From positions 896,001 through 960,000 of the forward strand of contig CBDIIB010000004.1 of NCBI GenBank assembly GCA_965279525.1: a DNA stretch of 64,000 bases. Reading direction: 5' to 3'. Positions 1 to 64,000 of the stretch are shown here, piece by piece (within the stretch, counting starts at the first letter, position 1; the number at the start of each line of letters is the position of its first letter). Source of the stretch: Tagaea sp. Its GTDB lineage: Bacteria > Pseudomonadota > Alphaproteobacteria > CACIAM-22H2. The notes under the pieces are model-generated. The model made no database searches, had not been told where the DNA came from, and saw nothing but the letters and a program-made list of their open reading frames with translations. A program made the translations under genes and the position numbers.

Positions 1-148
1 CATAGAACGCGTCACAATCGATGTGGGCGAGCGTGAGATCCTCCAGTTCGGGATGCCGCGCGATGCGTGTCGATCCGCAGTTCCCGCAACGCACGGCACG
101 TGGATCCTCGATCCGCACGAAGCAGTCGCGGCAAAGGCCCTGCGCCAC
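1..148 (-). CDS. dinB: DNA polymerase IV (DinB), N-terminal fragment; runs off the window edge
   Basis: Not in the ORF track. Manual translation from GTG at 148 gives VAQGLCRDCFVRIEDPRAVRCGNCGSTRIARHPELEDLTLAHIDCDAFY: the Y-family polymerase motif HIDCDAFY preceded by the CxxC...CxxC extension seen in alphaproteobacterial DinB. Confidence 0.9.
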   Translation of the reverse strand, partial: MAQGLCRDCFVRIEDPRAVRCGNCGSTRIARHPELEDLTLAHIDCDAFY

Positions 149-172
149 CGGCGTGGCCCCGCCGGGCCGGCG

Positions 173-1138
173 TCAGCCCGCCAGCTTCGTCGGCTTGGTC
201 GAACGGCCGACGGCAGCAAGCTTGCGTTCGAGACGCTGCATCAGACTGTCGAGTTCCTTGTACTCGTCCGCGTCCATGACGTGGCCGGGCGCACGCAGGT
301 GGGCCGACTTTATGACGCCGCGCCGGCGCAGGACTTCCTTGCGCACGGCAAGGCCGAGACCTGGCTGCTGCTCGTGCCTGACGATCGGAAGATAGATGTC
401 GTAGAGATCCTCGGCTTCCTCCGGCTTTCCCTTCAGGAAGAGATCGACGACCTCGACCAGCATCTCGGGATAGGCGAATCCCGTATTGGCGCCATCGGCG
501 CCCCGGCGCATTTCCTGCGGCAGGTGCAGTGCCGAATTCCCGACCAGGATCGAGATGCGGCGCTTGCGGCTGCCGTCCGTGTCCGCTTTGCGGACCTTCG
601 TGAGCTTGCGCAGGCCCGGCACATCCTCGTGTTTCAGCACCTTGATGGATTCATGGCGCGCGAACAGCCGGTTGATCAGCGATACCGACATGTGGACATT
701 GGTCAGCTGCGGATAGTCCTGGAGCACGATGGGCGTCTCGCCAATCTCGCGCACGACGGCGTCGTAATAGCCCTCGATCTGCTCCTCGTTCTTTAGGCCG
801 GCGATCGGGGCGACCATCACGCCCGCAGCCCCCAGATCCATGACCTTCTTTGTGAAGCCGCCGAGGTTGCGGTTGCCAGCCGACGAGACGCCGACGACGA
901 CCGGAACCTTGCCATTCACGCGCTTTACAACGCGGGCGGCGAAATCGGAGGATTCTTGGGGACTAAGCTTGGGTGCCTCGCCCATGACGCCGAGGATCGT
1001 CATGCCGGTCACCCCGCATTCGAGGTAGAAATCGGTCATGCGCTCGGCGCTGTCGAGATCGAGCTCGCCATTTTCGGTGAACGGCGTCGCCGCGATGATG
1101 TAGACACCCTTTGCGGTCTCGTCGAGCCGTTGCGCCAT
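173..1138 (-). CDS. Dihydrodipicolinate synthase (DapA/NanA)-family class I aldolase/lyase
   Basis: TPF...GVMGE, LQDYP and Schiff-base Lys in VLKHED; start taken at the ATG of MAQRLDE (1138). Confidence 0.85.
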   Translation of the reverse strand: MAQRLDETAKGVYIIAATPFTENGELDLDSAERMTDFYLECGVTGMTILGVMGEAPKLSPQESSDFAARVVKRVNGKVPVVVGVSSAGNRNLGGFTKKVMDLGAAGVMVAPIAGLKNEEQIEGYYDAVVREIGETPIVLQDYPQLTNVHMSVSLINRLFARHESIKVLKHEDVPGLRKLTKVRKADTDGSRKRRISILVGNSALHLPQEMRRGADGANTGFAYPEMLVEVVDLFLKGKPEEAEDLYDIYLPIVRHEQQPGLGLAVRKEVLRRRGVIKSAHLRAPGHVMDADEYKELDSLMQRLERKLAAVGRSTKPTKLAG

Positions 1139-1151
1139 TCGCTTGTCCTCC

Positions 1152-1167
1152 GGGCCTGTGGTTTGCA
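1152..1167 (+). promoter_or_regulatory. Possible sigma-54 (-24/-12) promoter upstream of the hydantoinase
   Basis: GGGCCTGTGGTTTGCA has GG-N10-GC spacing and TTGCA, but the -24 half is degenerate. Confidence 0.3.
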
Positions 1168-1220
1168 ATGCTTCATACCGCGAAGCGCCCCCGCAACGGA
1201 AGGGGCCGGGAGACGAGCGA

Positions 1221-2672
1221 ATGGCTGCTTATGACCGTGTGATAAGGGGGGGGCGACTTGCCACCGCTGGCGACGTTTACGTCGCCGACGTAGGTATAAA
1301 GGACGGAAAAATCGCGGCGATCGGGCACGATCTGCCGCGCGGAGAGGACGAGACCGACGCGCGCGGCCGGATCGTCACGCCCGGCGGTATAGACAGCCAT
1401 GTCCATATCGCACAGGTCTCGGGCATGGGCGTGTGGACCGCCGACGACTTCGAGTCGGGCACGCGCTCGGCGATGTGCGGCGGAACCACGACGACGATCT
1501 CGTTCGCCGCCCAGCATCGCGGCCAGTCGCTGCGCAAGGTGGTCGACGAGTATCACGCGCGCGCGGCAGGCAAGACCTATATCGACTACGCTTTCCACCT
1601 GATCGTATCGGACCCGACCGAGCAGGTTCTCGGGCAGGAACTTCCCGCCCTGATCGCCGACGGACTGACATCGTTCAAGATCTACACGACCTACGACGCG
1701 CTGAAGCTGTCGGACCGCCAGATCCTCGACATCCTCGCCCTCGCCCGCCGACACAACGCAATGACGATGGTCCATTGCGAGAATCACGACGCGATGACAT
1801 GGCTTGCCGAGAAGCTGATCGCATCGGGTCGCACGCGGCCGAAATACCACTGCTTCAGCCACAACATGCCGGTCGAGCGCGAGGCCACGCATCGCGTGAT
1901 CGCGTTGGCCGAGATGCTCGACACACCCGTGCTGATCGTCCACGTTTCGGGACGCGAGGCGATGGACGAGATCCGGCGCGCCCGCGCGCGCGGCCTGAAG
2001 GTCTTTGCGGAAACCTGCCCGCAGTACCTGTTCCTGACACAGGACGACCTAGACAAGTCGGGATTCGATGGAGCGATGTGCATGTGCTCGCCCCCGCCGC
2101 GGGACAAGATCAACCAGGAATATGTCTGGGCCGGCCTGCGCGAGGGGCTATTCGACGTCTACTCGTCGGACCACGCGCCCTATCGCTTCAACGACCCGCA
2201 AGGCAAGAAGGTCGCCGGCACGGACGCGAACTTCAAGAAGATCCCCAACGGCGTTCCGGGGCTGGAGATCCGCATGCCGCTGCTGTTCGCCGAAGGTGTC
2301 CTCAAAGGCCGGCTGTCACTCGAGAAGTTCGTGGCCGTCACTGCGACTAATCCGGCGAAGCTTTACGGCCTCTATCCGCAGAAGGGTGCCATCGCGGTCG
2401 GCGGTGACGCCGACCTTGTGGTCTGGGACCACGAGCGCGAGTTGACAGTGAGCCAGAGCCTTCTGCATGACGCGATGGATTACACGCCTTACGAAGGCAT
2501 GAAGGTCAAGGGTTGGGTCGATCTCGTCTTCTCGCGCGGCGAGCTTGTCGCGAAGGGCGGCAATCCGGTCGCCAAGCCCGGGCGCGGCCGCTATCTTCCG
2601 CACGGCCCGTCGGACTGGTCCAAGCCGCTCGGCCGCTCCATCTTCCCCGAAGACATATCGGATATCTTCTGA
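1221..2672 (+). CDS. hydA: Dihydropyrimidinase / D-hydantoinase
   Basis: PGGIDSHVH, SFKIY (carboxylated Lys), VHCEN, VHVS, ETCPQY, SSDHAP, TNPAKLYGLYPQKG; ATG at 1221 after GGGAG. Confidence 0.92.
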   Translation: MAAYDRVIRGGRLATAGDVYVADVGIKDGKIAAIGHDLPRGEDETDARGRIVTPGGIDSHVHIAQVSGMGVWTADDFESGTRSAMCGGTTTTISFAAQHRGQSLRKVVDEYHARAAGKTYIDYAFHLIVSDPTEQVLGQELPALIADGLTSFKIYTTYDALKLSDRQILDILALARRHNAMTMVHCENHDAMTWLAEKLIASGRTRPKYHCFSHNMPVEREATHRVIALAEMLDTPVLIVHVSGREAMDEIRRARARGLKVFAETCPQYLFLTQDDLDKSGFDGAMCMCSPPPRDKINQEYVWAGLREGLFDVYSSDHAPYRFNDPQGKKVAGTDANFKKIPNGVPGLEIRMPLLFAEGVLKGRLSLEKFVAVTATNPAKLYGLYPQKGAIAVGGDADLVVWDHERELTVSQSLLHDAMDYTPYEGMKVKGWVDLVFSRGELVAKGGNPVAKPGRGRYLPHGPSDWSKPLGRSIFPEDISDIF

Positions 2673-3631
2673 TGCCGCCAATGCAGCTCGTTCCCCGTAT
2701 CGTCAGCGTCGGTGCCGCCCAGATGGGGCCGATCGCACGCGCCGAAACCCGTGCGTCCTGCGTCGAGCGGATGATCGCCATGCTTCGGGACGCCGCGCGC
2801 AAAAGCTGCCAGATCGTGGTGTTTCCGGAGCTGGCCCTGACCACCTTCTTCCCGCGCTGGTTGATGTCCGACTGGCGCGAGGTCGATGCGTTCTTCGAGA
2901 CGGAGATGCCGAACGCCGCCGTCAAGCCGCTGTTCGACGAGGCAAAGCGCCTGAAGATTGGATTCTATCTCGGTTATGCCGAGAAGACGCCCGAGGGACG
3001 GCGTTTCAACACGGCGATCCTTGTCGACCGCGAGGGCGCCATCGTCGGCAAGTACCGGAAGATCCATCTTCCCGGCCACGCCGAGAACGAGCCCGAGCGC
3101 CCGTTCCAGCATCTCGAGAAGCGTTATTTCGAGCCAGGCGACATCGGCTTTCCCGTCTGGCGGACGATGGGCGGCATCGTCGGCATGGCCGTCTGCAACG
3201 ACCGGCGCTGGCCCGAGACCTACCGCGTGATGGGTCTCAAGGGAATGGAACTGATGCTGCTCGGCTACAACACTCCGGCAATCAACGGCTGGGCGATGGT
3301 CCACTCCGCGCCGGAGCCTGAGCATCTACGCCAGTTCCACAACCAACTCGTCATGCAGGCCGGCGCATACCAGAATTCCACCTGGGTCGTCGCGACCGCG
3401 AAAGCCGGGATCGAGGAAGGCTGCTCGTTGATCGGGGGGAGTTGCATCGTGGCACCCACCGGCGAGATCGTGGCGCTTGCCCGCTCGGTCGCGGACGAAC
3501 TGATCGTCGCCGATTGCGACCTCAGCCTGTGCACCTACGGCAAGGAGACGACGTTCGCCTTTTCGAAGCACCGCCGGATCGAGCACTACGGCCTGATCGC
3601 AAGCCAGACCGGCGTCATCGAGCCGAAATGA
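2672..3631 (+). CDS. N-carbamoyl-D-amino acid amidohydrolase (nitrilase superfamily)
   Basis: FPELALTTFFPRW, KYRKIHLPGH, CNDRRWPE (Glu-Lys-Cys triad); TGATG overlap with hydA. Confidence 0.9.
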   Translation: MPPMQLVPRIVSVGAAQMGPIARAETRASCVERMIAMLRDAARKSCQIVVFPELALTTFFPRWLMSDWREVDAFFETEMPNAAVKPLFDEAKRLKIGFYLGYAEKTPEGRRFNTAILVDREGAIVGKYRKIHLPGHAENEPERPFQHLEKRYFEPGDIGFPVWRTMGGIVGMAVCNDRRWPETYRVMGLKGMELMLLGYNTPAINGWAMVHSAPEPEHLRQFHNQLVMQAGAYQNSTWVVATAKAGIEEGCSLIGGSCIVAPTGEIVALARSVADELIVADCDLSLCTYGKETTFAFSKHRRIEHYGLIASQTGVIEPK

Positions 3632-3684
3632 CGGATCAGAACTTCGCCGTCACGCCCGAACAGGTCGGCCGCAGACGCTGATCC

Positions 3685-4344
3685 CTACCAGCCGATCTGG
3701 ACGCGCGCGACGGCCATGCCAACAGCCGCTTGCGTCGGCTCGACGACAGGAATGCCGATCGCTTCCTGCAACCGGTCGCGATACTGCGCCATTCCGGCAC
3801 AACCCATCACGACGACATCCGCCCCATCCCGTTCGCGCAGGTCGCGGCCGACCTCGATCATCCGGGAGAGCGTGCGGGAGTCGTCGGAAAGCTCGGCCAC
3901 CGTCAACCCAATCGGCCGGTCGCCGGCAAAGCGCGCCTCGAGGCCACGGGTTCCGACATAGCGCAGATGGCGCGGAACCGAGCGCGGCAGGATCGCGATG
4001 ATGCCGAATCTCTCGCCCAACGTCAGTGCTGTCAGCATCCCGCATTCGGCGATGCCGAGTACGGGCCGCTTGGTCGCCTCGCGTGCGGCATAGAGACCGG
4101 GATCGCTGAAGCAGGCGACCACGAATGCGTCGCAGTCATTGTCCCTTGTAGCGATCGCCCTGCACAGCGGGGCGACAACGCTCTCGACATGGGCCTGCGT
4201 CTCGATGCCGGGCGGGCCTTCGGCCAGCGTCACGCATTCGATCTCTGGGCCACCAGTCGTGCGCATCGGCGCCACGGCTGCATCGATCCCTGCGGTGACG
4301 TTGCGGTTCGAGTTTGGATTGATCACGAGGATGCGCTTGGCCAT
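3685..4344 (-). CDS. Asp/Glu/hydantoin racemase family protein
   Basis: INPNS, ACFSDPG and MGCAGM (two catalytic Cys). Confidence 0.88.
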   Translation of the reverse strand: MAKRILVINPNSNRNVTAGIDAAVAPMRTTGGPEIECVTLAEGPPGIETQAHVESVVAPLCRAIATRDNDCDAFVVACFSDPGLYAAREATKRPVLGIAECGMLTALTLGERFGIIAILPRSVPRHLRYVGTRGLEARFAGDRPIGLTVAELSDDSRTLSRMIEVGRDLRERDGADVVVMGCAGMAQYRDRLQEAIGIPVVEPTQAAVGMAVARVQIGW

Positions 4345-4375
4345 CAAGCGGTTCTCCTAGCGGAATGCCGCGTGT

Positions 4376-5008
4376 CTACTTCGTGCCGAAGAGCCGGTCG
4401 CCGGCATCGCCAAGACCCGGAATGATGTACCCATGATCATTGAGGTGGCTGTCTTGCGCAGCCGCATAGATCGTCACGTCCGGATGATTGGCGTGCATCT
4501 CCTTGACGCCCTCGGGTGCCGCAAGCAGGCACACGAACTTGATCGAGCTTGCACCGGACTGCTTGACGCGCGTGACGGCCGCGACCGCAGAGTGTCCGGT
4601 CGCCAGCATCGGATCAAGGACGAGGACGTCGCGCTGCGCTACGTCCTCGGGAAGCTTGCAGTAGTACTCGACCGCGGCAAGCGTCTGAGGGTCGCGGTAG
4701 AGGCCGATATGACCTACGCGGGCAGACGGCAGTATCTCGAGCATGCCGTCGAGAATGCCATTTCCGGCACGCAGAACCGAGACAAGGCAGATCTCCTTGC
4801 CCGCGAGCGTCGGCGCCCGCATTTTCTGTATCGGCGTTTCTATCTCGACCGTGGTCAACGTCCGATCGCGGGTCGCCTCGTAGGCAAGCAGCATCGCGAT
4901 CTCGCGCACCAGACGACGGAAATCGCGCGTTTCGGTTTCCTTTCGGCGCAACTGCGTCAGCTTGTGCTGGATCAGCGGATGCCCGACCACATGCAGCGAA
5001 CCCGACAT
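4376..5008 (-). CDS. upp: Uracil phosphoribosyltransferase
   Basis: [38 protein letters not shown]. Confidence 0.96.
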
Positions 5009-5026
5009 TGCCCTTCGACTCCCCGG

Positions 5027-6253
5027 TTAGAAGATCGTTCCGTCGCTTTCGACCGCTAACGGCGGCTTGCCGCCCGCACGCCGCTCGGCGGCAATGCGCC
5101 GGCCGGCGGTCCAGGTCCCGCCCTGCAGAACCTTCGCCAGCGGAAACTCCTCCGCCGTCAACCCGAGCTTCTCGCGAACGAGTTCGGCGATCTTGTCGAG
5201 CAGGACGACGGTCAGCGCCCGCCACTCGACAATCAACTCACTGTTCGCGGCATAGGCCTGGCCGGATGCCGTCGGATCGCGCAGCGATATCACGCCCGTA
5301 TCGAGGAACAATCCGCCATTCCGGTATTCGGGCAGACCTGTCAGCGCATCCAGTTCGACGATCTCCAGGCCGAGCGATTCGAACGGTTCAAGCAACGAAT
5401 AGGTCAGCCACTGGCTGAGCTTGTGGAACGGCACCATTCCCTCGGTGGCCGCCGGATGTTCGCCGACATCGCCGACATTGACGCCATCGACGACGACCCG
5501 GGCCGGCCATGCATCGGCCAGTCCCTCCAGCAGGACGGCGAGAATGCGTGCCGCCGGCAACTTGCCGTCGCGCGCTTCGCCTGAAAGCAAGTCGGCCAGA
5601 TTGCCGATGCGCGGCTGAGCGCCGAAGATGTCGGGGCGCTTTGCGATCGCCACGCCGAGATTCCGCATCAAGGCTGCGCGCCCTTCGAGCCCGACGAGCT
5701 TGTTGCTCTCGCCGACCTTGAAGCCTTTTGCGAGCCGCTCGCCATCGAAGCGACGCAGACCGACGGCATCGGCACGATACGGATTGTCGAACGAGGCAGA
5801 GAACGCGCCCGATGCGAACATGTCGAAACTTGCGACTGCCAGACCTTCGGAGCGCGTGAAGACACCATCCTTTGTCCGGTACTTCCAGTCCGAGCCCGCG
5901 CCAGCATCGAGCAGCACGCTCGTCACGGCGAGATCGATCGCGACCCGTGCACGCTCGAGCTTGTCTTCGGGCAGGTTCGCCAGCAATCGCTTCCAGCGAT
6001 CGATGCCCCCGACCCCGAAATGCCGCCAACGCGAATGATATGGGATTTCGAGCGACGGATAGTCGCGACGGATCGACCCCACGGTCAGTTCGGCCGCCCG
6101 ATCGAGCTTTGAAAGATCAACGTTGAAGTGGGCAGACTTGCCGCGGCTTGCGGCCGCGAATATCTCGCCCGACCGCTGCCGGATCGTGGCAGGGTCGCGA
6201 AGCGTGCGCACGCGCGGGCTGGGCCCGGCGATTTCTGGACGATCAAGTGGCAT
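5027..6253 (-). CDS. URC4/Urg3-family protein (DUF1688), uracil catabolism
   Basis: IPYHSRWRHF, SVLLDAGAG, RSEGLAVAS, FHKLSQWLTYSL, TGLPEYRNGGL, LQGGTW; start at ATG 6253 directly after the URC1 stop. Confidence 0.88.
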   Translation of the reverse strand: MPLDRPEIAGPSPRVRTLRDPATIRQRSGEIFAAASRGKSAHFNVDLSKLDRAAELTVGSIRRDYPSLEIPYHSRWRHFGVGGIDRWKRLLANLPEDKLERARVAIDLAVTSVLLDAGAGSDWKYRTKDGVFTRSEGLAVASFDMFASGAFSASFDNPYRADAVGLRRFDGERLAKGFKVGESNKLVGLEGRAALMRNLGVAIAKRPDIFGAQPRIGNLADLLSGEARDGKLPAARILAVLLEGLADAWPARVVVDGVNVGDVGEHPAATEGMVPFHKLSQWLTYSLLEPFESLGLEIVELDALTGLPEYRNGGLFLDTGVISLRDPTASGQAYAANSELIVEWRALTVVLLDKIAELVREKLGLTAEEFPLAKVLQGGTWTAGRRIAAERRAGGKPPLAVESDGTIF

Positions 6254-6254
6254 G

Positions 6255-7547
6255 TCAGCTATCAAGCCCGCGGCCCTTGGTGTCGGCAAGCTTGCGTGCA
6301 TCAGGAGGCTCGCTGCCGGAGAAGTAACCCGCCGCTTTCTTCGCTTCCATTTCGACGCTCGCATCCGCGGGCACGAGGCCTGCCGGAATCTCGACCTGCT
6401 CGACGATTTCGATACCGCTGCGGGTCAGCGCCTCGGACTTCATGTTGCTCATCGACGCGAAACGGTCGATACGCGAAATTCCCAGCCAATGAATCACGTC
6501 TGGCATCAACTCCTGAAAACGCATGTCCTGCACGCCGGCGACACACTCTGTCCGTTTGAAATATGTGGCGGCCTGGTCGCCGCCTTCCTGGCGCTTGCGC
6601 GCGTTGTAGACCAGGAACTTGGTGACCTCGCCGAGCGCACGGCCTTCCTTGCGATTGTAGACGATGAAACCGACGCCGCCGCGCTGGGCGGTCTCGATCG
6701 CAACCTCGATGCCGTGCGCCAGATAGGGCCGGCACGTGCAGATATCTGACCCGAACACGTCGGAGCCGTTGCACTCGTCGTGCACGCGGCCGCCGATCTC
6801 CGTCTTCGGATCTCCAAGTTTCGAGACGTCGCCGAAGAGATAGACGGTCGTACCGCCGATCGGCGGCAGGAAGACCTTCATGTCCGAACGCGTCACAAGC
6901 TCCGGGAACATCCCGCCCGTATACTCGAACAGGCCGCTACGCAGTTCGGCTTCGGCGATGCCGAAGCGGCGGGCAATGCCGGGCAGATACCAGACCGGCT
7001 CGATCGCGACCTTGGTCGTGCGCACGTCGCCTGTCGCTTCGACGATTCGACCATCCGGCTTGAGACGGCCAGCGGCGAGAGCTCCCTGCAGTTCCGGCAT
7101 GTTGATGTGCGCGCGCGTGACCGCGATCGTCGGCCGGATGTCGTAGCCCTGCGCCAGCAATCCACTGAAAACATCCCCGACCATGTGGCCATAGGGATCG
7201 ATGCTGACGATTTTTGCAGGATCCGACCATTGCGCGAACGGGCCGATCGGCTCGGCTGGCGCCGTATTGGTAAGGTCGGGTTTATGCAGCGGCGAAAGGG
7301 CGCCCGCCGCCACTGCGAGCGCACGATAGAGCATATAACTGCCCGAATGCGTCCCGATGACGTTGCGATGCTGCGGGTTGCCGACGGTCCCGATAACCGG
7401 CCCACGCGCCTGCGCTCCTCCGGCCCCCCACTCGATCTTGAGTGGCTGCGGCCCGCTCTTGGACGGGTGCGAGGTCAGGACGATGTGCTTGGACTTCTTG
7501 GGCGGCTCGGCCGCGACGTGCATCGCGGACGTGTCCGGGGAAGGCAT
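6255..7547 (-). CDS. URC1-type GTP cyclohydrolase II-like protein (N-terminal extension plus cyclohydrolase domain)
   Basis: RNVIGTHSGSY N-terminal domain; RVHDECNGSDVFGSDICTC Zn-binding motif; KEGRALG; DMRFQELM. Confidence 0.88.
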   Translation of the reverse strand: MPSPDTSAMHVAAEPPKKSKHIVLTSHPSKSGPQPLKIEWGAGGAQARGPVIGTVGNPQHRNVIGTHSGSYMLYRALAVAAGALSPLHKPDLTNTAPAEPIGPFAQWSDPAKIVSIDPYGHMVGDVFSGLLAQGYDIRPTIAVTRAHINMPELQGALAAGRLKPDGRIVEATGDVRTTKVAIEPVWYLPGIARRFGIAEAELRSGLFEYTGGMFPELVTRSDMKVFLPPIGGTTVYLFGDVSKLGDPKTEIGGRVHDECNGSDVFGSDICTCRPYLAHGIEVAIETAQRGGVGFIVYNRKEGRALGEVTKFLVYNARKRQEGGDQAATYFKRTECVAGVQDMRFQELMPDVIHWLGISRIDRFASMSNMKSEALTRSGIEIVEQVEIPAGLVPADASVEMEAKKAAGYFSGSEPPDARKLADTKGRGLDS

Positions 7548-7638
7548 GCGTAATTCTCCGACGTCCTAAAAAGAGACTATGCCGTATTTAACGGCAACTC
7601 GGAAGTCCAAACGCTAAAGGGTTGAAATAATTAAACCG

Positions 7639-8562
7639 TCATCGCGCGAATTGGGCATCAGCCATGCTCTGGACAGCCATCGTTCCGGATCGTCCGTCGA
7701 CACTCCCCTGGATGAGATCGGAGACCGGAACCGGCTGCCCTGCAAGGGCGTTTGCCTCTTCGGCCAGATTCACGAACCGTACACCGCGCTCGGCAGCCGC
7801 ATCGAGAAAGCGCTCGAACCATCCGGAATAGTGCATTCCCTCGAGTTCCGCATGCCCGGTAAATGCGTTGAGAGCGCCGGGAACCAACCGGTCCAAATAG
7901 GCCTCGATCAACCGATCCTCAGGAAACTCCGGGCGTCCGATAAGTTCGTCGAGTGTCGGCAGCGTCGTCGGCATTTGCAGGGTCCGGAACGTGCGCCCGC
8001 CTGCCCTTGGCAGGAACGGCGATAGGCCGCGTGCATCCGAGGCGTAGTCGAGCCCGGCTTCGTCGTAGACCGCCAGGCTTTTCGCGTCAGCCTGCCATCC
8101 GGCCGCACCTGCCGTGCGCGCCGGTTGGCCGAAAATGCGCTCGTAGGCGGCACGGGCCTTTGCAAAGTCGCGGCGGACGGAATCGACGGTCATCTTGGCA
8201 AGTCCATCCTGCCATCGAACGTGATCCCAGCAATGTATTCCCGTCTCGTGCCCTGCATTTGCGATTGCACGCATCGCGTCTGCATTGCGCCGCCCGATGT
8301 CCGGCCCCGGCAGAAGGACGCCATTCATCAGCGTCCGTACGCCGTAGAGCTTGATCACGCTCGTCCGACTGACCTTGGAGAAGAAGCCAGGCCGGAAGAT
8401 CCGCCGGATTGCCCTGCCGGTATTGTCCGGTCCGAGAGAGAATAGGAAGGTTCCGCGTATCGAATGGCGATCCATTGCACGCGCAAGGGGTGCTATTCCT
8501 TCCCGCGTCCCGCGATCAGTGTCGACGTCGATCTTGATCGCGAGGCGGGTCGGCTCTGCCAT
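7639..8562 (-). CDS. arnD: ArnD-like deformylase (polysaccharide deacetylase family)
   Basis: KIDVDT, GIHCWDHVRWQD, PTTLPTLDELIG, HAELEG; last gene of the arn operon. Confidence 0.85.
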   Translation of the reverse strand: MAEPTRLAIKIDVDTDRGTREGIAPLARAMDRHSIRGTFLFSLGPDNTGRAIRRIFRPGFFSKVSRTSVIKLYGVRTLMNGVLLPGPDIGRRNADAMRAIANAGHETGIHCWDHVRWQDGLAKMTVDSVRRDFAKARAAYERIFGQPARTAGAAGWQADAKSLAVYDEAGLDYASDARGLSPFLPRAGGRTFRTLQMPTTLPTLDELIGRPEFPEDRLIEAYLDRLVPGALNAFTGHAELEGMHYSGWFERFLDAAAERGVRFVNLAEEANALAGQPVPVSDLIQGSVDGRSGTMAVQSMADAQFAR

Positions 8563-8575
8563 CGGCGAGAATTGA

Positions 8576-9634
8576 CTAGACCGGCGTGCCGGTCAGGTCG
8601 CCGGTATCCTTCTGGCGGCCCAGCAGATAGTAGTCGAGTGTCTTTCGCAGTGCCGTCCGCAGATCGGTCTTCGGTGTCCACCCCAGATATTTGCGCGCGT
8701 TCTCGATTGCCGGGACGCGGACCTGGATATCCTCGTAGCCCTTGCCGTAGTAGCCATCGGGATCCACGTCGACGAGCTTGATGCGGGACTTCACGTCCGC
8801 ATAGCCGTCATAGTCCTTGATCACGTCGAGAAGGATCTCCGCAAGTTCGCGCATGGAGAAGTCGTTGCGCGGATCGCCGATATTGAAAATCCGGTTGTCA
8901 GCGCAGCCTTCGTCGTTGGCGATGATTTTCGCAAGCGCGTCCATCGCGTCGTCGATATAGAGGAAGCAGCGCCGCTGTGCGCCGCCGGCGACGAGGCTGA
9001 TGTTCTCCCCGCGCACGATGTTGCCGACAAACTGCGTGAGCACGCGCGAGGAGCCCTCTTTCGCAGCCCAGATGTTGTCGAGCTTCGGTCCGATCCAGTT
9101 GAACGGGCGGAATAGCGTATAGCGCAATTCGTTCTTCGATCCGTAGGCGTAGATGACGCGGTCGAGGAGCTGCTTGGAGCACGAATAGATCCAGCGCTGC
9201 TTGTGGATCGGCCCGAGAACGAAGTTCGACGATTCCTCGTCGAACGGCGTATCGGTCGACATGCCGTAGACTTCCGAGGTCGACGGGAACAGCACGCGCT
9301 TGCCGTACTTCACGCAGTCGCGGACGATCGCGAGATTCGCCTCGAAATCGAGTTCGAAGACTTTCAGCGGCTGCTGGACATAGGTGATTGGTGTGGCGAT
9401 CGCGACGAGCGGCAGGACCACGTCGCACTTCTTGACGTGGTACTCGACCCACTCGCGGTTGATCGTGATGTCGCCTTCGACGAAGCTGAACCGCGGATTG
9501 CCGAGGCAGTCCTCGATCTTGTCCTTCTGGATGTCCATCCCGTAGACCGACCAGTCAGTGGTCTTCAAGATGCGTTCGGACAGGTTGGAGCCGACGAAGC
9601 CGTTGACGCCAAGAATAAGGACTTTGAGACCCAA
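8576..9634 (-). CDS. arnA: UDP-glucuronate oxidase/decarboxylase (ArnA C-terminal domain as a separate protein)
   Basis: LILGVNGFVG, VFELDFEANL, FPSTSEVYG, RWIYSCSKQLLDRVI, RPFNWIGP; TTG start. Confidence 0.92.
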   Translation of the reverse strand: MGLKVLILGVNGFVGSNLSERILKTTDWSVYGMDIQKDKIEDCLGNPRFSFVEGDITINREWVEYHVKKCDVVLPLVAIATPITYVQQPLKVFELDFEANLAIVRDCVKYGKRVLFPSTSEVYGMSTDTPFDEESSNFVLGPIHKQRWIYSCSKQLLDRVIYAYGSKNELRYTLFRPFNWIGPKLDNIWAAKEGSSRVLTQFVGNIVRGENISLVAGGAQRRCFLYIDDAMDALAKIIANDEGCADNRIFNIGDPRNDFSMRELAEILLDVIKDYDGYADVKSRIKLVDVDPDGYYGKGYEDIQVRVPAIENARKYLGWTPKTDLRTALRKTLDYYLLGRQKDTGDLTGTPV

Positions 9635-9675
9635 GGGGACCGACTCCCGCGAGACAGGATATGACGCGGGCGGTT

Positions 9676-10581
9676 CTAGCCGATCCGGGTGCCCGCCGCC
9701 AGTCCCAGCACACCAGACTCGACCCGAGGGCCGTCCTCGAAGCTCCAGCGCAGCAGTTCCACGGCACCCTCGCCTGCCGCGACGACGGGCTGCGGCCCGT
9801 CCACGAGGACCGTCCCGGGTGAGGCGGAACCGGCCACGACTCGCGCGCGCCAGACGAACAGCCGGCGCCCGCCGGCGCCGCTGAACGCCCCCGGATAGGG
9901 CTCCGCGACCGCACGGACGAGGTTCACGACGCGCGCCGCGGGCCAGCTCCAGTCGATCCGCCCGTCCTCGGGCCGGCGACCGCCGAAATAGGTCGCGTGG
10001 CTCTCGTCCTGCGCCGTGCGCGGCGCCGTTCCCGCGAGAAGCCCGTCGATCTGTCGTGCAAGGACGACGCGGGCGGCGTCGACAACCCCAGTCATCGCCT
10101 CGTAGGCGGTCTGCTCGGGGGCTACGGAAACGGCCTCGGCATCAACGATGTCCCCGGCGTCCGCGCGCTTGACCATGTGATGGAGCGTGACGCCCACCTG
10201 CGTCTCGCCGTTGAGGATCGCCCAGTTGACCGGCGCGCGCCCCCGATAGCGGGGCAACAGGGAGCCATGCATGTTGAACGCGCCGAACTTCGCATGTGCA
10301 AGAATGCGCGACGGGATCATGCGCCGGTAGTAGCAGGAAAGAATGATATCCGGCGCGATCGCTGCGATGCGCGCTTCGACGGCGGGACCGTCCTTGATCT
10401 CGGCCGTGACAGTTTCCACACCGGCGGCACGCGCGCGCTGTGCGACCGAGCGGAACCACTTCGCTTCGCCCGGATCGTCTTCGTGCGTGACGACGAGACG
10501 CACGTCGCGCCCCTGCGAAAGCAGCAGATCGAGACACACGAAGCCGACGTCGGAATAGCCGAACAGGACGATGCCGGACAT
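9676..10581 (-). CDS. UDP-4-amino-4-deoxy-L-arabinose formyltransferase (ArnA N-terminal domain as a separate protein)
   Basis: FNMHGSLLPRYRGRAPVNWA, ADAGDI, GGRRPEDGRIDW, PYPGAF. Confidence 0.9.
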   Translation of the reverse strand: MSGIVLFGYSDVGFVCLDLLLSQGRDVRLVVTHEDDPGEAKWFRSVAQRARAAGVETVTAEIKDGPAVEARIAAIAPDIILSCYYRRMIPSRILAHAKFGAFNMHGSLLPRYRGRAPVNWAILNGETQVGVTLHHMVKRADAGDIVDAEAVSVAPEQTAYEAMTGVVDAARVVLARQIDGLLAGTAPRTAQDESHATYFGGRRPEDGRIDWSWPAARVVNLVRAVAEPYPGAFSGAGGRRLFVWRARVVAGSASPGTVLVDGPQPVVAAGEGAVELLRWSFEDGPRVESGVLGLAAGTRIG

Positions 10582-10588
10582 TCCGAGG

Positions 10589-11533
10589 CTACTCGGACTT
10601 TTCGTGGATGGCGCGGATCTGGAAGCGCGGCCGCTTGCGCACCTCGCGATAGATGCGCCCGACATACTCGCCCACGAGGCCAAGACCGGTGATGACGACC
10701 CCGACGAGGAAATAGAGGATCGCGAACAGAGTGAACAGGCCCTCGGCCTCGGGGCCGATGATTATCCGGCGAAGCACCATATAGACGACGAGAAGCACCG
10801 ACAGCGCCGTGATCAGCATGCCGACAATCGTGAAGATCTGCAGCGGCACGACCGAAAATCCGGTCATCAGGTCGAAATTGAGCCTGACGAGTTTGTAGAG
10901 ATCGTACTTGCTCTCGCCCGCCGCGCGCGCCGCATGCTCGACCTCGACTTCTGCCGGATTCGACGCGAAGTACTGCGCAAGTGCGGGAATGAATGTGGCC
11001 TGCTCGCCGGTCGCGACGATCTGCTGGACCACGCCACGCCGGTAGGCGCGCAGCATGCAGCCCTGGTCGGTCATGCGGATGCCGGTGATGCGCTCACGCA
11101 CGAAATTCATCGCCCGCGAGGCATAGACGCGCCAGCCGACATCCTGCCTGTTCTTTCGGATCGAGCCGACGACGTCGTGGCCGGCGTCGATCGCGGCAAG
11201 CAGCTTCGGGATTTCCTCGGGCGGGTTCTGCAGGTCTGCGTCGATCGTGATGACGGTATCGCCGCGAACCCGCTCGAACGCCGCCATGATGGCCATGTGC
11301 TGGCCCGCGTTGCGTTCGAATTCGATCACCCGCACCGCGTCGGGGCGGGCCACATGGAGCTCACGCAGGATCGCCATCGATCCGTCGCGGCTGCCGTCGT
11401 CGGTGAAGATCACTTCCCACGGCTTGCCGAGCGCATCGAGCGTCATGGCCAGCCGCGCGAACAGCGGCCGCAGATTTGCTTCTTCGTTGTAGACGGGTAC
11501 GACGATCGTGACGGCGGGAAGCGGGGTATTCAT
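10589..11533 (-). CDS. arnC: Undecaprenyl-phosphate sugar transferase (GT2, ArnC-like)
   Basis: PVYNEE, DDGSRD, RNAGQH, IDADLQNPPEEIP, two C-terminal TM helices. Confidence 0.9.
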   Translation of the reverse strand: MNTPLPAVTIVVPVYNEEANLRPLFARLAMTLDALGKPWEVIFTDDGSRDGSMAILRELHVARPDAVRVIEFERNAGQHMAIMAAFERVRGDTVITIDADLQNPPEEIPKLLAAIDAGHDVVGSIRKNRQDVGWRVYASRAMNFVRERITGIRMTDQGCMLRAYRRGVVQQIVATGEQATFIPALAQYFASNPAEVEVEHAARAAGESKYDLYKLVRLNFDLMTGFSVVPLQIFTIVGMLITALSVLLVVYMVLRRIIIGPEAEGLFTLFAILYFLVGVVITGLGLVGEYVGRIYREVRKRPRFQIRAIHEKSE

Positions 11534-11538
11534 GGGCC

Positions 11539-11907
11539 TCAGGTGCGCGAAAGGAGCCAGACGCCGAAACATATCACGGCAATGCCCGCGATCCGCGTCG
11601 GCGTCAAGTTCTCGCCGAACAGCCACCAGGCCGCGAGCGCGTTGACGACGTAGCCGATCGAAAGCATCGGATAGGCGAGACTGACCTCGACGCGCGACAG
11701 CACCAGAATCCAGACTCCGACGCTGACGACATAGCAGAGCAGGCCGAGCGCCACGAACGGGTTGGTGCCGACCTGCCAGCCGATCGGCAGGGCATTGGCG
11801 AGCGCGAATTCGAACTCGCCAATCTGGCGCATGCCCTGTTTCAAGGCGAGCTGCGCGACCGCGTTCAGCAGCACTCCAAACAGTATTATCGGCAAGTACT
11901 GAAGCAT
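11539..11907 (-). CDS. ArnE/ArnF (ArnG-like) undecaprenyl-P-sugar flippase, SMR/EamA type
   Basis: About 122 aa, four TM segments, AQLALKQG, WILVLSRVEVSLAYPMLS. Confidence 0.85.
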   Translation of the reverse strand: MLQYLPIILFGVLLNAVAQLALKQGMRQIGEFEFALANALPIGWQVGTNPFVALGLLCYVVSVGVWILVLSRVEVSLAYPMLSIGYVVNALAAWWLFGENLTPTRIAGIAVICFGVWLLSRT

Positions 11908-11914
11908 CCGGCCC

Positions 11915-13633
11915 CTACTCCACCCGGTTGGTCGCAAGCACGTGGCGGGACGTGCGGGCGATCTCGCGATAGCGCGGCACCGCAGTCGGCCGGACCGTCG
12001 CTTCGAAATGCAGCGGGATGATCATATAGACCGTCCCTTCGCCGTGCCAGCGCCGCCAGAGTTCGGCTTCGTCGTCAAACATCCATGCTTGCGTCGCCGG
12101 TTCTATCTGCCGGCCAAAATCGAGCTCGCCGGACCAACCGACCACCGAGATTCGCCGGTTGAGATAGACCGGAAGGTCCTGCGGATATGTGCGATAGGCG
12201 ATGATCTCGTCGCCTGGCGCAATGCGCGACGCGATCTCCCGTGCCAGAGGCTTTATCGACCGCGGCTGGAACTGTGCCATCGATGTGTCGACACCTTGGA
12301 AGAAGGTGGCGGCAGCCACTACAGCGACCAGGAAGGCCAGGCCCGGACCGCGCCTGCGCAGCGCCCAGGCAATCGAGAAAGCCGCGACAGTCGCACCCAG
12401 ACAGAGCCATCCCATCATCGGGCGCGCGCGTTCGATCTCATCCGTCAAATCGGCCGGGGCCAGGCGTGCGCCGGCAATGCCGACGACGAGCGCTACGAGT
12501 GCGACCAGTGCTGCAGCACCTGCCACGACCCACAAACCGATCTGCAGGCCAGGCCATTCGGCCGGTGCCTCGAACGCCAGAGAAAGGTACCGGCCGATGA
12601 AGATCGCCAGTGGAATCATCATTGGCGTCACGTATGGCACCAGCTTGGAATCTGACGCGGAGAAGAACAGCAGAATCAGCCAGAACCAGAGCGCCAGGAA
12701 CAGCTCCGCCTGCCCGTCCGGCGTACGCGACAGGATCCGCTGGATATTGCGCCACAGCGCCTGAAACAGAAATCCGATCCACGGGAAGACGCCGGCAGTG
12801 AGGATCGCCACGAAGAACCACCATGGCTGCGCACGACCATGCACGGTCGACGTGAAGCGGTCCCAGTGCTCGCGTATGAAATAGAAATGGAAAAACTCCG
12901 GTGTCTGCATCCCGACGGCGATATGCCATGGCACCGTGATCACCAGGAACAGCGCAAGTCCCGACAGCAGCCGGACTTCGAGGAGCAGCCGCCAGTTCCA
13001 GGTCAACACGATCCACGCGCCGATGACGAGGCCCGGAAGGACGACGCCGATCAGGCCCTTCGTCAAGGTGGCCGCAGCCGCCGCGATATACATCGTGTAG
13101 AGCCACGCGTTCCGTGCGCGGCTGCCGAACGGCTCGCGGACCGCGAACAGGAAGGCGAGCAGACTGAGCGACAGGAACACGCCGACGGGAACGTCGAGCA
13201 GGATGATGCGCGAAAGCGTGAACCAGATCAGCGTCGTCGCCAAAACGATCGCTGCCAGAATCCCCGTCATCCGGTCGAACAGCTTGCGACCGGCGACATA
13301 CGCGAGCAGGCAGCCCGCAAGCGCGAACAGCGACGTCGTCAGACGCAGCGCGAACTCCGACAGTCCGAACGCATGGATCGACAGTGCCTCGATCCAATAG
13401 AACAAAGGGGGTTTGAAGAAATACTTGATGCCGTTGATACGCGGCGTGATCCAGTCGCCGCTGGCGACGATTTCGCGAGCGAGTTCGGCGTACCTGGCTT
13501 CGCTCGGCACTGCCAACGGCCGATGGCCGAGAAACAGCAGGAAAAACCCGCCGATGACGGCCGTCAGGACCGCCAGATCGCGGATCCAGGCGGCACGCGC
13601 TTGCGCAGGGTCGGTGGAATGAGCGAAAAGCAT
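11915..13633 (-). CDS. arnT: Lipid A 4-amino-4-deoxy-L-arabinose transferase-like (GT-C)
   Basis: EARYAELARE, YFFKPPLFYW, LTKG, SKLVPY; multi-TM with periplasmic C-terminal domain. Confidence 0.88.
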   Translation of the reverse strand: MLFAHSTDPAQARAAWIRDLAVLTAVIGGFFLLFLGHRPLAVPSEARYAELAREIVASGDWITPRINGIKYFFKPPLFYWIEALSIHAFGLSEFALRLTTSLFALAGCLLAYVAGRKLFDRMTGILAAIVLATTLIWFTLSRIILLDVPVGVFLSLSLLAFLFAVREPFGSRARNAWLYTMYIAAAAATLTKGLIGVVLPGLVIGAWIVLTWNWRLLLEVRLLSGLALFLVITVPWHIAVGMQTPEFFHFYFIREHWDRFTSTVHGRAQPWWFFVAILTAGVFPWIGFLFQALWRNIQRILSRTPDGQAELFLALWFWLILLFFSASDSKLVPYVTPMMIPLAIFIGRYLSLAFEAPAEWPGLQIGLWVVAGAAALVALVALVVGIAGARLAPADLTDEIERARPMMGWLCLGATVAAFSIAWALRRRGPGLAFLVAVVAAATFFQGVDTSMAQFQPRSIKPLAREIASRIAPGDEIIAYRTYPQDLPVYLNRRISVVGWSGELDFGRQIEPATQAWMFDDEAELWRRWHGEGTVYMIIPLHFEATVRPTAVPRYREIARTSRHVLATNRVE

Positions 13634-13703
13634 GAGGTCTTGGGGCGTTTAACCGCCCCCTCCGAGTACTTCAACCGATTTCTTCAGCCGGTGACACCTG
13701 ACC

Positions 13704-14231
13704 ATGTCCCTCGTCCCCAAGGAAACCCTCCATTCCGCCGCCGAGATCGCCGCCCGCGTTGAAGCTCTTGCGGGCGAGATCGCCGTCGCCCTGCCACGCG
13801 AGTTTACGATCATCTCGATCCTAAATGGCGCTTTTGTGTTCACGGCCGATCTGATGCGTGCGCTTGCCAAGCGCAATGTCCATCCGAAGGTCGAGTTCGT
13901 GAACCTGAAGAGCTATGGGGACGCGACGACGAGCTCGGGACAGGTCCGGGTGACCGGTACATTGCCTGAGGATCTGCGAGGCCAGCCGGTCCTCCTGATC
14001 GACGACATCCTCGACTCGGGACGTACACTCAGTTTCGCCAAGTCGCTGCTCGAGGGTCTCGGCGGATCGCCCGTGAAGATCGCGGTCTTCGCCGACAAGC
14101 CGTCGCGCCGCGTCGTGCCGATCAATGCCGATTTCGTCGCCTTCACGATTCCGGACCGCTTCGTCGTCGGCTACGGGCTCGATCATGCCCAACAATGGCG
14201 GGGACTTCCCGATCTCGCGGCGGTCGACTAG
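13704..14231 (+). CDS. hpt: Hypoxanthine(-guanine) phosphoribosyltransferase
   Basis: LNGAFVFTADL, SYG, LLIDDILDSGRTL, FVVGYGLD. Confidence 0.9.
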   Translation: MSLVPKETLHSAAEIAARVEALAGEIAVALPREFTIISILNGAFVFTADLMRALAKRNVHPKVEFVNLKSYGDATTSSGQVRVTGTLPEDLRGQPVLLIDDILDSGRTLSFAKSLLEGLGGSPVKIAVFADKPSRRVVPINADFVAFTIPDRFVVGYGLDHAQQWRGLPDLAAVD

Positions 14232-15136
14232 CGCCGGAACAACGCCAGAACGCGCCCGTCGACGATCGCAAGGCCGACAGCGATCATCGCGAAGCCGGCG
14301 AGCGCGACGGGCTCCGGACGCTCGTCGAGGAACAGGCTTCCAAGCAACATGGCGCTTGGCGGGATCAGCATCGTGACGAGCGAAGCATTGCCCGCCCCAG
14401 AGCGCTGCATAAGCCGGAAATAGACAAGATAGGCGAATGCCGTGGAGAACAGCGCCAGAGCGAGTATTGCGGCGACCGTCGCATGACCTGGCATCGGCAG
14501 CGACCAAGGCCGATCGACAAGACAGGCAAGCACCACGGCAGCCGGTGCAGCACAGATGAACTGCCCGCTCGCGACCACGCTGCCGTCCATTCCCCGGAAT
14601 CGACGCGCCCAAATCAATGCGAACCCATAGCTGATCGTCGCGAGAACGCATGCGAGTTGCGAAAGGACGGATATGCCGATGCCCGCAAGGGCTTCCGGGC
14701 CGACAAGGACGACAACTCCGGCAAAGCCGATCAGCACGCCCGTCGAGCGCCTGACGTTCATCCGCTCGTCGGTTGTCAGGAAATGCGCGAGCATGATCGT
14801 CCAAAGCGGCGTCGCCGCATTCAGGATCGCCGCTAGCCCCGCCGATATCTCGCGCTGCCCCCAGGCAATCAGCACGAACGGGACAAGTGTGTTGAGCAAC
14901 GCCAGTAAGCCGAACCCCCGCCAGAGCGCCGGATCGCGTGGCAGTGCCAGTCCCTTCAGCCGGAGTATGACGACCAGGAACGCGCCGCCGATCACGACCC
15001 GCAAAGCGACGATGGTTACCGGCGGCAACTCGGCGAGTGCAACCTTCACATAGAGAAACGAACCTCCCCAAAGCACCGAGAGAACAAGCAGCATCGCCCA
15101 TGCCGCTGCGTCGAGTTTGGGAGGCATATTGTCCAT
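14228..15136 (-). CDS. DMT/EamA-family transporter
   Basis: Ten hydrophobic segments in two EamA repeats, LWGGSF. Confidence 0.85.
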   Translation of the reverse strand: MDNMPPKLDAAAWAMLLVLSVLWGGSFLYVKVALAELPPVTIVALRVVIGGAFLVVILRLKGLALPRDPALWRGFGLLALLNTLVPFVLIAWGQREISAGLAAILNAATPLWTIMLAHFLTTDERMNVRRSTGVLIGFAGVVVLVGPEALAGIGISVLSQLACVLATISYGFALIWARRFRGMDGSVVASGQFICAAPAAVVLACLVDRPWSLPMPGHATVAAILALALFSTAFAYLVYFRLMQRSGAGNASLVTMLIPPSAMLLGSLFLDERPEPVALAGFAMIAVGLAIVDGRVLALFRR

Positions 15137-15201
15137 CGATCACATGCTATCGGCCGACAGGCCCCCTGCCCACCCGATACTTGCGCCGAGACATTGATGG
15201 T

Positions 15202-15570
15202 TCAGTCGACGACGATGCCGCGTCGCGCGACCGCCTCCCGGAACTCCGAGAGCAATCCGGCAAGCTCCGCGATCACATCCGGATCGTGACGATATCCGCC
15301 GCTCTCGATCGTCTCCTCGAGGCTGGCGGCACGCTTGGCCAGTGCGCGTGCACCAAAGCTAGCGGCAGCGCTCTTGAGCGAGTGAACCTCTCGATGGAGC
15401 TGTCCGCCTTCGCCGCCAGCCGCACCTTCCTGCGAAAGTCGAGAGAAGGCGCCCAGCCGCTTTTCCGCCTCGCCATAGAAGGTCTTCAAGAGGCGCGGGA
15501 GTACGGACGCGCCAATCTCCTCGGTCAGTTGATCGAGACTTGACCAGTCGATCGGCGAGTTCAGCGACAC
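15202..15570 (-). CDS. Stand-alone Hpt (histidine phosphotransfer) domain protein
   Basis: GTG at 15570 after AGGAGG; HREVHSLKSAAASFGA matches the HxLKG/S-x-x-x-x-x-G phospho-His motif. Confidence 0.8.
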   Translation of the reverse strand: MSLNSPIDWSSLDQLTEEIGASVLPRLLKTFYGEAEKRLGAFSRLSQEGAAGGEGGQLHREVHSLKSAAASFGARALAKRAASLEETIESGGYRHDPDVIAELAGLLSEFREAVARRGIVVD

Positions 15571-15578
15571 GCCGCCTC

Positions 15579-16787
15579 CTACCGGGCGGCCGCGGCGACC
15601 GGCTTGGCGGCAGACTCCGCGAGATAGTCCATCGCCGCCTGAGCGCCGCCCTTCCGATGGGGAACGCCAGCGAGGGAAAGTCCCATCTCGACACCCGAAA
15701 GCGTTCCCATCAGCATCAGATCGTTGAAGCTGCCGAGATGACCGATGCGGAAGACCTTTCCGGCAACCTTGGACAGGCCGGCTCCGAGCGACATGTCGAA
15801 CGCACCGAGGACAAGCTTGCGGAAGCGGTCGGCGTCGTGGCCGGCCGGCATCAGCAGTGCGGTGAGGGCGCTGGAATATTCCCTCGGCTCGAGGCACAGG
15901 ATTTCGAGCCCCCAAGCACGCGCGGCACGGCGGGTCGCTTCCGCGTGGCGGTCATGGCGCTTGAAAACTTGATCGAGACCTTCCTCGCTCATCATGTCGA
16001 GCGCCTCGGAAAGTCCATAAAGCAGGTTCGTCGCCGGCGTGTAGGGGAAGTAGCCGGTCGCATTCGAAGCGATCATCTCGTCCCAACCCCAGAAGGAGCG
16101 TGTCAGTTTCGCCGTTCTGGTGGCCTCGAGCGCCTTGGCGGACACGGCATTGAACGACAGGCCGGGCGGCAACATCAGCCCCTTCTGCGATCCGGCAACG
16201 GTCACGTCCACGCCCCAGTCGTCATGACGGTAGTCAATCGATCCAAGGGAGGAAATCGTGTCGACCATCAACAGGGCTGGATGCTTGGCACGATCCATCG
16301 CGGCCCGGATCTCACCGACGCGCGTCGTGCAGCCAGTCGACGTCTCGTTATGGACAATCAGTACGGCCTTCACCTGGTGCCCCCTGTCGGCGGCCAATTT
16401 GGCCTCGACGGCGGCCGGATCGACACCGTGACGCCAATCGCCTTCGACGAAGTCGACCGCAAGCCCGAGTTTCTCGGCCATCTTGCGCCACAACGTGGCG
16501 AAGTGGCCGGTCTCGAACATCAGAACCTTGTCACCGGGTGAAAGCGTGTTGACGAGGGCCGCTTCCCAGGCGCCGGTCCCCGATGCCGGAAAGATGATCA
16601 CGTGGCTTTTGGTCTTGAAGATCGCCTTCATTCCGGCAAGCACCTTCTTGCCAAGTTCGCCGAACTCCGGTCCCCGATGGTCGATCGTCGGATTGTCGAT
16701 CGCGCGCAGGACACGATCGGGGACGTTCGTGGGACCCGGAATCTGCAGGAAATGACGGCCGCTTGGGGCGAAGCTCAGCTTCAGCAT
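15579..16787 (-). CDS. Class V PLP aminotransferase (serine/alanine-glyoxylate aminotransferase-like)
   Basis: GRHFLQIPGPTNVP, VHNETSTG, VDTISSL, GSQKGLMLPPG, FRIGHLG; start MLKLSF after GAGGAG. Confidence 0.9.
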   Translation of the reverse strand: MLKLSFAPSGRHFLQIPGPTNVPDRVLRAIDNPTIDHRGPEFGELGKKVLAGMKAIFKTKSHVIIFPASGTGAWEAALVNTLSPGDKVLMFETGHFATLWRKMAEKLGLAVDFVEGDWRHGVDPAAVEAKLAADRGHQVKAVLIVHNETSTGCTTRVGEIRAAMDRAKHPALLMVDTISSLGSIDYRHDDWGVDVTVAGSQKGLMLPPGLSFNAVSAKALEATRTAKLTRSFWGWDEMIASNATGYFPYTPATNLLYGLSEALDMMSEEGLDQVFKRHDRHAEATRRAARAWGLEILCLEPREYSSALTALLMPAGHDADRFRKLVLGAFDMSLGAGLSKVAGKVFRIGHLGSFNDLMLMGTLSGVEMGLSLAGVPHRKGGAQAAMDYLAESAAKPVAAAAR

Positions 16788-16810
16788 AGGGCGCTCCTCG
16801 TTTTGTGAGT

Positions 16811-16874
16811 TTGGTATACAATTTAAAAATAGCGCCGTCAATAGTCGTGACTTCGCCATTTTTCTTGTATACCA
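16811..16874. promoter_or_regulatory. Two GntR/FadR-type operator boxes in the divergent promoter
   Basis: TTGGTATACAA (16811-16821) and TTGTATACCA (16865-16874) are the same near-palindrome in opposite orientation, in an AT-rich gap next to a GntR gene. Confidence 0.7.
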
Positions 16875-16881
16875 TGTTTTT

Positions 16882-17568
16882 ATGCCAGACGATTCAAGGC
16901 CCGCCGAGCGCATGACCCTGCCGCAAAACGCGGCCGAGCGCTTGCGCCAAATGATTCTGGATGGCGATCTTGCTCCCGCCGTGCGCCTCAACGAGCGCGT
17001 CCTGTGCGACCGGCTTGGCATCTCACGTACGCCTCTGCGTGAAGCACTGCGCGCCCTGGCGGCCGAAGGGCTGGTGCGCATCGAGCCCAACCGCGGCGCC
17101 ATTGTCGCCCCGCTCGATCGCGCGGACATCGAAAGCACGTTCGAGGTGCTCGCCGCACTCGAAGGACTTGCCGGCGAACTCGCCGCGACGCGCATCACCG
17201 AATTCGAACTCGCCGAGATCAAGGCGTTGCATTACGAGATGCGCGCACACCATGCGCGCGGCGATCGCGCGGCCTATTTCGCTGCCAATCAGGCGATCCA
17301 CACGCGCATCGCCCGCGCTGGCGGCAACAGCGTGCTCGGCGAGACGTTCGAGAAACTGAACGCGCGCGTCAAGCGCGTACGTTACGCCGCCAATCTGTCG
17401 CCCCAGCGTTGGGACAAGGCAGTTGACGAGCACGAGCGCATGATCGCCGCCCTCGATGCGCGCGATGGCGCTGCACTGCGCGACATTCTCGAAGCCCATC
17501 TTGCCGGCAAGCGTGAATCCGTCCTTGCGGCATTTGCATCGGATACACGCGCCGAAGCCTACGACTGA
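16882..17568 (+). CDS. GntR-family (FCD) transcriptional regulator
   Basis: RLNERVLCDRLGISRTPLREAL wHTH; FCD C-terminal domain. Confidence 0.9.
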   Translation: MPDDSRPAERMTLPQNAAERLRQMILDGDLAPAVRLNERVLCDRLGISRTPLREALRALAAEGLVRIEPNRGAIVAPLDRADIESTFEVLAALEGLAGELAATRITEFELAEIKALHYEMRAHHARGDRAAYFAANQAIHTRIARAGGNSVLGETFEKLNARVKRVRYAANLSPQRWDKAVDEHERMIAALDARDGAALRDILEAHLAGKRESVLAAFASDTRAEAYD

Positions 17569-17582
17569 CCGGAGACAATCCC

Positions 17583-20480
17583 ATGCCGCTCGACCAGCCT
17601 CCTGCCCGCTCCGATTTTGAGGCGCGCTTGCGCCGCGAGATCAAGGGTGACGTCCTGTTCGGTGCCTACGACCGTGGTCGATATTCGACGGATGCGTCGA
17701 TCTACCAAATAAATCCTGTCGGAATCGTCATCCCGCGCAATGCCGAGGATGCGCGCATCGCGATTCAGATCGCCGCCGACGAAGGCGTGCCTGTGCTTCC
17801 ACGCGGTGGCGGAACCTCGCAGTGCGGACAGACGGTCGGGGCTGCCCTCGTCGTCGACAATGCGCGCCATCTCAAAAAGATCCTTCATGTCGATGCTGGC
17901 AATTCTACGGCCATCGTCGAACCGGGCATCGTGCTCGACCATCTCAACGCCGCGCTGAAGCCGCATGGCCTGTGGTTTCCCGTCGACGTGTCGACATCCG
18001 CACAAGCCACCATCGGCGGCATGACCGGCAACAACTCTTGCGGCTCGCGCTCGCTTTTCTACGGAAACATGGTTCACAACGTCGCGGGCATCGACGCGCT
18101 GCTTTCCGACGGAACGAGAGCGCATTTCGGCCCCGTGAACGGCAATCTCGAAGGGCTTTCTGGTCCGCCGCGTTTCCTCGACATCGTCCGGCGCGTGCGC
18201 GAGATCGCCGTACGTGAAGCCGATGAGATCGAAGCTCGATATCCGAAGCTGCTTCGTCGGGTCGGCGGCTACAATCTCGAAACCGTAAAGCCGGCCGGCG
18301 TCCACAATCTTGCCCATCTGCTCGTCGGTTCGGAAGGCACGCTCGCCTATTCGACGGCCGTACATCTGAAGCTTTCTTCGCTGCCCAAGCACAAGACGCT
18401 TGGAGTCGTCCATTTCCCGACCTTCTATCAGGCGATGGACATGACCCGTCATATCGTGGCGCTGGGACCTGTCGCCGTCGAACTCGTCGACCGCACGATG
18501 ATTGAACTCTCACGCGCCATCCCGGCCTATAGCGGAACCGTCAGCCGCTTCCTGAAAGGCGAGCCGGAAGCGATCCTGCTGGTCGAGTTTGCCGGAGCCG
18601 ATCTGGCGACGCAGCAGCGCAAGCTCAAGGATCTCGTGGCACTCATGGGCGACCTTGGTCTGCCCGGGTCGGTCGTCGAGATAGTCGAAGCCGAATTCCA
18701 GAAGGAAGTGTGGGAGGTCCGCAAAGCCGGCCTCAACATCATGATGTCGATGAAGGGTGATGGTAAGCCCGTCTCGTTCATCGAGGATTGTGCCGTGCCA
18801 CTCGAGCATCTCGCCGAATATACAGCCCGCCTGACGCGCGTGTTCGAGGCCCACGGCACGAAGGGCACTTGGTACGCGCACGCTTCGGTCGGCTGCCTGC
18901 ATGTACGCCCGATCCTCAACATGAAGGAGGACGGCGCCAGGAAAATGCGCGCGATAGCCGAAGAGGCCGCCGAACTCGTGCGCGAATACAAGGGCGCCTA
19001 TTCAGGCGAGCACGGAGACGGGCTCGTACGCTCGGAGTGGATTGCGCCATTCTTCGGTCCACGCCTGACGGGCGCCTTCGAAGAGATCAAGGATCTGTTC
19101 GACCCCGACCGTTTGATGAATCCCGGCAAGATCGTCCGGCCGTCGAAGCAGGATGACCGGTCGCTGTTCCGATTCAAGCCGGGCTATTCGGCCACGAAGA
19201 TCGATACCGCGCTCGACTGGTCCGATTGGGGCGGATTCGCCGGTGCCGTCGAGATGTGCAACAACAACGGTCATTGCCGGAAGTTCGATGCCGGCACGAT
19301 GTGTCCATCCTATCGCGTGACTGGTGAAGAGAAGCACCTGACACGCGGACGTGCCAATACGCTGCGACTTGCGATCTCCGGGCAGCTCGGTTCCGACGCC
19401 CTGGTTTCCGACGAAATGGCCGAGACGATGCGGCTTTGCGTCGGGTGCAAGGGTTGCAAGCGCGAATGCCCGACCGGCGTCGACATGGCCAAGATGAAGG
19501 TCGAGTTTCTTCATCACTACAAGCGGCGACACGGCTACACGCTGTTCGACCGGCTGATCGGATATCTGCCGAGATATGCACCGATGGTTTCCGGCTTTGC
19601 GTGGCTGGTAAACCTGCGTGACCGCGTGCCGGGCTTGGCCAAGCTATCCGAATTGATCGCAGGCTTTTCAGCGGACCGCAGCCTGCCGCGTTGGTCCGCG
19701 AATCCGTTCCGCGCCGGCGAGGTTGGTACACGTGGTCACGGCCGCGAAGTGGCACTCTTTATCGATACGTTCAACACCTGGTTCGAGCCGGAGATTGCCA
19801 GAGCGGCGATCCGCGTACTTGAGGCGGCCGGCTATCGCGTCGTCGTACCGACCGCAGCCGACGGAGCTCGCCCGCTATGCTGCGGCCGCACTTTCTTGTC
19901 CGCAGGAATGATCGACGAAGGACGATCGGAGGCTCGGCGCCTGGTCCAGGCCATGCTTCCCTTCGCCGCAAAGGGCGTGCCCATCCTGGGGCTCGAGCCG
20001 TCGTGCCTGTTTGCGCTCCGCGACGAGATCGCGACTTTGCTCCCCGGCGCAGATGCGGAAAAAATCGGATCTTCCGCGATGCTGTTCGAAGAGTTTCTGG
20101 CTCGTGAACATGCCGTCGGGCGCCTGAACCTGAAGCTGAAGCCGCTACCCCAGAGCAAGGCGCTGCTACACGGACACTGCCATCAGAAGGCATTCGATGC
20201 CGTTAAACCGACACTGGCCGTGCTGAATCTGATCCCAGGCATGCAAGCGAGTCTTATTGAAAGTAGTTGCTGCGGGATGGCCGGAGCATTCGGGTATGAA
20301 CCGAAGAATCTGGATGTCTCCCGCAAGATGGCGGAACTCTCTCTGCTTCCCGCGATTTCGAAAGCCGGCGACGACACGATCATCGTTGCCGACGGGACGA
20401 GTTGCAGGCATCAGATCGCCGATGGTGCGGCACGCGAAGCGGTACACGTCGCAAGCCTGCTCGCCGACGCCTTGGCCTGA
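17583..20480 (+). CDS. FAD-linked oxidase fused to a Cys-rich Fe-S domain (GlcD/GlcF or Dld-II-type 2-hydroxyacid dehydrogenase)
   Basis: PRGGGTSQCGQ, SGEHGDG, CNNNGHC, CVGCKGCKRECP, CCG motifs. Confidence 0.88.
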   Translation: MPLDQPPARSDFEARLRREIKGDVLFGAYDRGRYSTDASIYQINPVGIVIPRNAEDARIAIQIAADEGVPVLPRGGGTSQCGQTVGAALVVDNARHLKKILHVDAGNSTAIVEPGIVLDHLNAALKPHGLWFPVDVSTSAQATIGGMTGNNSCGSRSLFYGNMVHNVAGIDALLSDGTRAHFGPVNGNLEGLSGPPRFLDIVRRVREIAVREADEIEARYPKLLRRVGGYNLETVKPAGVHNLAHLLVGSEGTLAYSTAVHLKLSSLPKHKTLGVVHFPTFYQAMDMTRHIVALGPVAVELVDRTMIELSRAIPAYSGTVSRFLKGEPEAILLVEFAGADLATQQRKLKDLVALMGDLGLPGSVVEIVEAEFQKEVWEVRKAGLNIMMSMKGDGKPVSFIEDCAVPLEHLAEYTARLTRVFEAHGTKGTWYAHASVGCLHVRPILNMKEDGARKMRAIAEEAAELVREYKGAYSGEHGDGLVRSEWIAPFFGPRLTGAFEEIKDLFDPDRLMNPGKIVRPSKQDDRSLFRFKPGYSATKIDTALDWSDWGGFAGAVEMCNNNGHCRKFDAGTMCPSYRVTGEEKHLTRGRANTLRLAISGQLGSDALVSDEMAETMRLCVGCKGCKRECPTGVDMAKMKVEFLHHYKRRHGYTLFDRLIGYLPRYAPMVSGFAWLVNLRDRVPGLAKLSELIAGFSADRSLPRWSANPFRAGEVGTRGHGREVALFIDTFNTWFEPEIARAAIRVLEAAGYRVVVPTAADGARPLCCGRTFLSAGMIDEGRSEARRLVQAMLPFAAKGVPILGLEPSCLFALRDEIATLLPGADAEKIGSSAMLFEEFLAREHAVGRLNLKLKPLPQSKALLHGHCHQKAFDAVKPTLAVLNLIPGMQASLIESSCCGMAGAFGYEPKNLDVSRKMAELSLLPAISKAGDDTIIVADGTSCRHQIADGAAREAVHVASLLADALA

Positions 20481-20488
20481 TCAGCCAG

Positions 20489-21232
20489 CTAGGCCTTCTT
20501 TTTCTTGATTCGGGAGGCGCGGTTCGCCAGCAATTGCCAGTTCCCGAGCGACATCAAGTGGCTGTAGGCGAGCATCATCCAGCCCTTGCGCCACCAGTCG
20601 AGAACAGTCGCGTCGGGGAGATTCTCGAACTTCTTTGCGTCGATCGTACGGAACCCTTGCAGCGTGATCGAGCGGCCTTCGGGCATCTGGATCGACGCGC
20701 GGTTGTCGACAAAAAGGCCCGCCGCCTGGCAAGCCCGCGTGAAAGCGTGCGTCGCGTCGATCTGCACCTGGAAATCTCCCGCAAAGCGAAGCGCCTCCTC
20801 GACGATCTTCGCGGGTTTGCCGTCGACGAATAGCGGCTCACCGCCTTCGTCCGCGACGCTACCGGCATCTTCCTCGATGCACAGCACGAACTCGCCTTCC
20901 GGCGTGCGTGTGAAGACAAACGGGTATCGCCTTACATATGCCGGAACATAGACATCCTCGGCCCATTGCTGCTCTTCGCCGATAAAAAGATTCTGTGCCC
21001 CTTCAAATCCGAGGACGGCAACCGCACCGATCGGATCGCCGGACGTGAACACGATCGGATAGTTGCGTGCGGCGGAGTTGAACTCGACCGCGGCAAGCGG
21101 AACCGAATTGACGTGACTGGCAAATGCGGCGTTGCGCGGTCTTACAAACTTCTTTGCCGCATGGCGCACTCGATCGAGCGGCACGGGATTGCGGTAGAAT
21201 ACTGGGGTCGCTGCGACGTTTGCTTCGGGCAT
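20489..21232 (-). CDS. SapC-family protein
   Basis: YPIVF, NLFI...YVPAYVRRYPF, GWMMLAYSHLMSLGNW. Confidence 0.82.
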   Translation of the reverse strand: MPEANVAATPVFYRNPVPLDRVRHAAKKFVRPRNAAFASHVNSVPLAAVEFNSAARNYPIVFTSGDPIGAVAVLGFEGAQNLFIGEEQQWAEDVYVPAYVRRYPFVFTRTPEGEFVLCIEEDAGSVADEGGEPLFVDGKPAKIVEEALRFAGDFQVQIDATHAFTRACQAAGLFVDNRASIQMPEGRSITLQGFRTIDAKKFENLPDATVLDWWRKGWMMLAYSHLMSLGNWQLLANRASRIKKKKA

Positions 21233-21345
21233 GATGGACGCGACAGTAACCCAGTTTGCCCGAATTCCGCCACGACTTCGCACGACTATTCGGCGAGCGC
21301 CGGTCTGTGGTAGGCCTATCCGGTAACCGCGTTCGGGAGGGAAGT

Positions 21346-21744
21346 TTGCGCTTGTGCGCCGCCATCTTCGGGCTGGTCGTGATCGTCGGCATTTCGCTGC
21401 CGGTTCGTGCTGCCCAATGGGAAGAAGCGGGCGAAACCGCGGGCGGCAACCCGGTTTATGTCGATATTGCCGGCATGCGCATTGGCGGCGCGGTGCGAAC
21501 GGCCTGGATCCGGGTGATCTACCGCCAGCCCATACAGGCGGGCAACGTCCGGGCCGCAAGTATGGAGGCGCTGGCGCATTTCGACTGTTCCTCCGGCGAA
21601 AACGCCGGCTTGCGTGTCATGCTCTACGAGGATGAAGAGGGACAGAAGCTTGCGTTGGCCCGTGAAGAGCGGGAAACCCGCTTCGGTGTCGAACCGGAGG
21701 GCTCGATCGGCCGCGTTGCCCATGCACGCATCTGCCGCGACTGA
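21346..21744 (+). CDS. Small secreted protein, adhesin-E-like fold suspected
   Basis: TTG after GGGAGG; signal peptide; W...VYVD..., FDC ... terminal IC pattern. Confidence 0.55.
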   Translation: MRLCAAIFGLVVIVGISLPVRAAQWEEAGETAGGNPVYVDIAGMRIGGAVRTAWIRVIYRQPIQAGNVRAASMEALAHFDCSSGENAGLRVMLYEDEEGQKLALAREERETRFGVEPEGSIGRVAHARICRD

Positions 21745-21769
21745 TCCCGCACGCAGAACAGAAATCTGC

Positions 21770-21787
21770 TTGTCATAAATCCGCCAA
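21770..21787 (+). promoter_or_regulatory. Possible PHO box upstream of the ugp-like ABC operon
   Basis: TTGTCAT-AAAT-CCGCCAA resembles CTGTCAT-N4-CTGTCAT; second half is weak. Confidence 0.35.
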
Positions 21788-21840
21788 CGCGGTGAGATAC
21801 AAGAAAGATCGAGCGTCGACTGGCGCTTCCGGATGGGGAA

Positions 21841-22887
21841 ATGTCGCACATAGTCATCGAATCGGTCAGCCGGCACTGGGGTAAAGCCCGCGCGCTAGAT
21901 CGGGTTTCGTTTCGTGTCGAAAAGGGCAAATTCGCGGTCCTGCTTGGACCTTCAGGTTGCGGCAAGTCGACCCTTTTACGCATCCTCGCCGGCCTCGATC
22001 GGCCGAGCCAGGGGCACATCCGGATCGCCGGCAAAGATGTCACCGACTTGGCGCCCGCCGCGCGCGGCATTTCGATGGTTTTCCAGTCGTACGCTCTGTT
22101 CCCGCATCTGTCCGTTGCACAGAATATCTGCTTCGGCCTTGAAGTCCGGAAGGTAGCGCCGGACGAACGTGTCCGACGCCTGGCGGAGGCAGCGGGCCTG
22201 CTTGGCCTTTCGGCACTGCTCGAACGCAAGCCATCCCAATTGTCCGGCGGCCAGCAACAGCGTGTCGCACTTGGCCGCGCGATCGTGGCACAGGCGCCGG
22301 TCTGCCTGATGGATGAGCCCCTGTCCAATCTGGACGCACAGTTGCGCCAGGAGATGCGACTGGAAATCCGCGAGCTGCAACGCCGCCTCGGCATCACGAT
22401 GCTCTACGTTACCCATGATCAGGTCGAGGCCATGACGATGGCGGATCAGGTCATCCTGATGCGTGACGGTCGGGTCGAGCAGGACGGCACGCCGGAGGAT
22501 CTCTACACGCGCCCTTCAACAGCGTTCGCAGCCCGATTTCTGGGCACACCCCCGATGAATGTCGTCGCTCTCGACGCTGCCGGCGCAATCGCCGGAGCCG
22601 CAGGCCGACGGATAGCTGATGCAGGTTTGGGATTTGCCGTCGGAATTCGCCCCGAGGACATCCGGATTGCGGATGACGGCGTTCACGCGCGCATCGACAC
22701 GGTCGAATATCTCGGTGCGGATACACTCATTGCCGGCCGGGTCGGCACCGAGACTATCGTGGCCCGCATGCCGGGGCGCATGCACCATGGCGTGGGCGAT
22801 ACCGTGGCACTCGCCTGGGACAAGGATCGCCAGCATATCTTCAAGCTTTCCGACGGTTTCCGAATCGAAAGCGCGTCCGGCAACTAG
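21841..22887 (+). CDS. ABC transporter ATP-binding subunit (UgpC/MalK family)
   Basis: GPSGCGKS, LSGGQQQRVA, MDEPLSNLDA, YVTHDQ. Confidence 0.92.
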   Translation: MSHIVIESVSRHWGKARALDRVSFRVEKGKFAVLLGPSGCGKSTLLRILAGLDRPSQGHIRIAGKDVTDLAPAARGISMVFQSYALFPHLSVAQNICFGLEVRKVAPDERVRRLAEAAGLLGLSALLERKPSQLSGGQQQRVALGRAIVAQAPVCLMDEPLSNLDAQLRQEMRLEIRELQRRLGITMLYVTHDQVEAMTMADQVILMRDGRVEQDGTPEDLYTRPSTAFAARFLGTPPMNVVALDAAGAIAGAAGRRIADAGLGFAVGIRPEDIRIADDGVHARIDTVEYLGADTLIAGRVGTETIVARMPGRMHHGVGDTVALAWDKDRQHIFKLSDGFRIESASGN

Positions 22888-22913
22888 ATTTCCACGAAGA
22901 GAGGGAATGTCCG

Positions 22914-24209
22914 ATGAATCGCATCCGAAGACTGGTCCTTTGCGCGACGCTTGCCGTCGCGACCTTTTGTGCAGGTAGCCCGGCCGAGGCGCAGCAGACG
23001 AAGCTGAGCTTCTACTTCCCGGTCGCCGTCGGTGGGCCGATCACGAAGCTCATCGATACGATGGCGGCCGACTTCGAGAAGGCCAATCCGACGATCAAGA
23101 TCGAGCCGGTCTATACCGGCTCGTACCAGGACACGATCGCCAAGACGCTGACGGCACTGAAGAGCAACGAGTCGCCGCACTTTGCCATCCTGCTGTCGAC
23201 CGACATGTTTACGCTAATCGACGAGGAAGCGATCGTTCCCGTCGACGACATGCTCCGCACGCCCGACGACCGGAAGTGGCTTGACGGCTTCTACAAGGCC
23301 TTCATGGAAAACAGCCAGACCGGCGGCAAGACGTGGGGCGTGCCCTTCCAGCGCTCGACGATCGTCCTCTACTACAACAAGGACCTGTTCCGAGAGGCCG
23401 GCCTCGATCCCGAGACGCCCCCGAAGAACTGGGCCGAACAACTCGCCTTCGCCCAGAGGCTGACCAAGCGCGATGCCGCCGGCAACACCACCCAATGGGG
23501 AATACAGATCCCGTCCTCCGGCTTCCCCTACTGGCTGTTCCAGGGGCTGACCACGCAGAACGACGTGCGACTGATGAATGAGGCCGGAAACAGGACCTTC
23601 TTCGACGATCCGAAGGTCGTCGAGGCCCTGCAGTACTGGATCGACCTCGCCACCAAGCACAAGGTCCATCCGCCGGGGATCGTCGAGTGGGGCACGACGC
23701 CGCGCGATTTCTTCGAGCGCAAGGTCGCCATGATGTGGACGACCACCGGCAACCTGACAAACGTGCGCGACAATGCGAAGTTTCCATTCGGCGTCGCGAT
23801 GCTGCCGGCTGGCAAGCAGTTCGGCTCGCCGACAGGCGGCGGCAACTTCTACATCTTCAAGAAGACGACGGCGGCCGAGCGCGAGGCTGCGATGAAGTTC
23901 ATCCGTTTTGCGACGGAACCGGAGCGCGCGGCCCAGTGGGGCATCGATACCGGCTATGTCGCCGTCCGACCGGACGCTTTCGAGACCACGCGCATGAAGG
24001 AATACGTCGTGAAGTTCCCACCCGCGGCGGTCGCCCGCGACCAGCTGCGCCACGCGTGGGCCGAGCTCTCGACCCACGACAACCAGCGGGTAACCAAGGC
24101 CCTGAACGACGGCCTGCAGGCCGCCATCCTCGGCACAAAGCCGGCAAAGGCCGCGATGGAAGATGCACAACGCGAAGCCACGCGCATCCTGCGTCCTTTC
24201 CAGCGCTGA
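22914..24209 (+). CDS. ABC substrate-binding protein (UgpB-like)
   Basis: Signal peptide; YFPVAVGG, PFQRSTIVLYYNKD, SPTGGGN, TGY. Confidence 0.88.
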   Translation: MNRIRRLVLCATLAVATFCAGSPAEAQQTKLSFYFPVAVGGPITKLIDTMAADFEKANPTIKIEPVYTGSYQDTIAKTLTALKSNESPHFAILLSTDMFTLIDEEAIVPVDDMLRTPDDRKWLDGFYKAFMENSQTGGKTWGVPFQRSTIVLYYNKDLFREAGLDPETPPKNWAEQLAFAQRLTKRDAAGNTTQWGIQIPSSGFPYWLFQGLTTQNDVRLMNEAGNRTFFDDPKVVEALQYWIDLATKHKVHPPGIVEWGTTPRDFFERKVAMMWTTTGNLTNVRDNAKFPFGVAMLPAGKQFGSPTGGGNFYIFKKTTAAEREAAMKFIRFATEPERAAQWGIDTGYVAVRPDAFETTRMKEYVVKFPPAAVARDQLRHAWAELSTHDNQRVTKALNDGLQAAILGTKPAKAAMEDAQREATRILRPFQR

Positions 24210-24220
24210 CGATCGGAAAA

Positions 24221-24246
24221 GGGGCGGATGACTGCGCATCCGCCCC
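24221..24246 (+). terminator. Hairpin 3' of the binding-protein gene
   Basis: GGGGCGGATG-actgcg-CATCCGCCCC, 10-bp stem, no U-tract. Confidence 0.6.
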
Positions 24247-24258
24247 AGCTTGTCCCGA

Positions 24259-25134
24259 ATGACCCGCACCAAGGCAACGATCTATGGCTGGCTGCTGTTG
24301 CTGCCGGCCTTTCTGCTGCTCATGGCCTTCACGCACTGGCCTGCGGTCGCCACGCTGCATGCCAGCTTCCATTCCACGCCGAAGCGCAATCGCCCGTCGG
24401 TGTTCGTCGGCCTCGAAAACTTTGAAGGCATGATCGAGGATCCGATCTTCTGGCAGGCGATGCACAACAACTTCATCTATGCGCTCGGCACCATCCCATT
24501 GTCTGTGGCGCTGGCGATGCTGATGGCGCTTTGGGTGAATGAAAAGCTGGCGGGGCAGGCCTGGCTTCGGCTTGCGTATTTCACGCCGACCGTCCTGCCC
24601 ATGATCGCGGTCGCGAACATCTGGCTGTTCTTCTACACACCCGACTACGGCCTGATCGATCAGATCCTACGCGCCTTCGGTTTCGGGGCCACGAATTGGC
24701 TCGGGAATCCCGACACGGTGCTCTACTGCATGATGGTCATGACGATCTGGAAAGAGGCCGGGTTTTTCATGATTTTCTATCTTGCAGCCCTCCAGCAGAT
24801 GTCACCCAGCCTCGCAGAAGCAGCAGCGATCGAAGGGTGCGGCAGGTGGACCTTCTTCCGACGCGTCACGCTGCCTCTGCTGATGCCCACGACCCTGTTC
24901 GTGCTGGTCAATGCCGTCATCGGTGCGTTTCGCCTGGTCGATCACATCGTGGCATTGACGGGTGGCGGGCCGAACAACGCGAGCCATCTGCTGCTCTCAT
25001 ATATCTACGACGTCGCCTTCCGCTATTGGGATACCGCCTATGGGGCGGCCCTCACTGTCGTTCTGCTCGCGATTCTCGGCGGGACGGCACTCTTCCAGTT
25101 TCTCGTACTCGAGAAGCGGATCCACTACCGATGA
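24259..25134 (+). CDS. ABC permease (UgpA-like)
   Basis: TM helices and EAA motif (EAAAIEGCG). Confidence 0.9.
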   Translation: MTRTKATIYGWLLLLPAFLLLMAFTHWPAVATLHASFHSTPKRNRPSVFVGLENFEGMIEDPIFWQAMHNNFIYALGTIPLSVALAMLMALWVNEKLAGQAWLRLAYFTPTVLPMIAVANIWLFFYTPDYGLIDQILRAFGFGATNWLGNPDTVLYCMMVMTIWKEAGFFMIFYLAALQQMSPSLAEAAAIEGCGRWTFFRRVTLPLLMPTTLFVLVNAVIGAFRLVDHIVALTGGGPNNASHLLLSYIYDVAFRYWDTAYGAALTVVLLAILGGTALFQFLVLEKRIHYR

Positions 25135-25949
25135 TCGCCGCACGCGGCATATCCCGACATCTCGAAACGGTCGGTGCATGGACGCTGGCGATCGTATGGA
25201 TCGCACCGCTCGTCTATTGCGTATGGACCGCGTTCCATCCGCCGGAGTACGCCTCCCGCTTCGTGCTGACGGCACCGCTCACGCTGGCGAATTTCCACAA
25301 AGCGTGGGATTCCGCACCCTTTGCTCAGTATTTCATCAACACGTTCACGCTTGTCACACTGGTTCTTGCCGGGCAACTCGTGCTCGTGACGCTCGCCGCC
25401 TACGCCTTCGCGCGCTTCGAGTTCGCGGGTCGTGACATCGCATTCGCACTTGTTCTCGTCCAATTGATGATCATGCCGGACGTGCTGCTGGTAGAGAACT
25501 ACCTGACAATGGCCTCGCTCGGCCTGGTGGACACCGTATTCGCGATGGCCCTGCCCTACATGGCATCGGCATTCGGCATCTTCCTGCTACGCCAGACCTT
25601 CAAGAGCATGCCCAAGGAGCTGGACGACGCCGCGCGCGTCGAGGGAGCCGGCAGCCTCACGGTTTTATGGCGTGTCTATGTGCCGCTTGCCCGGCCAACC
25701 TATATCGCGTTTGCACTCGTTTCCGTCAGCTACCACTGGAACAACTTCCTCTGGCCACTGATCGTCACCAACTCCGTCGGCACGCGACCGATCACTGTAG
25801 GGCTGCGCGTGTTCGCGGCGATCGAGCAGGGAGTCGACTGGTCCACGATCACCGCAGCCACGCTGCTCAGCTGCGGGCCGTTGCTGATCGCCTTCCTGCT
25901 CTTCCAGCGTCAATTCATCCAGAGCTTCATGCGCGCGGGAATCCGGTGA
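25131..25949 (+). CDS. ABC permease (UgpE-like)
   Basis: ATGA overlap; DAARVEGAG EAA motif; WNNFLWPL. Confidence 0.9.
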   Translation: MIAARGISRHLETVGAWTLAIVWIAPLVYCVWTAFHPPEYASRFVLTAPLTLANFHKAWDSAPFAQYFINTFTLVTLVLAGQLVLVTLAAYAFARFEFAGRDIAFALVLVQLMIMPDVLLVENYLTMASLGLVDTVFAMALPYMASAFGIFLLRQTFKSMPKELDDAARVEGAGSLTVLWRVYVPLARPTYIAFALVSVSYHWNNFLWPLIVTNSVGTRPITVGLRVFAAIEQGVDWSTITAATLLSCGPLLIAFLLFQRQFIQSFMRAGIR

Positions 25950-26949
25950 GCGGCTGGCGGCCGGTCAGCGGGTATTGCGGATCGGTGTAGCCGGGAGTCG
26001 AGGGATGCCCGGCTGGAACGAGTGCCGATAGAACCGCCTCGTCTTCCGCAGAGAACCGGTACGACATTGCCGCGACGTAGTCCTGCCACTGGGTCATCGT
26101 GCGCGGACCGGCGATGACACCAGCAACCAGCCCGTTGTTGAGTACCCAGCCAAGTGCAAGCGCCATCGCACTGGTTCCACGCCTGGCAGCGTGCGCGCCG
26201 ACAGTCTGCGCGATCGCGATGGATTCGGGGCGGAACTCGGTCTCCAGGATGCGCTTGTCTTTTCGACCGGCCCGCGTCTCGGGCGGCGGGACTGCCCCAA
26301 GCGAATACTTCCCCGTCAGGACCCCGCGCGCGAGTGGGCTGTAGGGCACCACGCCGAGCCCATGATGCGCGCAGGCCGGAAGCAGTTCGACTTCGGGTGT
26401 GCGGTCCATCAGGTTGTAGCAAGGCTGGCAGGAAATGGGAGCGGGCACGCCCATCGCCCGGGCTGTTTCAACGAACGTCGCAAGTCGCCACGCACGATAA
26501 TTCGACAACCCATAGTACCGGATCTTCCCGGCACGGATCAGGTCGCCAAGTGTGGAGATCGTCTCCTCCATTGGCGTATCGAGGTCGTCGCGATGCAGGT
26601 AGTAGAGATCGATCCAGTCGGTCCCCAGACGCTTCAAGCTTGCTTCGCAGGCCTGCAGCATCCAGCGGCGCGAAGTGCCCCTGTCATTCGGCTCCGGACC
26701 GCCGGGATTAGCAAGCTTTGTCGCAAGCACCCAGCGCGATCGCTCTTTGGCGATCGCCCTGCCGCAGATCTCTTCGGATCGACCGCTGGAATAGGCATCG
26801 GCCGTGTCGAGAAAATTCACGCCGGCCTCCCGGGCGCTTGCGATGATCTCTATTGAATGGGCTTCATCCGTCCGGTCGCCGAACATCATGGCGCCGAGGC
26901 ACAGCGGTGAGACCTTGAGACCAGAGCGCCCCAGATTTCTGTATTTCAT
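25927..26949 (-). CDS. Aldo/keto reductase
   Basis: LGRSGLKVSPLCLG, DTADAY, LATK, DLYYLH, YSPLARG. Confidence 0.9.
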   Translation of the reverse strand: MKYRNLGRSGLKVSPLCLGAMMFGDRTDEAHSIEIIASAREAGVNFLDTADAYSSGRSEEICGRAIAKERSRWVLATKLANPGGPEPNDRGTSRRWMLQACEASLKRLGTDWIDLYYLHRDDLDTPMEETISTLGDLIRAGKIRYYGLSNYRAWRLATFVETARAMGVPAPISCQPCYNLMDRTPEVELLPACAHHGLGVVPYSPLARGVLTGKYSLGAVPPPETRAGRKDKRILETEFRPESIAIAQTVGAHAARRGTSAMALALGWVLNNGLVAGVIAGPRTMTQWQDYVAAMSYRFSAEDEAVLSALVPAGHPSTPGYTDPQYPLTGRQPLTGFPRA

Positions 26950-27005
26950 GGCACTTTCCTACCGCGACCTCAGCAAGTTGAATTTTCGTCGAAGCTCAGT
27001 CGACG

Positions 27006-27845
27006 TCAAACCAGCAGGCGCCGATGATGCGCCAAATGGTCGGCGACAAAGCTTTGAATGAAGAAATAGCCATGATCATATCCGGCGTGCCGGCGCAGTG
27101 TCAGTTTCTGGCCGCTGGCCGCTGCTGCTGCCTCGAGCCGCTCGGGCATCAGCTGTTCGACAAGGAACTTGTCGGCCAAACCCTGATCGACGAGGATTTC
27201 GCGCGCGAAGGGGCGACGGCGCATCAGGGCGCTCGCGTCGTAGTCGACCCAAGCCGCGCGGTCGGAACCGAGATAGTTCGTGAACGCTTTCACGCCCCAC
27301 GGACAATCGGATGGCGCCGAGATCGGCGCGAACGCCGAACAGGACCTGAACCGGTCCGGCCGACGCAGAGCCGCGACAAGCGCACCGTGCCCGCCCATCG
27401 AATGCCCCATCACGCCGAGGCGCGAGATGTCGACCGGGAACTTCCCGGCAATCGCGGCCGGCAGTTCGTCCGTCACGTAGCTGAACATCCGGTAGTTGGT
27501 GTTCCACGGCGATCGTGTGGCGTCGACATAGAAACCCGCTCCTTGACCGAAATCCCAGCTTTCGCGGTCACCTGGCAGAACCGGTTCGCGCGGGCTGGTA
27601 TCGGGCATGACAAGGGCGAGGCCCATCTCGGCGGCCACACGCTGCGCGCCCGCCTTGATGGCGAAAGTTTCTTCGGTGCAGGTGAGGCCGGCAAGGACGA
27701 GCACAGCCGGCACAGGTCCCGCGTCTGCCTGTTGCGGCACGAAGATCGAAAACCGCATGGGTCCGGCGCAGGCCGACGATTCGTGCCGGTAGAAGCCTTG
27801 TGTTCCGCCCCAGCACGCATGCTCGGCGAGCGTTTCGATCGACAT
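27006..27845 (-). CDS. fghA: S-formylglutathione hydrolase
   Basis: GLTCTEE, PDTSPR, GAGFYVDAT, GHSMGG, GYDHGY. Confidence 0.94.
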   Translation of the reverse strand: MSIETLAEHACWGGTQGFYRHESSACAGPMRFSIFVPQQADAGPVPAVLVLAGLTCTEETFAIKAGAQRVAAEMGLALVMPDTSPREPVLPGDRESWDFGQGAGFYVDATRSPWNTNYRMFSYVTDELPAAIAGKFPVDISRLGVMGHSMGGHGALVAALRRPDRFRSCSAFAPISAPSDCPWGVKAFTNYLGSDRAAWVDYDASALMRRRPFAREILVDQGLADKFLVEQLMPERLEAAAAASGQKLTLRRHAGYDHGYFFIQSFVADHLAHHRRLLV

Positions 27846-28954
27846 CAGTAGGTCAGTACTGTTCGAATGGACTCGCCGCGCCGCATGAGTTCGAAGCCTT
27901 CATTGATTTTCTCATGCGGAAGTACGTGCGTGATCAGGTCATCGATGTTGATCTTGCCGTCCATGTACCAGTCGACGATGCGTGGCACCTCGGTGCGCCC
28001 GCGCACGCCACCGAAAGCCGTTCCCTTCCAGGTCCGGCCGGTGACTAGCTGGAACGGCCGGGTCGAGATCTCCTGCCCCGCCCCCGCCACGCCGACGATG
28101 ACCGACACGCCCCAGCCGCGGTGGCAGCATTCCAGCGCCTGGCGCATCAGCGTCGTGCTGCCGACGCATTCGAAGCTGTAATCCGCCCCGCCCTTCGTGA
28201 GTTCGACGATATGGGCGACGACATCGCCTTTCAGATCTTTCGGATTGACGAAATGCGTCATGCCGAACTTGCGCGCGATCGCTTCGCGCGCAGGGTTGAT
28301 GTCGACCCCGATGATCATGTCGGCCCCTGCCATGCGCGCACCCTGCAGCACATTGAGACCGATTCCGCCGAGACCGAACACGACGACATTCGCCCCAGGC
28401 TCGACCTTGGCGGTGTTGATGACGGCGCCGATACCCGTCGTCACACCGCAGCCGATGTAACAGACTTTCTCGAACGGCGCGTCTTCGCGGATCTTGGCGA
28501 GCGCTATTTCCGGCAGGACGGTGAAATTGGCGAAAGTCGAGCAGCCCATGTAGTGGAGGACGGGCGCGCCCTTGCACGAGAACCTACTCGAGCCGTCCGG
28601 CATCACGCCCTTGCCTTGCGTGGCGCGGATCGACGTGCAGAGGTTCGACTTGCGGCTCAGGCACGTCTTGCACTGCCGGCATTCCGGCGTATAGAGCGGG
28701 ATGACATGGTCGCCCTTCCTGAGAGTCGTGACCCCCTTGCCCACGTCGACGACGATGCCTGCACCTTCATGGCCGAGGACGACCGGGAACATCCCTTCGG
28801 GATCGGAACCCGACAGCGTGTATTCGTCGGTGTGACAGATGCCGGTCGCCTTGACCTCGACCAGCACCTCGCCTTCCTTCGGTCCGTCCAGATCGATGGT
28901 CTCGATCACCAGCGGCGACTTCGCCTTGTAGGCAACGGCGGCACGAACTTTCAT
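27845..28954 (-). CDS. frmA: S-(hydroxymethyl)glutathione dehydrogenase / class III alcohol dehydrogenase
   Basis: GICHTD, GHEGAG, PECRQCKTC, TRPFQLVTGR; start MKVRAAV at 28954. Confidence 0.96.
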   Translation of the reverse strand: MKVRAAVAYKAKSPLVIETIDLDGPKEGEVLVEVKATGICHTDEYTLSGSDPEGMFPVVLGHEGAGIVVDVGKGVTTLRKGDHVIPLYTPECRQCKTCLSRKSNLCTSIRATQGKGVMPDGSSRFSCKGAPVLHYMGCSTFANFTVLPEIALAKIREDAPFEKVCYIGCGVTTGIGAVINTAKVEPGANVVVFGLGGIGLNVLQGARMAGADMIIGVDINPAREAIARKFGMTHFVNPKDLKGDVVAHIVELTKGGADYSFECVGSTTLMRQALECCHRGWGVSVIVGVAGAGQEISTRPFQLVTGRTWKGTAFGGVRGRTEVPRIVDWYMDGKINIDDLITHVLPHEKINEGFELMRRGESIRTVLTY

Positions 28955-29961
28955 CCTGTCGTCTCCTCGGAGTTCCGTATCGCGGTGGCCCACTCGGCAC
29001 GAAGCCAGCGCGCGCACGCCACGTTCTGTTCGAAGATCGAATAACCTGCACCGGCCCCGTAGTCCACATTCGGGATATGTTCGCAGGAAATCTGGCCAAG
29101 CGCGCCGGCCGGATCTCGCGCACAATGGGCGAGAAGCTCGCGCATCACGCGTTTCCAGGGCTCGAGGCGGGCCTCGTCCCATGCGGCGTGATATTCGCCC
29201 GGGCCAGGCCGCACGAAGGGATACTGGATGCCCCGCCCAAAGCCTCCGTCGGGGTGGCGCGCGCTTATATTGACCGGATTGGCCGGAACGGCTGCACGTG
29301 CATGGGCATGATGCACGTAGCCCGCTGATATCCAGCGGCTGCAGACATTGCCGGGCTTTGCCGGATCAAGGATGAGCCGCCCGGCTTCGACGTCCGCACG
29401 CATGCCCTGCACGTCCTGCTCGACCGGATTGTCCATCTTGAAGATCACATGGCTGTGATCCAGGGTCATGTGGAACGGAACGCCCCGACGGCCGACTTCG
29501 GCAGCCACTCGCTCGACCCGGCCGAAATGCTCCGACCACATGTTCACATGAACCTCGAAGCAGGGAACCACCTCGTGCCGCATCCCGAACTCGTAGGCGC
29601 GCAGATAGAACTCCGCGACCTCCAAGTCCGAAAGGACGTGGCCGTCGGCATGCGCCGTCAGGACCTGGACATTGTGGACCCGGGCGCCCAGCAGTCGCGC
29701 CTTGACGATGTTGCGTTCATACAGCGGCTCGTCCCGGCCAAGCGAATAGAACCAGCCACCTGCTAGGACCGGCAGGTCGTGGCGTTCGGACGCCTTGTAG
29801 AGATCGCGGAACTCTTCGTCGGGCGGGGACCGGTCGATATAGTCGAAGGCACCCGACTCCTTGATCATGCGCACCTTCGCGGCAATGTCCGGAATGTCGG
29901 TGTCGCTGCGCGTCGCCCCGCCGCCGGTGCAGCCGATCTTCAGCTTTTCGATGATGTTCAA
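28951..29961 (-). CDS. Xylose-isomerase-like TIM-barrel protein of unknown function
   Basis: Metal-ligand-like FEVH, LDHSH, HAR, SCE; TTG start after GGGAG; stop overlaps the frmA start (ATGA). Confidence 0.72.
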   Translation of the reverse strand: MNIIEKLKIGCTGGGATRSDTDIPDIAAKVRMIKESGAFDYIDRSPPDEEFRDLYKASERHDLPVLAGGWFYSLGRDEPLYERNIVKARLLGARVHNVQVLTAHADGHVLSDLEVAEFYLRAYEFGMRHEVVPCFEVHVNMWSEHFGRVERVAAEVGRRGVPFHMTLDHSHVIFKMDNPVEQDVQGMRADVEAGRLILDPAKPGNVCSRWISAGYVHHAHARAAVPANPVNISARHPDGGFGRGIQYPFVRPGPGEYHAAWDEARLEPWKRVMRELLAHCARDPAGALGQISCEHIPNVDYGAGAGYSIFEQNVACARWLRAEWATAIRNSEETTG

Positions 29962-30031
29962 GGCGCGCACTCCCGTTGGATGCAAGGTTCGCCCGGCTCG
30001 GGGTTCGCGGTCAATCGCCGTGCTTGCGTCC

Positions 30032-30051
30032 CATTATCGATATCGATAATG
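30032..30051. promoter_or_regulatory. Perfect 20-bp palindrome, probable GntR operator
   Basis: CATTATCGAT-ATCGATAATG in the divergent gap, 27 bp upstream of a GntR gene. Confidence 0.7.
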
Positions 30052-30077
30052 TATCAGCAAGATTTGGGAGGACGTCC

Positions 30078-30734
30078 ATGTCGGCTGCGCGCCGTCCGCG
30101 CGACTTCGTCTATTCGGCCCTCAAGCGCCGCATCGTGCTCAACGAGATCGCGCCCGGCGATTCGCTGACCGAACTCGGTCTTGCGCGCGAGCTGGGCTGC
30201 AGTCAAGGCACCGTGCGCGAGGCGCTGATGCGCCTCCAGGAAGACGGCCTCGTCGTTCGCGCCGGCCATCGCGGCACGACAGTCACCGAACTCGACCCCG
30301 CCGCCGCAATCGAGATTCTCGAGTTGCGCAAAAGGCTGGAAACGCGCGGCGCACTCCGTGCCGTCAGCGCCTACACGCCTGAGGCGCGCACGGAGCTCGA
30401 CGCGATCCGCAAGTCGATGGCAAAGGCCGCCCAGCGCGGCGATGAATACGGCCTGATCGAGCTCGACATGCGTTTCCACGCGACGATCTTCCGTCTCGCG
30501 AGCCCTGCCGTGCTCGAGCAGATCCTGATCCGCTGCATGCTGCACTCGCATCGCCAGAAGCTGTGGGCACCTGGCCATCGCCGCTCGCTCGCTCGCACTG
30601 CAGATCGCCACGCGCCGCTGATGGCAGCCCTTGAGGCGCGCGACGGCCCGCAGCTGGCACGTGAAATCGAGCATCATCTCGACACCATCGTCGATGTCGA
30701 ACGGCCGGCCGCCCGCCGCGGGCGGGCCGCATGA
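30078..30734 (+). CDS. GntR-family transcriptional regulator
   Basis: LTELGLARELGCSQGTVREAL; FCD domain DMRFH. Confidence 0.88.
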   Translation: MSAARRPRDFVYSALKRRIVLNEIAPGDSLTELGLARELGCSQGTVREALMRLQEDGLVVRAGHRGTTVTELDPAAAIEILELRKRLETRGALRAVSAYTPEARTELDAIRKSMAKAAQRGDEYGLIELDMRFHATIFRLASPAVLEQILIRCMLHSHRQKLWAPGHRRSLARTADRHAPLMAALEARDGPQLAREIEHHLDTIVDVERPAARRGRAA

Positions 30735-31666
30735 CTAAGACATTCATCGACCCCGCGATGGCTACGATTCTCGAGCGCGGCCGGGCCAATCCGGCGCCGG
30801 ACTACACGAAGATACCGCTTTCCGAGGGCCGATCAGCCTTCGAGCGTTTTGCCGCAAGCTGGAACGAGGACCCGCCGATCCTTGCCGAGCGACGCGATCT
30901 CGAGATACCCACGCGCTGGGGGCGAATGACGGCACGCCTCTACCGGCCGACACGTGAGCAGGGCGTACCGCTCGTCCTCTACGTCCATGGTGGTGGCTGG
31001 ACGTTCGGCTCGATCCATACGCACGACCGCGCAATGGCGCATCTGGCGCTCGAGGGCGGCTTTGCCGTGCTCGGCATCGACTATCGCCTTGCCCCGGAGC
31101 ACCCGTTCCCCGCAGCGACTGACGATGTCGCCGACACGCTCGCAGCCCTCGACAAGGGCCTGCTCGGCGAAGACGTCCATGTCTCGCAGCTCGGCATCGC
31201 AGGTGATTCCGCCGGTGCTGGCATCGCTCTGGGCGCCCTGCTCGATCCCGCTCTCCGCGAGCGGATTTCGGTGGCCGCCCTGTTCTACGGCTGCTACGCG
31301 CCTGTTTTCGATACGCCAAGCCATGCCGCTTTCGGCGGCGGCGACTTCCTGCTGACGACCGCGCGCATGCGTTGGTACTGGCGAAACTGGCTGGGAAAGC
31401 TCGCCGATGACAGTCTCACGGCGGCAACCCCCTCGCGCGGCAACCTGGCCGACATGCCGCCGATCTATCTCAATGCCGCCGGACTTGATCCGTTGCGCGA
31501 CGAGACGCTCGACCTCGCAAAGCGCCTGGGCGAAGCGGGCAACGACTGCCGCGTCGACGTCTTCGCCGGCGTCTGCCACGGCTTCATGCAGATGGCATCG
31601 CAGCTTCCGGCAGCGCGCCGCGCTCATCGTGCCGGTGCCGAATTCCTCGCATCATACCTCCAATAA
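30731..31666 (+). CDS. Alpha/beta hydrolase (HSL-family esterase)
   Basis: HGGGW, DYRLAPEHPFP, GDSAG, DPLRDE, HGF. Confidence 0.9.
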   Translation: MTKTFIDPAMATILERGRANPAPDYTKIPLSEGRSAFERFAASWNEDPPILAERRDLEIPTRWGRMTARLYRPTREQGVPLVLYVHGGGWTFGSIHTHDRAMAHLALEGGFAVLGIDYRLAPEHPFPAATDDVADTLAALDKGLLGEDVHVSQLGIAGDSAGAGIALGALLDPALRERISVAALFYGCYAPVFDTPSHAAFGGGDFLLTTARMRWYWRNWLGKLADDSLTAATPSRGNLADMPPIYLNAAGLDPLRDETLDLAKRLGEAGNDCRVDVFAGVCHGFMQMASQLPAARRAHRAGAEFLASYLQ

Positions 31667-31690
31667 AAAGCAGATAAGGGAGAGACGACC

Positions 31691-32908
31691 ATGAAAAGAC
31701 GGACATTCGTCGCATTGAGCGCGGCGGCCCTCGCGGCCCCAGCCATCAACCGCGCCGGCGCCCAGGCGCCCGCCACCGTGCGTTGGTGGTATCATTTCGA
31801 CAATCCTCAGCATTCGCCGGCGGAGCTTGTTTCCAAGTTCGAGCGCGAAAATCCCGGCATCAAGGTCCAGGCAGAAAGCATTCCGTGGGGCGGCGGCAAC
31901 GATTATTACACGCGCCTTTACGCGGCACTTGTCGCCGGAAACGCGCCGGATTGCGGGATGGTCAAGCTCGCCAACCTGTCGCGCCTGATGGAGATGCGCG
32001 CCCTCGAGCCGCTTGACGCGATGCTCACCGGCTGGGCCGGAACCGGAGACATCCCCGACACCGTGTGGAACCTTCACAAGGCAGGCGACGGAAAGAGCTA
32101 CTACCTGCCGCTCCAGTATGTCGTGCTCTATCTCTATTACCGTGCCGACCTATTCCAACAGGCGGGTGTCCAGCCACCAAAGACCTTTCCCGAGTTCCTT
32201 GCCGCCGCCAAGGCAACGACGAAGGGCGACATCGCCGGCTTCGGCATGCGCGGCGGCGGCGGCGGTCATGATCATTGGGGCACTTTCGTGCTCGGTGGCG
32301 GCGCCTCGTTCGACAAGGGCGGCATGGTTAGCCCGAAAGCACTCGCCGCCAACCGCTGGTTCGTGGGCCTAGGCCGCGAGCACAAGGTCTTTCCGGCGTC
32401 GGCGCCTGGCGACGGCTTCCGCCAGATCGTCGACAACTTCAAGGCCGGCCGCACGGCAATGACGATCCACCATATCGGTTCGGCCAACGAGATGGTCCAA
32501 GCGCTTGGCGACAAGGTCTCGGCTGTACCCGTACCGCGGGGACCGGACGGCAAGGGCTGGACTTCGTTCGGCGACGAGTCGAACGCCGTCTTCGCGGCGA
32601 GCCGCAACAAGGCGGCGGCTTTCAGGTGGATATCCTTCCTGTCCACGGGTGCCAACAATGTCGAGTTCAACAGGTTCACCGGCCAGCTGACGGTCACGAA
32701 GTCGGGAGCGGCGAACTGGACGCTGCATCCCAAACGCTTCGTCGACGCCACGTTCGACTCGGTACCGTTCGCGGCAGCACTGCCGAACGTCACCGCAACG
32801 GCCGATTTCGTTCGCACGGTGTGGCCGACGAACATGCAGCGCGCGCTTCTTGGCCAGATCGAACCGGACGAGATGATGCGGAATATCGAAAAGCACTATC
32901 ACGGCTGA
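31691..32908 (+). CDS. Sugar ABC transporter substrate-binding protein (Tat-exported)
   Basis: MKRRTF twin-arginine leader; LYYRADLF; family 1 SBP layout. Confidence 0.85.
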   Translation: MKRRTFVALSAAALAAPAINRAGAQAPATVRWWYHFDNPQHSPAELVSKFERENPGIKVQAESIPWGGGNDYYTRLYAALVAGNAPDCGMVKLANLSRLMEMRALEPLDAMLTGWAGTGDIPDTVWNLHKAGDGKSYYLPLQYVVLYLYYRADLFQQAGVQPPKTFPEFLAAAKATTKGDIAGFGMRGGGGGHDHWGTFVLGGGASFDKGGMVSPKALAANRWFVGLGREHKVFPASAPGDGFRQIVDNFKAGRTAMTIHHIGSANEMVQALGDKVSAVPVPRGPDGKGWTSFGDESNAVFAASRNKAAAFRWISFLSTGANNVEFNRFTGQLTVTKSGAANWTLHPKRFVDATFDSVPFAAALPNVTATADFVRTVWPTNMQRALLGQIEPDEMMRNIEKHYHG

Positions 32909-32920
32909 GAAATGCGTCCG

Positions 32921-32944
32921 GCCCGGCGGAGCGATCCGCCGGGC
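32921..32944 (+). terminator. Hairpin 3' of the binding-protein gene
   Basis: GCCCGGCGGA-GCGA-TCCGCCGGGC, 10-bp stem with GNRA loop. Confidence 0.6.
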
Positions 32945-32957
32945 TAGACACGCTGCC

Positions 32958-33833
32958 ATGATCGTCAAGCCCTCGACACCCTATCTTTTTCTCGCCCCGG
33001 CGCTGATCGCGACGGCAGCGATCGTCCTGTATCCGGTCGCCTCGACCGTTTGGATGAGTCTCCAAGACTATGTCCTGTTCCGTCCGCATGACATCCGCTT
33101 TGTTGGCTTCGGAAACTTCGCGCGCCTCGCTGCCGACGAGGTGTTCTGGATCTCGCTCTGGAACTCGTTCGTCTGGGTCGGATTGGCGGTCGGGCTCCAG
33201 TTCGCCCTTGGCCTTGGTGCAGCCCTGCTTCTCAACGAAAGCTTCTACTGGCGCAGTCTCGCACGCGCCGCGATCGTGATCCCGTGGGCTTTGCCGTCGG
33301 TGATCATCGGGCTCATGTTCACATGGGTCTACGACTACAACCTCGGCGTCCTGAACGACCTGCTGCTGCGCCTTGGACTGATCGACGGGCCGGTGGCATG
33401 GCTGGCACGCCCCGACAGCGCACTGCTCGCCGTGGTTGCCGCCCTCGTCTGGCAGGGCTTTCCGTTCTTCGCTGTCGTGATCCTCGCAGGACTCCAGGCG
33501 ATCCCGGCCGACCTGCACGAGGCAGCGGAAATCGACGGTGCCACGCGCCTGCAGCGATTCCGCCACGTTGTGTGGCCTGGCCTTGCAGGCGTGATCCTGA
33601 CGGCCCTGCTGCTGCGCACGATCTGGGTCGCCAACTCGCTAGATGTCATTCTCGTGATGACTGGTGGCGGGCCGGGCTATGCCACGCACACGCTCCCGCT
33701 CTACGCTTTCCTGCGCGCCTACAGCGGAATGGAGTTCGGCTACGGCTCGGCGCTCGCCGTCGTGCTCACGCTATTCCTGATGGCGGTCGCCGCGGTCTAT
33801 GTCAGGCGGACAATGCGCGAGGCGTTCAGATGA
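32958..33833 (+). CDS. Carbohydrate ABC permease
   Basis: EAAEIDGAT EAA motif; MTGGGPG. Confidence 0.9.
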   Translation: MIVKPSTPYLFLAPALIATAAIVLYPVASTVWMSLQDYVLFRPHDIRFVGFGNFARLAADEVFWISLWNSFVWVGLAVGLQFALGLGAALLLNESFYWRSLARAAIVIPWALPSVIIGLMFTWVYDYNLGVLNDLLLRLGLIDGPVAWLARPDSALLAVVAALVWQGFPFFAVVILAGLQAIPADLHEAAEIDGATRLQRFRHVVWPGLAGVILTALLLRTIWVANSLDVILVMTGGGPGYATHTLPLYAFLRAYSGMEFGYGSALAVVLTLFLMAVAAVYVRRTMREAFR

Positions 33834-34666
33834 TCGATCGCCGTTCGTCACTTCGCCGCTTCGCCGAAGTCGAGATCCCCGCTCTCCTCCTCGTGGTGCT
33901 TGCACTCGCCCCCTATGCGTGGATGGTGTTGACCTCGATCAAGCCGACGATCGAGATCGCGAAGTTCCCCGTCGTATACTGGCCGGACGTACCCACACTG
34001 TCGCACTATGCCGACCTTTTCGCGCGCACGACTTTCCCGCAGAATCTCGCTGACAGCCTCATCGTCGCGGTATCCGCCTGTGCACTCGGCCTCGCTATCA
34101 GCGTGCCCGCGGCATATGCCTTCTCGCGCTTCGGATTCGCCGGTCGGCGCTTCCTGATGACGCAGTTCCTGACCATCAACATGTTCCCGATCGTGCTGAT
34201 GATCATTCCGCTGTTCGTCGCGTTCCGCTCGTTCGGCCTGCTCGATACGGTCCTCGGCGTCGTGCTCGGCCACGCCACATTCGCCATCCCGTTCGCGATC
34301 TGGATGCTGACAAGCTATCTGAACGGTATTCCACGCGAACTGGATGAGGCAGCAATGGTCGACGGGGCAAGCCGCCTCGTGACGATCCGGCTGATCCTGC
34401 TACCGCTCGCAGCTCCCGGCATCGTATCGACAGGAATCTACATCTTCGTCGCGTCCTGGAACGAGTATCTGTTCGCGATGATGCTGTCGGGGCAGAACGT
34501 GCGCACCGTGACGGTGGCACTCCAGCTTTTCATCGGCGAGTACACAATCCAGTGGGGTTTGCTGACCGCGGGCGGCACGCTTGTCGCCCTACCCGTCACG
34601 ATCCTCTTTCTATTCGTCCAACGGCATCTTGTTGGCGGTCTGACGGCAGGAGCCGTGAAAGCATGA
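33830..34666 (+). CDS. Carbohydrate ABC permease
   Basis: ATGA overlap; EAAMVDGAS; WNEYLFA; GLTAGAVK. Confidence 0.9.
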   Translation: MIDRRSSLRRFAEVEIPALLLVVLALAPYAWMVLTSIKPTIEIAKFPVVYWPDVPTLSHYADLFARTTFPQNLADSLIVAVSACALGLAISVPAAYAFSRFGFAGRRFLMTQFLTINMFPIVLMIIPLFVAFRSFGLLDTVLGVVLGHATFAIPFAIWMLTSYLNGIPRELDEAAMVDGASRLVTIRLILLPLAAPGIVSTGIYIFVASWNEYLFAMMLSGQNVRTVTVALQLFIGEYTIQWGLLTAGGTLVALPVTILFLFVQRHLVGGLTAGAVKA

Positions 34667-35550
34667 GCAAGAATCCCATCGGCATAATCTCGATGTTCTA
34701 CGCGCGGCCGTTCGAGAAGTCACATTTCGGATGCTTTGCGCGTGCGCGCGAGGCCGGCATGAAGTTCGTCGAACTTCTCGTCCCTGAACCGGGTGAACTG
34801 GACCCGGTCGATACGAAAACGGCCCTCAAGGAGGCAGGTCTCGATGTCGTGTTCGCCGCGCGCGTCAACCTGCAGCGCGACCTCGCAAGCCCCGACGAGG
34901 CGGCGCGCAAGGCCGGGCTCGACTATCTTCTCGGCTGCGTGGAAACGGCGAAAGCCTTCGGAGCGAAAATCGTCGGCGGTCCGCTCTACGGCGCCCCGCT
35001 CGTCTTCGCGGGCCGCCCGCCCGCACCGGTCGATGCGGCCGCGCGCGAGCGGCGCATCAGCTGGGTCGTCGACGGGCTGGCGAAGGCCGCCAGGCGCGCG
35101 GCCGACAACGGCATCGTCTTCGGCCTCGAACCGCTCAACCGCTTCGAGACCGACATCGCGAACACGACGGAGCATGCGCTCGCTCTCGTCGACGCGGTCG
35201 GTTCGCCTGCCCTTGGCGCCATGCTCGACACGTTCCACATGAACATGGAGGACCGCGACATCGCCGCCGCGATCCGCAAGGCCGGCAAGCGAATGGTCCA
35301 TTTCCAGGCGAACGAGAACCATCGCGGCTTCGTCGGCGACGGGCATATCGACTGGCCGGCGGTCGCGCGCGCCATCGTCGCCGTTGGCTATGACGGCCCG
35401 ATCACGCTGGAACCGTTCCGGCGCGACGACGTGGCGCCGGGTGTCTGCGTGGCGCAGTGGCGCGCCCCGCACCGCAACGAAGACAAGGAGCTGGCCGCGA
35501 GCCGCGCATTCCTCGAAGCGGCCCTCGACTCCGCGCGGAGGTCGGCATGA
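34663..35550 (+). CDS. Sugar epimerase/isomerase, D-tagatose 3-epimerase-like TIM barrel
   Basis: LEPLNRFE, LDTFHMNME, HFQANENHRG, TLEPF. Confidence 0.85.
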   Translation: MSKNPIGIISMFYARPFEKSHFGCFARAREAGMKFVELLVPEPGELDPVDTKTALKEAGLDVVFAARVNLQRDLASPDEAARKAGLDYLLGCVETAKAFGAKIVGGPLYGAPLVFAGRPPAPVDAAARERRISWVVDGLAKAARRAADNGIVFGLEPLNRFETDIANTTEHALALVDAVGSPALGAMLDTFHMNMEDRDIAAAIRKAGKRMVHFQANENHRGFVGDGHIDWPAVARAIVAVGYDGPITLEPFRRDDVAPGVCVAQWRAPHRNEDKELAASRAFLEAALDSARRSA

Positions 35551-36563
35551 AGATCGGCTGGATCGGCTGCGGCACGCATGCCGGCGAGATGCTGCTGCCG
35601 CAACTCGCACGCCTCGGCGTGAAGATCGCCGCCCTTGCCGATGTCGATGCCGGGCGGCTGGCGACCATCGCCGGTCGGCATGGCGTCGCCGCCGCCGATT
35701 GCCATGCGGACGCACTTGCCCTGATCGCGCGCACGGACATCGACGCGGTCGGCATGGCGATCGGTCCGAAGGCGCATCTGGAACTTGGCACGGCCGCACT
35801 CGAACGCGGACTGCCGGTGTTCATGGAGAAGCCGCCGGGGGCGAACGCCGCCGACGCGCGTCGTCTGGAAGCTGCGTCGCGCAAGTCGGGCAAGCCGCTC
35901 GTGCTGGGCTTCATGAAGCGCTATTCGACGGCCAACCGCATCGCGCTCAACATCGTGCGCGGCGGCGAATTCGGCGCGCCCGCGAGTTTCCTCGGCGAGT
36001 ACATGACCGCCCCCACCTATTTCAAGGGCGACCCGGACTATACGGGCTTCTACCTGCACCATTGCGTGCACTACATGGACCTCGTGCCGCGCCTGATGGG
36101 GAGGCCGATCGAGCTCCACGCCCGCCGGCACGAACTTGCCCCCGGCAAGCTACTGCTGCATGTCGATTTCCGCTTCGCCGGCGGCGGGCTCGCCACGCTG
36201 GTGATGGGTACCAACCAGTCGCGCGCCACGCCGATGGAATGGTGGCAGGTGATGGGCGACCACCGCCGCGTGGAAGTGCGCAACGTGCATGAGGTGCGCT
36301 ATTTCCGCGCGCCAAAATTCAAGGTCGATGATCTTGCCGCTACGCTTTCCGACGATGTCGACACACTGGTCTGGGAACCGAACCTGACCGTGGCCGCCAA
36401 CGAGGATCACAAGGGCTATCACGCCCTGCTGGGTGACTTTGTCGCGCGTGTGGAAGGTCGCCCCAGCACCGCGCCCGAGATCGGCGATGGCGTCGCCGCC
36501 ATGGCCGTTCTCGACGCGATGATCGCCTCGGCCGATACCGGCCGGGCGATCAGGCTGGACTGA
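35547..36563 (+). CDS. Gfo/Idh/MocA-family oxidoreductase
   Basis: IGCG, MEKPP, GFMKRY, HCVHYMD. Confidence 0.88.
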   Translation: MKIGWIGCGTHAGEMLLPQLARLGVKIAALADVDAGRLATIAGRHGVAAADCHADALALIARTDIDAVGMAIGPKAHLELGTAALERGLPVFMEKPPGANAADARRLEAASRKSGKPLVLGFMKRYSTANRIALNIVRGGEFGAPASFLGEYMTAPTYFKGDPDYTGFYLHHCVHYMDLVPRLMGRPIELHARRHELAPGKLLLHVDFRFAGGGLATLVMGTNQSRATPMEWWQVMGDHRRVEVRNVHEVRYFRAPKFKVDDLAATLSDDVDTLVWEPNLTVAANEDHKGYHALLGDFVARVEGRPSTAPEIGDGVAAMAVLDAMIASADTGRAIRLD

Positions 36564-36566
36564 AGC

Positions 36567-38015
36567 CTACTTCGCGAAGCTGTAGGCGGTCTTGACGGTC
36601 GTATAGAACTCCTTGGCGTACGCACCCTGCTCGCGCGGGCCGTAGCTGGAGCCTTTCCGGCCGCCGAACGGGACGTGATAGTCCACGCCCGCCGTCGGCA
36701 GGTTGACCATCACCATGCCGGCCTCGCTGTTGCGCTTGAAGTGCGTGGCGTGCTTCAAGCTCGACGTGCAGATGCCTGCCGACAGGCCGAACTCAGTGTC
36801 GTTCGCCACCGCCAGCGCCTCGTCGTAATCCTTGACGCGGATCACGTTGGCAACCGGTCCGAAGACCTCTTCGCGCGAGATGCGCATCGCATTCGTCGTC
36901 TCCGAGAACAGCGCCGGCTGGAGATAGAAGCCCGGCGTCGAGCGGTTGAGGAGCTCGCCACCCCAGACGAGCTTGGCGCCCTCGGACTGCGCGATCTTGA
37001 TGTACTCAAGGTCAGTGTCGAGCTGCGACTTGTCGACGACGGGGCCGATATGGGTGCCTGCCTTCAGCGCATCATCAACAACCAGGCCCTTCAGGCGCTC
37101 GACCGTCGCGGCGACAAACTTGTCATGAATGCCGGCCTGGACGATCAGGCGTGAAGACGCCGTGCAGCGCTGTCCCGTGGAGAAGTAGGCACCATTGACG
37201 GCACATTCGACGGCAGTCGCGAGGTCGGCATCGTCGAGCACGACGAGCGGGTTCTTGCCACCCATCTCGAGCTGTACCTTCTTCATCGGGTTCGACGCGA
37301 TGCACGCTGCCGCCACCTTGCGGCCCGTACCCACAGAACCGGTGAAGCTGATTGCCGCGATGTCCTTGTGCTCGAGCAGCGCCTGGCCGACGACGGAACC
37401 GCGACCCATGACGAGATTGAGCACGCCCTTGGGCAGGCCGGCACGGTTGAGGATGTCGACCAGCGCCCAGGCGCAGGCCGGCGTCAGATCGGCGGGCTTC
37501 ATGACGACGCAGTTGCCGTAGGCAAGCGCCGGGGCGGCCTTCCAGGCCGGGATCGCGATGGGAAAGTTCCAAGGCGTGATCAAGCCGACGACGCCGATAG
37601 GCTCGCGCGTCACTTCCACGCCCACGCCAGGACGGATCGACGGGATCGCTTCGCCGCCGAGGCGCACGCACTCGCCAGCGAAGAAGGCCAGAATCTGACC
37701 CGCACGCGTGGCTTCGCCAATGCCCTCGGGCAACGTCTTGCCTTCTTCACGCGACAGGAGCTTGCCCAGTTCTTCGCGCCGGGCGAGCACCTCGTCCGAT
37801 GCCTTTTTCAGGATCTCGTAGCGCTCCTGACCCGTCGTGCGGCTCCAGGCCGGAAAGGCGGCCTTTGCAGCGGCGACGGCCGCATTGAGGTCGGCGACAG
37901 TGCCTTGCGCGTAGTCGTTCACGACGTCGTTCGTGTTCGACGGATTGATGTCCTTGGAGGCGTTACCGCCAGCCGTCCATTCGCCGCCAATCAGGTTCTT
38001 GAGCATCTCGGTCAT
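36567..38015 (-). CDS. Aldehyde dehydrogenase, 2,5-dioxopentanoate (KGSA) dehydrogenase-like
   Basis: ITPWNFPIAIPAWK, LEMGGKNP, GQRCTA, EEVFGP, VDYHVPFGGRKGSSYGPREQG; adjacent to a XylX-like gene. Confidence 0.85.
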   Translation of the reverse strand: MTEMLKNLIGGEWTAGGNASKDINPSNTNDVVNDYAQGTVADLNAAVAAAKAAFPAWSRTTGQERYEILKKASDEVLARREELGKLLSREEGKTLPEGIGEATRAGQILAFFAGECVRLGGEAIPSIRPGVGVEVTREPIGVVGLITPWNFPIAIPAWKAAPALAYGNCVVMKPADLTPACAWALVDILNRAGLPKGVLNLVMGRGSVVGQALLEHKDIAAISFTGSVGTGRKVAAACIASNPMKKVQLEMGGKNPLVVLDDADLATAVECAVNGAYFSTGQRCTASSRLIVQAGIHDKFVAATVERLKGLVVDDALKAGTHIGPVVDKSQLDTDLEYIKIAQSEGAKLVWGGELLNRSTPGFYLQPALFSETTNAMRISREEVFGPVANVIRVKDYDEALAVANDTEFGLSAGICTSSLKHATHFKRNSEAGMVMVNLPTAGVDYHVPFGGRKGSSYGPREQGAYAKEFYTTVKTAYSFAK

Positions 38016-38031
38016 AGAAAAGACTCCGTCT

Positions 38032-39210
38032 TTACTGTTTGAGAAGGCCGCGCTTGGCCAGGTTTCGATAAAGATGGCTCACGCCGAACATCCACGGCGG
38101 CGCCTTGTCGGACGTCGCGATCCTGTTCGTGAGCGCGCCGAGCTTGGATGCTGAAATCGTCACGATATCGCCGACCTTGTGCGTGAAGCCCTGCCCGGGC
38201 CCCTCGCGGTCCTGCACGGGTGCGAACATCGTGCCGAGAAAGAGAACAAGTCCATCCGGATACTGGTGGCTGGCGCCGATCGCCTGTCCGGCGATGTCCG
38301 CAGGATCGCGGCTGATCAGCTTGAGCGATGACATGCCCTCCATCCGGAAATTGTCTTCGCCTGCGACAACAAGCTCGACATCCATCCGGCGCACGTCGTC
38401 GAGCGTGAAGCTGCCGTCGAAAAGGCGGACGAACGGGCCGATCGCGCAGCTCGCGTTATTGTCCTTCGCCTTGCCAAGAAGCAGTGCCGACCTGCCTTCG
38501 ACATCGCGCAGGTTGACATCGTTGCCGAGTGTCGCGCCAACGATGCGGCCGGAAGACGCGATCACGAGAACGACTTCGGGCTCAGGATTGTTCCAGCGCG
38601 ACACCGGATGGATGCCGGCGGTTGCCCCCGTGCCGACCGACGACATCGGTTGCGACTTCGTGAAAATCTCGGCGTCCGGACCAATGCCGACTTCCAGATA
38701 CTGGCTCCACGCATTCTTGGCGATCAGCCACTCTTTCAGCTTTGCGGCTTCCGCCGAGCCGGGCTTCAGGCGCTGGAGATCGCCGCCGATCAGGTCGAGC
38801 ACTTCCTTGCGCGCGGCGGCGGCAAGTTCCGGTGCCCCGCGCGTGCGTTCTTCGATGACGCGTTCGAGCATCGAGGCGACGAACGTCACGCCGGCAGCCT
38901 TGACGGCCTGAAGGTCGATGGGGGCAATGAACCAGGGTTTTTTCGGATCGCGCTTCGCCTCGTCGCCGTTGGCGAGGAGAGCCTCCACCGTGCCGATCAA
39001 ATCGCCCTTCGCCTTTGCGAGCGCAGTAGCCGGGTCAGCCTGCTCGCACAGGTCGCGAACGGTCGGAAAGATCGCGGTCACGTCGACGACGTCGCCACCT
39101 CGGATCGCGACGACGCTGGGCCCGTCCGCCTCCGGTCGCCATACCCGCCCGACAAGTGTCGCCGTTGCGGAATCCTTCGGAAGTGTTCCTGAAAAATCGA
39201 TCGGTTTCAT
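38032..39210 (-). CDS. Fumarylacetoacetate hydrolase family protein, XylX-like 2-keto-3-deoxy-pentonate dehydratase
   Basis: QAVKAAGVTF, WSQYLEVGIGPDAEIFTK, WNNPEPE, GNDVNLRDVEGRSALLL, GTMFAP. Confidence 0.82.
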   Translation of the reverse strand: MKPIDFSGTLPKDSATATLVGRVWRPEADGPSVVAIRGGDVVDVTAIFPTVRDLCEQADPATALAKAKGDLIGTVEALLANGDEAKRDPKKPWFIAPIDLQAVKAAGVTFVASMLERVIEERTRGAPELAAAARKEVLDLIGGDLQRLKPGSAEAAKLKEWLIAKNAWSQYLEVGIGPDAEIFTKSQPMSSVGTGATAGIHPVSRWNNPEPEVVLVIASSGRIVGATLGNDVNLRDVEGRSALLLGKAKDNNASCAIGPFVRLFDGSFTLDDVRRMDVELVVAGEDNFRMEGMSSLKLISRDPADIAGQAIGASHQYPDGLVLFLGTMFAPVQDREGPGQGFTHKVGDIVTISASKLGALTNRIATSDKAPPWMFGVSHLYRNLAKRGLLKQ

Positions 39211-39419
39211 CCCTCGCGGCCTCACAGTTTTGACAATCCGGTTCCAGGCTGGCGCAGTTGCCCCATACATCGCTTGCGCGCCAATGGCCATCTTCGTGGC
39301 TTTCCCAGCATCGAATATCAGGATTCAAGCTGCATTTCTTCGAAAATCGCATGATTTTCAGTTTACTGGCGCATGCCGACGATAGCGGCAATGCGGCCCG
39401 ACCCAAGACGCAACTCCGC

Positions 39420-42335
39420 CTAGCGGAATCGCTCGATCCGGAAGGGTGTGACGTCGAAATCCGGATCGCGGCCGGCGATCAGCGATGCGGTAAGACGTCC
39501 CACGATCGGGCCCAGCGTATAGCCGTTGGAAGTGACGGCATTGTAGAAGCCGGGGACACCCGGGACTTCACCGACTAGCGGTGCACCGTCCAGATTTACA
39601 TTCATCGCCGCCCATCCGCGCAGGATGTTGTAGCCGTCGAGTGCCGGAACGACGCGTCGGGCAACCCAGAGATTTCCCTCAAGCGAGCCGCGCAGCACGC
39701 GCGGCAGGCCCGTGGCCGGTTCGGCCGCCGCCGTCCAGCCCCCACCGATGACAAAGCCGCCGGTGTCGGCCTGCTTGAGGGTCAAATGGCGGTCGGCATG
39801 TGCGACGAGTTGAGTGACGATCTTGGGACCCGGCGTCGTCACGACGATCTGGAGCGGTGCACCCTTGACCGGCACGTCAATGCCGACCATCCGGCCGATC
39901 CGCGGGCTCCACGGTCCGGCAGCGTTGACGATTCGCCGGCATTCGATATCGCCTCGCCCCGTCCGAACGAGAAACCCGCGCGACTTCCGCTCGATGGCGA
40001 TCACATCGGCGCCACTCCGGAATTGAGCACCATGTGCCTTGGCAAGCCGAACGACGGCATAGGTCGCAATCGCCGGATTGATCTTTCCCTCAAGCGGGCA
40101 ATAGGCCGCACCGACCAGTCGCTCGGAAAGCGCCGGAGCCAGAGACCGAAGTTCATTGCGCCCGATGACCTCGCATTCGACTCCATGGCTTCGCTCGAGA
40201 GCGACCTTCGCGGCAAGAAACGCCATATCTCGGTCGGTCTCGGCAACCATCAGGCCGCCAGTCGTCCGTATTTCCAGATCGATACCGGATGCATCGCCTA
40301 TCGAACGCCATAGCTCAATCGCAGCAGGGCCAAGGGCGAGCGTCTTGGCTGCAGGACCGCCGCCGGCCTGCGCCTTGGCCCCGAAGTCGAAAGAGAGAAG
40401 CTGTACATGCAGGCTTCCGGCATTGGCACCCGAGGCCTGAAGATTCGGCTCGTCGCGCTCGACGACGATCGTCTCGATGCCGGCCTGTGCGAGCGCCAAC
40501 GCGCAAGACGATCCGAGGATGCCACCACCGATAACAAGTGCATCTGTCGAGAGGTCCTCGCAATCAGACGCATGTGCAGACTGCGTGCGCTCGGCGATCG
40601 GCAACGGCGCTTCGACCTCCCGGTGCCCGCCCCATTCCGCTTGCTCGAACGCAAGTGCCGACAAGGGAACGGGCTTCGCCGGCACGCGTGGCGCAAACAG
40701 GTCGAATTCCCCCGGCAGACGCCCGGTCTTGGACTGGACAAACCTTGCGAGGGTTGCCGCACAGTTTCGCCCCTGGCAGCGTCCCATGCCGGCACGTGTC
40801 TGGCGCTTGACGGCGCCGAGCGACTGCTCGCCGTCCTCAAGGCATGTGCGGACGGCACCGGCTGTCACCTCCTCGCACCTGCAGACGATCGCGGAATCGG
40901 GGATCGCGGCCACGTCGAAGGGCGGCTGGCCGTAAATCCGCCATAGCACCTGCTGGAACCGGGTCGCCCCAGCAAGCGACCGGCGCGCACTTTCAATCCC
41001 GCCGATCGGCACGGATTTTCCGAGTGCTTCGCATACGGCAGCGCCTGCCAGAATTCCGCGAGCGATGGCAATTCGCGAACCACCGATGTCCGCACCGTCG
41101 CCGATCACATACACGCCGGGGACATTGGTTGCGCCGCAATCGTCTGTCTGTGCGGCAAGATAGCCGACATGCCGATCGACGAAACGGTGAGCCACACCAA
41201 GCTGCCGGGATATCTCGCTTGATGGGACAAATCCATAACCCATTGCGAGAACGTCGCCCGACAGGAGGCTTCCGTCATCAAGCCTTACTGATCCAAACGT
41301 TCCGACTGCATTCGCATCGATGGCCACGACCCGCCGCCCCCAGAGTACGGGAACGCCGGAAGCCTTCAGCCGTCGAAGCATGGAGACCCCGTCTCGCACC
41401 AGATCCGGCGCCGCCGCGAACAGCCGCAAAGCGTCCGGGAAGCTGCCGATTCCAGGTTGGTCCGCGACCTCGACAACCGCCACGACCTCAGCACCCCCCT
41501 CGATCAACTCGACGGCCGTCTGGATGTTGAGGGGACCGTTCCCTGCCACGATCGTCCGCCTCCCCGGCGCCACGCGATAGCTCCGCGCCAGCGTCTGCGC
41601 GGCACCCGTCGTCATGACCCCGGGGATCGTCCATCCGGGAACCGGAACGGGCCGTTCATAGGCTCCCGCGGCGATCACAACCCGTCGGGCGTTAAAGAGC
41701 ACCGCACGTCCATCCACGATTGCCGCTATCTCATCGACCGCGAATGCGCCCCAGACGACCGCGTCAGAGATGATCTCCACGCCAGCCGTTCGGACATCCA
41801 ACTCGAGTTCGGTGCCGGCGAGAAACTGCTTGTCCGCTCCGCCTTCAGCGAATGCATGCGACGGGCCCAGTGGCTTGAAATACTGCCCGCCCGGATGCGG
41901 GCGCTCGTCGAGCAGGATGACCGAAAGCCCGGCCTTGGCGGCGACCAGGGCGGCATTGAGGCCGGCGGGCCCTGCCCCGACGACGAGCAGATCGACCGCC
42001 CGTGCTTCCGGTGCCTCCGACGGCGGTGGGACAAGCGACTGCGGGTCGGCTGGGGCGTTCGACGATACCTTCATGCCGTCGACGACCTTGACGAGACAGG
42101 CACGCTGCTCCGGCCGGCCATCGACCGTCACGACACATTCGAAGCATGCCCCCATGCCGCACCACAGGCCGCGCGGCGCGCCCGATCTGGCGCTGCGCAG
42201 CGTCAGGATGCCGGCTGCAGTCAACGCTGCTGCGACGGTCTCTCCTTCGATCGCCGGTAAATCACGTTCGTCAAAGCGGAACGCAATGTCACGACCGACG
42301 GGCCGGACCCGTCGACTTGCAAGGCGAAGCTTCAA
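39420..42335 (-). CDS. Three-domain fusion: 2Fe-2S ferredoxin + FAD/NAD oxidoreductase with BFD-like Fe-S + DAO-family flavoprotein (HcnA-HcnB-HcnC / opine oxidase type)
   Basis: CGMGACFEC...RAC; VGAGPAG; VCRCEEV...GMGRCQGRNC; IGGGILG...SGANAG...GYTLGP in one 971-aa frame; TTG start overlaps the upstream stop. Confidence 0.85.
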   Translation of the reverse strand: MKLRLASRRVRPVGRDIAFRFDERDLPAIEGETVAAALTAAGILTLRSARSGAPRGLWCGMGACFECVVTVDGRPEQRACLVKVVDGMKVSSNAPADPQSLVPPPSEAPEARAVDLLVVGAGPAGLNAALVAAKAGLSVILLDERPHPGGQYFKPLGPSHAFAEGGADKQFLAGTELELDVRTAGVEIISDAVVWGAFAVDEIAAIVDGRAVLFNARRVVIAAGAYERPVPVPGWTIPGVMTTGAAQTLARSYRVAPGRRTIVAGNGPLNIQTAVELIEGGAEVVAVVEVADQPGIGSFPDALRLFAAAPDLVRDGVSMLRRLKASGVPVLWGRRVVAIDANAVGTFGSVRLDDGSLLSGDVLAMGYGFVPSSEISRQLGVAHRFVDRHVGYLAAQTDDCGATNVPGVYVIGDGADIGGSRIAIARGILAGAAVCEALGKSVPIGGIESARRSLAGATRFQQVLWRIYGQPPFDVAAIPDSAIVCRCEEVTAGAVRTCLEDGEQSLGAVKRQTRAGMGRCQGRNCAATLARFVQSKTGRLPGEFDLFAPRVPAKPVPLSALAFEQAEWGGHREVEAPLPIAERTQSAHASDCEDLSTDALVIGGGILGSSCALALAQAGIETIVVERDEPNLQASGANAGSLHVQLLSFDFGAKAQAGGGPAAKTLALGPAAIELWRSIGDASGIDLEIRTTGGLMVAETDRDMAFLAAKVALERSHGVECEVIGRNELRSLAPALSERLVGAAYCPLEGKINPAIATYAVVRLAKAHGAQFRSGADVIAIERKSRGFLVRTGRGDIECRRIVNAAGPWSPRIGRMVGIDVPVKGAPLQIVVTTPGPKIVTQLVAHADRHLTLKQADTGGFVIGGGWTAAAEPATGLPRVLRGSLEGNLWVARRVVPALDGYNILRGWAAMNVNLDGAPLVGEVPGVPGFYNAVTSNGYTLGPIVGRLTASLIAGRDPDFDVTPFRIERFR

Positions 42336-43213
42336 AGTCGCGTCCCGTGCCAGCCGGCTTCGCGCTTGCTCCAGTAAAGTTCGTTGAGCTTGCGCGTGAT
42401 CGGTCCTGGAGCTCCACCGCGGACCATGCGGCCGGCGACCTCTCGCACACCGAGTGCCGCCCCGGATGTCGAGCAGGTAAAGACCTCATCGGCGACAAAC
42501 AGGTCGAACGCCGTTATGGCAGCACCCTCCACGGGAATGCGCAGCTCCTCCGCCAGATCGAAAAAGGTCCGACGGGTAATGCCGTGCAATACGCCGAGTG
42601 CGGGCGTCCGCAGCACGCCATCCTTGACGAGAAATACGTTTGAACGGGGCGCTTCCTCGACAAAGCCTTGCGCCGAAAGCCAGACGACATCGTCGAAACC
42701 GGAATCCAGCGCCTCGATCTTCGCGAGCTGATACTGCAGTCGCGCGGTGTGCTTGTATCGCGGGTCGAGCGTATCCGGTGCCATGCCGCGCTGATGGCCG
42801 ATCTGCAGCCGGATACCTTTCTCGCGCTGTTCCGGTGTTCCGAGGTGGGCATAGGGTGTGGCGAACGCCCGAACACTCGGCGTGGCCATCCGGGGATCGG
42901 TATTGCCCTGCTTCAGGAGACCACGCGTGACGATGATCTTGATCGCGGCGTCCTGCAGGTTGTTGCGCCGGGCGGTCTCGCAGACGACGGCACTCCATCT
43001 GTCCCGATCGAGGCCGGTCTCGATCCTTGCAGCATGCAGCGTATCGACGAGCCGGGCGACATGGGCCTCGAGCTGAAAAACGAAACCTTTCCATGCCGAC
43101 ACGACCTCGTAGACTCCATCGCCGAACTGGACGCCCAGGTCGAACGGAGAAAGTCGCGCCTGGCTTTCCGGAACATACGCACCGTCGCAGTAGAGAATGG
43201 GTTCGCTGGACAT
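42332..43213 (-). CDS. Fold-type IV PLP enzyme (D-amino acid/branched-chain aminotransferase or ADC-lyase-like)
   Basis: GDGVYEV, HVARL, catalytic Lys in PRYKH, EEAPRSN, LHGITRR, ADEVF. Confidence 0.85.
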   Translation of the reverse strand: MSSEPILYCDGAYVPESQARLSPFDLGVQFGDGVYEVVSAWKGFVFQLEAHVARLVDTLHAARIETGLDRDRWSAVVCETARRNNLQDAAIKIIVTRGLLKQGNTDPRMATPSVRAFATPYAHLGTPEQREKGIRLQIGHQRGMAPDTLDPRYKHTARLQYQLAKIEALDSGFDDVVWLSAQGFVEEAPRSNVFLVKDGVLRTPALGVLHGITRRTFFDLAEELRIPVEGAAITAFDLFVADEVFTCSTSGAALGVREVAGRMVRGGAPGPITRKLNELYWSKREAGWHGTRL

Positions 43214-43230
43214 CGTTTCCGGTTCCTGTC

Positions 43231-44253
43231 TCAGGCGCCGCCGGTCAGGAAGCGGCGCGGATTGTCGCGCATAAGGGTGTCGATCTCGGCTGCGGTGAAC
43301 CCACGGTCGCGCATCAGCCCGGTGACGTTCGCCGGCAGATGTGCGTAGCCATGGCCGCCGAATGCGCCCAGACGGGTCCGTGTGCAAATGTCGTGCGACA
43401 GCAGCACGCGTCCGCCAAATCCTTCCGCAATGGCCTGCCGCACGTAGCGCAGGCGCATCCAGTCCGTCGGCAGGTCGGCGACCCCGAACCAGTAGTTCGA
43501 AGTCTCGATGCCGAAGAAGTCGAACTCGATCCAGCATCCGCGCGCCGCCAGGGCCGCTATTGAAGGAAAATCGAAATACGTCCGATCGACATGGCTTATC
43601 GCCACGCGCGCCGGGTCGGCCCCCGACCTTTCAAGAATGTCGAGGATCTCGTGCGGCGCGTCCGGATGGCGTCCCGGATGCACGTTGATCGACAGTCCGG
43701 TCCGGCGTTGTGCGATCGCAGAGGCCTCAAGTGACCGGCGCTCGAAATCGGCCAGCGGCCAACTGCAGCCGACCTCGCCGATCAGGCCGGCACGGATACC
43801 GGTTGCGAGAAAGCCCTCGCTTGCCTGGAGTTCGATCCGGTCGGCGAGCCACGCCACATCCCGCGACCGCGTGCCGGAATCGACGAAGTCTGCCGTGTAG
43901 AACCCGGCGCCGGCGACGATCGCCACGCCGGTCTTGCGCGACAGTTCCACAAGCCCGGCCGGATCCGGTCCGATTCCATCGGTCGTCAATTCGAAGATCG
44001 TGTTGCCGCCGGCCGAAGCGAAAGCGTGCAATTCGCCTTCCGCCACATCGCGCTGGGACAGTCGATGGTTGCCCTTGAATGCCGTCGGCCGGTAGGCGAT
44101 CGCGTGGGTATTCCCAAGGGTAATCTCGACGTCGCGAATTGCCGGGTCGCGAAGCGCAAGTGGCGTGACATCGCAAAGCACATGTTCGTGCGGAAGCACG
44201 AGGCCGAGCCGTGAAGCCGGCATTTCCCCGAGAACGGTCATTACCTTGGTCAT
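43231..44253 (-). CDS. Phosphotriesterase-related (PTER/Php) amidohydrolase
   Basis: PHEH, IGEVGCSWPL, HPGR, SHVDRT, EFDFFG, SHDI, GGHGY, NP. Confidence 0.88.
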   Translation of the reverse strand: MTKVMTVLGEMPASRLGLVLPHEHVLCDVTPLALRDPAIRDVEITLGNTHAIAYRPTAFKGNHRLSQRDVAEGELHAFASAGGNTIFELTTDGIGPDPAGLVELSRKTGVAIVAGAGFYTADFVDSGTRSRDVAWLADRIELQASEGFLATGIRAGLIGEVGCSWPLADFERRSLEASAIAQRRTGLSINVHPGRHPDAPHEILDILERSGADPARVAISHVDRTYFDFPSIAALAARGCWIEFDFFGIETSNYWFGVADLPTDWMRLRYVRQAIAEGFGGRVLLSHDICTRTRLGAFGGHGYAHLPANVTGLMRDRGFTAAEIDTLMRDNPRRFLTGGA

Positions 44254-44339
44254 GCCGCCTCGGGCCCGAATCCTGCACTTGCGAAGTGTCGCCTGTTGAC
44301 GACAGTATCCTCCCGAATGTCATACAACTGGCTTGGAAA

Positions 44340-45224
44340 ATGGCGAAGAAATTCCGCGGCACATTTACGGTCCTGATCACGCCTTTCAGCGATGACGGCC
44401 GGACAGTCGATCTCAAGGCGTTGACCGACCTCGTCAATTGGCAGATCGAGCAGGGCATTCACGGGCTTATCCCGCTTGGCTCGACGGGCGAGTTCCTGTC
44501 GCTGACGGATGCCGAAGCCGAAGCCGTCGCCGAGACGACAATCAAGGCGGCTGCCGGGCGCGTGCCGGTGCTGATCGGTACGGGTGCCGAGTTTACGGAC
44601 GAGTCGATCCGCCTTTCCCGGCGCGCCGAGAAACTGGGCGCGGACGGCGTGATGATCATCCCGCCCTTCTATTCGACTCCGACCGACGACGAGCTGTTCG
44701 TTCACTACCGGCGTATCGGCGAGGCCATCGGCATCCCGATCATGATCTACAACAATCCTGCGACGGCGAATGTCGACATGCGACCACCGACGGTCCAGCG
44801 GCTCAGCCAGATCGACAATGTCCGCTACATCAAGGAATCGACGCTCGAAGTGACGCGGGTCCGCGACATCATCGAGCTGTGCGGCGACCGGATGACGGTT
44901 TTCGCCGGAATCCTCGGATACGAGTCGTTCTGGCTCGGGGCACAAGGCTGGGTCGCCGTCTGCTCGAACCTGATGCCGAAGGAATCCGCGCGACTTTTCG
45001 AGCTTGTCGCCGATGCGAAAGACCAGCCGGCGGCACTCGCCGCCTACCGCCGCATGCTCCCGATCGTCCGTTGGGTCGGCGGGCAACGCTACGTCTCGGC
45101 CACAAAAGCCGGGTTCGCCATGATGGGGCGCCCGGTCGGGCCGCCACGCCCGCCCCGCCTGCCGCTGCCGGCCGAAGATGCCGCCGTCCTGCGGAAGGAC
45201 CTCGCCTCGCTCGGCCTTGTCTGA
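44340..45224 (+). CDS. DapA-family class I aldolase/lyase
   Basis: ITPF, GSTGE, IYNNP, YIKES. Confidence 0.88.
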   Translation: MAKKFRGTFTVLITPFSDDGRTVDLKALTDLVNWQIEQGIHGLIPLGSTGEFLSLTDAEAEAVAETTIKAAAGRVPVLIGTGAEFTDESIRLSRRAEKLGADGVMIIPPFYSTPTDDELFVHYRRIGEAIGIPIMIYNNPATANVDMRPPTVQRLSQIDNVRYIKESTLEVTRVRDIIELCGDRMTVFAGILGYESFWLGAQGWVAVCSNLMPKESARLFELVADAKDQPAALAAYRRMLPIVRWVGGQRYVSATKAGFAMMGRPVGPPRPPRLPLPAEDAAVLRKDLASLGLV

Positions 45225-45237
45225 TCCGTTCCCCGGA

Positions 45238-46131
45238 TCAGCCGGCGGATTGGCCGAGATACCAATCGAGAATCTCCTCGCCCGTCCACATGACGACGTC
45301 CTTGTGGCCGAGAATGTGATCGTAGAGCTTTTCAAGATAGCCGATGCGGTGCGGAACGCCAGTCAGGTAGGGATGGATCGAGATCGCCATCACGCGCGGG
45401 ATGCTCGCACCCTCCAGATAGAGCCGGTCGAACTGGTCTCGTCCCCTGCGGAAAATCTCGTCGGACGGCTGATGCTGCAGTGCCGACATCATCACGTCGT
45501 TGATCTCGACCGTATAGGGGATCGACGTGATCTTGCCCGTGCGGGTGCGCATCGCGACGGGCTGGTCGTCCAGCACCCAATCGGCGACGTACTCGATCCC
45601 CGCTTCGGCGAGGAGGTCGAGGGTCTCGTCCGTCTCCGTCAGCCCAGGACTTTCCCAGCCGCGCGGCGGCCTGCCGGTGAACGCGCGGATTGCGGCGATC
45701 GTATCGGCAATGGCTCCTCGCTGGTCTTCGACCTTGTGCATGGGTTTTTGCACGAACCCGTGCCCCATGAATTCCCAGCCGGCACGCAGGGCCGCGGCAC
45801 AGGCTTTTTCGTAGACGCGGCAGGCCGAGCCATTGACCGCCATCGTCGCCTTTAGACCACGCGCCGACAGAACATCCAGAAAGCGCCAGAATCCGACCCG
45901 CATTCCGTACTCGTGCCACGACCAGTTCGGAACGTCGGGTAGCAGTGTCTGGCCCATCGGCGGCGGAACCACCGTCCGCGGCATCGGTGCCGTCGGACTC
46001 CAGTTCTCGACATTGACGATCGTCCAGACGGCGACCCGTGCGCCGCCCGGCAGCACAAGCTTCGGACGTTCCGTTATCGGCGAATAGCCGACACGGCCGG
46101 CGACAGTGGACCCAATCTGGAATTCGGTCAT
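45238..46131 (-). CDS. Polysaccharide deacetylase family protein (PuuE-like)
   Basis: NVENW, WSWHEYGMRVG, FMGHG, DDQP, SIHPYLTG. Confidence 0.85.
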   Translation of the reverse strand: MTEFQIGSTVAGRVGYSPITERPKLVLPGGARVAVWTIVNVENWSPTAPMPRTVVPPPMGQTLLPDVPNWSWHEYGMRVGFWRFLDVLSARGLKATMAVNGSACRVYEKACAAALRAGWEFMGHGFVQKPMHKVEDQRGAIADTIAAIRAFTGRPPRGWESPGLTETDETLDLLAEAGIEYVADWVLDDQPVAMRTRTGKITSIPYTVEINDVMMSALQHQPSDEIFRRGRDQFDRLYLEGASIPRVMAISIHPYLTGVPHRIGYLEKLYDHILGHKDVVMWTGEEILDWYLGQSAG

Positions 46132-46156
46132 CGTTGCGCCTTCCCGGCGAAAGGCG

Positions 46157-46187
46157 GGCGGCGCGGCGTATCAGGCGCCGCGCCGCC
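46157..46187 (-). terminator. Hairpin 3' of the binding-protein gene
   Basis: GGCGGCGCGGCG / CGCCGCGCCGCC 12-bp stem. Confidence 0.55.
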
Positions 46188-46193
46188 GCCAGC

Positions 46194-47075
46194 TCATGCC
46201 GGCCCGGGCCCCTTGATGCCGAACTGCGTCATGGTGAGCTTCAGGACGCCATATTTGTCCATCAGCGCGTCGTAGAACCCGTCCTTCTTCATGTCGGTCA
46301 GAACGCCGGCGACGGTCTCGGCGAGCGGCTTGCTCGTGAACGCAAGGCAGGCCTCCTGCGCGAAAAGCCCGCTGACCGCACGCGTGAAGTCGCCCCGGGT
46401 CTGCATGAACATCGCCGTCGCGTCGGCGGCGGTCGTTCCTTCGACCTGGCCGGCGCGCAGGGCCTGGAACGCCTCGGAGAAGTTGTTGAACGAACGGACC
46501 TCGATCGCCTTCAGGCCCTTGGCGACGAGCATGTCGGACAGTTCCTTCGTGCGCCGCTCCTCGATCGAACCCTGCTCGCACGAGATGCGCTTGCCTGCGA
46601 AATCGTCGACCGTCTTGATGTTCTGAGGATTGCCGCGCTGCACGAGGATGCTGAGCGCGACGCCTTCGTAGGGCACCATGTACATAATTTTCGAGCGCTC
46701 TTCGGTCCAGAAGATGCCGGTATTGATCATGTCCCAGCGCTTCGCGGCCAGGCCCGGTATCATCGTCGTCACGCCATCGATGCGGAAATACTCGGGAACC
46801 AGGCCAAGACGCTTGGCCGTCTCGTTGCCGAGTTCGGCACGCAGACCCTGGATCTCGCCCTTGTCGTTGATGAACTGCAGCGGCGGCAGCGTCGGATTGA
46901 TCGACATCATGAGCGTACCCGCCTTGATGATGACGGGCGGAGCCACCTTCGCCTGCGCACGTGCGGCACGCGGGATCTGGGTGGCGGCGACAGCCGCACC
47001 GGCGCTGGCAAGGAGCCAGCGACGGGTCAGCCCGTTGCCGTTCGCGATTGTGCGGGCGGGGCGTTTGCTGGTCAT
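46194..47075 (-). CDS. Polar amino acid ABC substrate-binding protein (family 3, Tat-exported)
   Basis: TRRWLL leader; NPTLPP, IPGLAAKRWD, TEER; start after GGGAG. Confidence 0.85.
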   Translation of the reverse strand: MTSKRPARTIANGNGLTRRWLLASAGAAVAATQIPRAARAQAKVAPPVIIKAGTLMMSINPTLPPLQFINDKGEIQGLRAELGNETAKRLGLVPEYFRIDGVTTMIPGLAAKRWDMINTGIFWTEERSKIMYMVPYEGVALSILVQRGNPQNIKTVDDFAGKRISCEQGSIEERRTKELSDMLVAKGLKAIEVRSFNNFSEAFQALRAGQVEGTTAADATAMFMQTRGDFTRAVSGLFAQEACLAFTSKPLAETVAGVLTDMKKDGFYDALMDKYGVLKLTMTQFGIKGPGPA

Positions 47076-47132
47076 CTTGTGTCTCCCGTTGAAGTGATAG
47101 TCGGCGTGACGGACGCCGGCCGAGCGGAATTG

Positions 47133-47149
47133 AGCAAGTTTGGTGCCAG
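47133..47149 (-). promoter_or_regulatory. Sigma-54 (-24/-12) promoter
   Basis: Minus strand reads CTGGCACCAAACTTGCT = TGGCAC-N5-TTGC, 58 bp upstream of the binding-protein ATG. Confidence 0.8.
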
Positions 47150-47151
47150 CC

Positions 47152-48087
47152 CTAGGAGGCGCTTTTCTGGAGAAGCCCACCTGCGGCCAGGATGCCCCGG
47201 AGGGCATCCAAAGCCGCGGCATCGTCGATGGGCAACAACGGCGGCCGCGTCCAGCCGCCGGGCTGCCCCAGCATGTTCATCGCCGCCTTGATCTGCGACT
47301 GCGGAGAGCCAAATCGGCCACTCCAGTCCGGGTTGATCAGTTGCCCCATGATCGCGGCATAAGTCTCGGCGTGGGCAAGGGCGGCCTTCGTGTCGCCGCG
47401 CCAATGCGCCTCGTAGAAGGACACCGCGTACTGACCGGCAACGGCACCGCCGTCGATGGATCCGTCACCGCCCATCGTCCGCAAAAGCGCGTAGCCCAGG
47501 CGGTTCGCGAAGCCTCCGAATACCCGCAGCTTGTCGCCGACCTCTTCCAGGGTGCGGATTGCCTGCAGGCGGTTCGTCGTGCTGTCCTTCAGTGCCACCA
47601 CGCGATCGATGCGCGCCAGTTCCGCCGCCGTTTCCCACGTGATCTCGACCTGCGTGCCGCGCGCCCAGTTGTAAACCATCAGCGGCAGGTCAACCGCTTC
47701 GCAAACGGTGCGGAAAAAGGCGACGATCTCGCGCGAGGTCGGTGCCGCATAGGGCGGCGGCGTCGACAGCACGCCGTCGGCACCAAGGCTGCGGGCGTGA
47801 AGTGCCAATTCGATCGTCTGCCGGGCGGTATAGGTCGTGCAGCCGATCACGACCGGAATCTTGCCCTTCAGTTCCTCGACGGCGATCTCGGCAACGCGCT
47901 TGCGCTCTGCGTCGGACTGGGAAAACCACTCTCCGGTCGTGCCGTTGACCAGCACGCCATGCACGCCCATCTTCAGATAGTGGCGAAGCCCCGCCCGCCA
48001 GGCCGCCTCGTCTACCGCGCCATCGCGGGTGAAAGGCGTGGGTGCAGCGACCCAATAGCCCTTCCAGTCGACGTCATTGCGGTCCAT
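47152..48087 (-). CDS. DapA-family class I aldolase/lyase
   Basis: PTPF, NGTTGE, VYNW, ALKDS. Confidence 0.88.
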   Translation of the reverse strand: MDRNDVDWKGYWVAAPTPFTRDGAVDEAAWRAGLRHYLKMGVHGVLVNGTTGEWFSQSDAERKRVAEIAVEELKGKIPVVIGCTTYTARQTIELALHARSLGADGVLSTPPPYAAPTSREIVAFFRTVCEAVDLPLMVYNWARGTQVEITWETAAELARIDRVVALKDSTTNRLQAIRTLEEVGDKLRVFGGFANRLGYALLRTMGGDGSIDGGAVAGQYAVSFYEAHWRGDTKAALAHAETYAAIMGQLINPDWSGRFGSPQSQIKAAMNMLGQPGGWTRPPLLPIDDAAALDALRGILAAGGLLQKSAS

Positions 48088-48138
48088 CTCCGGAACTCCG
48101 ATCGCTGGCCGAATTCGTTGAATGTATTGAGTAGGTAA

Positions 48139-48984
48139 CTATTGTAGGCCGTCGCCCGGGAAATCAAGGGTCGCCTGGTAGCCATTTCCGCTCAAGTTTG
48201 AGGCCCGACGTGCCGCTGCCTCGCGCTGTGCAGCCAATGCAGCGGCATCCATGTCTGACGTAGGACGCGGTTCCGGATCGAAATGTCCGAACGCATCGTG
48301 GCCGCGCACAAGCATTGCCGATTCCCGCCCCCGGAGCTGCCGCACATGGGTCGGAACGAAGCGTGCAGCGATGCCGATCCGCGATTGGGTCCATCGGTTC
48401 GGCGCCGACGAATGCAGCGCCCGCGTATGGTGGAAAACAGCCTCTCCGGCACTAAGAACGGCTTCGATAGCCCGGCCTTCGTCGACACCACGGGCAATCT
48501 GCCCGCTATGGAGCAGATTGTCCGGATGCGGTCGAAGATCGATGGGATAGCGTTCCGCCGAATGGCTGCCGGGAATATACCGGACCGGCCCGCTTTCGGA
48601 GGGCACGTCGCTGAGCGCGATCCAGGCCGTAACCTCCGTCGGCGGATCGAGGTGCCAGTACGTGTCGTCCTGGTGCCATGAAATATATTTACCCGTGCCG
48701 GCCGGCTTATCGAAGAGCTCCGTCGACCAAAGCAGGAAGTCCGGCCCGATGATGTCCTCAACTGCATCAAGCAGTCGTGCGTCATGTACCAAGGCGTCCA
48801 CCCAGGTCAGCAGAAGGTGGATCTTCTGCGTACGGCTGCCGGTAAAGGATCCGAATTTTGCCTGACTTGAAAAGTAGCAGCCCCGATACCGCTCGGCTTC
48901 TGTCGTATCGAGAACTCGTACGGGAAAAAGGAACCCGTCCGCTTGGTATCGCGCAAGCTCGGCAGGCGTCAGCTTCCTGTGCAC
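48139..48984 (-). CDS. PhyH-family Fe(II)/2-oxoglutarate dioxygenase
   Basis: WHQD (HxD), TAWIAL, IPGSH, LHSSAPN...R; GTG start. Confidence 0.88.
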   Translation of the reverse strand: MHRKLTPAELARYQADGFLFPVRVLDTTEAERYRGCYFSSQAKFGSFTGSRTQKIHLLLTWVDALVHDARLLDAVEDIIGPDFLLWSTELFDKPAGTGKYISWHQDDTYWHLDPPTEVTAWIALSDVPSESGPVRYIPGSHSAERYPIDLRPHPDNLLHSGQIARGVDEGRAIEAVLSAGEAVFHHTRALHSSAPNRWTQSRIGIAARFVPTHVRQLRGRESAMLVRGHDAFGHFDPEPRPTSDMDAAALAAQREAAARRASNLSGNGYQATLDFPGDGLQ

Positions 48985-48996
48985 GGGCCAATTCCC

Positions 48997-49803
48997 TTAA
49001 AGTCGGATCGAAGCGGCACGATGTCGCAGCGGACCGAGCGCCGACCAGGCCGTGTAGTCGGCGCAGTCCTCGATCGGGTCCGGATCGGTACCATCGATGA
49101 ACAGTCGGCAGTGTCCCGGCGTTGCCCAGATTTCCAGCTCATGTCGGGTCACCTGGCCGACGGGATCGGCGAACAGCTCGACCTCCGTGCGCTCGAAACC
49201 CAGACCGGCAAGCGCGATGCCGACGGAAAGGTTCAGGTTGCGCGGAAAATGGCGGGACAGATCGCGCACCGATCCGCGCAGGATCATCGTTTCTCGTTCA
49301 ATCTTGTCGAGATCGACGAGCGATGCCGCAGCGTTCGCACGCCAAACCCGGAGCGGTTTCGCCGTCCTGTAGACGATCCGGGAAAGGCCGGAATCACGTG
49401 CCGCAGCGACCAGATCAAGCGTACCGATCGCGCCCGGAGCGATGAAGACCTTTCCCGAGCCTGGCTGCCCGCTCGCATGCCGCAGCCGCTCAAGGACCTT
49501 CTCGTCCAGCAGGGCGCAAAGCGAGAGCGGGACAAGGTCGATTCCGCGAGCGACGATCTGATGGCCATACTCGGCCAGCGCTTCGGGACTCGCACATTCA
49601 AGGACGATTTCGGGCCGCCGGTCGAAAAACTCGGACAGCAAGGCCGTCGAACGAAACGGTCCGCCGTTGCGGGTCAGGACCGCGACGAGTTCGGCGTCCG
49701 GGCCGAGATTGGCTGCGACGCGCGCGCCGATCTTGCCCCAGCCCACGATCCCGACGCGGGTCGGCCGGACAGCACAACCGGCACCGGCGTCAACGATCGT
49801 CAC
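48997..49803 (-). CDS. L-aspartate dehydrogenase-like (NadX/DUF108) NAD-binding protein, divergent
   Basis: GWGKIG, ECAS, GAIG.LD, FPRNLN, ADP...RHE; start uncertain (GTG 49803). Confidence 0.75.
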   Translation of the reverse strand: MTIVDAGAGCAVRPTRVGIVGWGKIGARVAANLGPDAELVAVLTRNGGPFRSTALLSEFFDRRPEIVLECASPEALAEYGHQIVARGIDLVPLSLCALLDEKVLERLRHASGQPGSGKVFIAPGAIGTLDLVAAARDSGLSRIVYRTAKPLRVWRANAAASLVDLDKIERETMILRGSVRDLSRHFPRNLNLSVGIALAGLGFERTEVELFADPVGQVTRHELEIWATPGHCRLFIDGTDPDPIEDCADYTAWSALGPLRHRAASIRL

Positions 49804-50500
49804 GCGCCAACTGCTTGGTTTCGACGTTGCCAAGCGGCTTGGCATAGTGGGCCTCGATACGGCGTTGGACAAAGTCCCAACAGGTCGTCATCGCGAGATA
49901 GATGATCGCCACCACGAGGAACACCTCGAGCACGTCGAAGCGCTGCTGCATGAGGCTCTGGCCGCGCCGCATCAGCTCTTCCATCGAGATCACCGACGCG
50001 ATCGAAGTGGTCTTGAGCAGTCCGTTCACCGAGTTGCCCAGCGGCGGGATGATGACGCGCAGTGCCTGCGGCATGACGACGAGCCAGAAAATCTGGAAGC
50101 CGCTGAGTCCAAGGGAACGGGCCGCTTCGGTCTGGCCTTTCGGAACGGCAAGAATGCCGGCGCGCAGGATCTCGGAAAGGTAGGCTGCCTCATTGAGCGC
50201 AAGACCGATAAGCGCCGACTGGATGACCGACAGTCGGATTCCGAACTGCGGCAACCCGGTATAGATGATGACCAACTGCACGAGCAGCGGCGTGCCGCGG
50301 AAAATCCAGACATAGCCGTGCGACACCATCTGCAGTGTCTTGTATTTCGACATCCGCAGGACGGCGATGAACAGGCCCAAAATGAGGCCGAAAAACAGGG
50401 TGATGACGGTGAGCGCAAGGGTCCAGAGCGCCCCCTCGAGCAGGTATAGGTTGGTGAAATAATTGAAGAATCCGGCCCAGTCGAACTTCATTTTCTCCAT
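49790..50500 (-). CDS. Polar amino acid ABC permease (HisM/GlnP type)
   Basis: FRGTPLLVQL, AYLSEILRAG, GQTEAARSLG, PPLGN, KTTS. Confidence 0.92.
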   Translation of the reverse strand: MEKMKFDWAGFFNYFTNLYLLEGALWTLALTVITLFFGLILGLFIAVLRMSKYKTLQMVSHGYVWIFRGTPLLVQLVIIYTGLPQFGIRLSVIQSALIGLALNEAAYLSEILRAGILAVPKGQTEAARSLGLSGFQIFWLVVMPQALRVIIPPLGNSVNGLLKTTSIASVISMEELMRRGQSLMQQRFDVLEVFLVVAIIYLAMTTCWDFVQRRIEAHYAKPLGNVETKQLARDDR

Positions 50501-50572
50501 CCCCTCGCACGCGGCAGCGCTTCAGTCTGCAAGTTTCGTGCGATAGGGGATGTTGTAGCCCGAAATCGGCGG

Positions 50573-50617
50573 CGGCGGGCAAACGGCTTTGAAATACTCG
50601 AAACCATCTGCCCGCCG
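50573..50617 (-). terminator. Long hairpin downstream of the uronate dehydrogenase-like gene
   Basis: Minus strand CGGCGGGCAGATGGTTTCGA-GTATT-TCAAAGCCGTTTGCCCGCCG: about 20-bp stem with G-U pairs and one mismatch. Confidence 0.55.
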
Positions 50618-50636
50618 GGCACCGCATCGCATCGTC

Positions 50637-51467
50637 TCAAGGCCGCAAAGGCGCCTTCCAGTTTTTCAGGCTGCTGAAATCGGCCGTGTACTCGGCCGAA
50701 GCGAACGTTCCGCCCTGATAGAAATCTCCGACGGGTTCGGCGGCGATCGCCGCCTGTCCTGCCTTGGCTGCTGCTAGCTGCCCTTCCGAGTCGTGTTTGG
50801 GACTGTAACCAAGTTCGTGCGCACGCCGGTTGTCCCACCAGGCGCGCTTGTTGGCGGACGCGCCATAGAGCACCTCGAAGACGATGTCGGGATGGTCGAG
50901 ACCGATCCGGATCAACTGAACGAGATCCTCGGGATGCAGCATGATCGCCATCCGGCGCATGTCGAGCGGCGTCTCGTTCACATTGCCGATGCGAAGGCAT
51001 GTCACGCGGAGGCCGTGCTTCATCGCGTACATCGCGCCAAGCGCTTCGCCGAATGCCTTGGAAACGCCGTACCGGCTGTCGGGGAGGACCGTCACGTCAT
51101 GCGGAATCTTCGTCGTGCGCGGATAGTATCCGACCGCATGGTTCGACGAGGCGAAGATCACCCGCTTCACGCCCGCCGCACGCGCGGTCTCGAACAGGTT
51201 GTAGCAGCCGACGATATTGGCATTGAGGATCGACTCCCAGGGCCCCTCGACCGAATAGCCGCCCAAATGCACGATACCGTCTATTCCGGCGACCGCCGCG
51301 GCCGTCTCCGACACGCTGGCAAGATCCGCCTTGACGAATTGCAGCCCGTGCAGATCCGCAGGTGCCTTCAGGTCCGACAGGACGAGTTCGGGATAGGCAG
51401 CCTTCAACATCGGCGTGATGCGCCGCCCGACATCGCCCGCAGCTCCGGTCAGCAGAACTCTTTTCAT
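50637..51467 (-). CDS. udh: Uronate dehydrogenase-like NAD-dependent SDR
   Basis: LTGAAG.VG, HLGG.SVE..W, FASSNHAVGYY, PDSRYGVSKAFGE, LRIG, WWDN. Confidence 0.75.
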   Translation of the reverse strand: MKRVLLTGAAGDVGRRITPMLKAAYPELVLSDLKAPADLHGLQFVKADLASVSETAAAVAGIDGIVHLGGYSVEGPWESILNANIVGCYNLFETARAAGVKRVIFASSNHAVGYYPRTTKIPHDVTVLPDSRYGVSKAFGEALGAMYAMKHGLRVTCLRIGNVNETPLDMRRMAIMLHPEDLVQLIRIGLDHPDIVFEVLYGASANKRAWWDNRRAHELGYSPKHDSEGQLAAAKAGQAAIAAEPVGDFYQGGTFASAEYTADFSSLKNWKAPLRP

Positions 51468-51526
51468 CGATTCTCTCTCTTCCGATCTGAAACGCACGGC
51501 CACCAGGCCGGATTTCCGCATGCGGC

Positions 51527-52315
51527 CTAGGCGGCTTCGCTGGCCTTTGCCGATCCTGAAAACTTGCGATAACGGGCGGCCGCGCGCGTAAGGTGCTCGC
51601 GCATCGCCATGCGCGCCGCGTCGGCGTCCCGCGCCACGATCGCCGCTTCGATGCGGGCGTGCTCGTCGAGTATCCGCGCGAGGTACTCCGTCTGGCGCGA
51701 CATGGTCATGTTCCAGACCCGCTTGTCCTGTCGCGGAATCACGAATGTGCCGAGAAACCGCAGGAATTCGGGAAACTGCGGATTGCCGGTTGCCGTCGCG
51801 ATGGCGACGTGGAACGCGAAATCCTCGTCAGCACCGGAATCGCCCCGCCCGATCGCCTTCGCGAACTCCGCGTGCGCCGCGCGCACGGCACGCATTCCGG
51901 CAGCCGAGGCGCGCTCGCAAGCCAGTCCGGCCGCTTCCGTTTCGAGCGCCTGGCGCAGTTCGAGGACATCAATGGCGGAATCTAGCGAACGCAGGATTTC
52001 GGGATCCAGCTTGAACGAGCGGCGCGGCGGAACGGTGCTCACGAACGCACCCGATCCCTGCCGTGTCGTCACGAGCCCCCTCGCCTTGAGGGCCGCAACG
52101 GCCTCGCGAACGACCGTGCGGCTGACCTTCATTGCCGAAACCATCTCGAGCTCGGTCGGCAGACGCTGTCCTGCGGTCAAGCGCCCGCTTGAGATCTCGT
52201 CCGTGAGCCGCGAGACCACGGCTTCGGTGAGGTTGCGCGTCGGCTTCACCGGCGTGAGGATTTCCGGTTCGCGTCGAGCCTGCGATTCCGATCTAGACTT
52301 TTGTTGTCGGGTCAT
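51527..52315 (-). CDS. FadR/GntR-family regulator
   Basis: RLPTELEM...VSRTVVREA...RQGSG; D..FH...ATGN. Confidence 0.9.
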   Translation of the reverse strand: MTRQQKSRSESQARREPEILTPVKPTRNLTEAVVSRLTDEISSGRLTAGQRLPTELEMVSAMKVSRTVVREAVAALKARGLVTTRQGSGAFVSTVPPRRSFKLDPEILRSLDSAIDVLELRQALETEAAGLACERASAAGMRAVRAAHAEFAKAIGRGDSGADEDFAFHVAIATATGNPQFPEFLRFLGTFVIPRQDKRVWNMTMSRQTEYLARILDEHARIEAAIVARDADAARMAMREHLTRAAARYRKFSGSAKASEAA

Positions 52316-52445
52316 CGTACAAATTCGTACCACGGCGTCCAGCCTGAACGCAATCGCGTGACAGGCGGCTGTCGCAAGATTGCGGTCCGTCAAGGATCGT
52401 CCGGCAGGAAGACCCCTGCACCTGCTTTAGGGAGGAGACAAAAGA

Positions 52446-53441
52446 ATGAAGCGTCGCGAATTCATGGCGGTCACGGCGGCCGCCGCAGCCGCAGCATCGA
52501 CCGGCAGCCTGCCGGCATTGGCCCAGGCCAAGATGGTACTCAAGGCAACTGACGTCCATCCGCTCGGTTATCCGACGGTCGAAGCCGTCGTGCGCATGGG
52601 CAAGAAACTCGAGACGGCGACCAACGGCCGGCTGTCGATCCAGATGTATCCGTCGATGCAGCTCGGCGGCGAGAAGGAAATGATCGAGCAGGCGCAGGTC
52701 GGCGCGCTGCAGATCGCCCGCATTTCGGTCGGTCCGATGGGCCCGCTGGTGCCGGAAATGAACGTCTTCAACCTGCCCTTCATGTTCCGCGACAACGCGC
52801 ACATGGAGAAGGTCATCGACGGGCCGATCGGCGAAGAGCTGATGAAGAAGCTCACTGACCACCCGACATCGAACTTGGTCGGCCTGTGCTGGATGAACGC
52901 CGGCACGCGCAACGTCTATAACGCCAAGAAGCCGATCACGCAGCTTTCCGACCTCAAGGGGTTGAAGATCCGCATGATGGGCAACCCGCTGTTCGTCGAC
53001 ACGATGAACGCGCTGGGCGGCAACGGCGTGGCCATGGGCTTCGACCAGCTCATCAACGCGATGCAGACCGGCGTCGTCGACGGTGCCGAGAACAACGAGC
53101 CGAGCTACGATAGCGGCCAGCACTACCGCTACGCGAAGTACTACTCGAAGACCGGCCACCTGATGATCCCCGAGATCCTGGTATTCTCGCGGAAGACCTG
53201 GAACGAGCTGACGCCGGCGGACCGGACCCTGATCGCGCGCATGTCCAAGGAAGCGCAGCAGGAACAGCGCAAGCTCTGGTACGAAGGCGAGGCCGAGGCA
53301 CTGAAAAAGATGCTCGCGGCCGGCGCCGTCGTGAACGAGGTCGGCAACAAGAAGGAGTTCCAAGAGGCTGTGAAGCCGGTGTGGGACAAGTATGCCGGCC
53401 CGCTCAAGCCGCTCATCGAGCGGATCCAGGCCGTCAACTAA
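52446..53441 (+). CDS. dctP: TRAP transporter substrate-binding protein (sugar-acid type)
   Basis: Tat-like leader; QLGGEKE, LKGLKIR, QTGVVDGAENN. Confidence 0.92.
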   Translation: MKRREFMAVTAAAAAAASTGSLPALAQAKMVLKATDVHPLGYPTVEAVVRMGKKLETATNGRLSIQMYPSMQLGGEKEMIEQAQVGALQIARISVGPMGPLVPEMNVFNLPFMFRDNAHMEKVIDGPIGEELMKKLTDHPTSNLVGLCWMNAGTRNVYNAKKPITQLSDLKGLKIRMMGNPLFVDTMNALGGNGVAMGFDQLINAMQTGVVDGAENNEPSYDSGQHYRYAKYYSKTGHLMIPEILVFSRKTWNELTPADRTLIARMSKEAQQEQRKLWYEGEAEALKKMLAAGAVVNEVGNKKEFQEAVKPVWDKYAGPLKPLIERIQAVN

Positions 53442-53461
53442 GCGGTCGATCGCGGAAATCC

Positions 53462-53499
53462 GGCAGGTCGGTTGCCATGCAAACGGCAACCGACCTGCC
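53462..53499 (+). terminator. Hairpin 3' of dctP
   Basis: GGCAGGTCGGTTGCC-atgcaaac-GGCAACCGACCTGCC, perfect 15-bp stem followed by AATTTT. Confidence 0.7.
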
Positions 53500-53529
53500 A
53501 ATTTTCCCGAACTCGGGCAAATTGCGGCA

Positions 53530-54051
53530 ATGATCCAAACTTTCTATCGCGCGATGGACGCGCTGCATCGCGCCTGCGTCGTCCTTGCGGGTGTGGCTCT
53601 TGTCATCATCACGCTGATCATCCCGTGGGGCGTTTTCACGCGCTACGTGCTCAACAGCGCATCGTCGTGGCCCGAGCCCCTCGCCATCCTGACGATGATC
53701 TGGCTGTCGTTCCTGTCTGCGCTCGTGTGCTATCGCGAACACCTACACATAGGTGTTGGCATGCTTCCCAACGTGCTCGAAGGCCGCGCTCGACAGATTC
53801 TCGGGGTCTTCGTCGAAATCGGGATGCTCGTCACCAACCTGTTTCTACTCTGGTATGGCATCAAGCTCATCCAGGTCACCTGGTATCAGAGCATCGCCGA
53901 ATTCCCGATTGTGTCGGTAGGCGTATCGTACCTGCCCGTCCCGCTTGGCGGGGCCATCACCTCGCTCTTCATCATCGAGCGATTCCTCAAGGGAAACTAT
54001 TTCCCGCCCCCGCACGAACTCGACGTCCACGAAACCATTTCGAGCGAATGA
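53530..54051 (+). CDS. dctQ: TRAP transporter small permease
   Basis: VFTRYVLN..SSWPE, HI; four TM segments. Confidence 0.88.
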   Translation: MIQTFYRAMDALHRACVVLAGVALVIITLIIPWGVFTRYVLNSASSWPEPLAILTMIWLSFLSALVCYREHLHIGVGMLPNVLEGRARQILGVFVEIGMLVTNLFLLWYGIKLIQVTWYQSIAEFPIVSVGVSYLPVPLGGAITSLFIIERFLKGNYFPPPHELDVHETISSE

Positions 54052-54072
54052 ACGCCGAAGGCTAGCGCACAT

Positions 54073-55356
54073 ATGGATATCCTCGTCCTCCTCGGCTCGT
54101 TCACCGTCTTCTGCCTGATGGCCATGCCGGTCGCCTATGCGCTTGGTCTCTCGGCGATCTGCGCGGCGCTGTGGATGGGTATTCCGCTCGAAGCCATCGC
54201 ACTGAAGACATCCGACGGGATGGACGACTTCCCGCTGCTTGCGATCCCGTTCTTCATCCTCGCCGGCGCGATCATGGCTGAAGGCGGCATGGCCGAGCGG
54301 ATCATCAACCTTGCAAAGATTTTCGTCGGGTTCATCCGGGGCGGGCTTGCACTCGTCAACATCCTCGCATCGACGATGTTCGGGTGCATTTCGGGTTCGT
54401 CGGTTGCCGATACGGCATCGATCGGCTCGGTCATGATCCCGCAGATGATCAAGAGCGGCTATCCGCGGCTATTTGCGGTCAACGTCACGATCTCGGGTTC
54501 GCTGCAGCCGCTGCTCATCCCGCCATCGCACAACATGGTCATCTATTCGCTCGCTGCGGGCGGCTCGGTGTCGGTGGCGCACTTGTTCATGGCGGGCATC
54601 ATACCAGGGGTGCTGCTTGGCGCATCGCTCATGGCGCTTTGCCTCGTCATTGCGCATCGCAAGAAATTTCCGAAGGGCGAAGCGATCACGCTGCGCCAGG
54701 CAGGGCGTATCGCCTATGAAGCCGTCTGGGGCCTCATCACCGTAATCATCATCATGGGCGGCATCCTTTCGGGCATCTTCACGCCGACGGAAAGTGCGGC
54801 CGTCGCCTGCATTTGGGCGTTCCTTGTCACGGTCTTCGTCTATCGCGACTACAAGATCCGGGAGCTGCCGCATCTGATTGGCCGGGTCGTCCGCACCGTT
54901 GGCATGGTCATGATCATGATCGGCTTCTCGGTCTCGTTCGCCTACATGATGACGCTGATGCGGATTCCGGCCACAATCGCGGAGTTCTTCATCGCGATCG
55001 CAAGCGACAAGTATACGTTCCTGTTCTATGTGAACATCCTGCTCCTGATACTCGGCACGTTCATGGATCTGGCGCCCATGCTGCTGATCTGCACGCCGAT
55101 CTTCCTTCCGATAATCAGCAAGTTCGGCGTTGATCCGGTGCATTTCGGGATCATCATGATCTTCAATCTGGGTATCGGACTGCTGACTCCGCCGGTGGGA
55201 CCGACTCTCGCGGTCGGATGCGCCATCGGCAAAGTATCGATGGAACAGGTCTCGCGTTCGATCATGGTCTTTTACATCCCAATGCTGATCGTGCTCGGAC
55301 TGGTCACGTACATCCCTGCCCTGACTCTCTGGCTCCCCAACCTCCTCTTGCGCTAG
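54073..55356 (+). CDS. dctM: TRAP transporter large permease
   Basis: LAIPFFILAG, SGSSVAD, IPPS, TPTESAA, TPPVG. Confidence 0.93.
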   Translation: MDILVLLGSFTVFCLMAMPVAYALGLSAICAALWMGIPLEAIALKTSDGMDDFPLLAIPFFILAGAIMAEGGMAERIINLAKIFVGFIRGGLALVNILASTMFGCISGSSVADTASIGSVMIPQMIKSGYPRLFAVNVTISGSLQPLLIPPSHNMVIYSLAAGGSVSVAHLFMAGIIPGVLLGASLMALCLVIAHRKKFPKGEAITLRQAGRIAYEAVWGLITVIIIMGGILSGIFTPTESAAVACIWAFLVTVFVYRDYKIRELPHLIGRVVRTVGMVMIMIGFSVSFAYMMTLMRIPATIAEFFIAIASDKYTFLFYVNILLLILGTFMDLAPMLLICTPIFLPIISKFGVDPVHFGIIMIFNLGIGLLTPPVGPTLAVGCAIGKVSMEQVSRSIMVFYIPMLIVLGLVTYIPALTLWLPNLLLR

Positions 55357-55359
55357 AAA

Positions 55360-55881
55360 ATGTCCGTGAGGATCGAAGCGCTGACCGTCGCGCCGGAAGT
55401 CAGCCGGATGCTCGGCGAGTTGCTTGTCGGCGTGGTCGCGAGCGGCGGCTCGGTCAGCTTCATGCATCCGCTTTCGCCAGAGTCCGCCCGCGCTTTCTGG
55501 GATGAGGCCCTGGCCGCCGCCCAACGCGGTGAACGGGTGGTCTTTGGCGCCTGGATCGATGGATTGCTGGTCGGGACCGTAAGCCTCCTGCTCGACTTGC
55601 CACCGAACCAGCCGCATCGGGCCGAAATCGCCAAGATGATGACCCACCCGGCGCATCGCGGCCGGGGCATCGCGACGGCACTCCTTCACGCGGCAGAAGC
55701 AGAAGCCGCACGCCAGTCGCGCACCCTTCTCGTTCTCGATACCGCGACCGACGGTGGCGCATCGACCTTATACGAGCGGCTCGGATACACGTTGGCCGGA
55801 GAAATCCCCGATTTCGCATTGAAACCGCATGGCGGACTGACCGGAACAAAATTGTACTGGAAACGCCTCGCCGCCGGCTGA
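55360..55881 (+). CDS. GNAT-family N-acetyltransferase
   Basis: GGSVSFMHPL, NQPHRAEIAK, HRGRGIA, LVLDT, LYERLG. Confidence 0.88.
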   Translation: MSVRIEALTVAPEVSRMLGELLVGVVASGGSVSFMHPLSPESARAFWDEALAAAQRGERVVFGAWIDGLLVGTVSLLLDLPPNQPHRAEIAKMMTHPAHRGRGIATALLHAAEAEAARQSRTLLVLDTATDGGASTLYERLGYTLAGEIPDFALKPHGGLTGTKLYWKRLAAG

Positions 55882-55952
55882 CGGCGCGATACGACCAGAG
55901 CGGGCGCGGGAAACCTCAAAAAGAAACGGATAGCCCCCGGGACGAAAATCGC

Positions 55953-55964
55953 TGTAACGTTACA
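55953..55964. promoter_or_regulatory. LacI-type operator palindrome upstream of the sugar ABC operon
   Basis: TGTAACGTTACA, perfect palindrome with central CG. Confidence 0.6.
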
Positions 55965-56030
55965 CCATAGGGCGGCCGTTTCAGCGGTCGACCGACGGAC
56001 GGGTCAACCGTCCGCGTGCAGGGAGGGAAT

Positions 56031-57083
<1,053 letters not shown>

Positions 57084-57121
57084 ACCGCAATCAAGACGGT
57101 AGAAAAAGAGGGAGAAAAGAG

Positions 57122-58462
57122 ATGGCAAACGTCATTACGCGCCGGAGCATTCTTGCCGCCGGCGCAGGCATAGCGGCACTTTCCGCCGGCGCGCAGCAAG
57201 CGTTCGCTCAGGCGACGCGCGTCACTGGCGCCAACGTGGCGGCACCGAACCTGCCGATCGAAAGCGGCGCAACCCTTCGCCTGCTGCGTCCCGTTCGCTT
57301 CGTCCAGCCGGACGAGGATGTGTTCCGCGCGAACGCGGCGAAGTTCACGGCGAAGACCGGTGTCCAGGTCCGCGTCGATTTCGTCGGCTGGGAAGACATC
57401 ACCCAGCAGACGGCCGTCACCGCCAATACCGGCGCGGGCCCCGACATCATCATCGGCTTCTCGGACGGGCCGCACATCTTCGCCCAAAAGCTGATCGAGC
57501 TCACCGACGTCGCCGAGTATCTGGGCAAGCGCTATGGCGGCTGGCTCGTCATGGCGGAGAAATACGGCAAGCGGCACGGGTCGAACAATTGGATCGGCCT
57601 GCCCTTCGGCGCGTCGGGCGGTCCGGTCGTCTACCGCAAGTCGGCGGTCAACGCGGTCGGCTTCCAGTCGATCCCCAACGATCACGCGGGCTTTCTCGAC
57701 CTCTGCAAGAAGCTCAAGGCGGCAGGCAAGCCCTCCGGCTTCGCGCTCGGCAACGCCGTCGGTGACGGCAACTCGTTCTGCAACTGGCTCATCTGGTCGC
57801 ATGGCGGCTTCCTGGTCGACGAGGCCGGCAAGGTCGCGATCAACAGCAAGGAAACGATCGACGCGCTCAACTACCTGAAGGAGCTCCATGCAGCCTTCAT
57901 CCCGGGCACGACGGCGTGGAACGACATCTCGAACAATCGTGCCTATGCCGCCCAGGAACTGTGGCTGACGTCCAACGGCGTTTCGCTCTACTTCTCGCTC
58001 AAGAACGACCCCGCGACCGCCGCGATTGCGGCGGACACCGAGCATCAGTTGATGCCGCATGGCCGCCTTACCCTGCCGGCAATGACGGGCCTCACGATGA
58101 ACGCGATGGTGTTCCGGCACAGCCGATTCCCCAACGCGGCGAAGGCGTTCCTGCAATTCATGCTGGAACACGAGCAGCACGAGCCGTGGCTGAACGCCAA
58201 TCTCGGCTACTGGGCGCACCCGCTCGCGGCTTACGATGCCGCCGAGGTGTGGGGCGGGGATCCGCGCGTCTCGCTCTTCAAGAACACGATGCGCTCGCCC
58301 TTCTGGAACGGTTACAAGGGACCGATCTCGGAAGCTTCGGGGCAGGCAAACGCGGAGTACGTGACCGTGCAGATGTGCGCGGCCGTGGCCTCCGGCCAGT
58401 CGACCCCGCAGGAAGCGGTGCGCGAGGCCGAGCGCCGCGCGCAGCGCATCTTCCGCAACTGA
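57122..58462 (+). CDS. Sugar(-acid) ABC substrate-binding protein (Tat-exported)
   Basis: TRRSIL leader; GAGPDI; family 1 SBP. Confidence 0.85.
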   Translation: MANVITRRSILAAGAGIAALSAGAQQAFAQATRVTGANVAAPNLPIESGATLRLLRPVRFVQPDEDVFRANAAKFTAKTGVQVRVDFVGWEDITQQTAVTANTGAGPDIIIGFSDGPHIFAQKLIELTDVAEYLGKRYGGWLVMAEKYGKRHGSNNWIGLPFGASGGPVVYRKSAVNAVGFQSIPNDHAGFLDLCKKLKAAGKPSGFALGNAVGDGNSFCNWLIWSHGGFLVDEAGKVAINSKETIDALNYLKELHAAFIPGTTAWNDISNNRAYAAQELWLTSNGVSLYFSLKNDPATAAIAADTEHQLMPHGRLTLPAMTGLTMNAMVFRHSRFPNAAKAFLQFMLEHEQHEPWLNANLGYWAHPLAAYDAAEVWGGDPRVSLFKNTMRSPFWNGYKGPISEASGQANAEYVTVQMCAAVASGQSTPQEAVREAERRAQRIFRN

Positions 58463-58471
58463 CGTGAAGTG

Positions 58472-58501
58472 CCGCGGCGCCGGTCTGATCCGGCGCCGCG
58501 G
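58472..58501 (+). terminator. Hairpin 3' of the binding-protein gene
   Basis: CCGCGGCGCCGG-tctgat-CCGGCGCCGCGG 12-bp stem. Confidence 0.6.
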
Positions 58502-58520
58502 TATCCTCCGGAGCATCTGA

Positions 58521-59477
58521 ATGGAAGCAGTCAACGCCGCACGTTGGGTACGTCCCAAGAAGGAGCTCGGGCTTGTTGCCCGGCTGTTCGACTGGAAGCC
58601 GTTCCTGATCGTGATCTGTCTTGCCCCCGCCGTCGGCTTGCTGCTGGTGTTTTTGACCTATCCGCTGGGGCTGGGCATCTTCCTCGCGTTCACCGACACG
58701 ACAATTGGGCGCAGCGGGAAGTGGGTTGGACTGGAGAATTTCGAGTTCCTGCTGGAAGACCGGCTCTGGTGGAATGCCGTCTTCTACAGCGTGTTCTATA
58801 CGGGAATCGCGACGATCCTGAAATTCGGACTCGGCCTGTGGCTGGCGTTGCTGCTCAACAACCACCTGCCGTTCAAGAGCATCCTACGCGCCATCATCTT
58901 GCTGCCGTGGATCGTGCCGACCGTACTGTCGGCGATCGCTTTCTGGTGGATCTACGATCCGCAGTTCAGCATCATCTCGTACCTGCTGACCGATGTGTTC
59001 GGCTGGCGCACCACGAATGTCGACTTCATCAACACGCCATGGTCGGCCCGCTGGTCGCTGATCGCCGCCAACGTGTGGCGCGGCATCCCGTTCGTGGCGA
59101 TCTCGCTTCTGGCCGGCCTGCAGACGATCTCGCCCTCCCTCTACGAGGCGGCGATGCTCGACGGCACGACGCCCTGGCAGCGCTTCTGCTACATCACCTT
59201 CCCGATGCTGCTGCCGATCCTCGCCATCGTGATGACATTTAGCATCATCTTCACCTTTACCGACTTCCAGCTCGTCTACGCGATCACGCGCGGCGGGCCG
59301 GTGAATTCGACGCACCTGCTGGCGACTCTCGCATTCCAGCGCGGCATTCCCGGCGGCCAGCTGGGCGAAGGTGCCGCGATCGCCGTTTCGATGATCCCGT
59401 TCCTCGTTTTTGCCACGCTGTTCAGCTATTTCGCACTGGCACGCCGCAAGTGGCAGCAGGGAGAAGGCGATGACTGA
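58521..59477 (+). CDS. Carbohydrate ABC permease
   Basis: EAAMLDGT EAA motif; TRGGP. Confidence 0.9.
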   Translation: MEAVNAARWVRPKKELGLVARLFDWKPFLIVICLAPAVGLLLVFLTYPLGLGIFLAFTDTTIGRSGKWVGLENFEFLLEDRLWWNAVFYSVFYTGIATILKFGLGLWLALLLNNHLPFKSILRAIILLPWIVPTVLSAIAFWWIYDPQFSIISYLLTDVFGWRTTNVDFINTPWSARWSLIAANVWRGIPFVAISLLAGLQTISPSLYEAAMLDGTTPWQRFCYITFPMLLPILAIVMTFSIIFTFTDFQLVYAITRGGPVNSTHLLATLAFQRGIPGGQLGEGAAIAVSMIPFLVFATLFSYFALARRKWQQGEGDD

Positions 59478-60399
59478 GCCCCGCTTGTCCACACTCGACG
59501 ATCCCGAAGACATCGCGCCCTCCAAGGCGGCCGCGGCAGCAGCTGCGGCGGAAACGATGGCTTGGGACAGCCGCTCGCGGCGCATGGTCACGATTTACCT
59601 GCCGCTCGCCTGCTTCGTCCTGATCCTTCTTTTTCCGTTCTATTGGATGACCGTGACGGCGTTCAAGCCGAACGCGGAACTCTACGACTACAAGACCTAC
59701 AACCCGTTCTGGATCGGCTCGCCCACGCTCGACCACATCAAGCACCTGCTGTTCGGCACCGCCTATCCGACGTGGCTGCTGACGACGATGACCGTGGCCG
59801 TGTGCGCCACCTTCCTGTCGCTCGTCTCGAGCACGCTTGCGGCCTATGCGATCCAGCGCCTGCGCTTCAAGGGGAGCCAGTATGTGGGTCTGGCGATCTA
59901 CCTTGCGTATCTCGTGCCGCCGTCAATCCTGTTCATCCCGTTGGCGATGATGGTGAACTGGCTCGGCCTGTTCGATACGCCGCTGGCACTCATTCTCGTC
60001 TACCCAACGTTCCTGATCCCGTTCTGCACATGGCTGCTGATCGGGTATTTCAAGTCGATCCCCTACGAGCTTGAGGAGTGCGCGCTGATCGACGGCGCCA
60101 CGCGCCTTCAGATCCTGCGCGAGATCACCCTGCCGCTCGCCGTGCCGGGCCTGATCAGCGCCGGCATCTTCAGCTTCACGCTTTCGTGGAACGAGTTCAT
60201 CTATGCGCTCGCCTTCATCCAGTCGAGCGAGAAGAAGACCGTTCCTGTCGCGATCCTGACCGAACTTGTCACGGGCGACGTCTACCAGTGGGGCGCCTTG
60301 ATGGCAGGTTCGCTTCTCGGCTCCATACCGGTGGCGCTGTTCTACTCCCTGTTCGTCGACTATTACGTCTCGTCGCTGACGGGTGCGGTCAAGGAATAG
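59470..60399 (+). CDS. Carbohydrate ABC permease
   Basis: EECALIDGAT; WNEFIYA; LTGAVKE. Confidence 0.9.
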   Translation: MTEPRLSTLDDPEDIAPSKAAAAAAAAETMAWDSRSRRMVTIYLPLACFVLILLFPFYWMTVTAFKPNAELYDYKTYNPFWIGSPTLDHIKHLLFGTAYPTWLLTTMTVAVCATFLSLVSSTLAAYAIQRLRFKGSQYVGLAIYLAYLVPPSILFIPLAMMVNWLGLFDTPLALILVYPTFLIPFCTWLLIGYFKSIPYELEECALIDGATRLQILREITLPLAVPGLISAGIFSFTLSWNEFIYALAFIQSSEKKTVPVAILTELVTGDVYQWGALMAGSLLGSIPVALFYSLFVDYYVSSLTGAVKE

Positions 60400-60407
60400 C
60401 CGCGCCG

Positions 60408-62156
60408 TCAGTGGCTTTCGCGCGCCACATCGGCGCCCGACTTGCCGACGAGAAAATCGAGATCGGCACCCCGGTCGGCCTGCAGGACGTGGTCGACATA
60501 GAGCCGGTAGTAGCCGCGCTCCGACGGCCGTTCGGGCGCCTTCCATCCGGCACGGCGGCGCTCGAGTTCCGCATCGCTGACGTCGAGGTGCAGTCGGCGT
60601 GCGGCCACGTCCACCTCGATCATGTCGCCGTTCCTGACGAGTGCTATCGGCCCGCCTGCAGCGGCCTCAGGCGCCGTGTGGAGGATCGTCGTGCCATAGG
60701 CGGTGCCCGACATGCGTGCGTCGGAAATGCGCACCATGTCGCGGATGCCCTTCTTCAGCAGTTTGGTCGGCAGCGCGAAGTTCCCGACCTCCGGAAACCC
60801 GGGATAGCCCTTCGGCCCGCACCCCTTCAGCACCATGATGCAGTTCTCGTCGACATCGAGATCGGGCGTGTCTATGCGGGCGTCGTAATCCTCGATCGAT
60901 TCGAAGACGACGGCCCGTCCGCGATGCTTCATCAGGTGCGGACTTGCGGCCGACGGCTTCAGGACCGCGCCGTTCGGCGCCAGGTTCCCGCGCAACACGG
61001 CGATTCCGCCTTCCGGCTTGAACGGCTTGTCGAACGGGAAGATGACGTCGTGGCTGTGGTTCTTCGCGTCCTTGTTGTTCTCGCCGATCGACTTGCCGGT
61101 GACGGTCAGCGCGTCGAGATGGAGCTTGTGCTTGATCTCCGAAATCACGGCCGGTATCCCGCCGGCGTAATAGAACTCTTCCATCAGGAACTTGCCCGAC
61201 GGCATCAGGTTGACGAGACAGGGCATGTCGCGCCCGAGACGGTCCCAGTCGTCGAGCGACAGGTCGACGCCGACGCGCCCGGCCATCGCCAACAGATGCA
61301 CGACGGCATTGGTCGAACCCCCGATGGCGCCGTTGACCATGATCGCGTTCTCGAAGGCCTGCTTGGTCAGGACCTTCGACAGGCGCAGGTCCTCCTTGAC
61401 CATCTCGACGATGCGCCGGCCCGCCATGTGCGACAGCGCATAGCGCCGCGCGTCCACGCCAGGAATCGCTGCGTTCGTGGGAAGCGCTATGCCCAGCGCC
61501 TCGACCATCGAGGCCATCGTCGAAGCGGTCCCCATCGTCATGCAATGGCCGGAGGAGCGCGACATCGCCGCCTCCGCCTGCGCCAGATCGTCCATCGTCA
61601 TCTCACCGGTCTTCAGCCGCTCGGTGAAAATCCAGCTATGCGTTCCGGATCCGACAAGCTCGCCGCGAAAGCGCCCGTTGAGCATCGGACCGCCGGATAC
61701 GACCAGCGTCGGAAGGTCGCAGCTTGCCGCACCCATGACGAGCGCGGGCGTCGTCTTGTCGCAACCGGTAAGCAGCACGACGCCGTCCATCGGCTGGCCG
61801 CGGATCGACTCCTCGACATCCATCGACGCGAGATTGCGATAGAGCATCGCCGTCGGGCGGAGCAGGACCTCGGAAAGGCTCGTGACCGGAAATTCGAGCG
61901 GGAAGCCGCCCATCTCGTAGACACCGCGCTTCACGTAGTCCGCGATCTGCCGGAAATGTCCGTTGCACGGCGTGAATTCCGACCAGGTATTGCAGATGCC
62001 GATGACCGGCCGGCCGTCGAAGAGGTGGTCCACCCGCCCCTGGTTCTTCATCCAGCTCCGGCGCCCGAATCCGTCGCGATCCTGGCGCTTCAGCCACGCG
62101 TTCGAGCGCAGGCGGTAATTGCGGGTATCGTGCCCTTTTTCGGATTTGTCGGCCAA
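60408..62156 (-). CDS. IlvD/Edd-family dehydratase (aldonate dehydratase-like, e.g. L-arabinonate/D-xylonate)
   Basis: NTWSEFTPCN, GCDKTTP, CMTMGTASTM, GGSTNA, SDARMSGT; TTG start after GGGGAG. Confidence 0.88.
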   Translation of the reverse strand: MADKSEKGHDTRNYRLRSNAWLKRQDRDGFGRRSWMKNQGRVDHLFDGRPVIGICNTWSEFTPCNGHFRQIADYVKRGVYEMGGFPLEFPVTSLSEVLLRPTAMLYRNLASMDVEESIRGQPMDGVVLLTGCDKTTPALVMGAASCDLPTLVVSGGPMLNGRFRGELVGSGTHSWIFTERLKTGEMTMDDLAQAEAAMSRSSGHCMTMGTASTMASMVEALGIALPTNAAIPGVDARRYALSHMAGRRIVEMVKEDLRLSKVLTKQAFENAIMVNGAIGGSTNAVVHLLAMAGRVGVDLSLDDWDRLGRDMPCLVNLMPSGKFLMEEFYYAGGIPAVISEIKHKLHLDALTVTGKSIGENNKDAKNHSHDVIFPFDKPFKPEGGIAVLRGNLAPNGAVLKPSAASPHLMKHRGRAVVFESIEDYDARIDTPDLDVDENCIMVLKGCGPKGYPGFPEVGNFALPTKLLKKGIRDMVRISDARMSGTAYGTTILHTAPEAAAGGPIALVRNGDMIEVDVAARRLHLDVSDAELERRRAGWKAPERPSERGYYRLYVDHVLQADRGADLDFLVGKSGADVARESH

Positions 62157-62298
62157 CCTGCTTCTCCCCGGGATTGCCGCCTTCAGGCGGTCATTCTGGA
62201 TCGCGAAAATCAACACTACTATATCGGTGCGCCGGGGGGATTTCGAGTGTTCGTCGGCTTCGGATTGTCCGGCTATCGGTCGTGAAGCGCCCTTGCCT

Positions 62299-63225
62299 CT
62301 ACTTCCGCCGCATTCCCGGCATCAACCCCGGCGAAGCCCTGCGGACCTGCTCGCGCAGCATCCGTACGAAACCCTCCGCTGCCGGTGTCGACGCCCGGCC
62401 TGCGGCCCGGATGATCGAGATATCGCGGGATATCCGCGGATCCAGCAGCGGGCGTACCACGACCTGGCGGTCGCGCGCGAAAGCCCATGCGATTGCCGGC
62501 AGAACGGCAATCCCCAGCCCTGCCTCGACAAGCGCAACGGCAGTCGTCACCTGTGCGACCTCGTAGGCCGGTCGCGCCGGACGGCCCAGCGATCCGAAGC
62601 CCATCTCGACAAGTGCGCGCAGCCCGCTTTCGCGCGTCATGGCGATCAAGGGCTCGGTCGCGATGTCCGGCCAACGCACGCTGCGCCTGCGTGCCACCGC
62701 GGCGGAACGGCTGGCGAAGAGCATCAGCGTGTCCGTCATCAGCCGCTCCCGGTTGATGCCCGGCTCGCCTTCGGAGAATGTCCCGATCCCCAAGTCTGCC
62801 TCGCCTGAGCGCACCTTGTCGACGATCTGGTCGGTGCGCGCGTCGATGATCGAAATGCGGATTCCAGGATGCTTCCGGACATGGCGCTCCACGATCCGCG
62901 GCAGCATGACACTGGCAAGCAGAGGCGAGCAGGCCACGGCGACATGTCCGCGCACGCGGGCCGCGATGTCGTGCAGGCCTTGCAGTGCCGCATCGAGGTC
63001 GCCGACCATCTTGGCCGCACTCGGGAGAAACTCGCGACCTGCCAGCGAGATCTCGACGCGCCGTGTCGTCCGGTCGAAGAGCCGGAGCCCGACCTCGCGT
63101 TCCAGGTCGCGGATCATCGCCGACAGGGCCGGCTGGCTGACGCGAAGCCGGTCGGCCGCGCGCCGGAAGCTGGAAAGCTCGGCAACGGCCAGGAATGCGC
63201 GCAAGTGCTTAACGGTGACATTCAT
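62299..63225 (-). CDS. LysR-family transcriptional regulator
   Basis: SFRRAADRLRVSQPALS...LFDRTTRRV. Confidence 0.93.
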   Translation of the reverse strand: MNVTVKHLRAFLAVAELSSFRRAADRLRVSQPALSAMIRDLEREVGLRLFDRTTRRVEISLAGREFLPSAAKMVGDLDAALQGLHDIAARVRGHVAVACSPLLASVMLPRIVERHVRKHPGIRISIIDARTDQIVDKVRSGEADLGIGTFSEGEPGINRERLMTDTLMLFASRSAAVARRRSVRWPDIATEPLIAMTRESGLRALVEMGFGSLGRPARPAYEVAQVTTAVALVEAGLGIAVLPAIAWAFARDRQVVVRPLLDPRISRDISIIRAAGRASTPAAEGFVRMLREQVRRASPGLMPGMRRK

Positions 63226-63238
63226 AACAAGATATTAT
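63224..63238. promoter_or_regulatory. LysR recognition site (T-N11-A)
   Basis: ATAA-N7-TTAT overlapping the LysR start codon in the divergent gap. Confidence 0.55.
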
Positions 63239-63309
63239 CAATCGATCCGAAATTTCCGTCTAGTTTTCCACTCGCGGCTCGCATCAGATAGTGCCGGAGG
63301 GAGTCCAGC

Positions 63310-64000
63310 GTGCTCGTCCGCGTATCGCCCCGTACCGCAGCACTGAAGGCCGGAACAGGCATCGCCCGCCGCCGCGTCGAGGACGACCGTCTGCTGCGTG
63401 GCGAGGGCCGGTTTGTCGCCGATCTTCGTCCGGAAGGCTGCCTCCATCTCGAGTTCGCGCGCGCTATTGCCGCCCCTGCCCGTATTGCCGCCATCGAGGT
63501 CGACCGGGCAAGTGCCTTGCCGGACGTCATGCTCGTGCTTACCGGCATCGACACCCGCGATCTCGGCCGTGCGAGCGTCAATCCGCTGGTACCGGGGCTG
63601 ACCCTCGCAGACTGGCCGGTGCTGGCCGACCGGACAGTCGGTGCCGTCGGGCAGCCCGTGGCGGCTGTCGTGGCAAGGACGGTCGAAGCCGCACGCGACG
63701 GAGCGGAGGCGATACGCATCCAACTCGAGGCGAACGGTCCGAAGATCCGGCCGGATGCGTTCACGCAGCATTGGAGCACAGGCGACGTCGACGCCGCCTT
63801 CGAACGGGCCGCCTGCATCGTCGATCTGGAAATCGTCCACGCGCGCCTGGCGCCGATGGCGCTCGAGCCACGCGCCGCACTCGCCGAATATGATGCCGAC
63901 GCGGATCTGCTGACGGTCTGGCTCTCGACGCAGACACCCCACCGTGCGCGTGCGGACCTCGCCGCCATACTGCAGCGCCCGGAGACCGGGATCCGCGTGG
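63310..64000 (+). CDS. Xanthine dehydrogenase/CoxL-family molybdopterin-binding subunit, N-terminal part; runs off the window edge
   Basis: Not in the ORF track. From GTG after GGAGG: RRVEDDRLLRGEGRFVADL ... GQPVAAVVA ... PMALEPRAA ... STQTPH. Confidence 0.88.
   Translation, partial: MLVRVSPRTAALKAGTGIARRRVEDDRLLRGEGRFVADLRPEGCLHLEFARAIAAPARIAAIEVDRASALPDVMLVLTGIDTRDLGRASVNPLVPGLTLADWPVLADRTVGAVGQPVAAVVARTVEAARDGAEAIRIQLEANGPKIRPDAFTQHWSTGDVDAAFERAACIVDLEIVHARLAPMALEPRAALAEYDADADLLTVWLSTQTPHRARADLAAILQRPETGIRV

Follow-up and report, generated by a model that had tools for sequence, protein, structure and literature searches.

In the known hydroxyproline pathway, D-hydroxyproline dehydrogenase is followed by a DapA-family deaminase. 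The three-subunit form of this dehydrogenase and the opine dehydrogenases are described as homologous alpha/beta/gamma enzymes (PMC4575208). Here we present a gene cluster of Tagaea sp. in which a fused enzyme of this type is encoded beside a DapA-family protein. In our view there is an even chance that the cluster represents a widespread operon for the catabolism of a polar non-proteinogenic amino acid, of which the window (the whole stretch of 64,000 nucleotides analysed) carries a lineage-specific, enlarged version. A literature search found no published description of the cluster, consistent with the first-pass annotation, which had not recognised it as a described pathway. Families were assigned by Pfam and NCBIfam profile searches of the window proteins (E-values in the list are from Pfam), and the locus comprises the following features:

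49790..50500, minus strand: polar amino acid ABC permease, one copy (BPD_transp_1, 1.6e-26); core
48997..49872, minus strand: NadX-like NAD(P) dehydrogenase (Asp_DH_C, 6.1e-15; NAD_binding_3, 3.2e-9); accessory
48139..48984, minus strand: PhyH-family Fe(II)/2-oxoglutarate hydroxylase (PhyH, 2.6e-28); accessory
47152..48087, minus strand: DapA2, second DapA-family lyase (DHDPS, 3.5e-49); accessory
47133..47148, minus strand: sigma-54 -24/-12 element, perfect match (TGGCACcaaacTTGCT), before the binding-protein gene
46194..47078, minus strand: family-3 periplasmic solute-binding protein with Tat-like signal (SBP_bac_3, 7.2e-22); core
45238..46131, minus strand: PuuE-like amidohydrolase of polysaccharide-deacetylase fold (Polysacc_deac_1, 9.7e-11); accessory
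44340..45224, plus strand: DapA1, DapA-family Schiff-base lyase (DHDPS, 1.3e-63); core
43231..44253, minus strand: PTER-like binuclear-metal amidohydrolase (PTE, 1e-62); accessory
42332..43216, minus strand: class IV (D-amino acid/branched-chain type) PLP aminotransferase (Aminotran_4, 4.3e-46); accessory
39420..42335, minus strand: fused gamma-alpha-beta flavin/iron-sulfur dehydrogenase of D-hydroxyproline/opine/HCN-synthase type (Pfam); core
38032..39291, minus strand: FAH-like protein (structure-database match 9kkt); likely neighbouring module
36567..38015, minus strand: aldehyde dehydrogenase (Aldedh, 5.9e-164)

All gene families claimed by the first-pass annotation were found by Pfam and NCBIfam, roughly where it had placed them; its observations needed correction in the strand of DapA1 and the position of a sigma-54 site. 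No enzyme reached the NCBIfam cut-off of its eponymous function (NadX, 160.5 against 177; PuuE, 119.5 against 424.6; alpha-ketoglutaric semialdehyde (KGSA) dehydrogenase, 538, with 538.4 for the GucD model, against 770; DapA (TIGR00674), 197 against 206). The minus-strand genes are tightly spaced, from overlaps up to 73 nt, and the real start of the NadX-like gene is probably near 49770.

The binding protein, the single permease, DapA1 and the ~970-aa fused oxidoreductase form a four-gene core that was found together in all 17 other loci examined (10 anchored on the PTER-like protein, 1 on the oxidoreductase (G110) and 6 plasmid or chromid loci on DapA1). Permease homologues (57-99% identical) lie beside DapA1 and the oxidoreductase in each of the 17 loci, which also encode binding-protein homologues of 45-93% identity. 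Judged by this conservation, the core arrangement is more than chance, and its conserved heart is an enzyme of HcnABC/D-hydroxyproline-dehydrogenase type paired with one of the DapA family, a combination to which the first-pass annotation had drawn attention. Carriers range over soil, plant-associated and aquatic Alpha- and Betaproteobacteria (Tagaea, Stappia, Martelella, Azospirillum, Agrobacterium vitis, Aureimonas, Rhizobium and Variovorax); the core lies on the pAt plasmid of A. vitis and on Rhizobium chromids or plasmids, one of these in an aerial-tumour isolate. Elsewhere the core is usually accompanied by a GntR/FCD regulator pair, an ATPase and DUF3830 (the last in most lineages), all of which are missing from the window cluster; a GntR near it shows no more than 25-28% identity to the GntRs that accompany the core.

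The accessory genes are distributed very differently from the core. The full 11-kb set is kept in one close relative only (L001; PTER-like protein 93% identical). PhyH, DapA2, the PuuE-like and FAH-like proteins and the aldehyde dehydrogenase are shared by the window with L001 alone, being present in 1 of 10 PTER-anchored loci and 0 of 7 other core loci, and the class IV aminotransferase is confined to Tagaea-type loci (L001-L006; 6 of the 10 PTER-anchored). Every locus with a PTER-like homologue of 56% identity or more has the core beside it (10/10), whereas at 48% or below the core was missing from all 18 loci first examined. The NadX-like gene, also accessory, follows the PTER-like gene in its distribution: it is present in the same 10 loci and was not found in four dihydropyrimidinase-type loci, two minimal loci or the G110 locus. 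The hydrolases flanking the core are interchangeable between lineages, the same place being taken by PTER-like plus M20 enzymes, a dihydropyrimidinase or a PuuE-like enzyme; sets range from PTER-like plus M20 plus NadX-like, through dihydropyrimidinase or M20 alone, to none (dihydropyrimidinase in 4, PTER-like in 3, M20 in 4 and no hydrolase in 2 of 10 loci compared).

The 11-kb cluster is thus not the single unit first proposed but a composite, with five accessory genes limited to the window and L001; co-occurrence elsewhere, on which the proposal had been staked, holds for the core but not for most accessory genes. A stronger version of this view, which we consider distinctly unlikely, is that no single pathway joins the genes and that functionally separate modules merely adjoin: the core, a pentonate/uronate module (the FAH-like and aldehyde dehydrogenase genes, together with the SDR, GntR and TRAP genes at the opposite flank) and unrelated inserts (NadX-like, PhyH, DapA2 and PuuE-like). 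Besides the restricted distribution, it would account for the gene order, which is rearranged relative to other Tagaea loci, with the genes for binding protein and permease inverted and separated from each other, and for the PhyH family being large and multi-copy (match in 58 of 401 genomes; 3 copies in this genome). However, the inserts separate the permease gene from the binding-protein gene of the same transporter, and neighbouring genes overlap or lie no more than 73 nt apart; the inserts are therefore almost certainly co-transcribed with that transporter, as judged from gene layout. PhyH homologues of 57-61% identity directly precede a binding-protein homologue in three metagenome contigs. 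Moreover, a distant locus, G166 (L074), repeats the combination of PTER-like, PuuE-like and DapA-like proteins with a class III aminotransferase, an alpha plus beta flavin dehydrogenase and an ABC transporter (28-46% identity to the window counterparts; 35% for the PuuE-like protein), which softens the negative result for the accessory genes.

A further argument for separate modules lies at the downstream end. The FAH-like protein matches 9kkt, an "FAH family protein" (5.3e-132), and 2-keto-3-deoxy-D-arabinonate dehydratase 2q18 (1.9e-17), and is probably a 2-keto-3-deoxy-pentonate-type dehydratase; its gene likely belongs to a neighbouring module outside the pathway. The aldehyde dehydrogenase, closest to KGSA dehydrogenase, looks like its partner in a pentonate-pathway pair and may be shared with other pathways. 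The KGSA-dehydrogenase-like gene previously reported at this end is present, but its pairing with the FAH-like dehydratase would alone explain its presence.

The fused oxidoreductase has the domain order gamma-alpha-beta on a single chain (Pfam: Fer2_4, 15-93; Pyr_redox_2, 115-415; SO_alpha_A3/BFD, 483-562; DAO, 598-952), and its closest solved relatives are both subunits of Pyrococcus horikoshii L-proline dehydrogenase (1y56 A and B). Homologues number 2430 at E<=1e-100; the 120 matches listed are of 953-1021 aa with 97-100% query coverage, and some of these are named "D-hydroxyproline dehydrogenase subunit alpha" by JGI. This label, the enzyme families in matching order of action and the KGSA-dehydrogenase-like gene downstream would all suit hydroxyproline catabolism. 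We nevertheless regard that assignment as very improbable: the same genome carries a separate canonical trio (DHDPS-family, DAO and Pro_racemase) at C4:165989-169331, and DapA1 is only 25.7% identical to the DHDPS-family protein of that trio. The aldehyde dehydrogenase is missing from 16 of 17 core loci. A proline-racemase-family epimerase, already noted as absent, was indeed not found in the window cluster by Pfam, nor did the annotated or scanned genes of the core loci read include one.

Both DapA-like lyases reported earlier are present (33.8% identical to each other), but DapA2 is restricted to the window and L001, and DapA1 is encoded on the plus strand, where it is transcribed away from the PTER-like gene, while it and the PuuE-like gene run towards each other; a minus-strand ORF overlapping it (44250-45335) has no Pfam family match. 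DapA1 is 29.1% identical to Escherichia coli DapA. It keeps Lys161, Tyr133 and Tyr107, whereas Arg138 is replaced by Thr in 6 of 6 clade members aligned. Its best solved relative is PA0223 of Pseudomonas aeruginosa (3na8; 1.8e-53), a DapA paralogue without DHDPS activity, in which Thr44 and Arg138 are variable positions (PMC3281039). Because of the retained residues, the Thr at position 138 and the inactivity of PA0223 as a DHDPS, DapA1 is assigned as a DapA-family Schiff-base lyase and not a true DapA.

The dehydrogenase family also invites an opine-type reading, in which the fused enzyme would be a flavin opine dehydrogenase that releases a 2-oxo acid and an amino acid from an N-(carboxyalkyl) amino acid. 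Lactams formed by such iminodiacids would be opened by the hydrolases, and the two products would serve as substrates for DapA1, the aminotransferase and the NadX-like enzyme. OdhABC, Nox and Oox are members of this alpha/beta/gamma family and are encoded next to ABC transporters (PMC8087989, PMC4575208). The plasmid-borne loci of A. vitis and Rhizobium and the aerial-tumour strain point the same way, and a dihydropyrimidinase or PTER-like enzyme could serve as lactamase. Yet DapA1 is the most constant partner of the dehydrogenase (17/17 loci), and we know of no role for a DapA-family enzyme in described opine catabolism. Among the matches listed, the core is equally common in Variovorax and Azospirillum; it also occurs in Tagaea, Stappia and Martelella, aquatic or marine taxa that have, to our knowledge, no tumour-derived opine source. 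Arginase, ornithine cyclodeaminase and opine synthase genes were seen in none of the loci read, and overall we hold an opine route to be unlikely.

Of the accessory enzymes, the PTER-like protein matches PDB 9efa, a "phosphotriesterase-related protein" (3.9e-78, residues 3-337). Its closest characterised relative, PTER, hydrolyses N-acetyltaurine (PMC11374699, PMC12873775) and controls N-acetyl-beta-alanine (PMC13311154), and the PTER substrates given in these three sources are small N-acetyl amino compounds. The PuuE-like protein matches PuuE allantoinase 3cl6 (6.2e-24). Both hydrolases fit the earlier idea of deacylation or ring opening as an unmasking of N-acyl or cyclic forms.

The PhyH protein carries a WHQD iron motif with H-x-D intact, from which it follows that it is a hydroxylase; the intact motif rules out a halogenase. 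Its predicted model (pLDDT 94) is closest in fold to ThoJ (6zyl; Z 33.4, rmsd 1.9 over 250 aligned residues, 37% identity), followed by SyrB2, proline hydroxylase H11 and GriE (Z 23-25) and EctD (~21). Of 19 loci with PhyH homologues of 43-50% identity, none has a NadX-like or DapA2-like gene as a neighbour of PhyH. Fe/2OG hydroxylation had been proposed as a step of the route; since PhyH is restricted to the window and L001, it is at most a lineage-specific side entry and no core step.

PTER and PhyH together raise the thought of a sulfonated or beta-amino compound (N-acetyltaurine, a tauropine-like opine, a cysteate derivative or N-acetyl-beta-alanine), deacetylated by the PTER-like enzyme, with PhyH acting like taurine dioxygenase. 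The known PTER substrates agree with this, the nearest named NCBIfam models of permease and binding protein are cystine-transporter components, and a TauE/SafE sulfite-exporter-family gene follows the PhyH (57-61%) and binding-protein homologues in two metagenome contigs. But the transporter scores fall far under the cut-offs, none of the loci examined has a TauE-family gene in or beside the core, and the sole TauE homologue of this genome (C5:657880-658575) is far from any related locus. As accessory genes, those for the PTER-like enzyme and PhyH say little about the core substrate, and such a compound is improbable.

For the permease, the best named NCBIfam model is cystine permease (208.5 bits; cut-off 300). 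The binding protein has no close solved relative (best, the designed ancestor AncQR, 7.5e-27); its N-terminus (MTSKRPARTIANGNGLTRRWLL...) contains a Tat-like TRRWLL motif, as expected from the earlier call of a Tat-type protein. No ABC ATPase lies within the cluster, and the nearest homologues in this genome of the cluster-linked Martelella ATPase are elsewhere on contig C4. The element TGGCACcaaacTTGCT is the sole perfect sigma-54 -24/-12 match in the window (1 observed against 0.04 expected; at least one match in 4 of 100 shuffles) and occupies part of the 73-nt gap upstream of the binding-protein gene; its position is conserved in L001 only. It does not precede the permease gene, where the site (50528-50543) is imperfect, with CG in place of the GG in the searched consensus. 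Outside the window, the genome encodes rpoN as well as four strong enhancer-binding proteins; the site itself has no enhancer-binding protein gene nearby. The promoter suggests nitrogen-regulated expression.

Our preferred reading remains catabolism of a non-standard amino or imino compound, a part of the earlier interpretation that is supported; the interpretation as a whole is so only in part. From the genes, their families, order and conservation, all observed, we infer a mechanism in which optional unmasking of N-acyl or cyclic forms precedes flavin oxidation of the alpha C-N bond and DapA-type cleavage or deamination, a scheme on which we are evenly divided. The most likely candidates for the substrate are D- or cyclic imino acids and gamma-hydroxylated (di)amino acids. 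The Tat-exported binding protein and single permease would import the compound with an ATPase borrowed from elsewhere in the genome. An accessory metal amidohydrolase (PTER-like and PuuE-like here; an M20 ArgE/DapE-type deacylase or dihydropyrimidinase in other lineages) would then free the amino acid from an N-acylated or cyclic-amide form. The fused [2Fe-2S]/FMN/FAD dehydrogenase would oxidise the alpha C-N bond to a 2-imino/2-oxo acid or cyclic delta-1 imine, passing electrons to the respiratory chain. DapA1, forming a Schiff base via its conserved lysine, could either produce an aldehyde acid from a 4-hydroxy cyclic imine by deamination and dehydration, or cleave a 4-hydroxy-2-oxo acid to pyruvate and an aldehyde, and an aldehyde dehydrogenase would complete the route. 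Side entries for related compounds may be provided in this lineage by the class IV aminotransferase, NadX-like dehydrogenase, PhyH hydroxylase and DapA2; an unhydroxylated congener, for example, could be hydroxylated and then enter at the dehydrogenase.

The OdhABC, NoxAB and OoxAB clusters are not known to contain a DapA-family partner. They share with the present locus the dehydrogenase family and its cofactor domains, an adjoining polar amino acid-type ABC transporter and plasmid carriage in rhizobia and agrobacteria, but their subunits are separate, whereas the chain is fused here, and they are partnered by arginase, ornithine cyclodeaminase or the like, which are absent here (PMC4575208). 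PA0223 (PDB 3NA8), the closest solved relative of DapA1, is known only as lacking DHDPS activity (PMC3281039). With eukaryotic PTER, an N-acetyltaurine/N-acetyl-beta-alanine amidohydrolase, the window protein shares the phosphotriesterase-family fold, as in the strong 9efa match, but it is bacterial and lies within an amino acid catabolic operon. The known hydroxyproline pathway likewise couples an alpha/beta/gamma flavin/iron-sulfur dehydrogenase to a DapA-family Schiff-base enzyme, with a family-3 ABC transporter in the cluster, an aldehyde dehydrogenase downstream (in this window) and a GntR/FCD regulator pair (in other core loci but not the window). Here, by contrast, the three subunits are fused into a ~970-aa chain without an epimerase, DapA1 belongs to a different clade (25.7% identical to the trio member of its own genome), the core has variable amidohydrolases and, in most lineages, DUF3830, and the canonical trio is already encoded elsewhere in this genome.

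The window (contig C4, 896001–960000) belongs to a 4.35-Mb genome of 66% GC in five contigs; the genomes closest to it in the collection carry the label Tagaea sp. Each of the gene families named in the first-pass annotation, which had proposed a cluster of about 11 kb (39420–50500) for the catabolism of an amino or imino compound, was found by Pfam and NCBIfam scans. Reading down from 50500, the cluster is composed of the following genes:

Minus strand, first gene: single amino acid ABC permease.
Minus strand, after the permease: NadX-like dehydrogenase.
Minus strand, after the NadX-like gene: PhyH dioxygenase.
Minus strand, after PhyH: DapA2, a DapA-family protein.
46194–47078, minus strand (start 47078), after DapA2: family-3 binding protein.
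Minus strand, after the binding protein: PuuE-like deacetylase.
Plus strand (true start 44340), converging on the PuuE-like gene: DapA1.
Minus strand, beyond DapA1: PTER-like amidohydrolase.
Minus strand (true start 43216): class IV PLP enzyme.
39420–42335, minus strand: fused oxidoreductase of 971 residues (Fer2_4, Pyr_redox_2, SO_alpha_A3/BFD and DAO).
Minus strand, after the fused oxidoreductase: FAH-family protein.
Minus strand, after the FAH-family protein and last of the cluster: aldehyde dehydrogenase.

None of the cluster enzymes reached the curated NCBIfam cut-off for the function behind its nickname, so these names are family labels only. Family scans found no ABC ATPase within the cluster. 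GC content is 0.60–0.66 in the cluster against 0.654–0.670 for the contigs, and the GC profile displayed no clear island there. Among sequencing runs, no RNA run is listed for 41000–50500. Beside the cluster, at 50637–55356, are an SDR/epimerase-family dehydrogenase with weak similarity to Azf glucose-6-phosphate dehydrogenase, a GntR/FCD regulator and, oriented divergently, a TRAP transporter (DctPQM). Judged by these genes, the stretch is probably a module for sugar-acid uptake, apart from the catabolic cluster.

The binding protein carries a Tat-like TRRWLL motif at its N terminus. The only perfect TGGCAC-N5-TTGCW match in the window (1 against 0.04 expected from shuffling) lies at 47133–47148, in the gap between the DapA2 and binding-protein genes and 55 nt before the binding-protein start at 47078. 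This site has the GG-N10-GC core, is upstream of a gene start and occurs in a genome with rpoN (contig C5, 1786857–1787336). The sigma-54 promoter proposed earlier would thus stand before the binding-protein gene but not before the permease gene, where the site reads CG instead of the GG of the consensus searched. Outside the window, the perfect site is kept only in the nearest relative (locus L001). The four strong Sigma54_activat matches of the genome are all on contig C3, with none in the window, and the simplest candidate activator would be a general nitrogen regulator. A generic promoter and terminator scan returned fewer sites than in shuffled sequence.

The PTER-like query retrieved 11 genome loci, 10 of them at 56% identity or more, from Tagaea, Stappia, Martelella and a metagenome-assembled genome labelled Asaia. 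The binding protein, permease, DapA1, fused oxidoreductase and NadX-like dehydrogenase were detected by tblastn in all ten, and the class IV enzyme in six. The expectation that the gene set recurs elsewhere therefore held for a four-gene core (binding protein, permease, DapA1 and fused oxidoreductase) but not for PhyH, DapA2, the PuuE-like and FAH-like proteins or the aldehyde dehydrogenase, which among these ten loci were confined to L001 (PTER-like proteins 93% identical). Of 400 further genomes in the class, 22 encode weaker PTER-like homologues (33–48% identity); these were rejected as evidence on the cluster, about which they are uninformative, because DapA1 and the fused oxidoreductase were absent within roughly 10 kb on either side in 18 loci with homologues at or below 48% identity. 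The Asaia-labelled locus (L006, contig CAMDLT010000021.1, Asaia bogorensis) is syntenic with the Tagaea loci and encodes proteins 60–84% identical to those of the window; its label or binning looks doubtful.

The core was also reached from its other genes. A full-length, single-ORF fused oxidoreductase was found in one of the 400 genomes of the class (G110), at a locus that also encodes the rest of the core, an ATPase, an M20 deacylase, DUF3830 and a GntR protein. In the plasmid collection, DapA1 matched at least 14 records at about 59% identity or more. Six of them were examined (Azospirillum sp. TSH58, Agrobacterium vitis pAt, Aureimonas pAU20b, Variovorax sp. PDNC026, Rhizobium tropici CIAT 899 and R. 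rhododendri), and in each one DapA1 has the genes for the fused oxidoreductase, permease and binding protein as neighbours. All 17 loci examined outside the window thus have the four-gene core; as each set of loci was retrieved with a gene of the cluster itself as anchor, only the non-anchor genes count as independent observations. Among 8,000 candidates scored, 2,430 database clusters are related to the fused oxidoreductase at E ≤ 1e-100, with numerous entries from Variovorax and Azospirillum and others from rhizobial chromids. The 120 matches listed are 953–1,021 residues long and bear generic or automatic names only, such as 'D-hydroxyproline dehydrogenase subunit alpha'.

Side-by-side comparison of ten core loci revealed a variable periphery. 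Nine of the ten have an ABC ATPase next to the core, and DUF3830 is present in eight. The hydrolases vary: a dihydropyrimidinase in four (Azospirillum, A. vitis, Aureimonas and Variovorax), an M20 ArgE/DapE-type deacylase in four, a PTER-like gene in three, and none at all in two, both Rhizobium. From these presence counts, the predicted minimal functional unit is the transporter, fused oxidoreductase and DapA1, usually with DUF3830, and the hydrolases resemble front ends that a lineage may add or leave out. Three features have been lost in the window lineage: the ATPase, DUF3830 and the GntR regulator pair (the GntR protein neighbouring the cluster is only 25–28% identical to the core-associated ones). 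The lineage has gained a NadX-like–PhyH–DapA2 block, which separates the permease gene from that of the binding protein, and a PuuE-like gene after the latter; gene order is rearranged relative to the other Tagaea loci. A distant analogous locus (G166, 28–46% identity) repeats the functional set with a PTER-like protein, an ABC transporter, a flavin dehydrogenase whose alpha and beta subunits have their own genes, a class III aminotransferase and DapA-like and PuuE-like proteins, which speaks for a genuine part of the PuuE-like enzyme and an aminotransferase in systems of this kind.

Related arrangements were observed around several of these components. In three distinct contexts, DUF3830 (PF12903) recurs next to genes for Oox/HcnB-like flavin dehydrogenases and ABC transporters of amino acids, and it may work together with enzymes of this family. 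Loci with it include L007, L010, L072, L079–L081, L085 and L086; R. rhododendri has a second copy (L086, 6297–6698 and 14797–15204), and the window's own genome encodes DUF3830 at a separate locus (C5, 336310–343918). In L075 and L077 (genomes G097 and G079), the beta (DAO) part has a gene of its own beside a gamma–alpha fusion, and a DapA1-like gene (43–44% identity) and an ABC transporter are clustered with them; these loci are another variant of the core. Such split relatives, in G097, G242 and G079, occur with OYE-family and SDR genes. DapA1 relatives at 51–58% identity in Thioclava and on a Comamonadaceae plasmid were set aside: they lack the fused oxidoreductase, are grouped with genes for acyl-CoA dehydrogenase, CoA-transferase and MaoC, and represent a different pathway variant. 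Elsewhere in the window's genome (C5, 676091–678809), the binding protein and permease have paralogues (50% and 59% identity, respectively), which likewise come without an ATPase and adjoin an AstE/AspA-family deacylase and a D-2-hydroxyacid dehydrogenase; 6 kb beyond lies an M20 deacylase 61% identical to the core-linked M20 protein of Tagaea.

The fused oxidoreductase comprises all three parts of the alpha/beta/gamma flavin dehydrogenases, the reference family that includes D-hydroxyproline dehydrogenase (LhpBEF), opine dehydrogenase (OdhABC), HCN synthase (HcnABC) and archaeal L-proline dehydrogenase. The gamma part is a [2Fe-2S] ferredoxin-like Fer2_4 domain (residues 15–93, 2.1e-25), the alpha part consists of Pyr_redox_2 (115–415, 1.3e-33), SO_alpha_A3 (484–562) and Fer2_BFD (483–530), and the beta part is the catalytic FAD domain DAO (598–952, 2.6e-65). 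Its closest solved relatives are both subunits of the Pyrococcus L-proline dehydrogenase, with the alpha part matching 1y56_A and the beta part 1y56_B (2e-24). With an opine dehydrogenase in the same family, a route of opine type comes into consideration for the cluster; we judge it rather unlikely.

DapA1 and DapA2 score 197.0 and 143.1 bits against the true-DapA model TIGR00674, below its cut-off of 206.15. DapA1 and five aligned orthologues retain Lys161, the Schiff-base residue, together with Tyr133 and Tyr107 (E. coli numbering). In DapA1 and all five, Thr takes the place of Arg138, the residue of true DapA that binds aspartate semialdehyde (NPATANVD against VPSRTGCD in E. coli). This is a variable active-site position, and PA0223, the nearest solved relative of DapA1, lacks DHDPS activity (PMC3281039). 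The RefSeq name of the Azospirillum orthologues, dapA (4-hydroxy-tetrahydrodipicolinate synthase; TSH58 plasmid, L079, 12175–13068, and three further plasmid matches), is therefore probably wrong, and 'dapA' on this clade would be a recurrent misannotation of a lysine-biosynthesis gene. DapA1 is 29.1% identical to E. coli DapA and 33.8% to DapA2. A 36%-identical match on a Sinorhizobium meliloti plasmid was considered as hypD and rejected, its neighbours being ASA dehydrogenase, an ATP-grasp protein and pyridoxal kinase.

Among the accessory enzymes, the PTER-like protein has the binuclear-metal fold of the phosphotriesterase family (PTE, 1e-62; PDB 9efa, 3.9e-78 over residues 3–337). PTER is reported to hydrolyse N-acetyltaurine (PMC11374699, PMC12873775) and to control N-acetyl-beta-alanine (PMC13311154), and reported sulfonate contacts in sponge PTER are His206, Arg209, Arg238 and Tyr268 (PMC12873775). 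A route for a sulfonate or beta-amino compound is nonetheless very improbable for the window cluster. The PuuE-like protein falls below the PuuE allantoinase cut-off (TIGR03212, 119.5 against 424.6 bits) and matches 3cl6 distantly (6.2e-24). The NadX-like protein likewise falls below the NadX cut-offs (NF009828, its best, 160.5 against 177 bits; TIGR03855, 114.2 against 206.55). For the aldehyde dehydrogenase, the best model is alpha-ketoglutaric semialdehyde dehydrogenase (NF042993), at 538.4 bits, below the equivalog cut-off of 770. The FAH-like protein matches 9kkt (5.3e-132) and a 2-keto-3-deoxy-arabinonate dehydratase (1.9e-17). Sugar-transport and sugar-oxidoreductase genes adjoin the flank that these two enzymes form, and on homology the pair resembles the two final steps in a non-phosphorylative pentonate route. 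That the cluster as a whole is a composite of separate modules is, in our estimate, distinctly unlikely.

The PhyH protein carries the H-x-D/E iron motif (WHQD, residues 103–106), with His104 and Asp106 invariant in all 34 aligned homologues. PhyH-family halogenases have Ala or Gly instead of the acidic residue of the facial triad. By motif, the protein is a predicted Fe(II)/2OG hydroxylase rather than a halogenase. Its predicted model (pLDDT 94) is nearest in fold to ThoJ (Z 33.4; structure entry titled 'non-heme monooxygenase ThoJ'), which we take to be the histidine beta-hydroxylase of thioholgamide biosynthesis, followed by the amino acid hydroxylases proline hydroxylase H11, GriE and EctD (Z 21–23). 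No NadX-like or DapA2-like neighbour was found within 1.5 kb on either side in any of 19 loci with PhyH homologues of 43–50% identity. Two metagenome contigs (L108, 848–3432; L109, 7677–10541) encode a PhyH homologue (57–61%), then a binding-protein homologue (45–46%) and a TauE/SafE-family exporter, which could form a small organosulfonate-handling module; the TauE lead was dropped for the core, beside which no locus examined has a TauE-family gene. Two more PhyH paralogues (41–42% identity) lie on C4, 18–35 kb past the end of the window, at 977774–978526 and 994266–995069, the latter match with one in-frame TGA.

A five-step route could account for the cluster, and we consider its chances to be even. 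The binding protein and permease would import the substrate, the accessory amidohydrolases would optionally deacylate it or open its ring, and the fused dehydrogenase would oxidize the alpha C–N bond. DapA1 would then catalyse deamination or retro-aldol cleavage via a Schiff base, and the aldehyde product would be oxidized. Because this chemistry needs a 4-hydroxy-2-oxo acid or its cyclic imine, our guesses at the substrate are hydroxylated cyclic imino acids and gamma-hydroxylated amino or diamino acids, D-forms included. More broadly, and with somewhat less than even confidence, we propose that the core operon constitutes an undescribed, widespread pathway for a D-, imino or gamma-hydroxy (di)amino acid. 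It would combine a family-3 ABC transporter, a single-chain gamma–alpha–beta dehydrogenase, a non-DHDPS DapA clade and, in most lineages, DUF3830 as a new enzyme or accessory subunit, with lineage-specific PTER-like, M20, dihydropyrimidinase or PuuE-like amidohydrolases for unmasking; the PTER-like protein would then have the first physiological role of a bacterial PTER.

The earlier claim that this combination is not a described pathway agrees with the literature searched on the gene set, opine and D-hydroxyproline dehydrogenases and PTER (subscription journals mostly outside), where no description was found. That literature yielded no papers on DUF3830, 6ZYK, 6ZYL or 9KKT/9KKV, and nothing relevant to the cluster on 9EFA and PTER; among the 30 best of 125 matching papers on hydroxyproline dehydrogenase or pyrroline-4-hydroxy-2-carboxylate, no title or abstract pointed to the fused enzyme or the cluster. 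Identification of the substrate would give a function to the operon family, DUF3830 and the bacterial PTER homologues, and would bring to light a nutrient that is exchanged in the rhizosphere and in aquatic habitats. The cluster is well conserved and experimentally approachable, and since tractable organisms carry the core, the question is directly testable.

The only Pro_racemase match of the genome (C4, 166004–166921) lies outside the window beside DAO and DHDPS-family genes, and these three genes, on one strand at 165989–169331, make up what by homology is a complete canonical hydroxyproline trio; close by are genes for a GntR-like protein and an ANTAR response regulator. With this trio elsewhere in the genome, and with DapA1 only 25.7% identical to its DHDPS-family protein, plain hydroxyproline catabolism is hardly credible for the window cluster, which is not the canonical pathway. 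The canonical L-hydroxyproline cluster includes its epimerase, whereas the family scan bore out the earlier remark that the window cluster has no proline-racemase-family epimerase. The D-hydroxyproline and opine dehydrogenases characterized in bacteria are reported to be three-subunit enzymes with FAD, FMN and [2Fe-2S] (PMC4575208), whereas the window enzyme is a single 971-residue chain.
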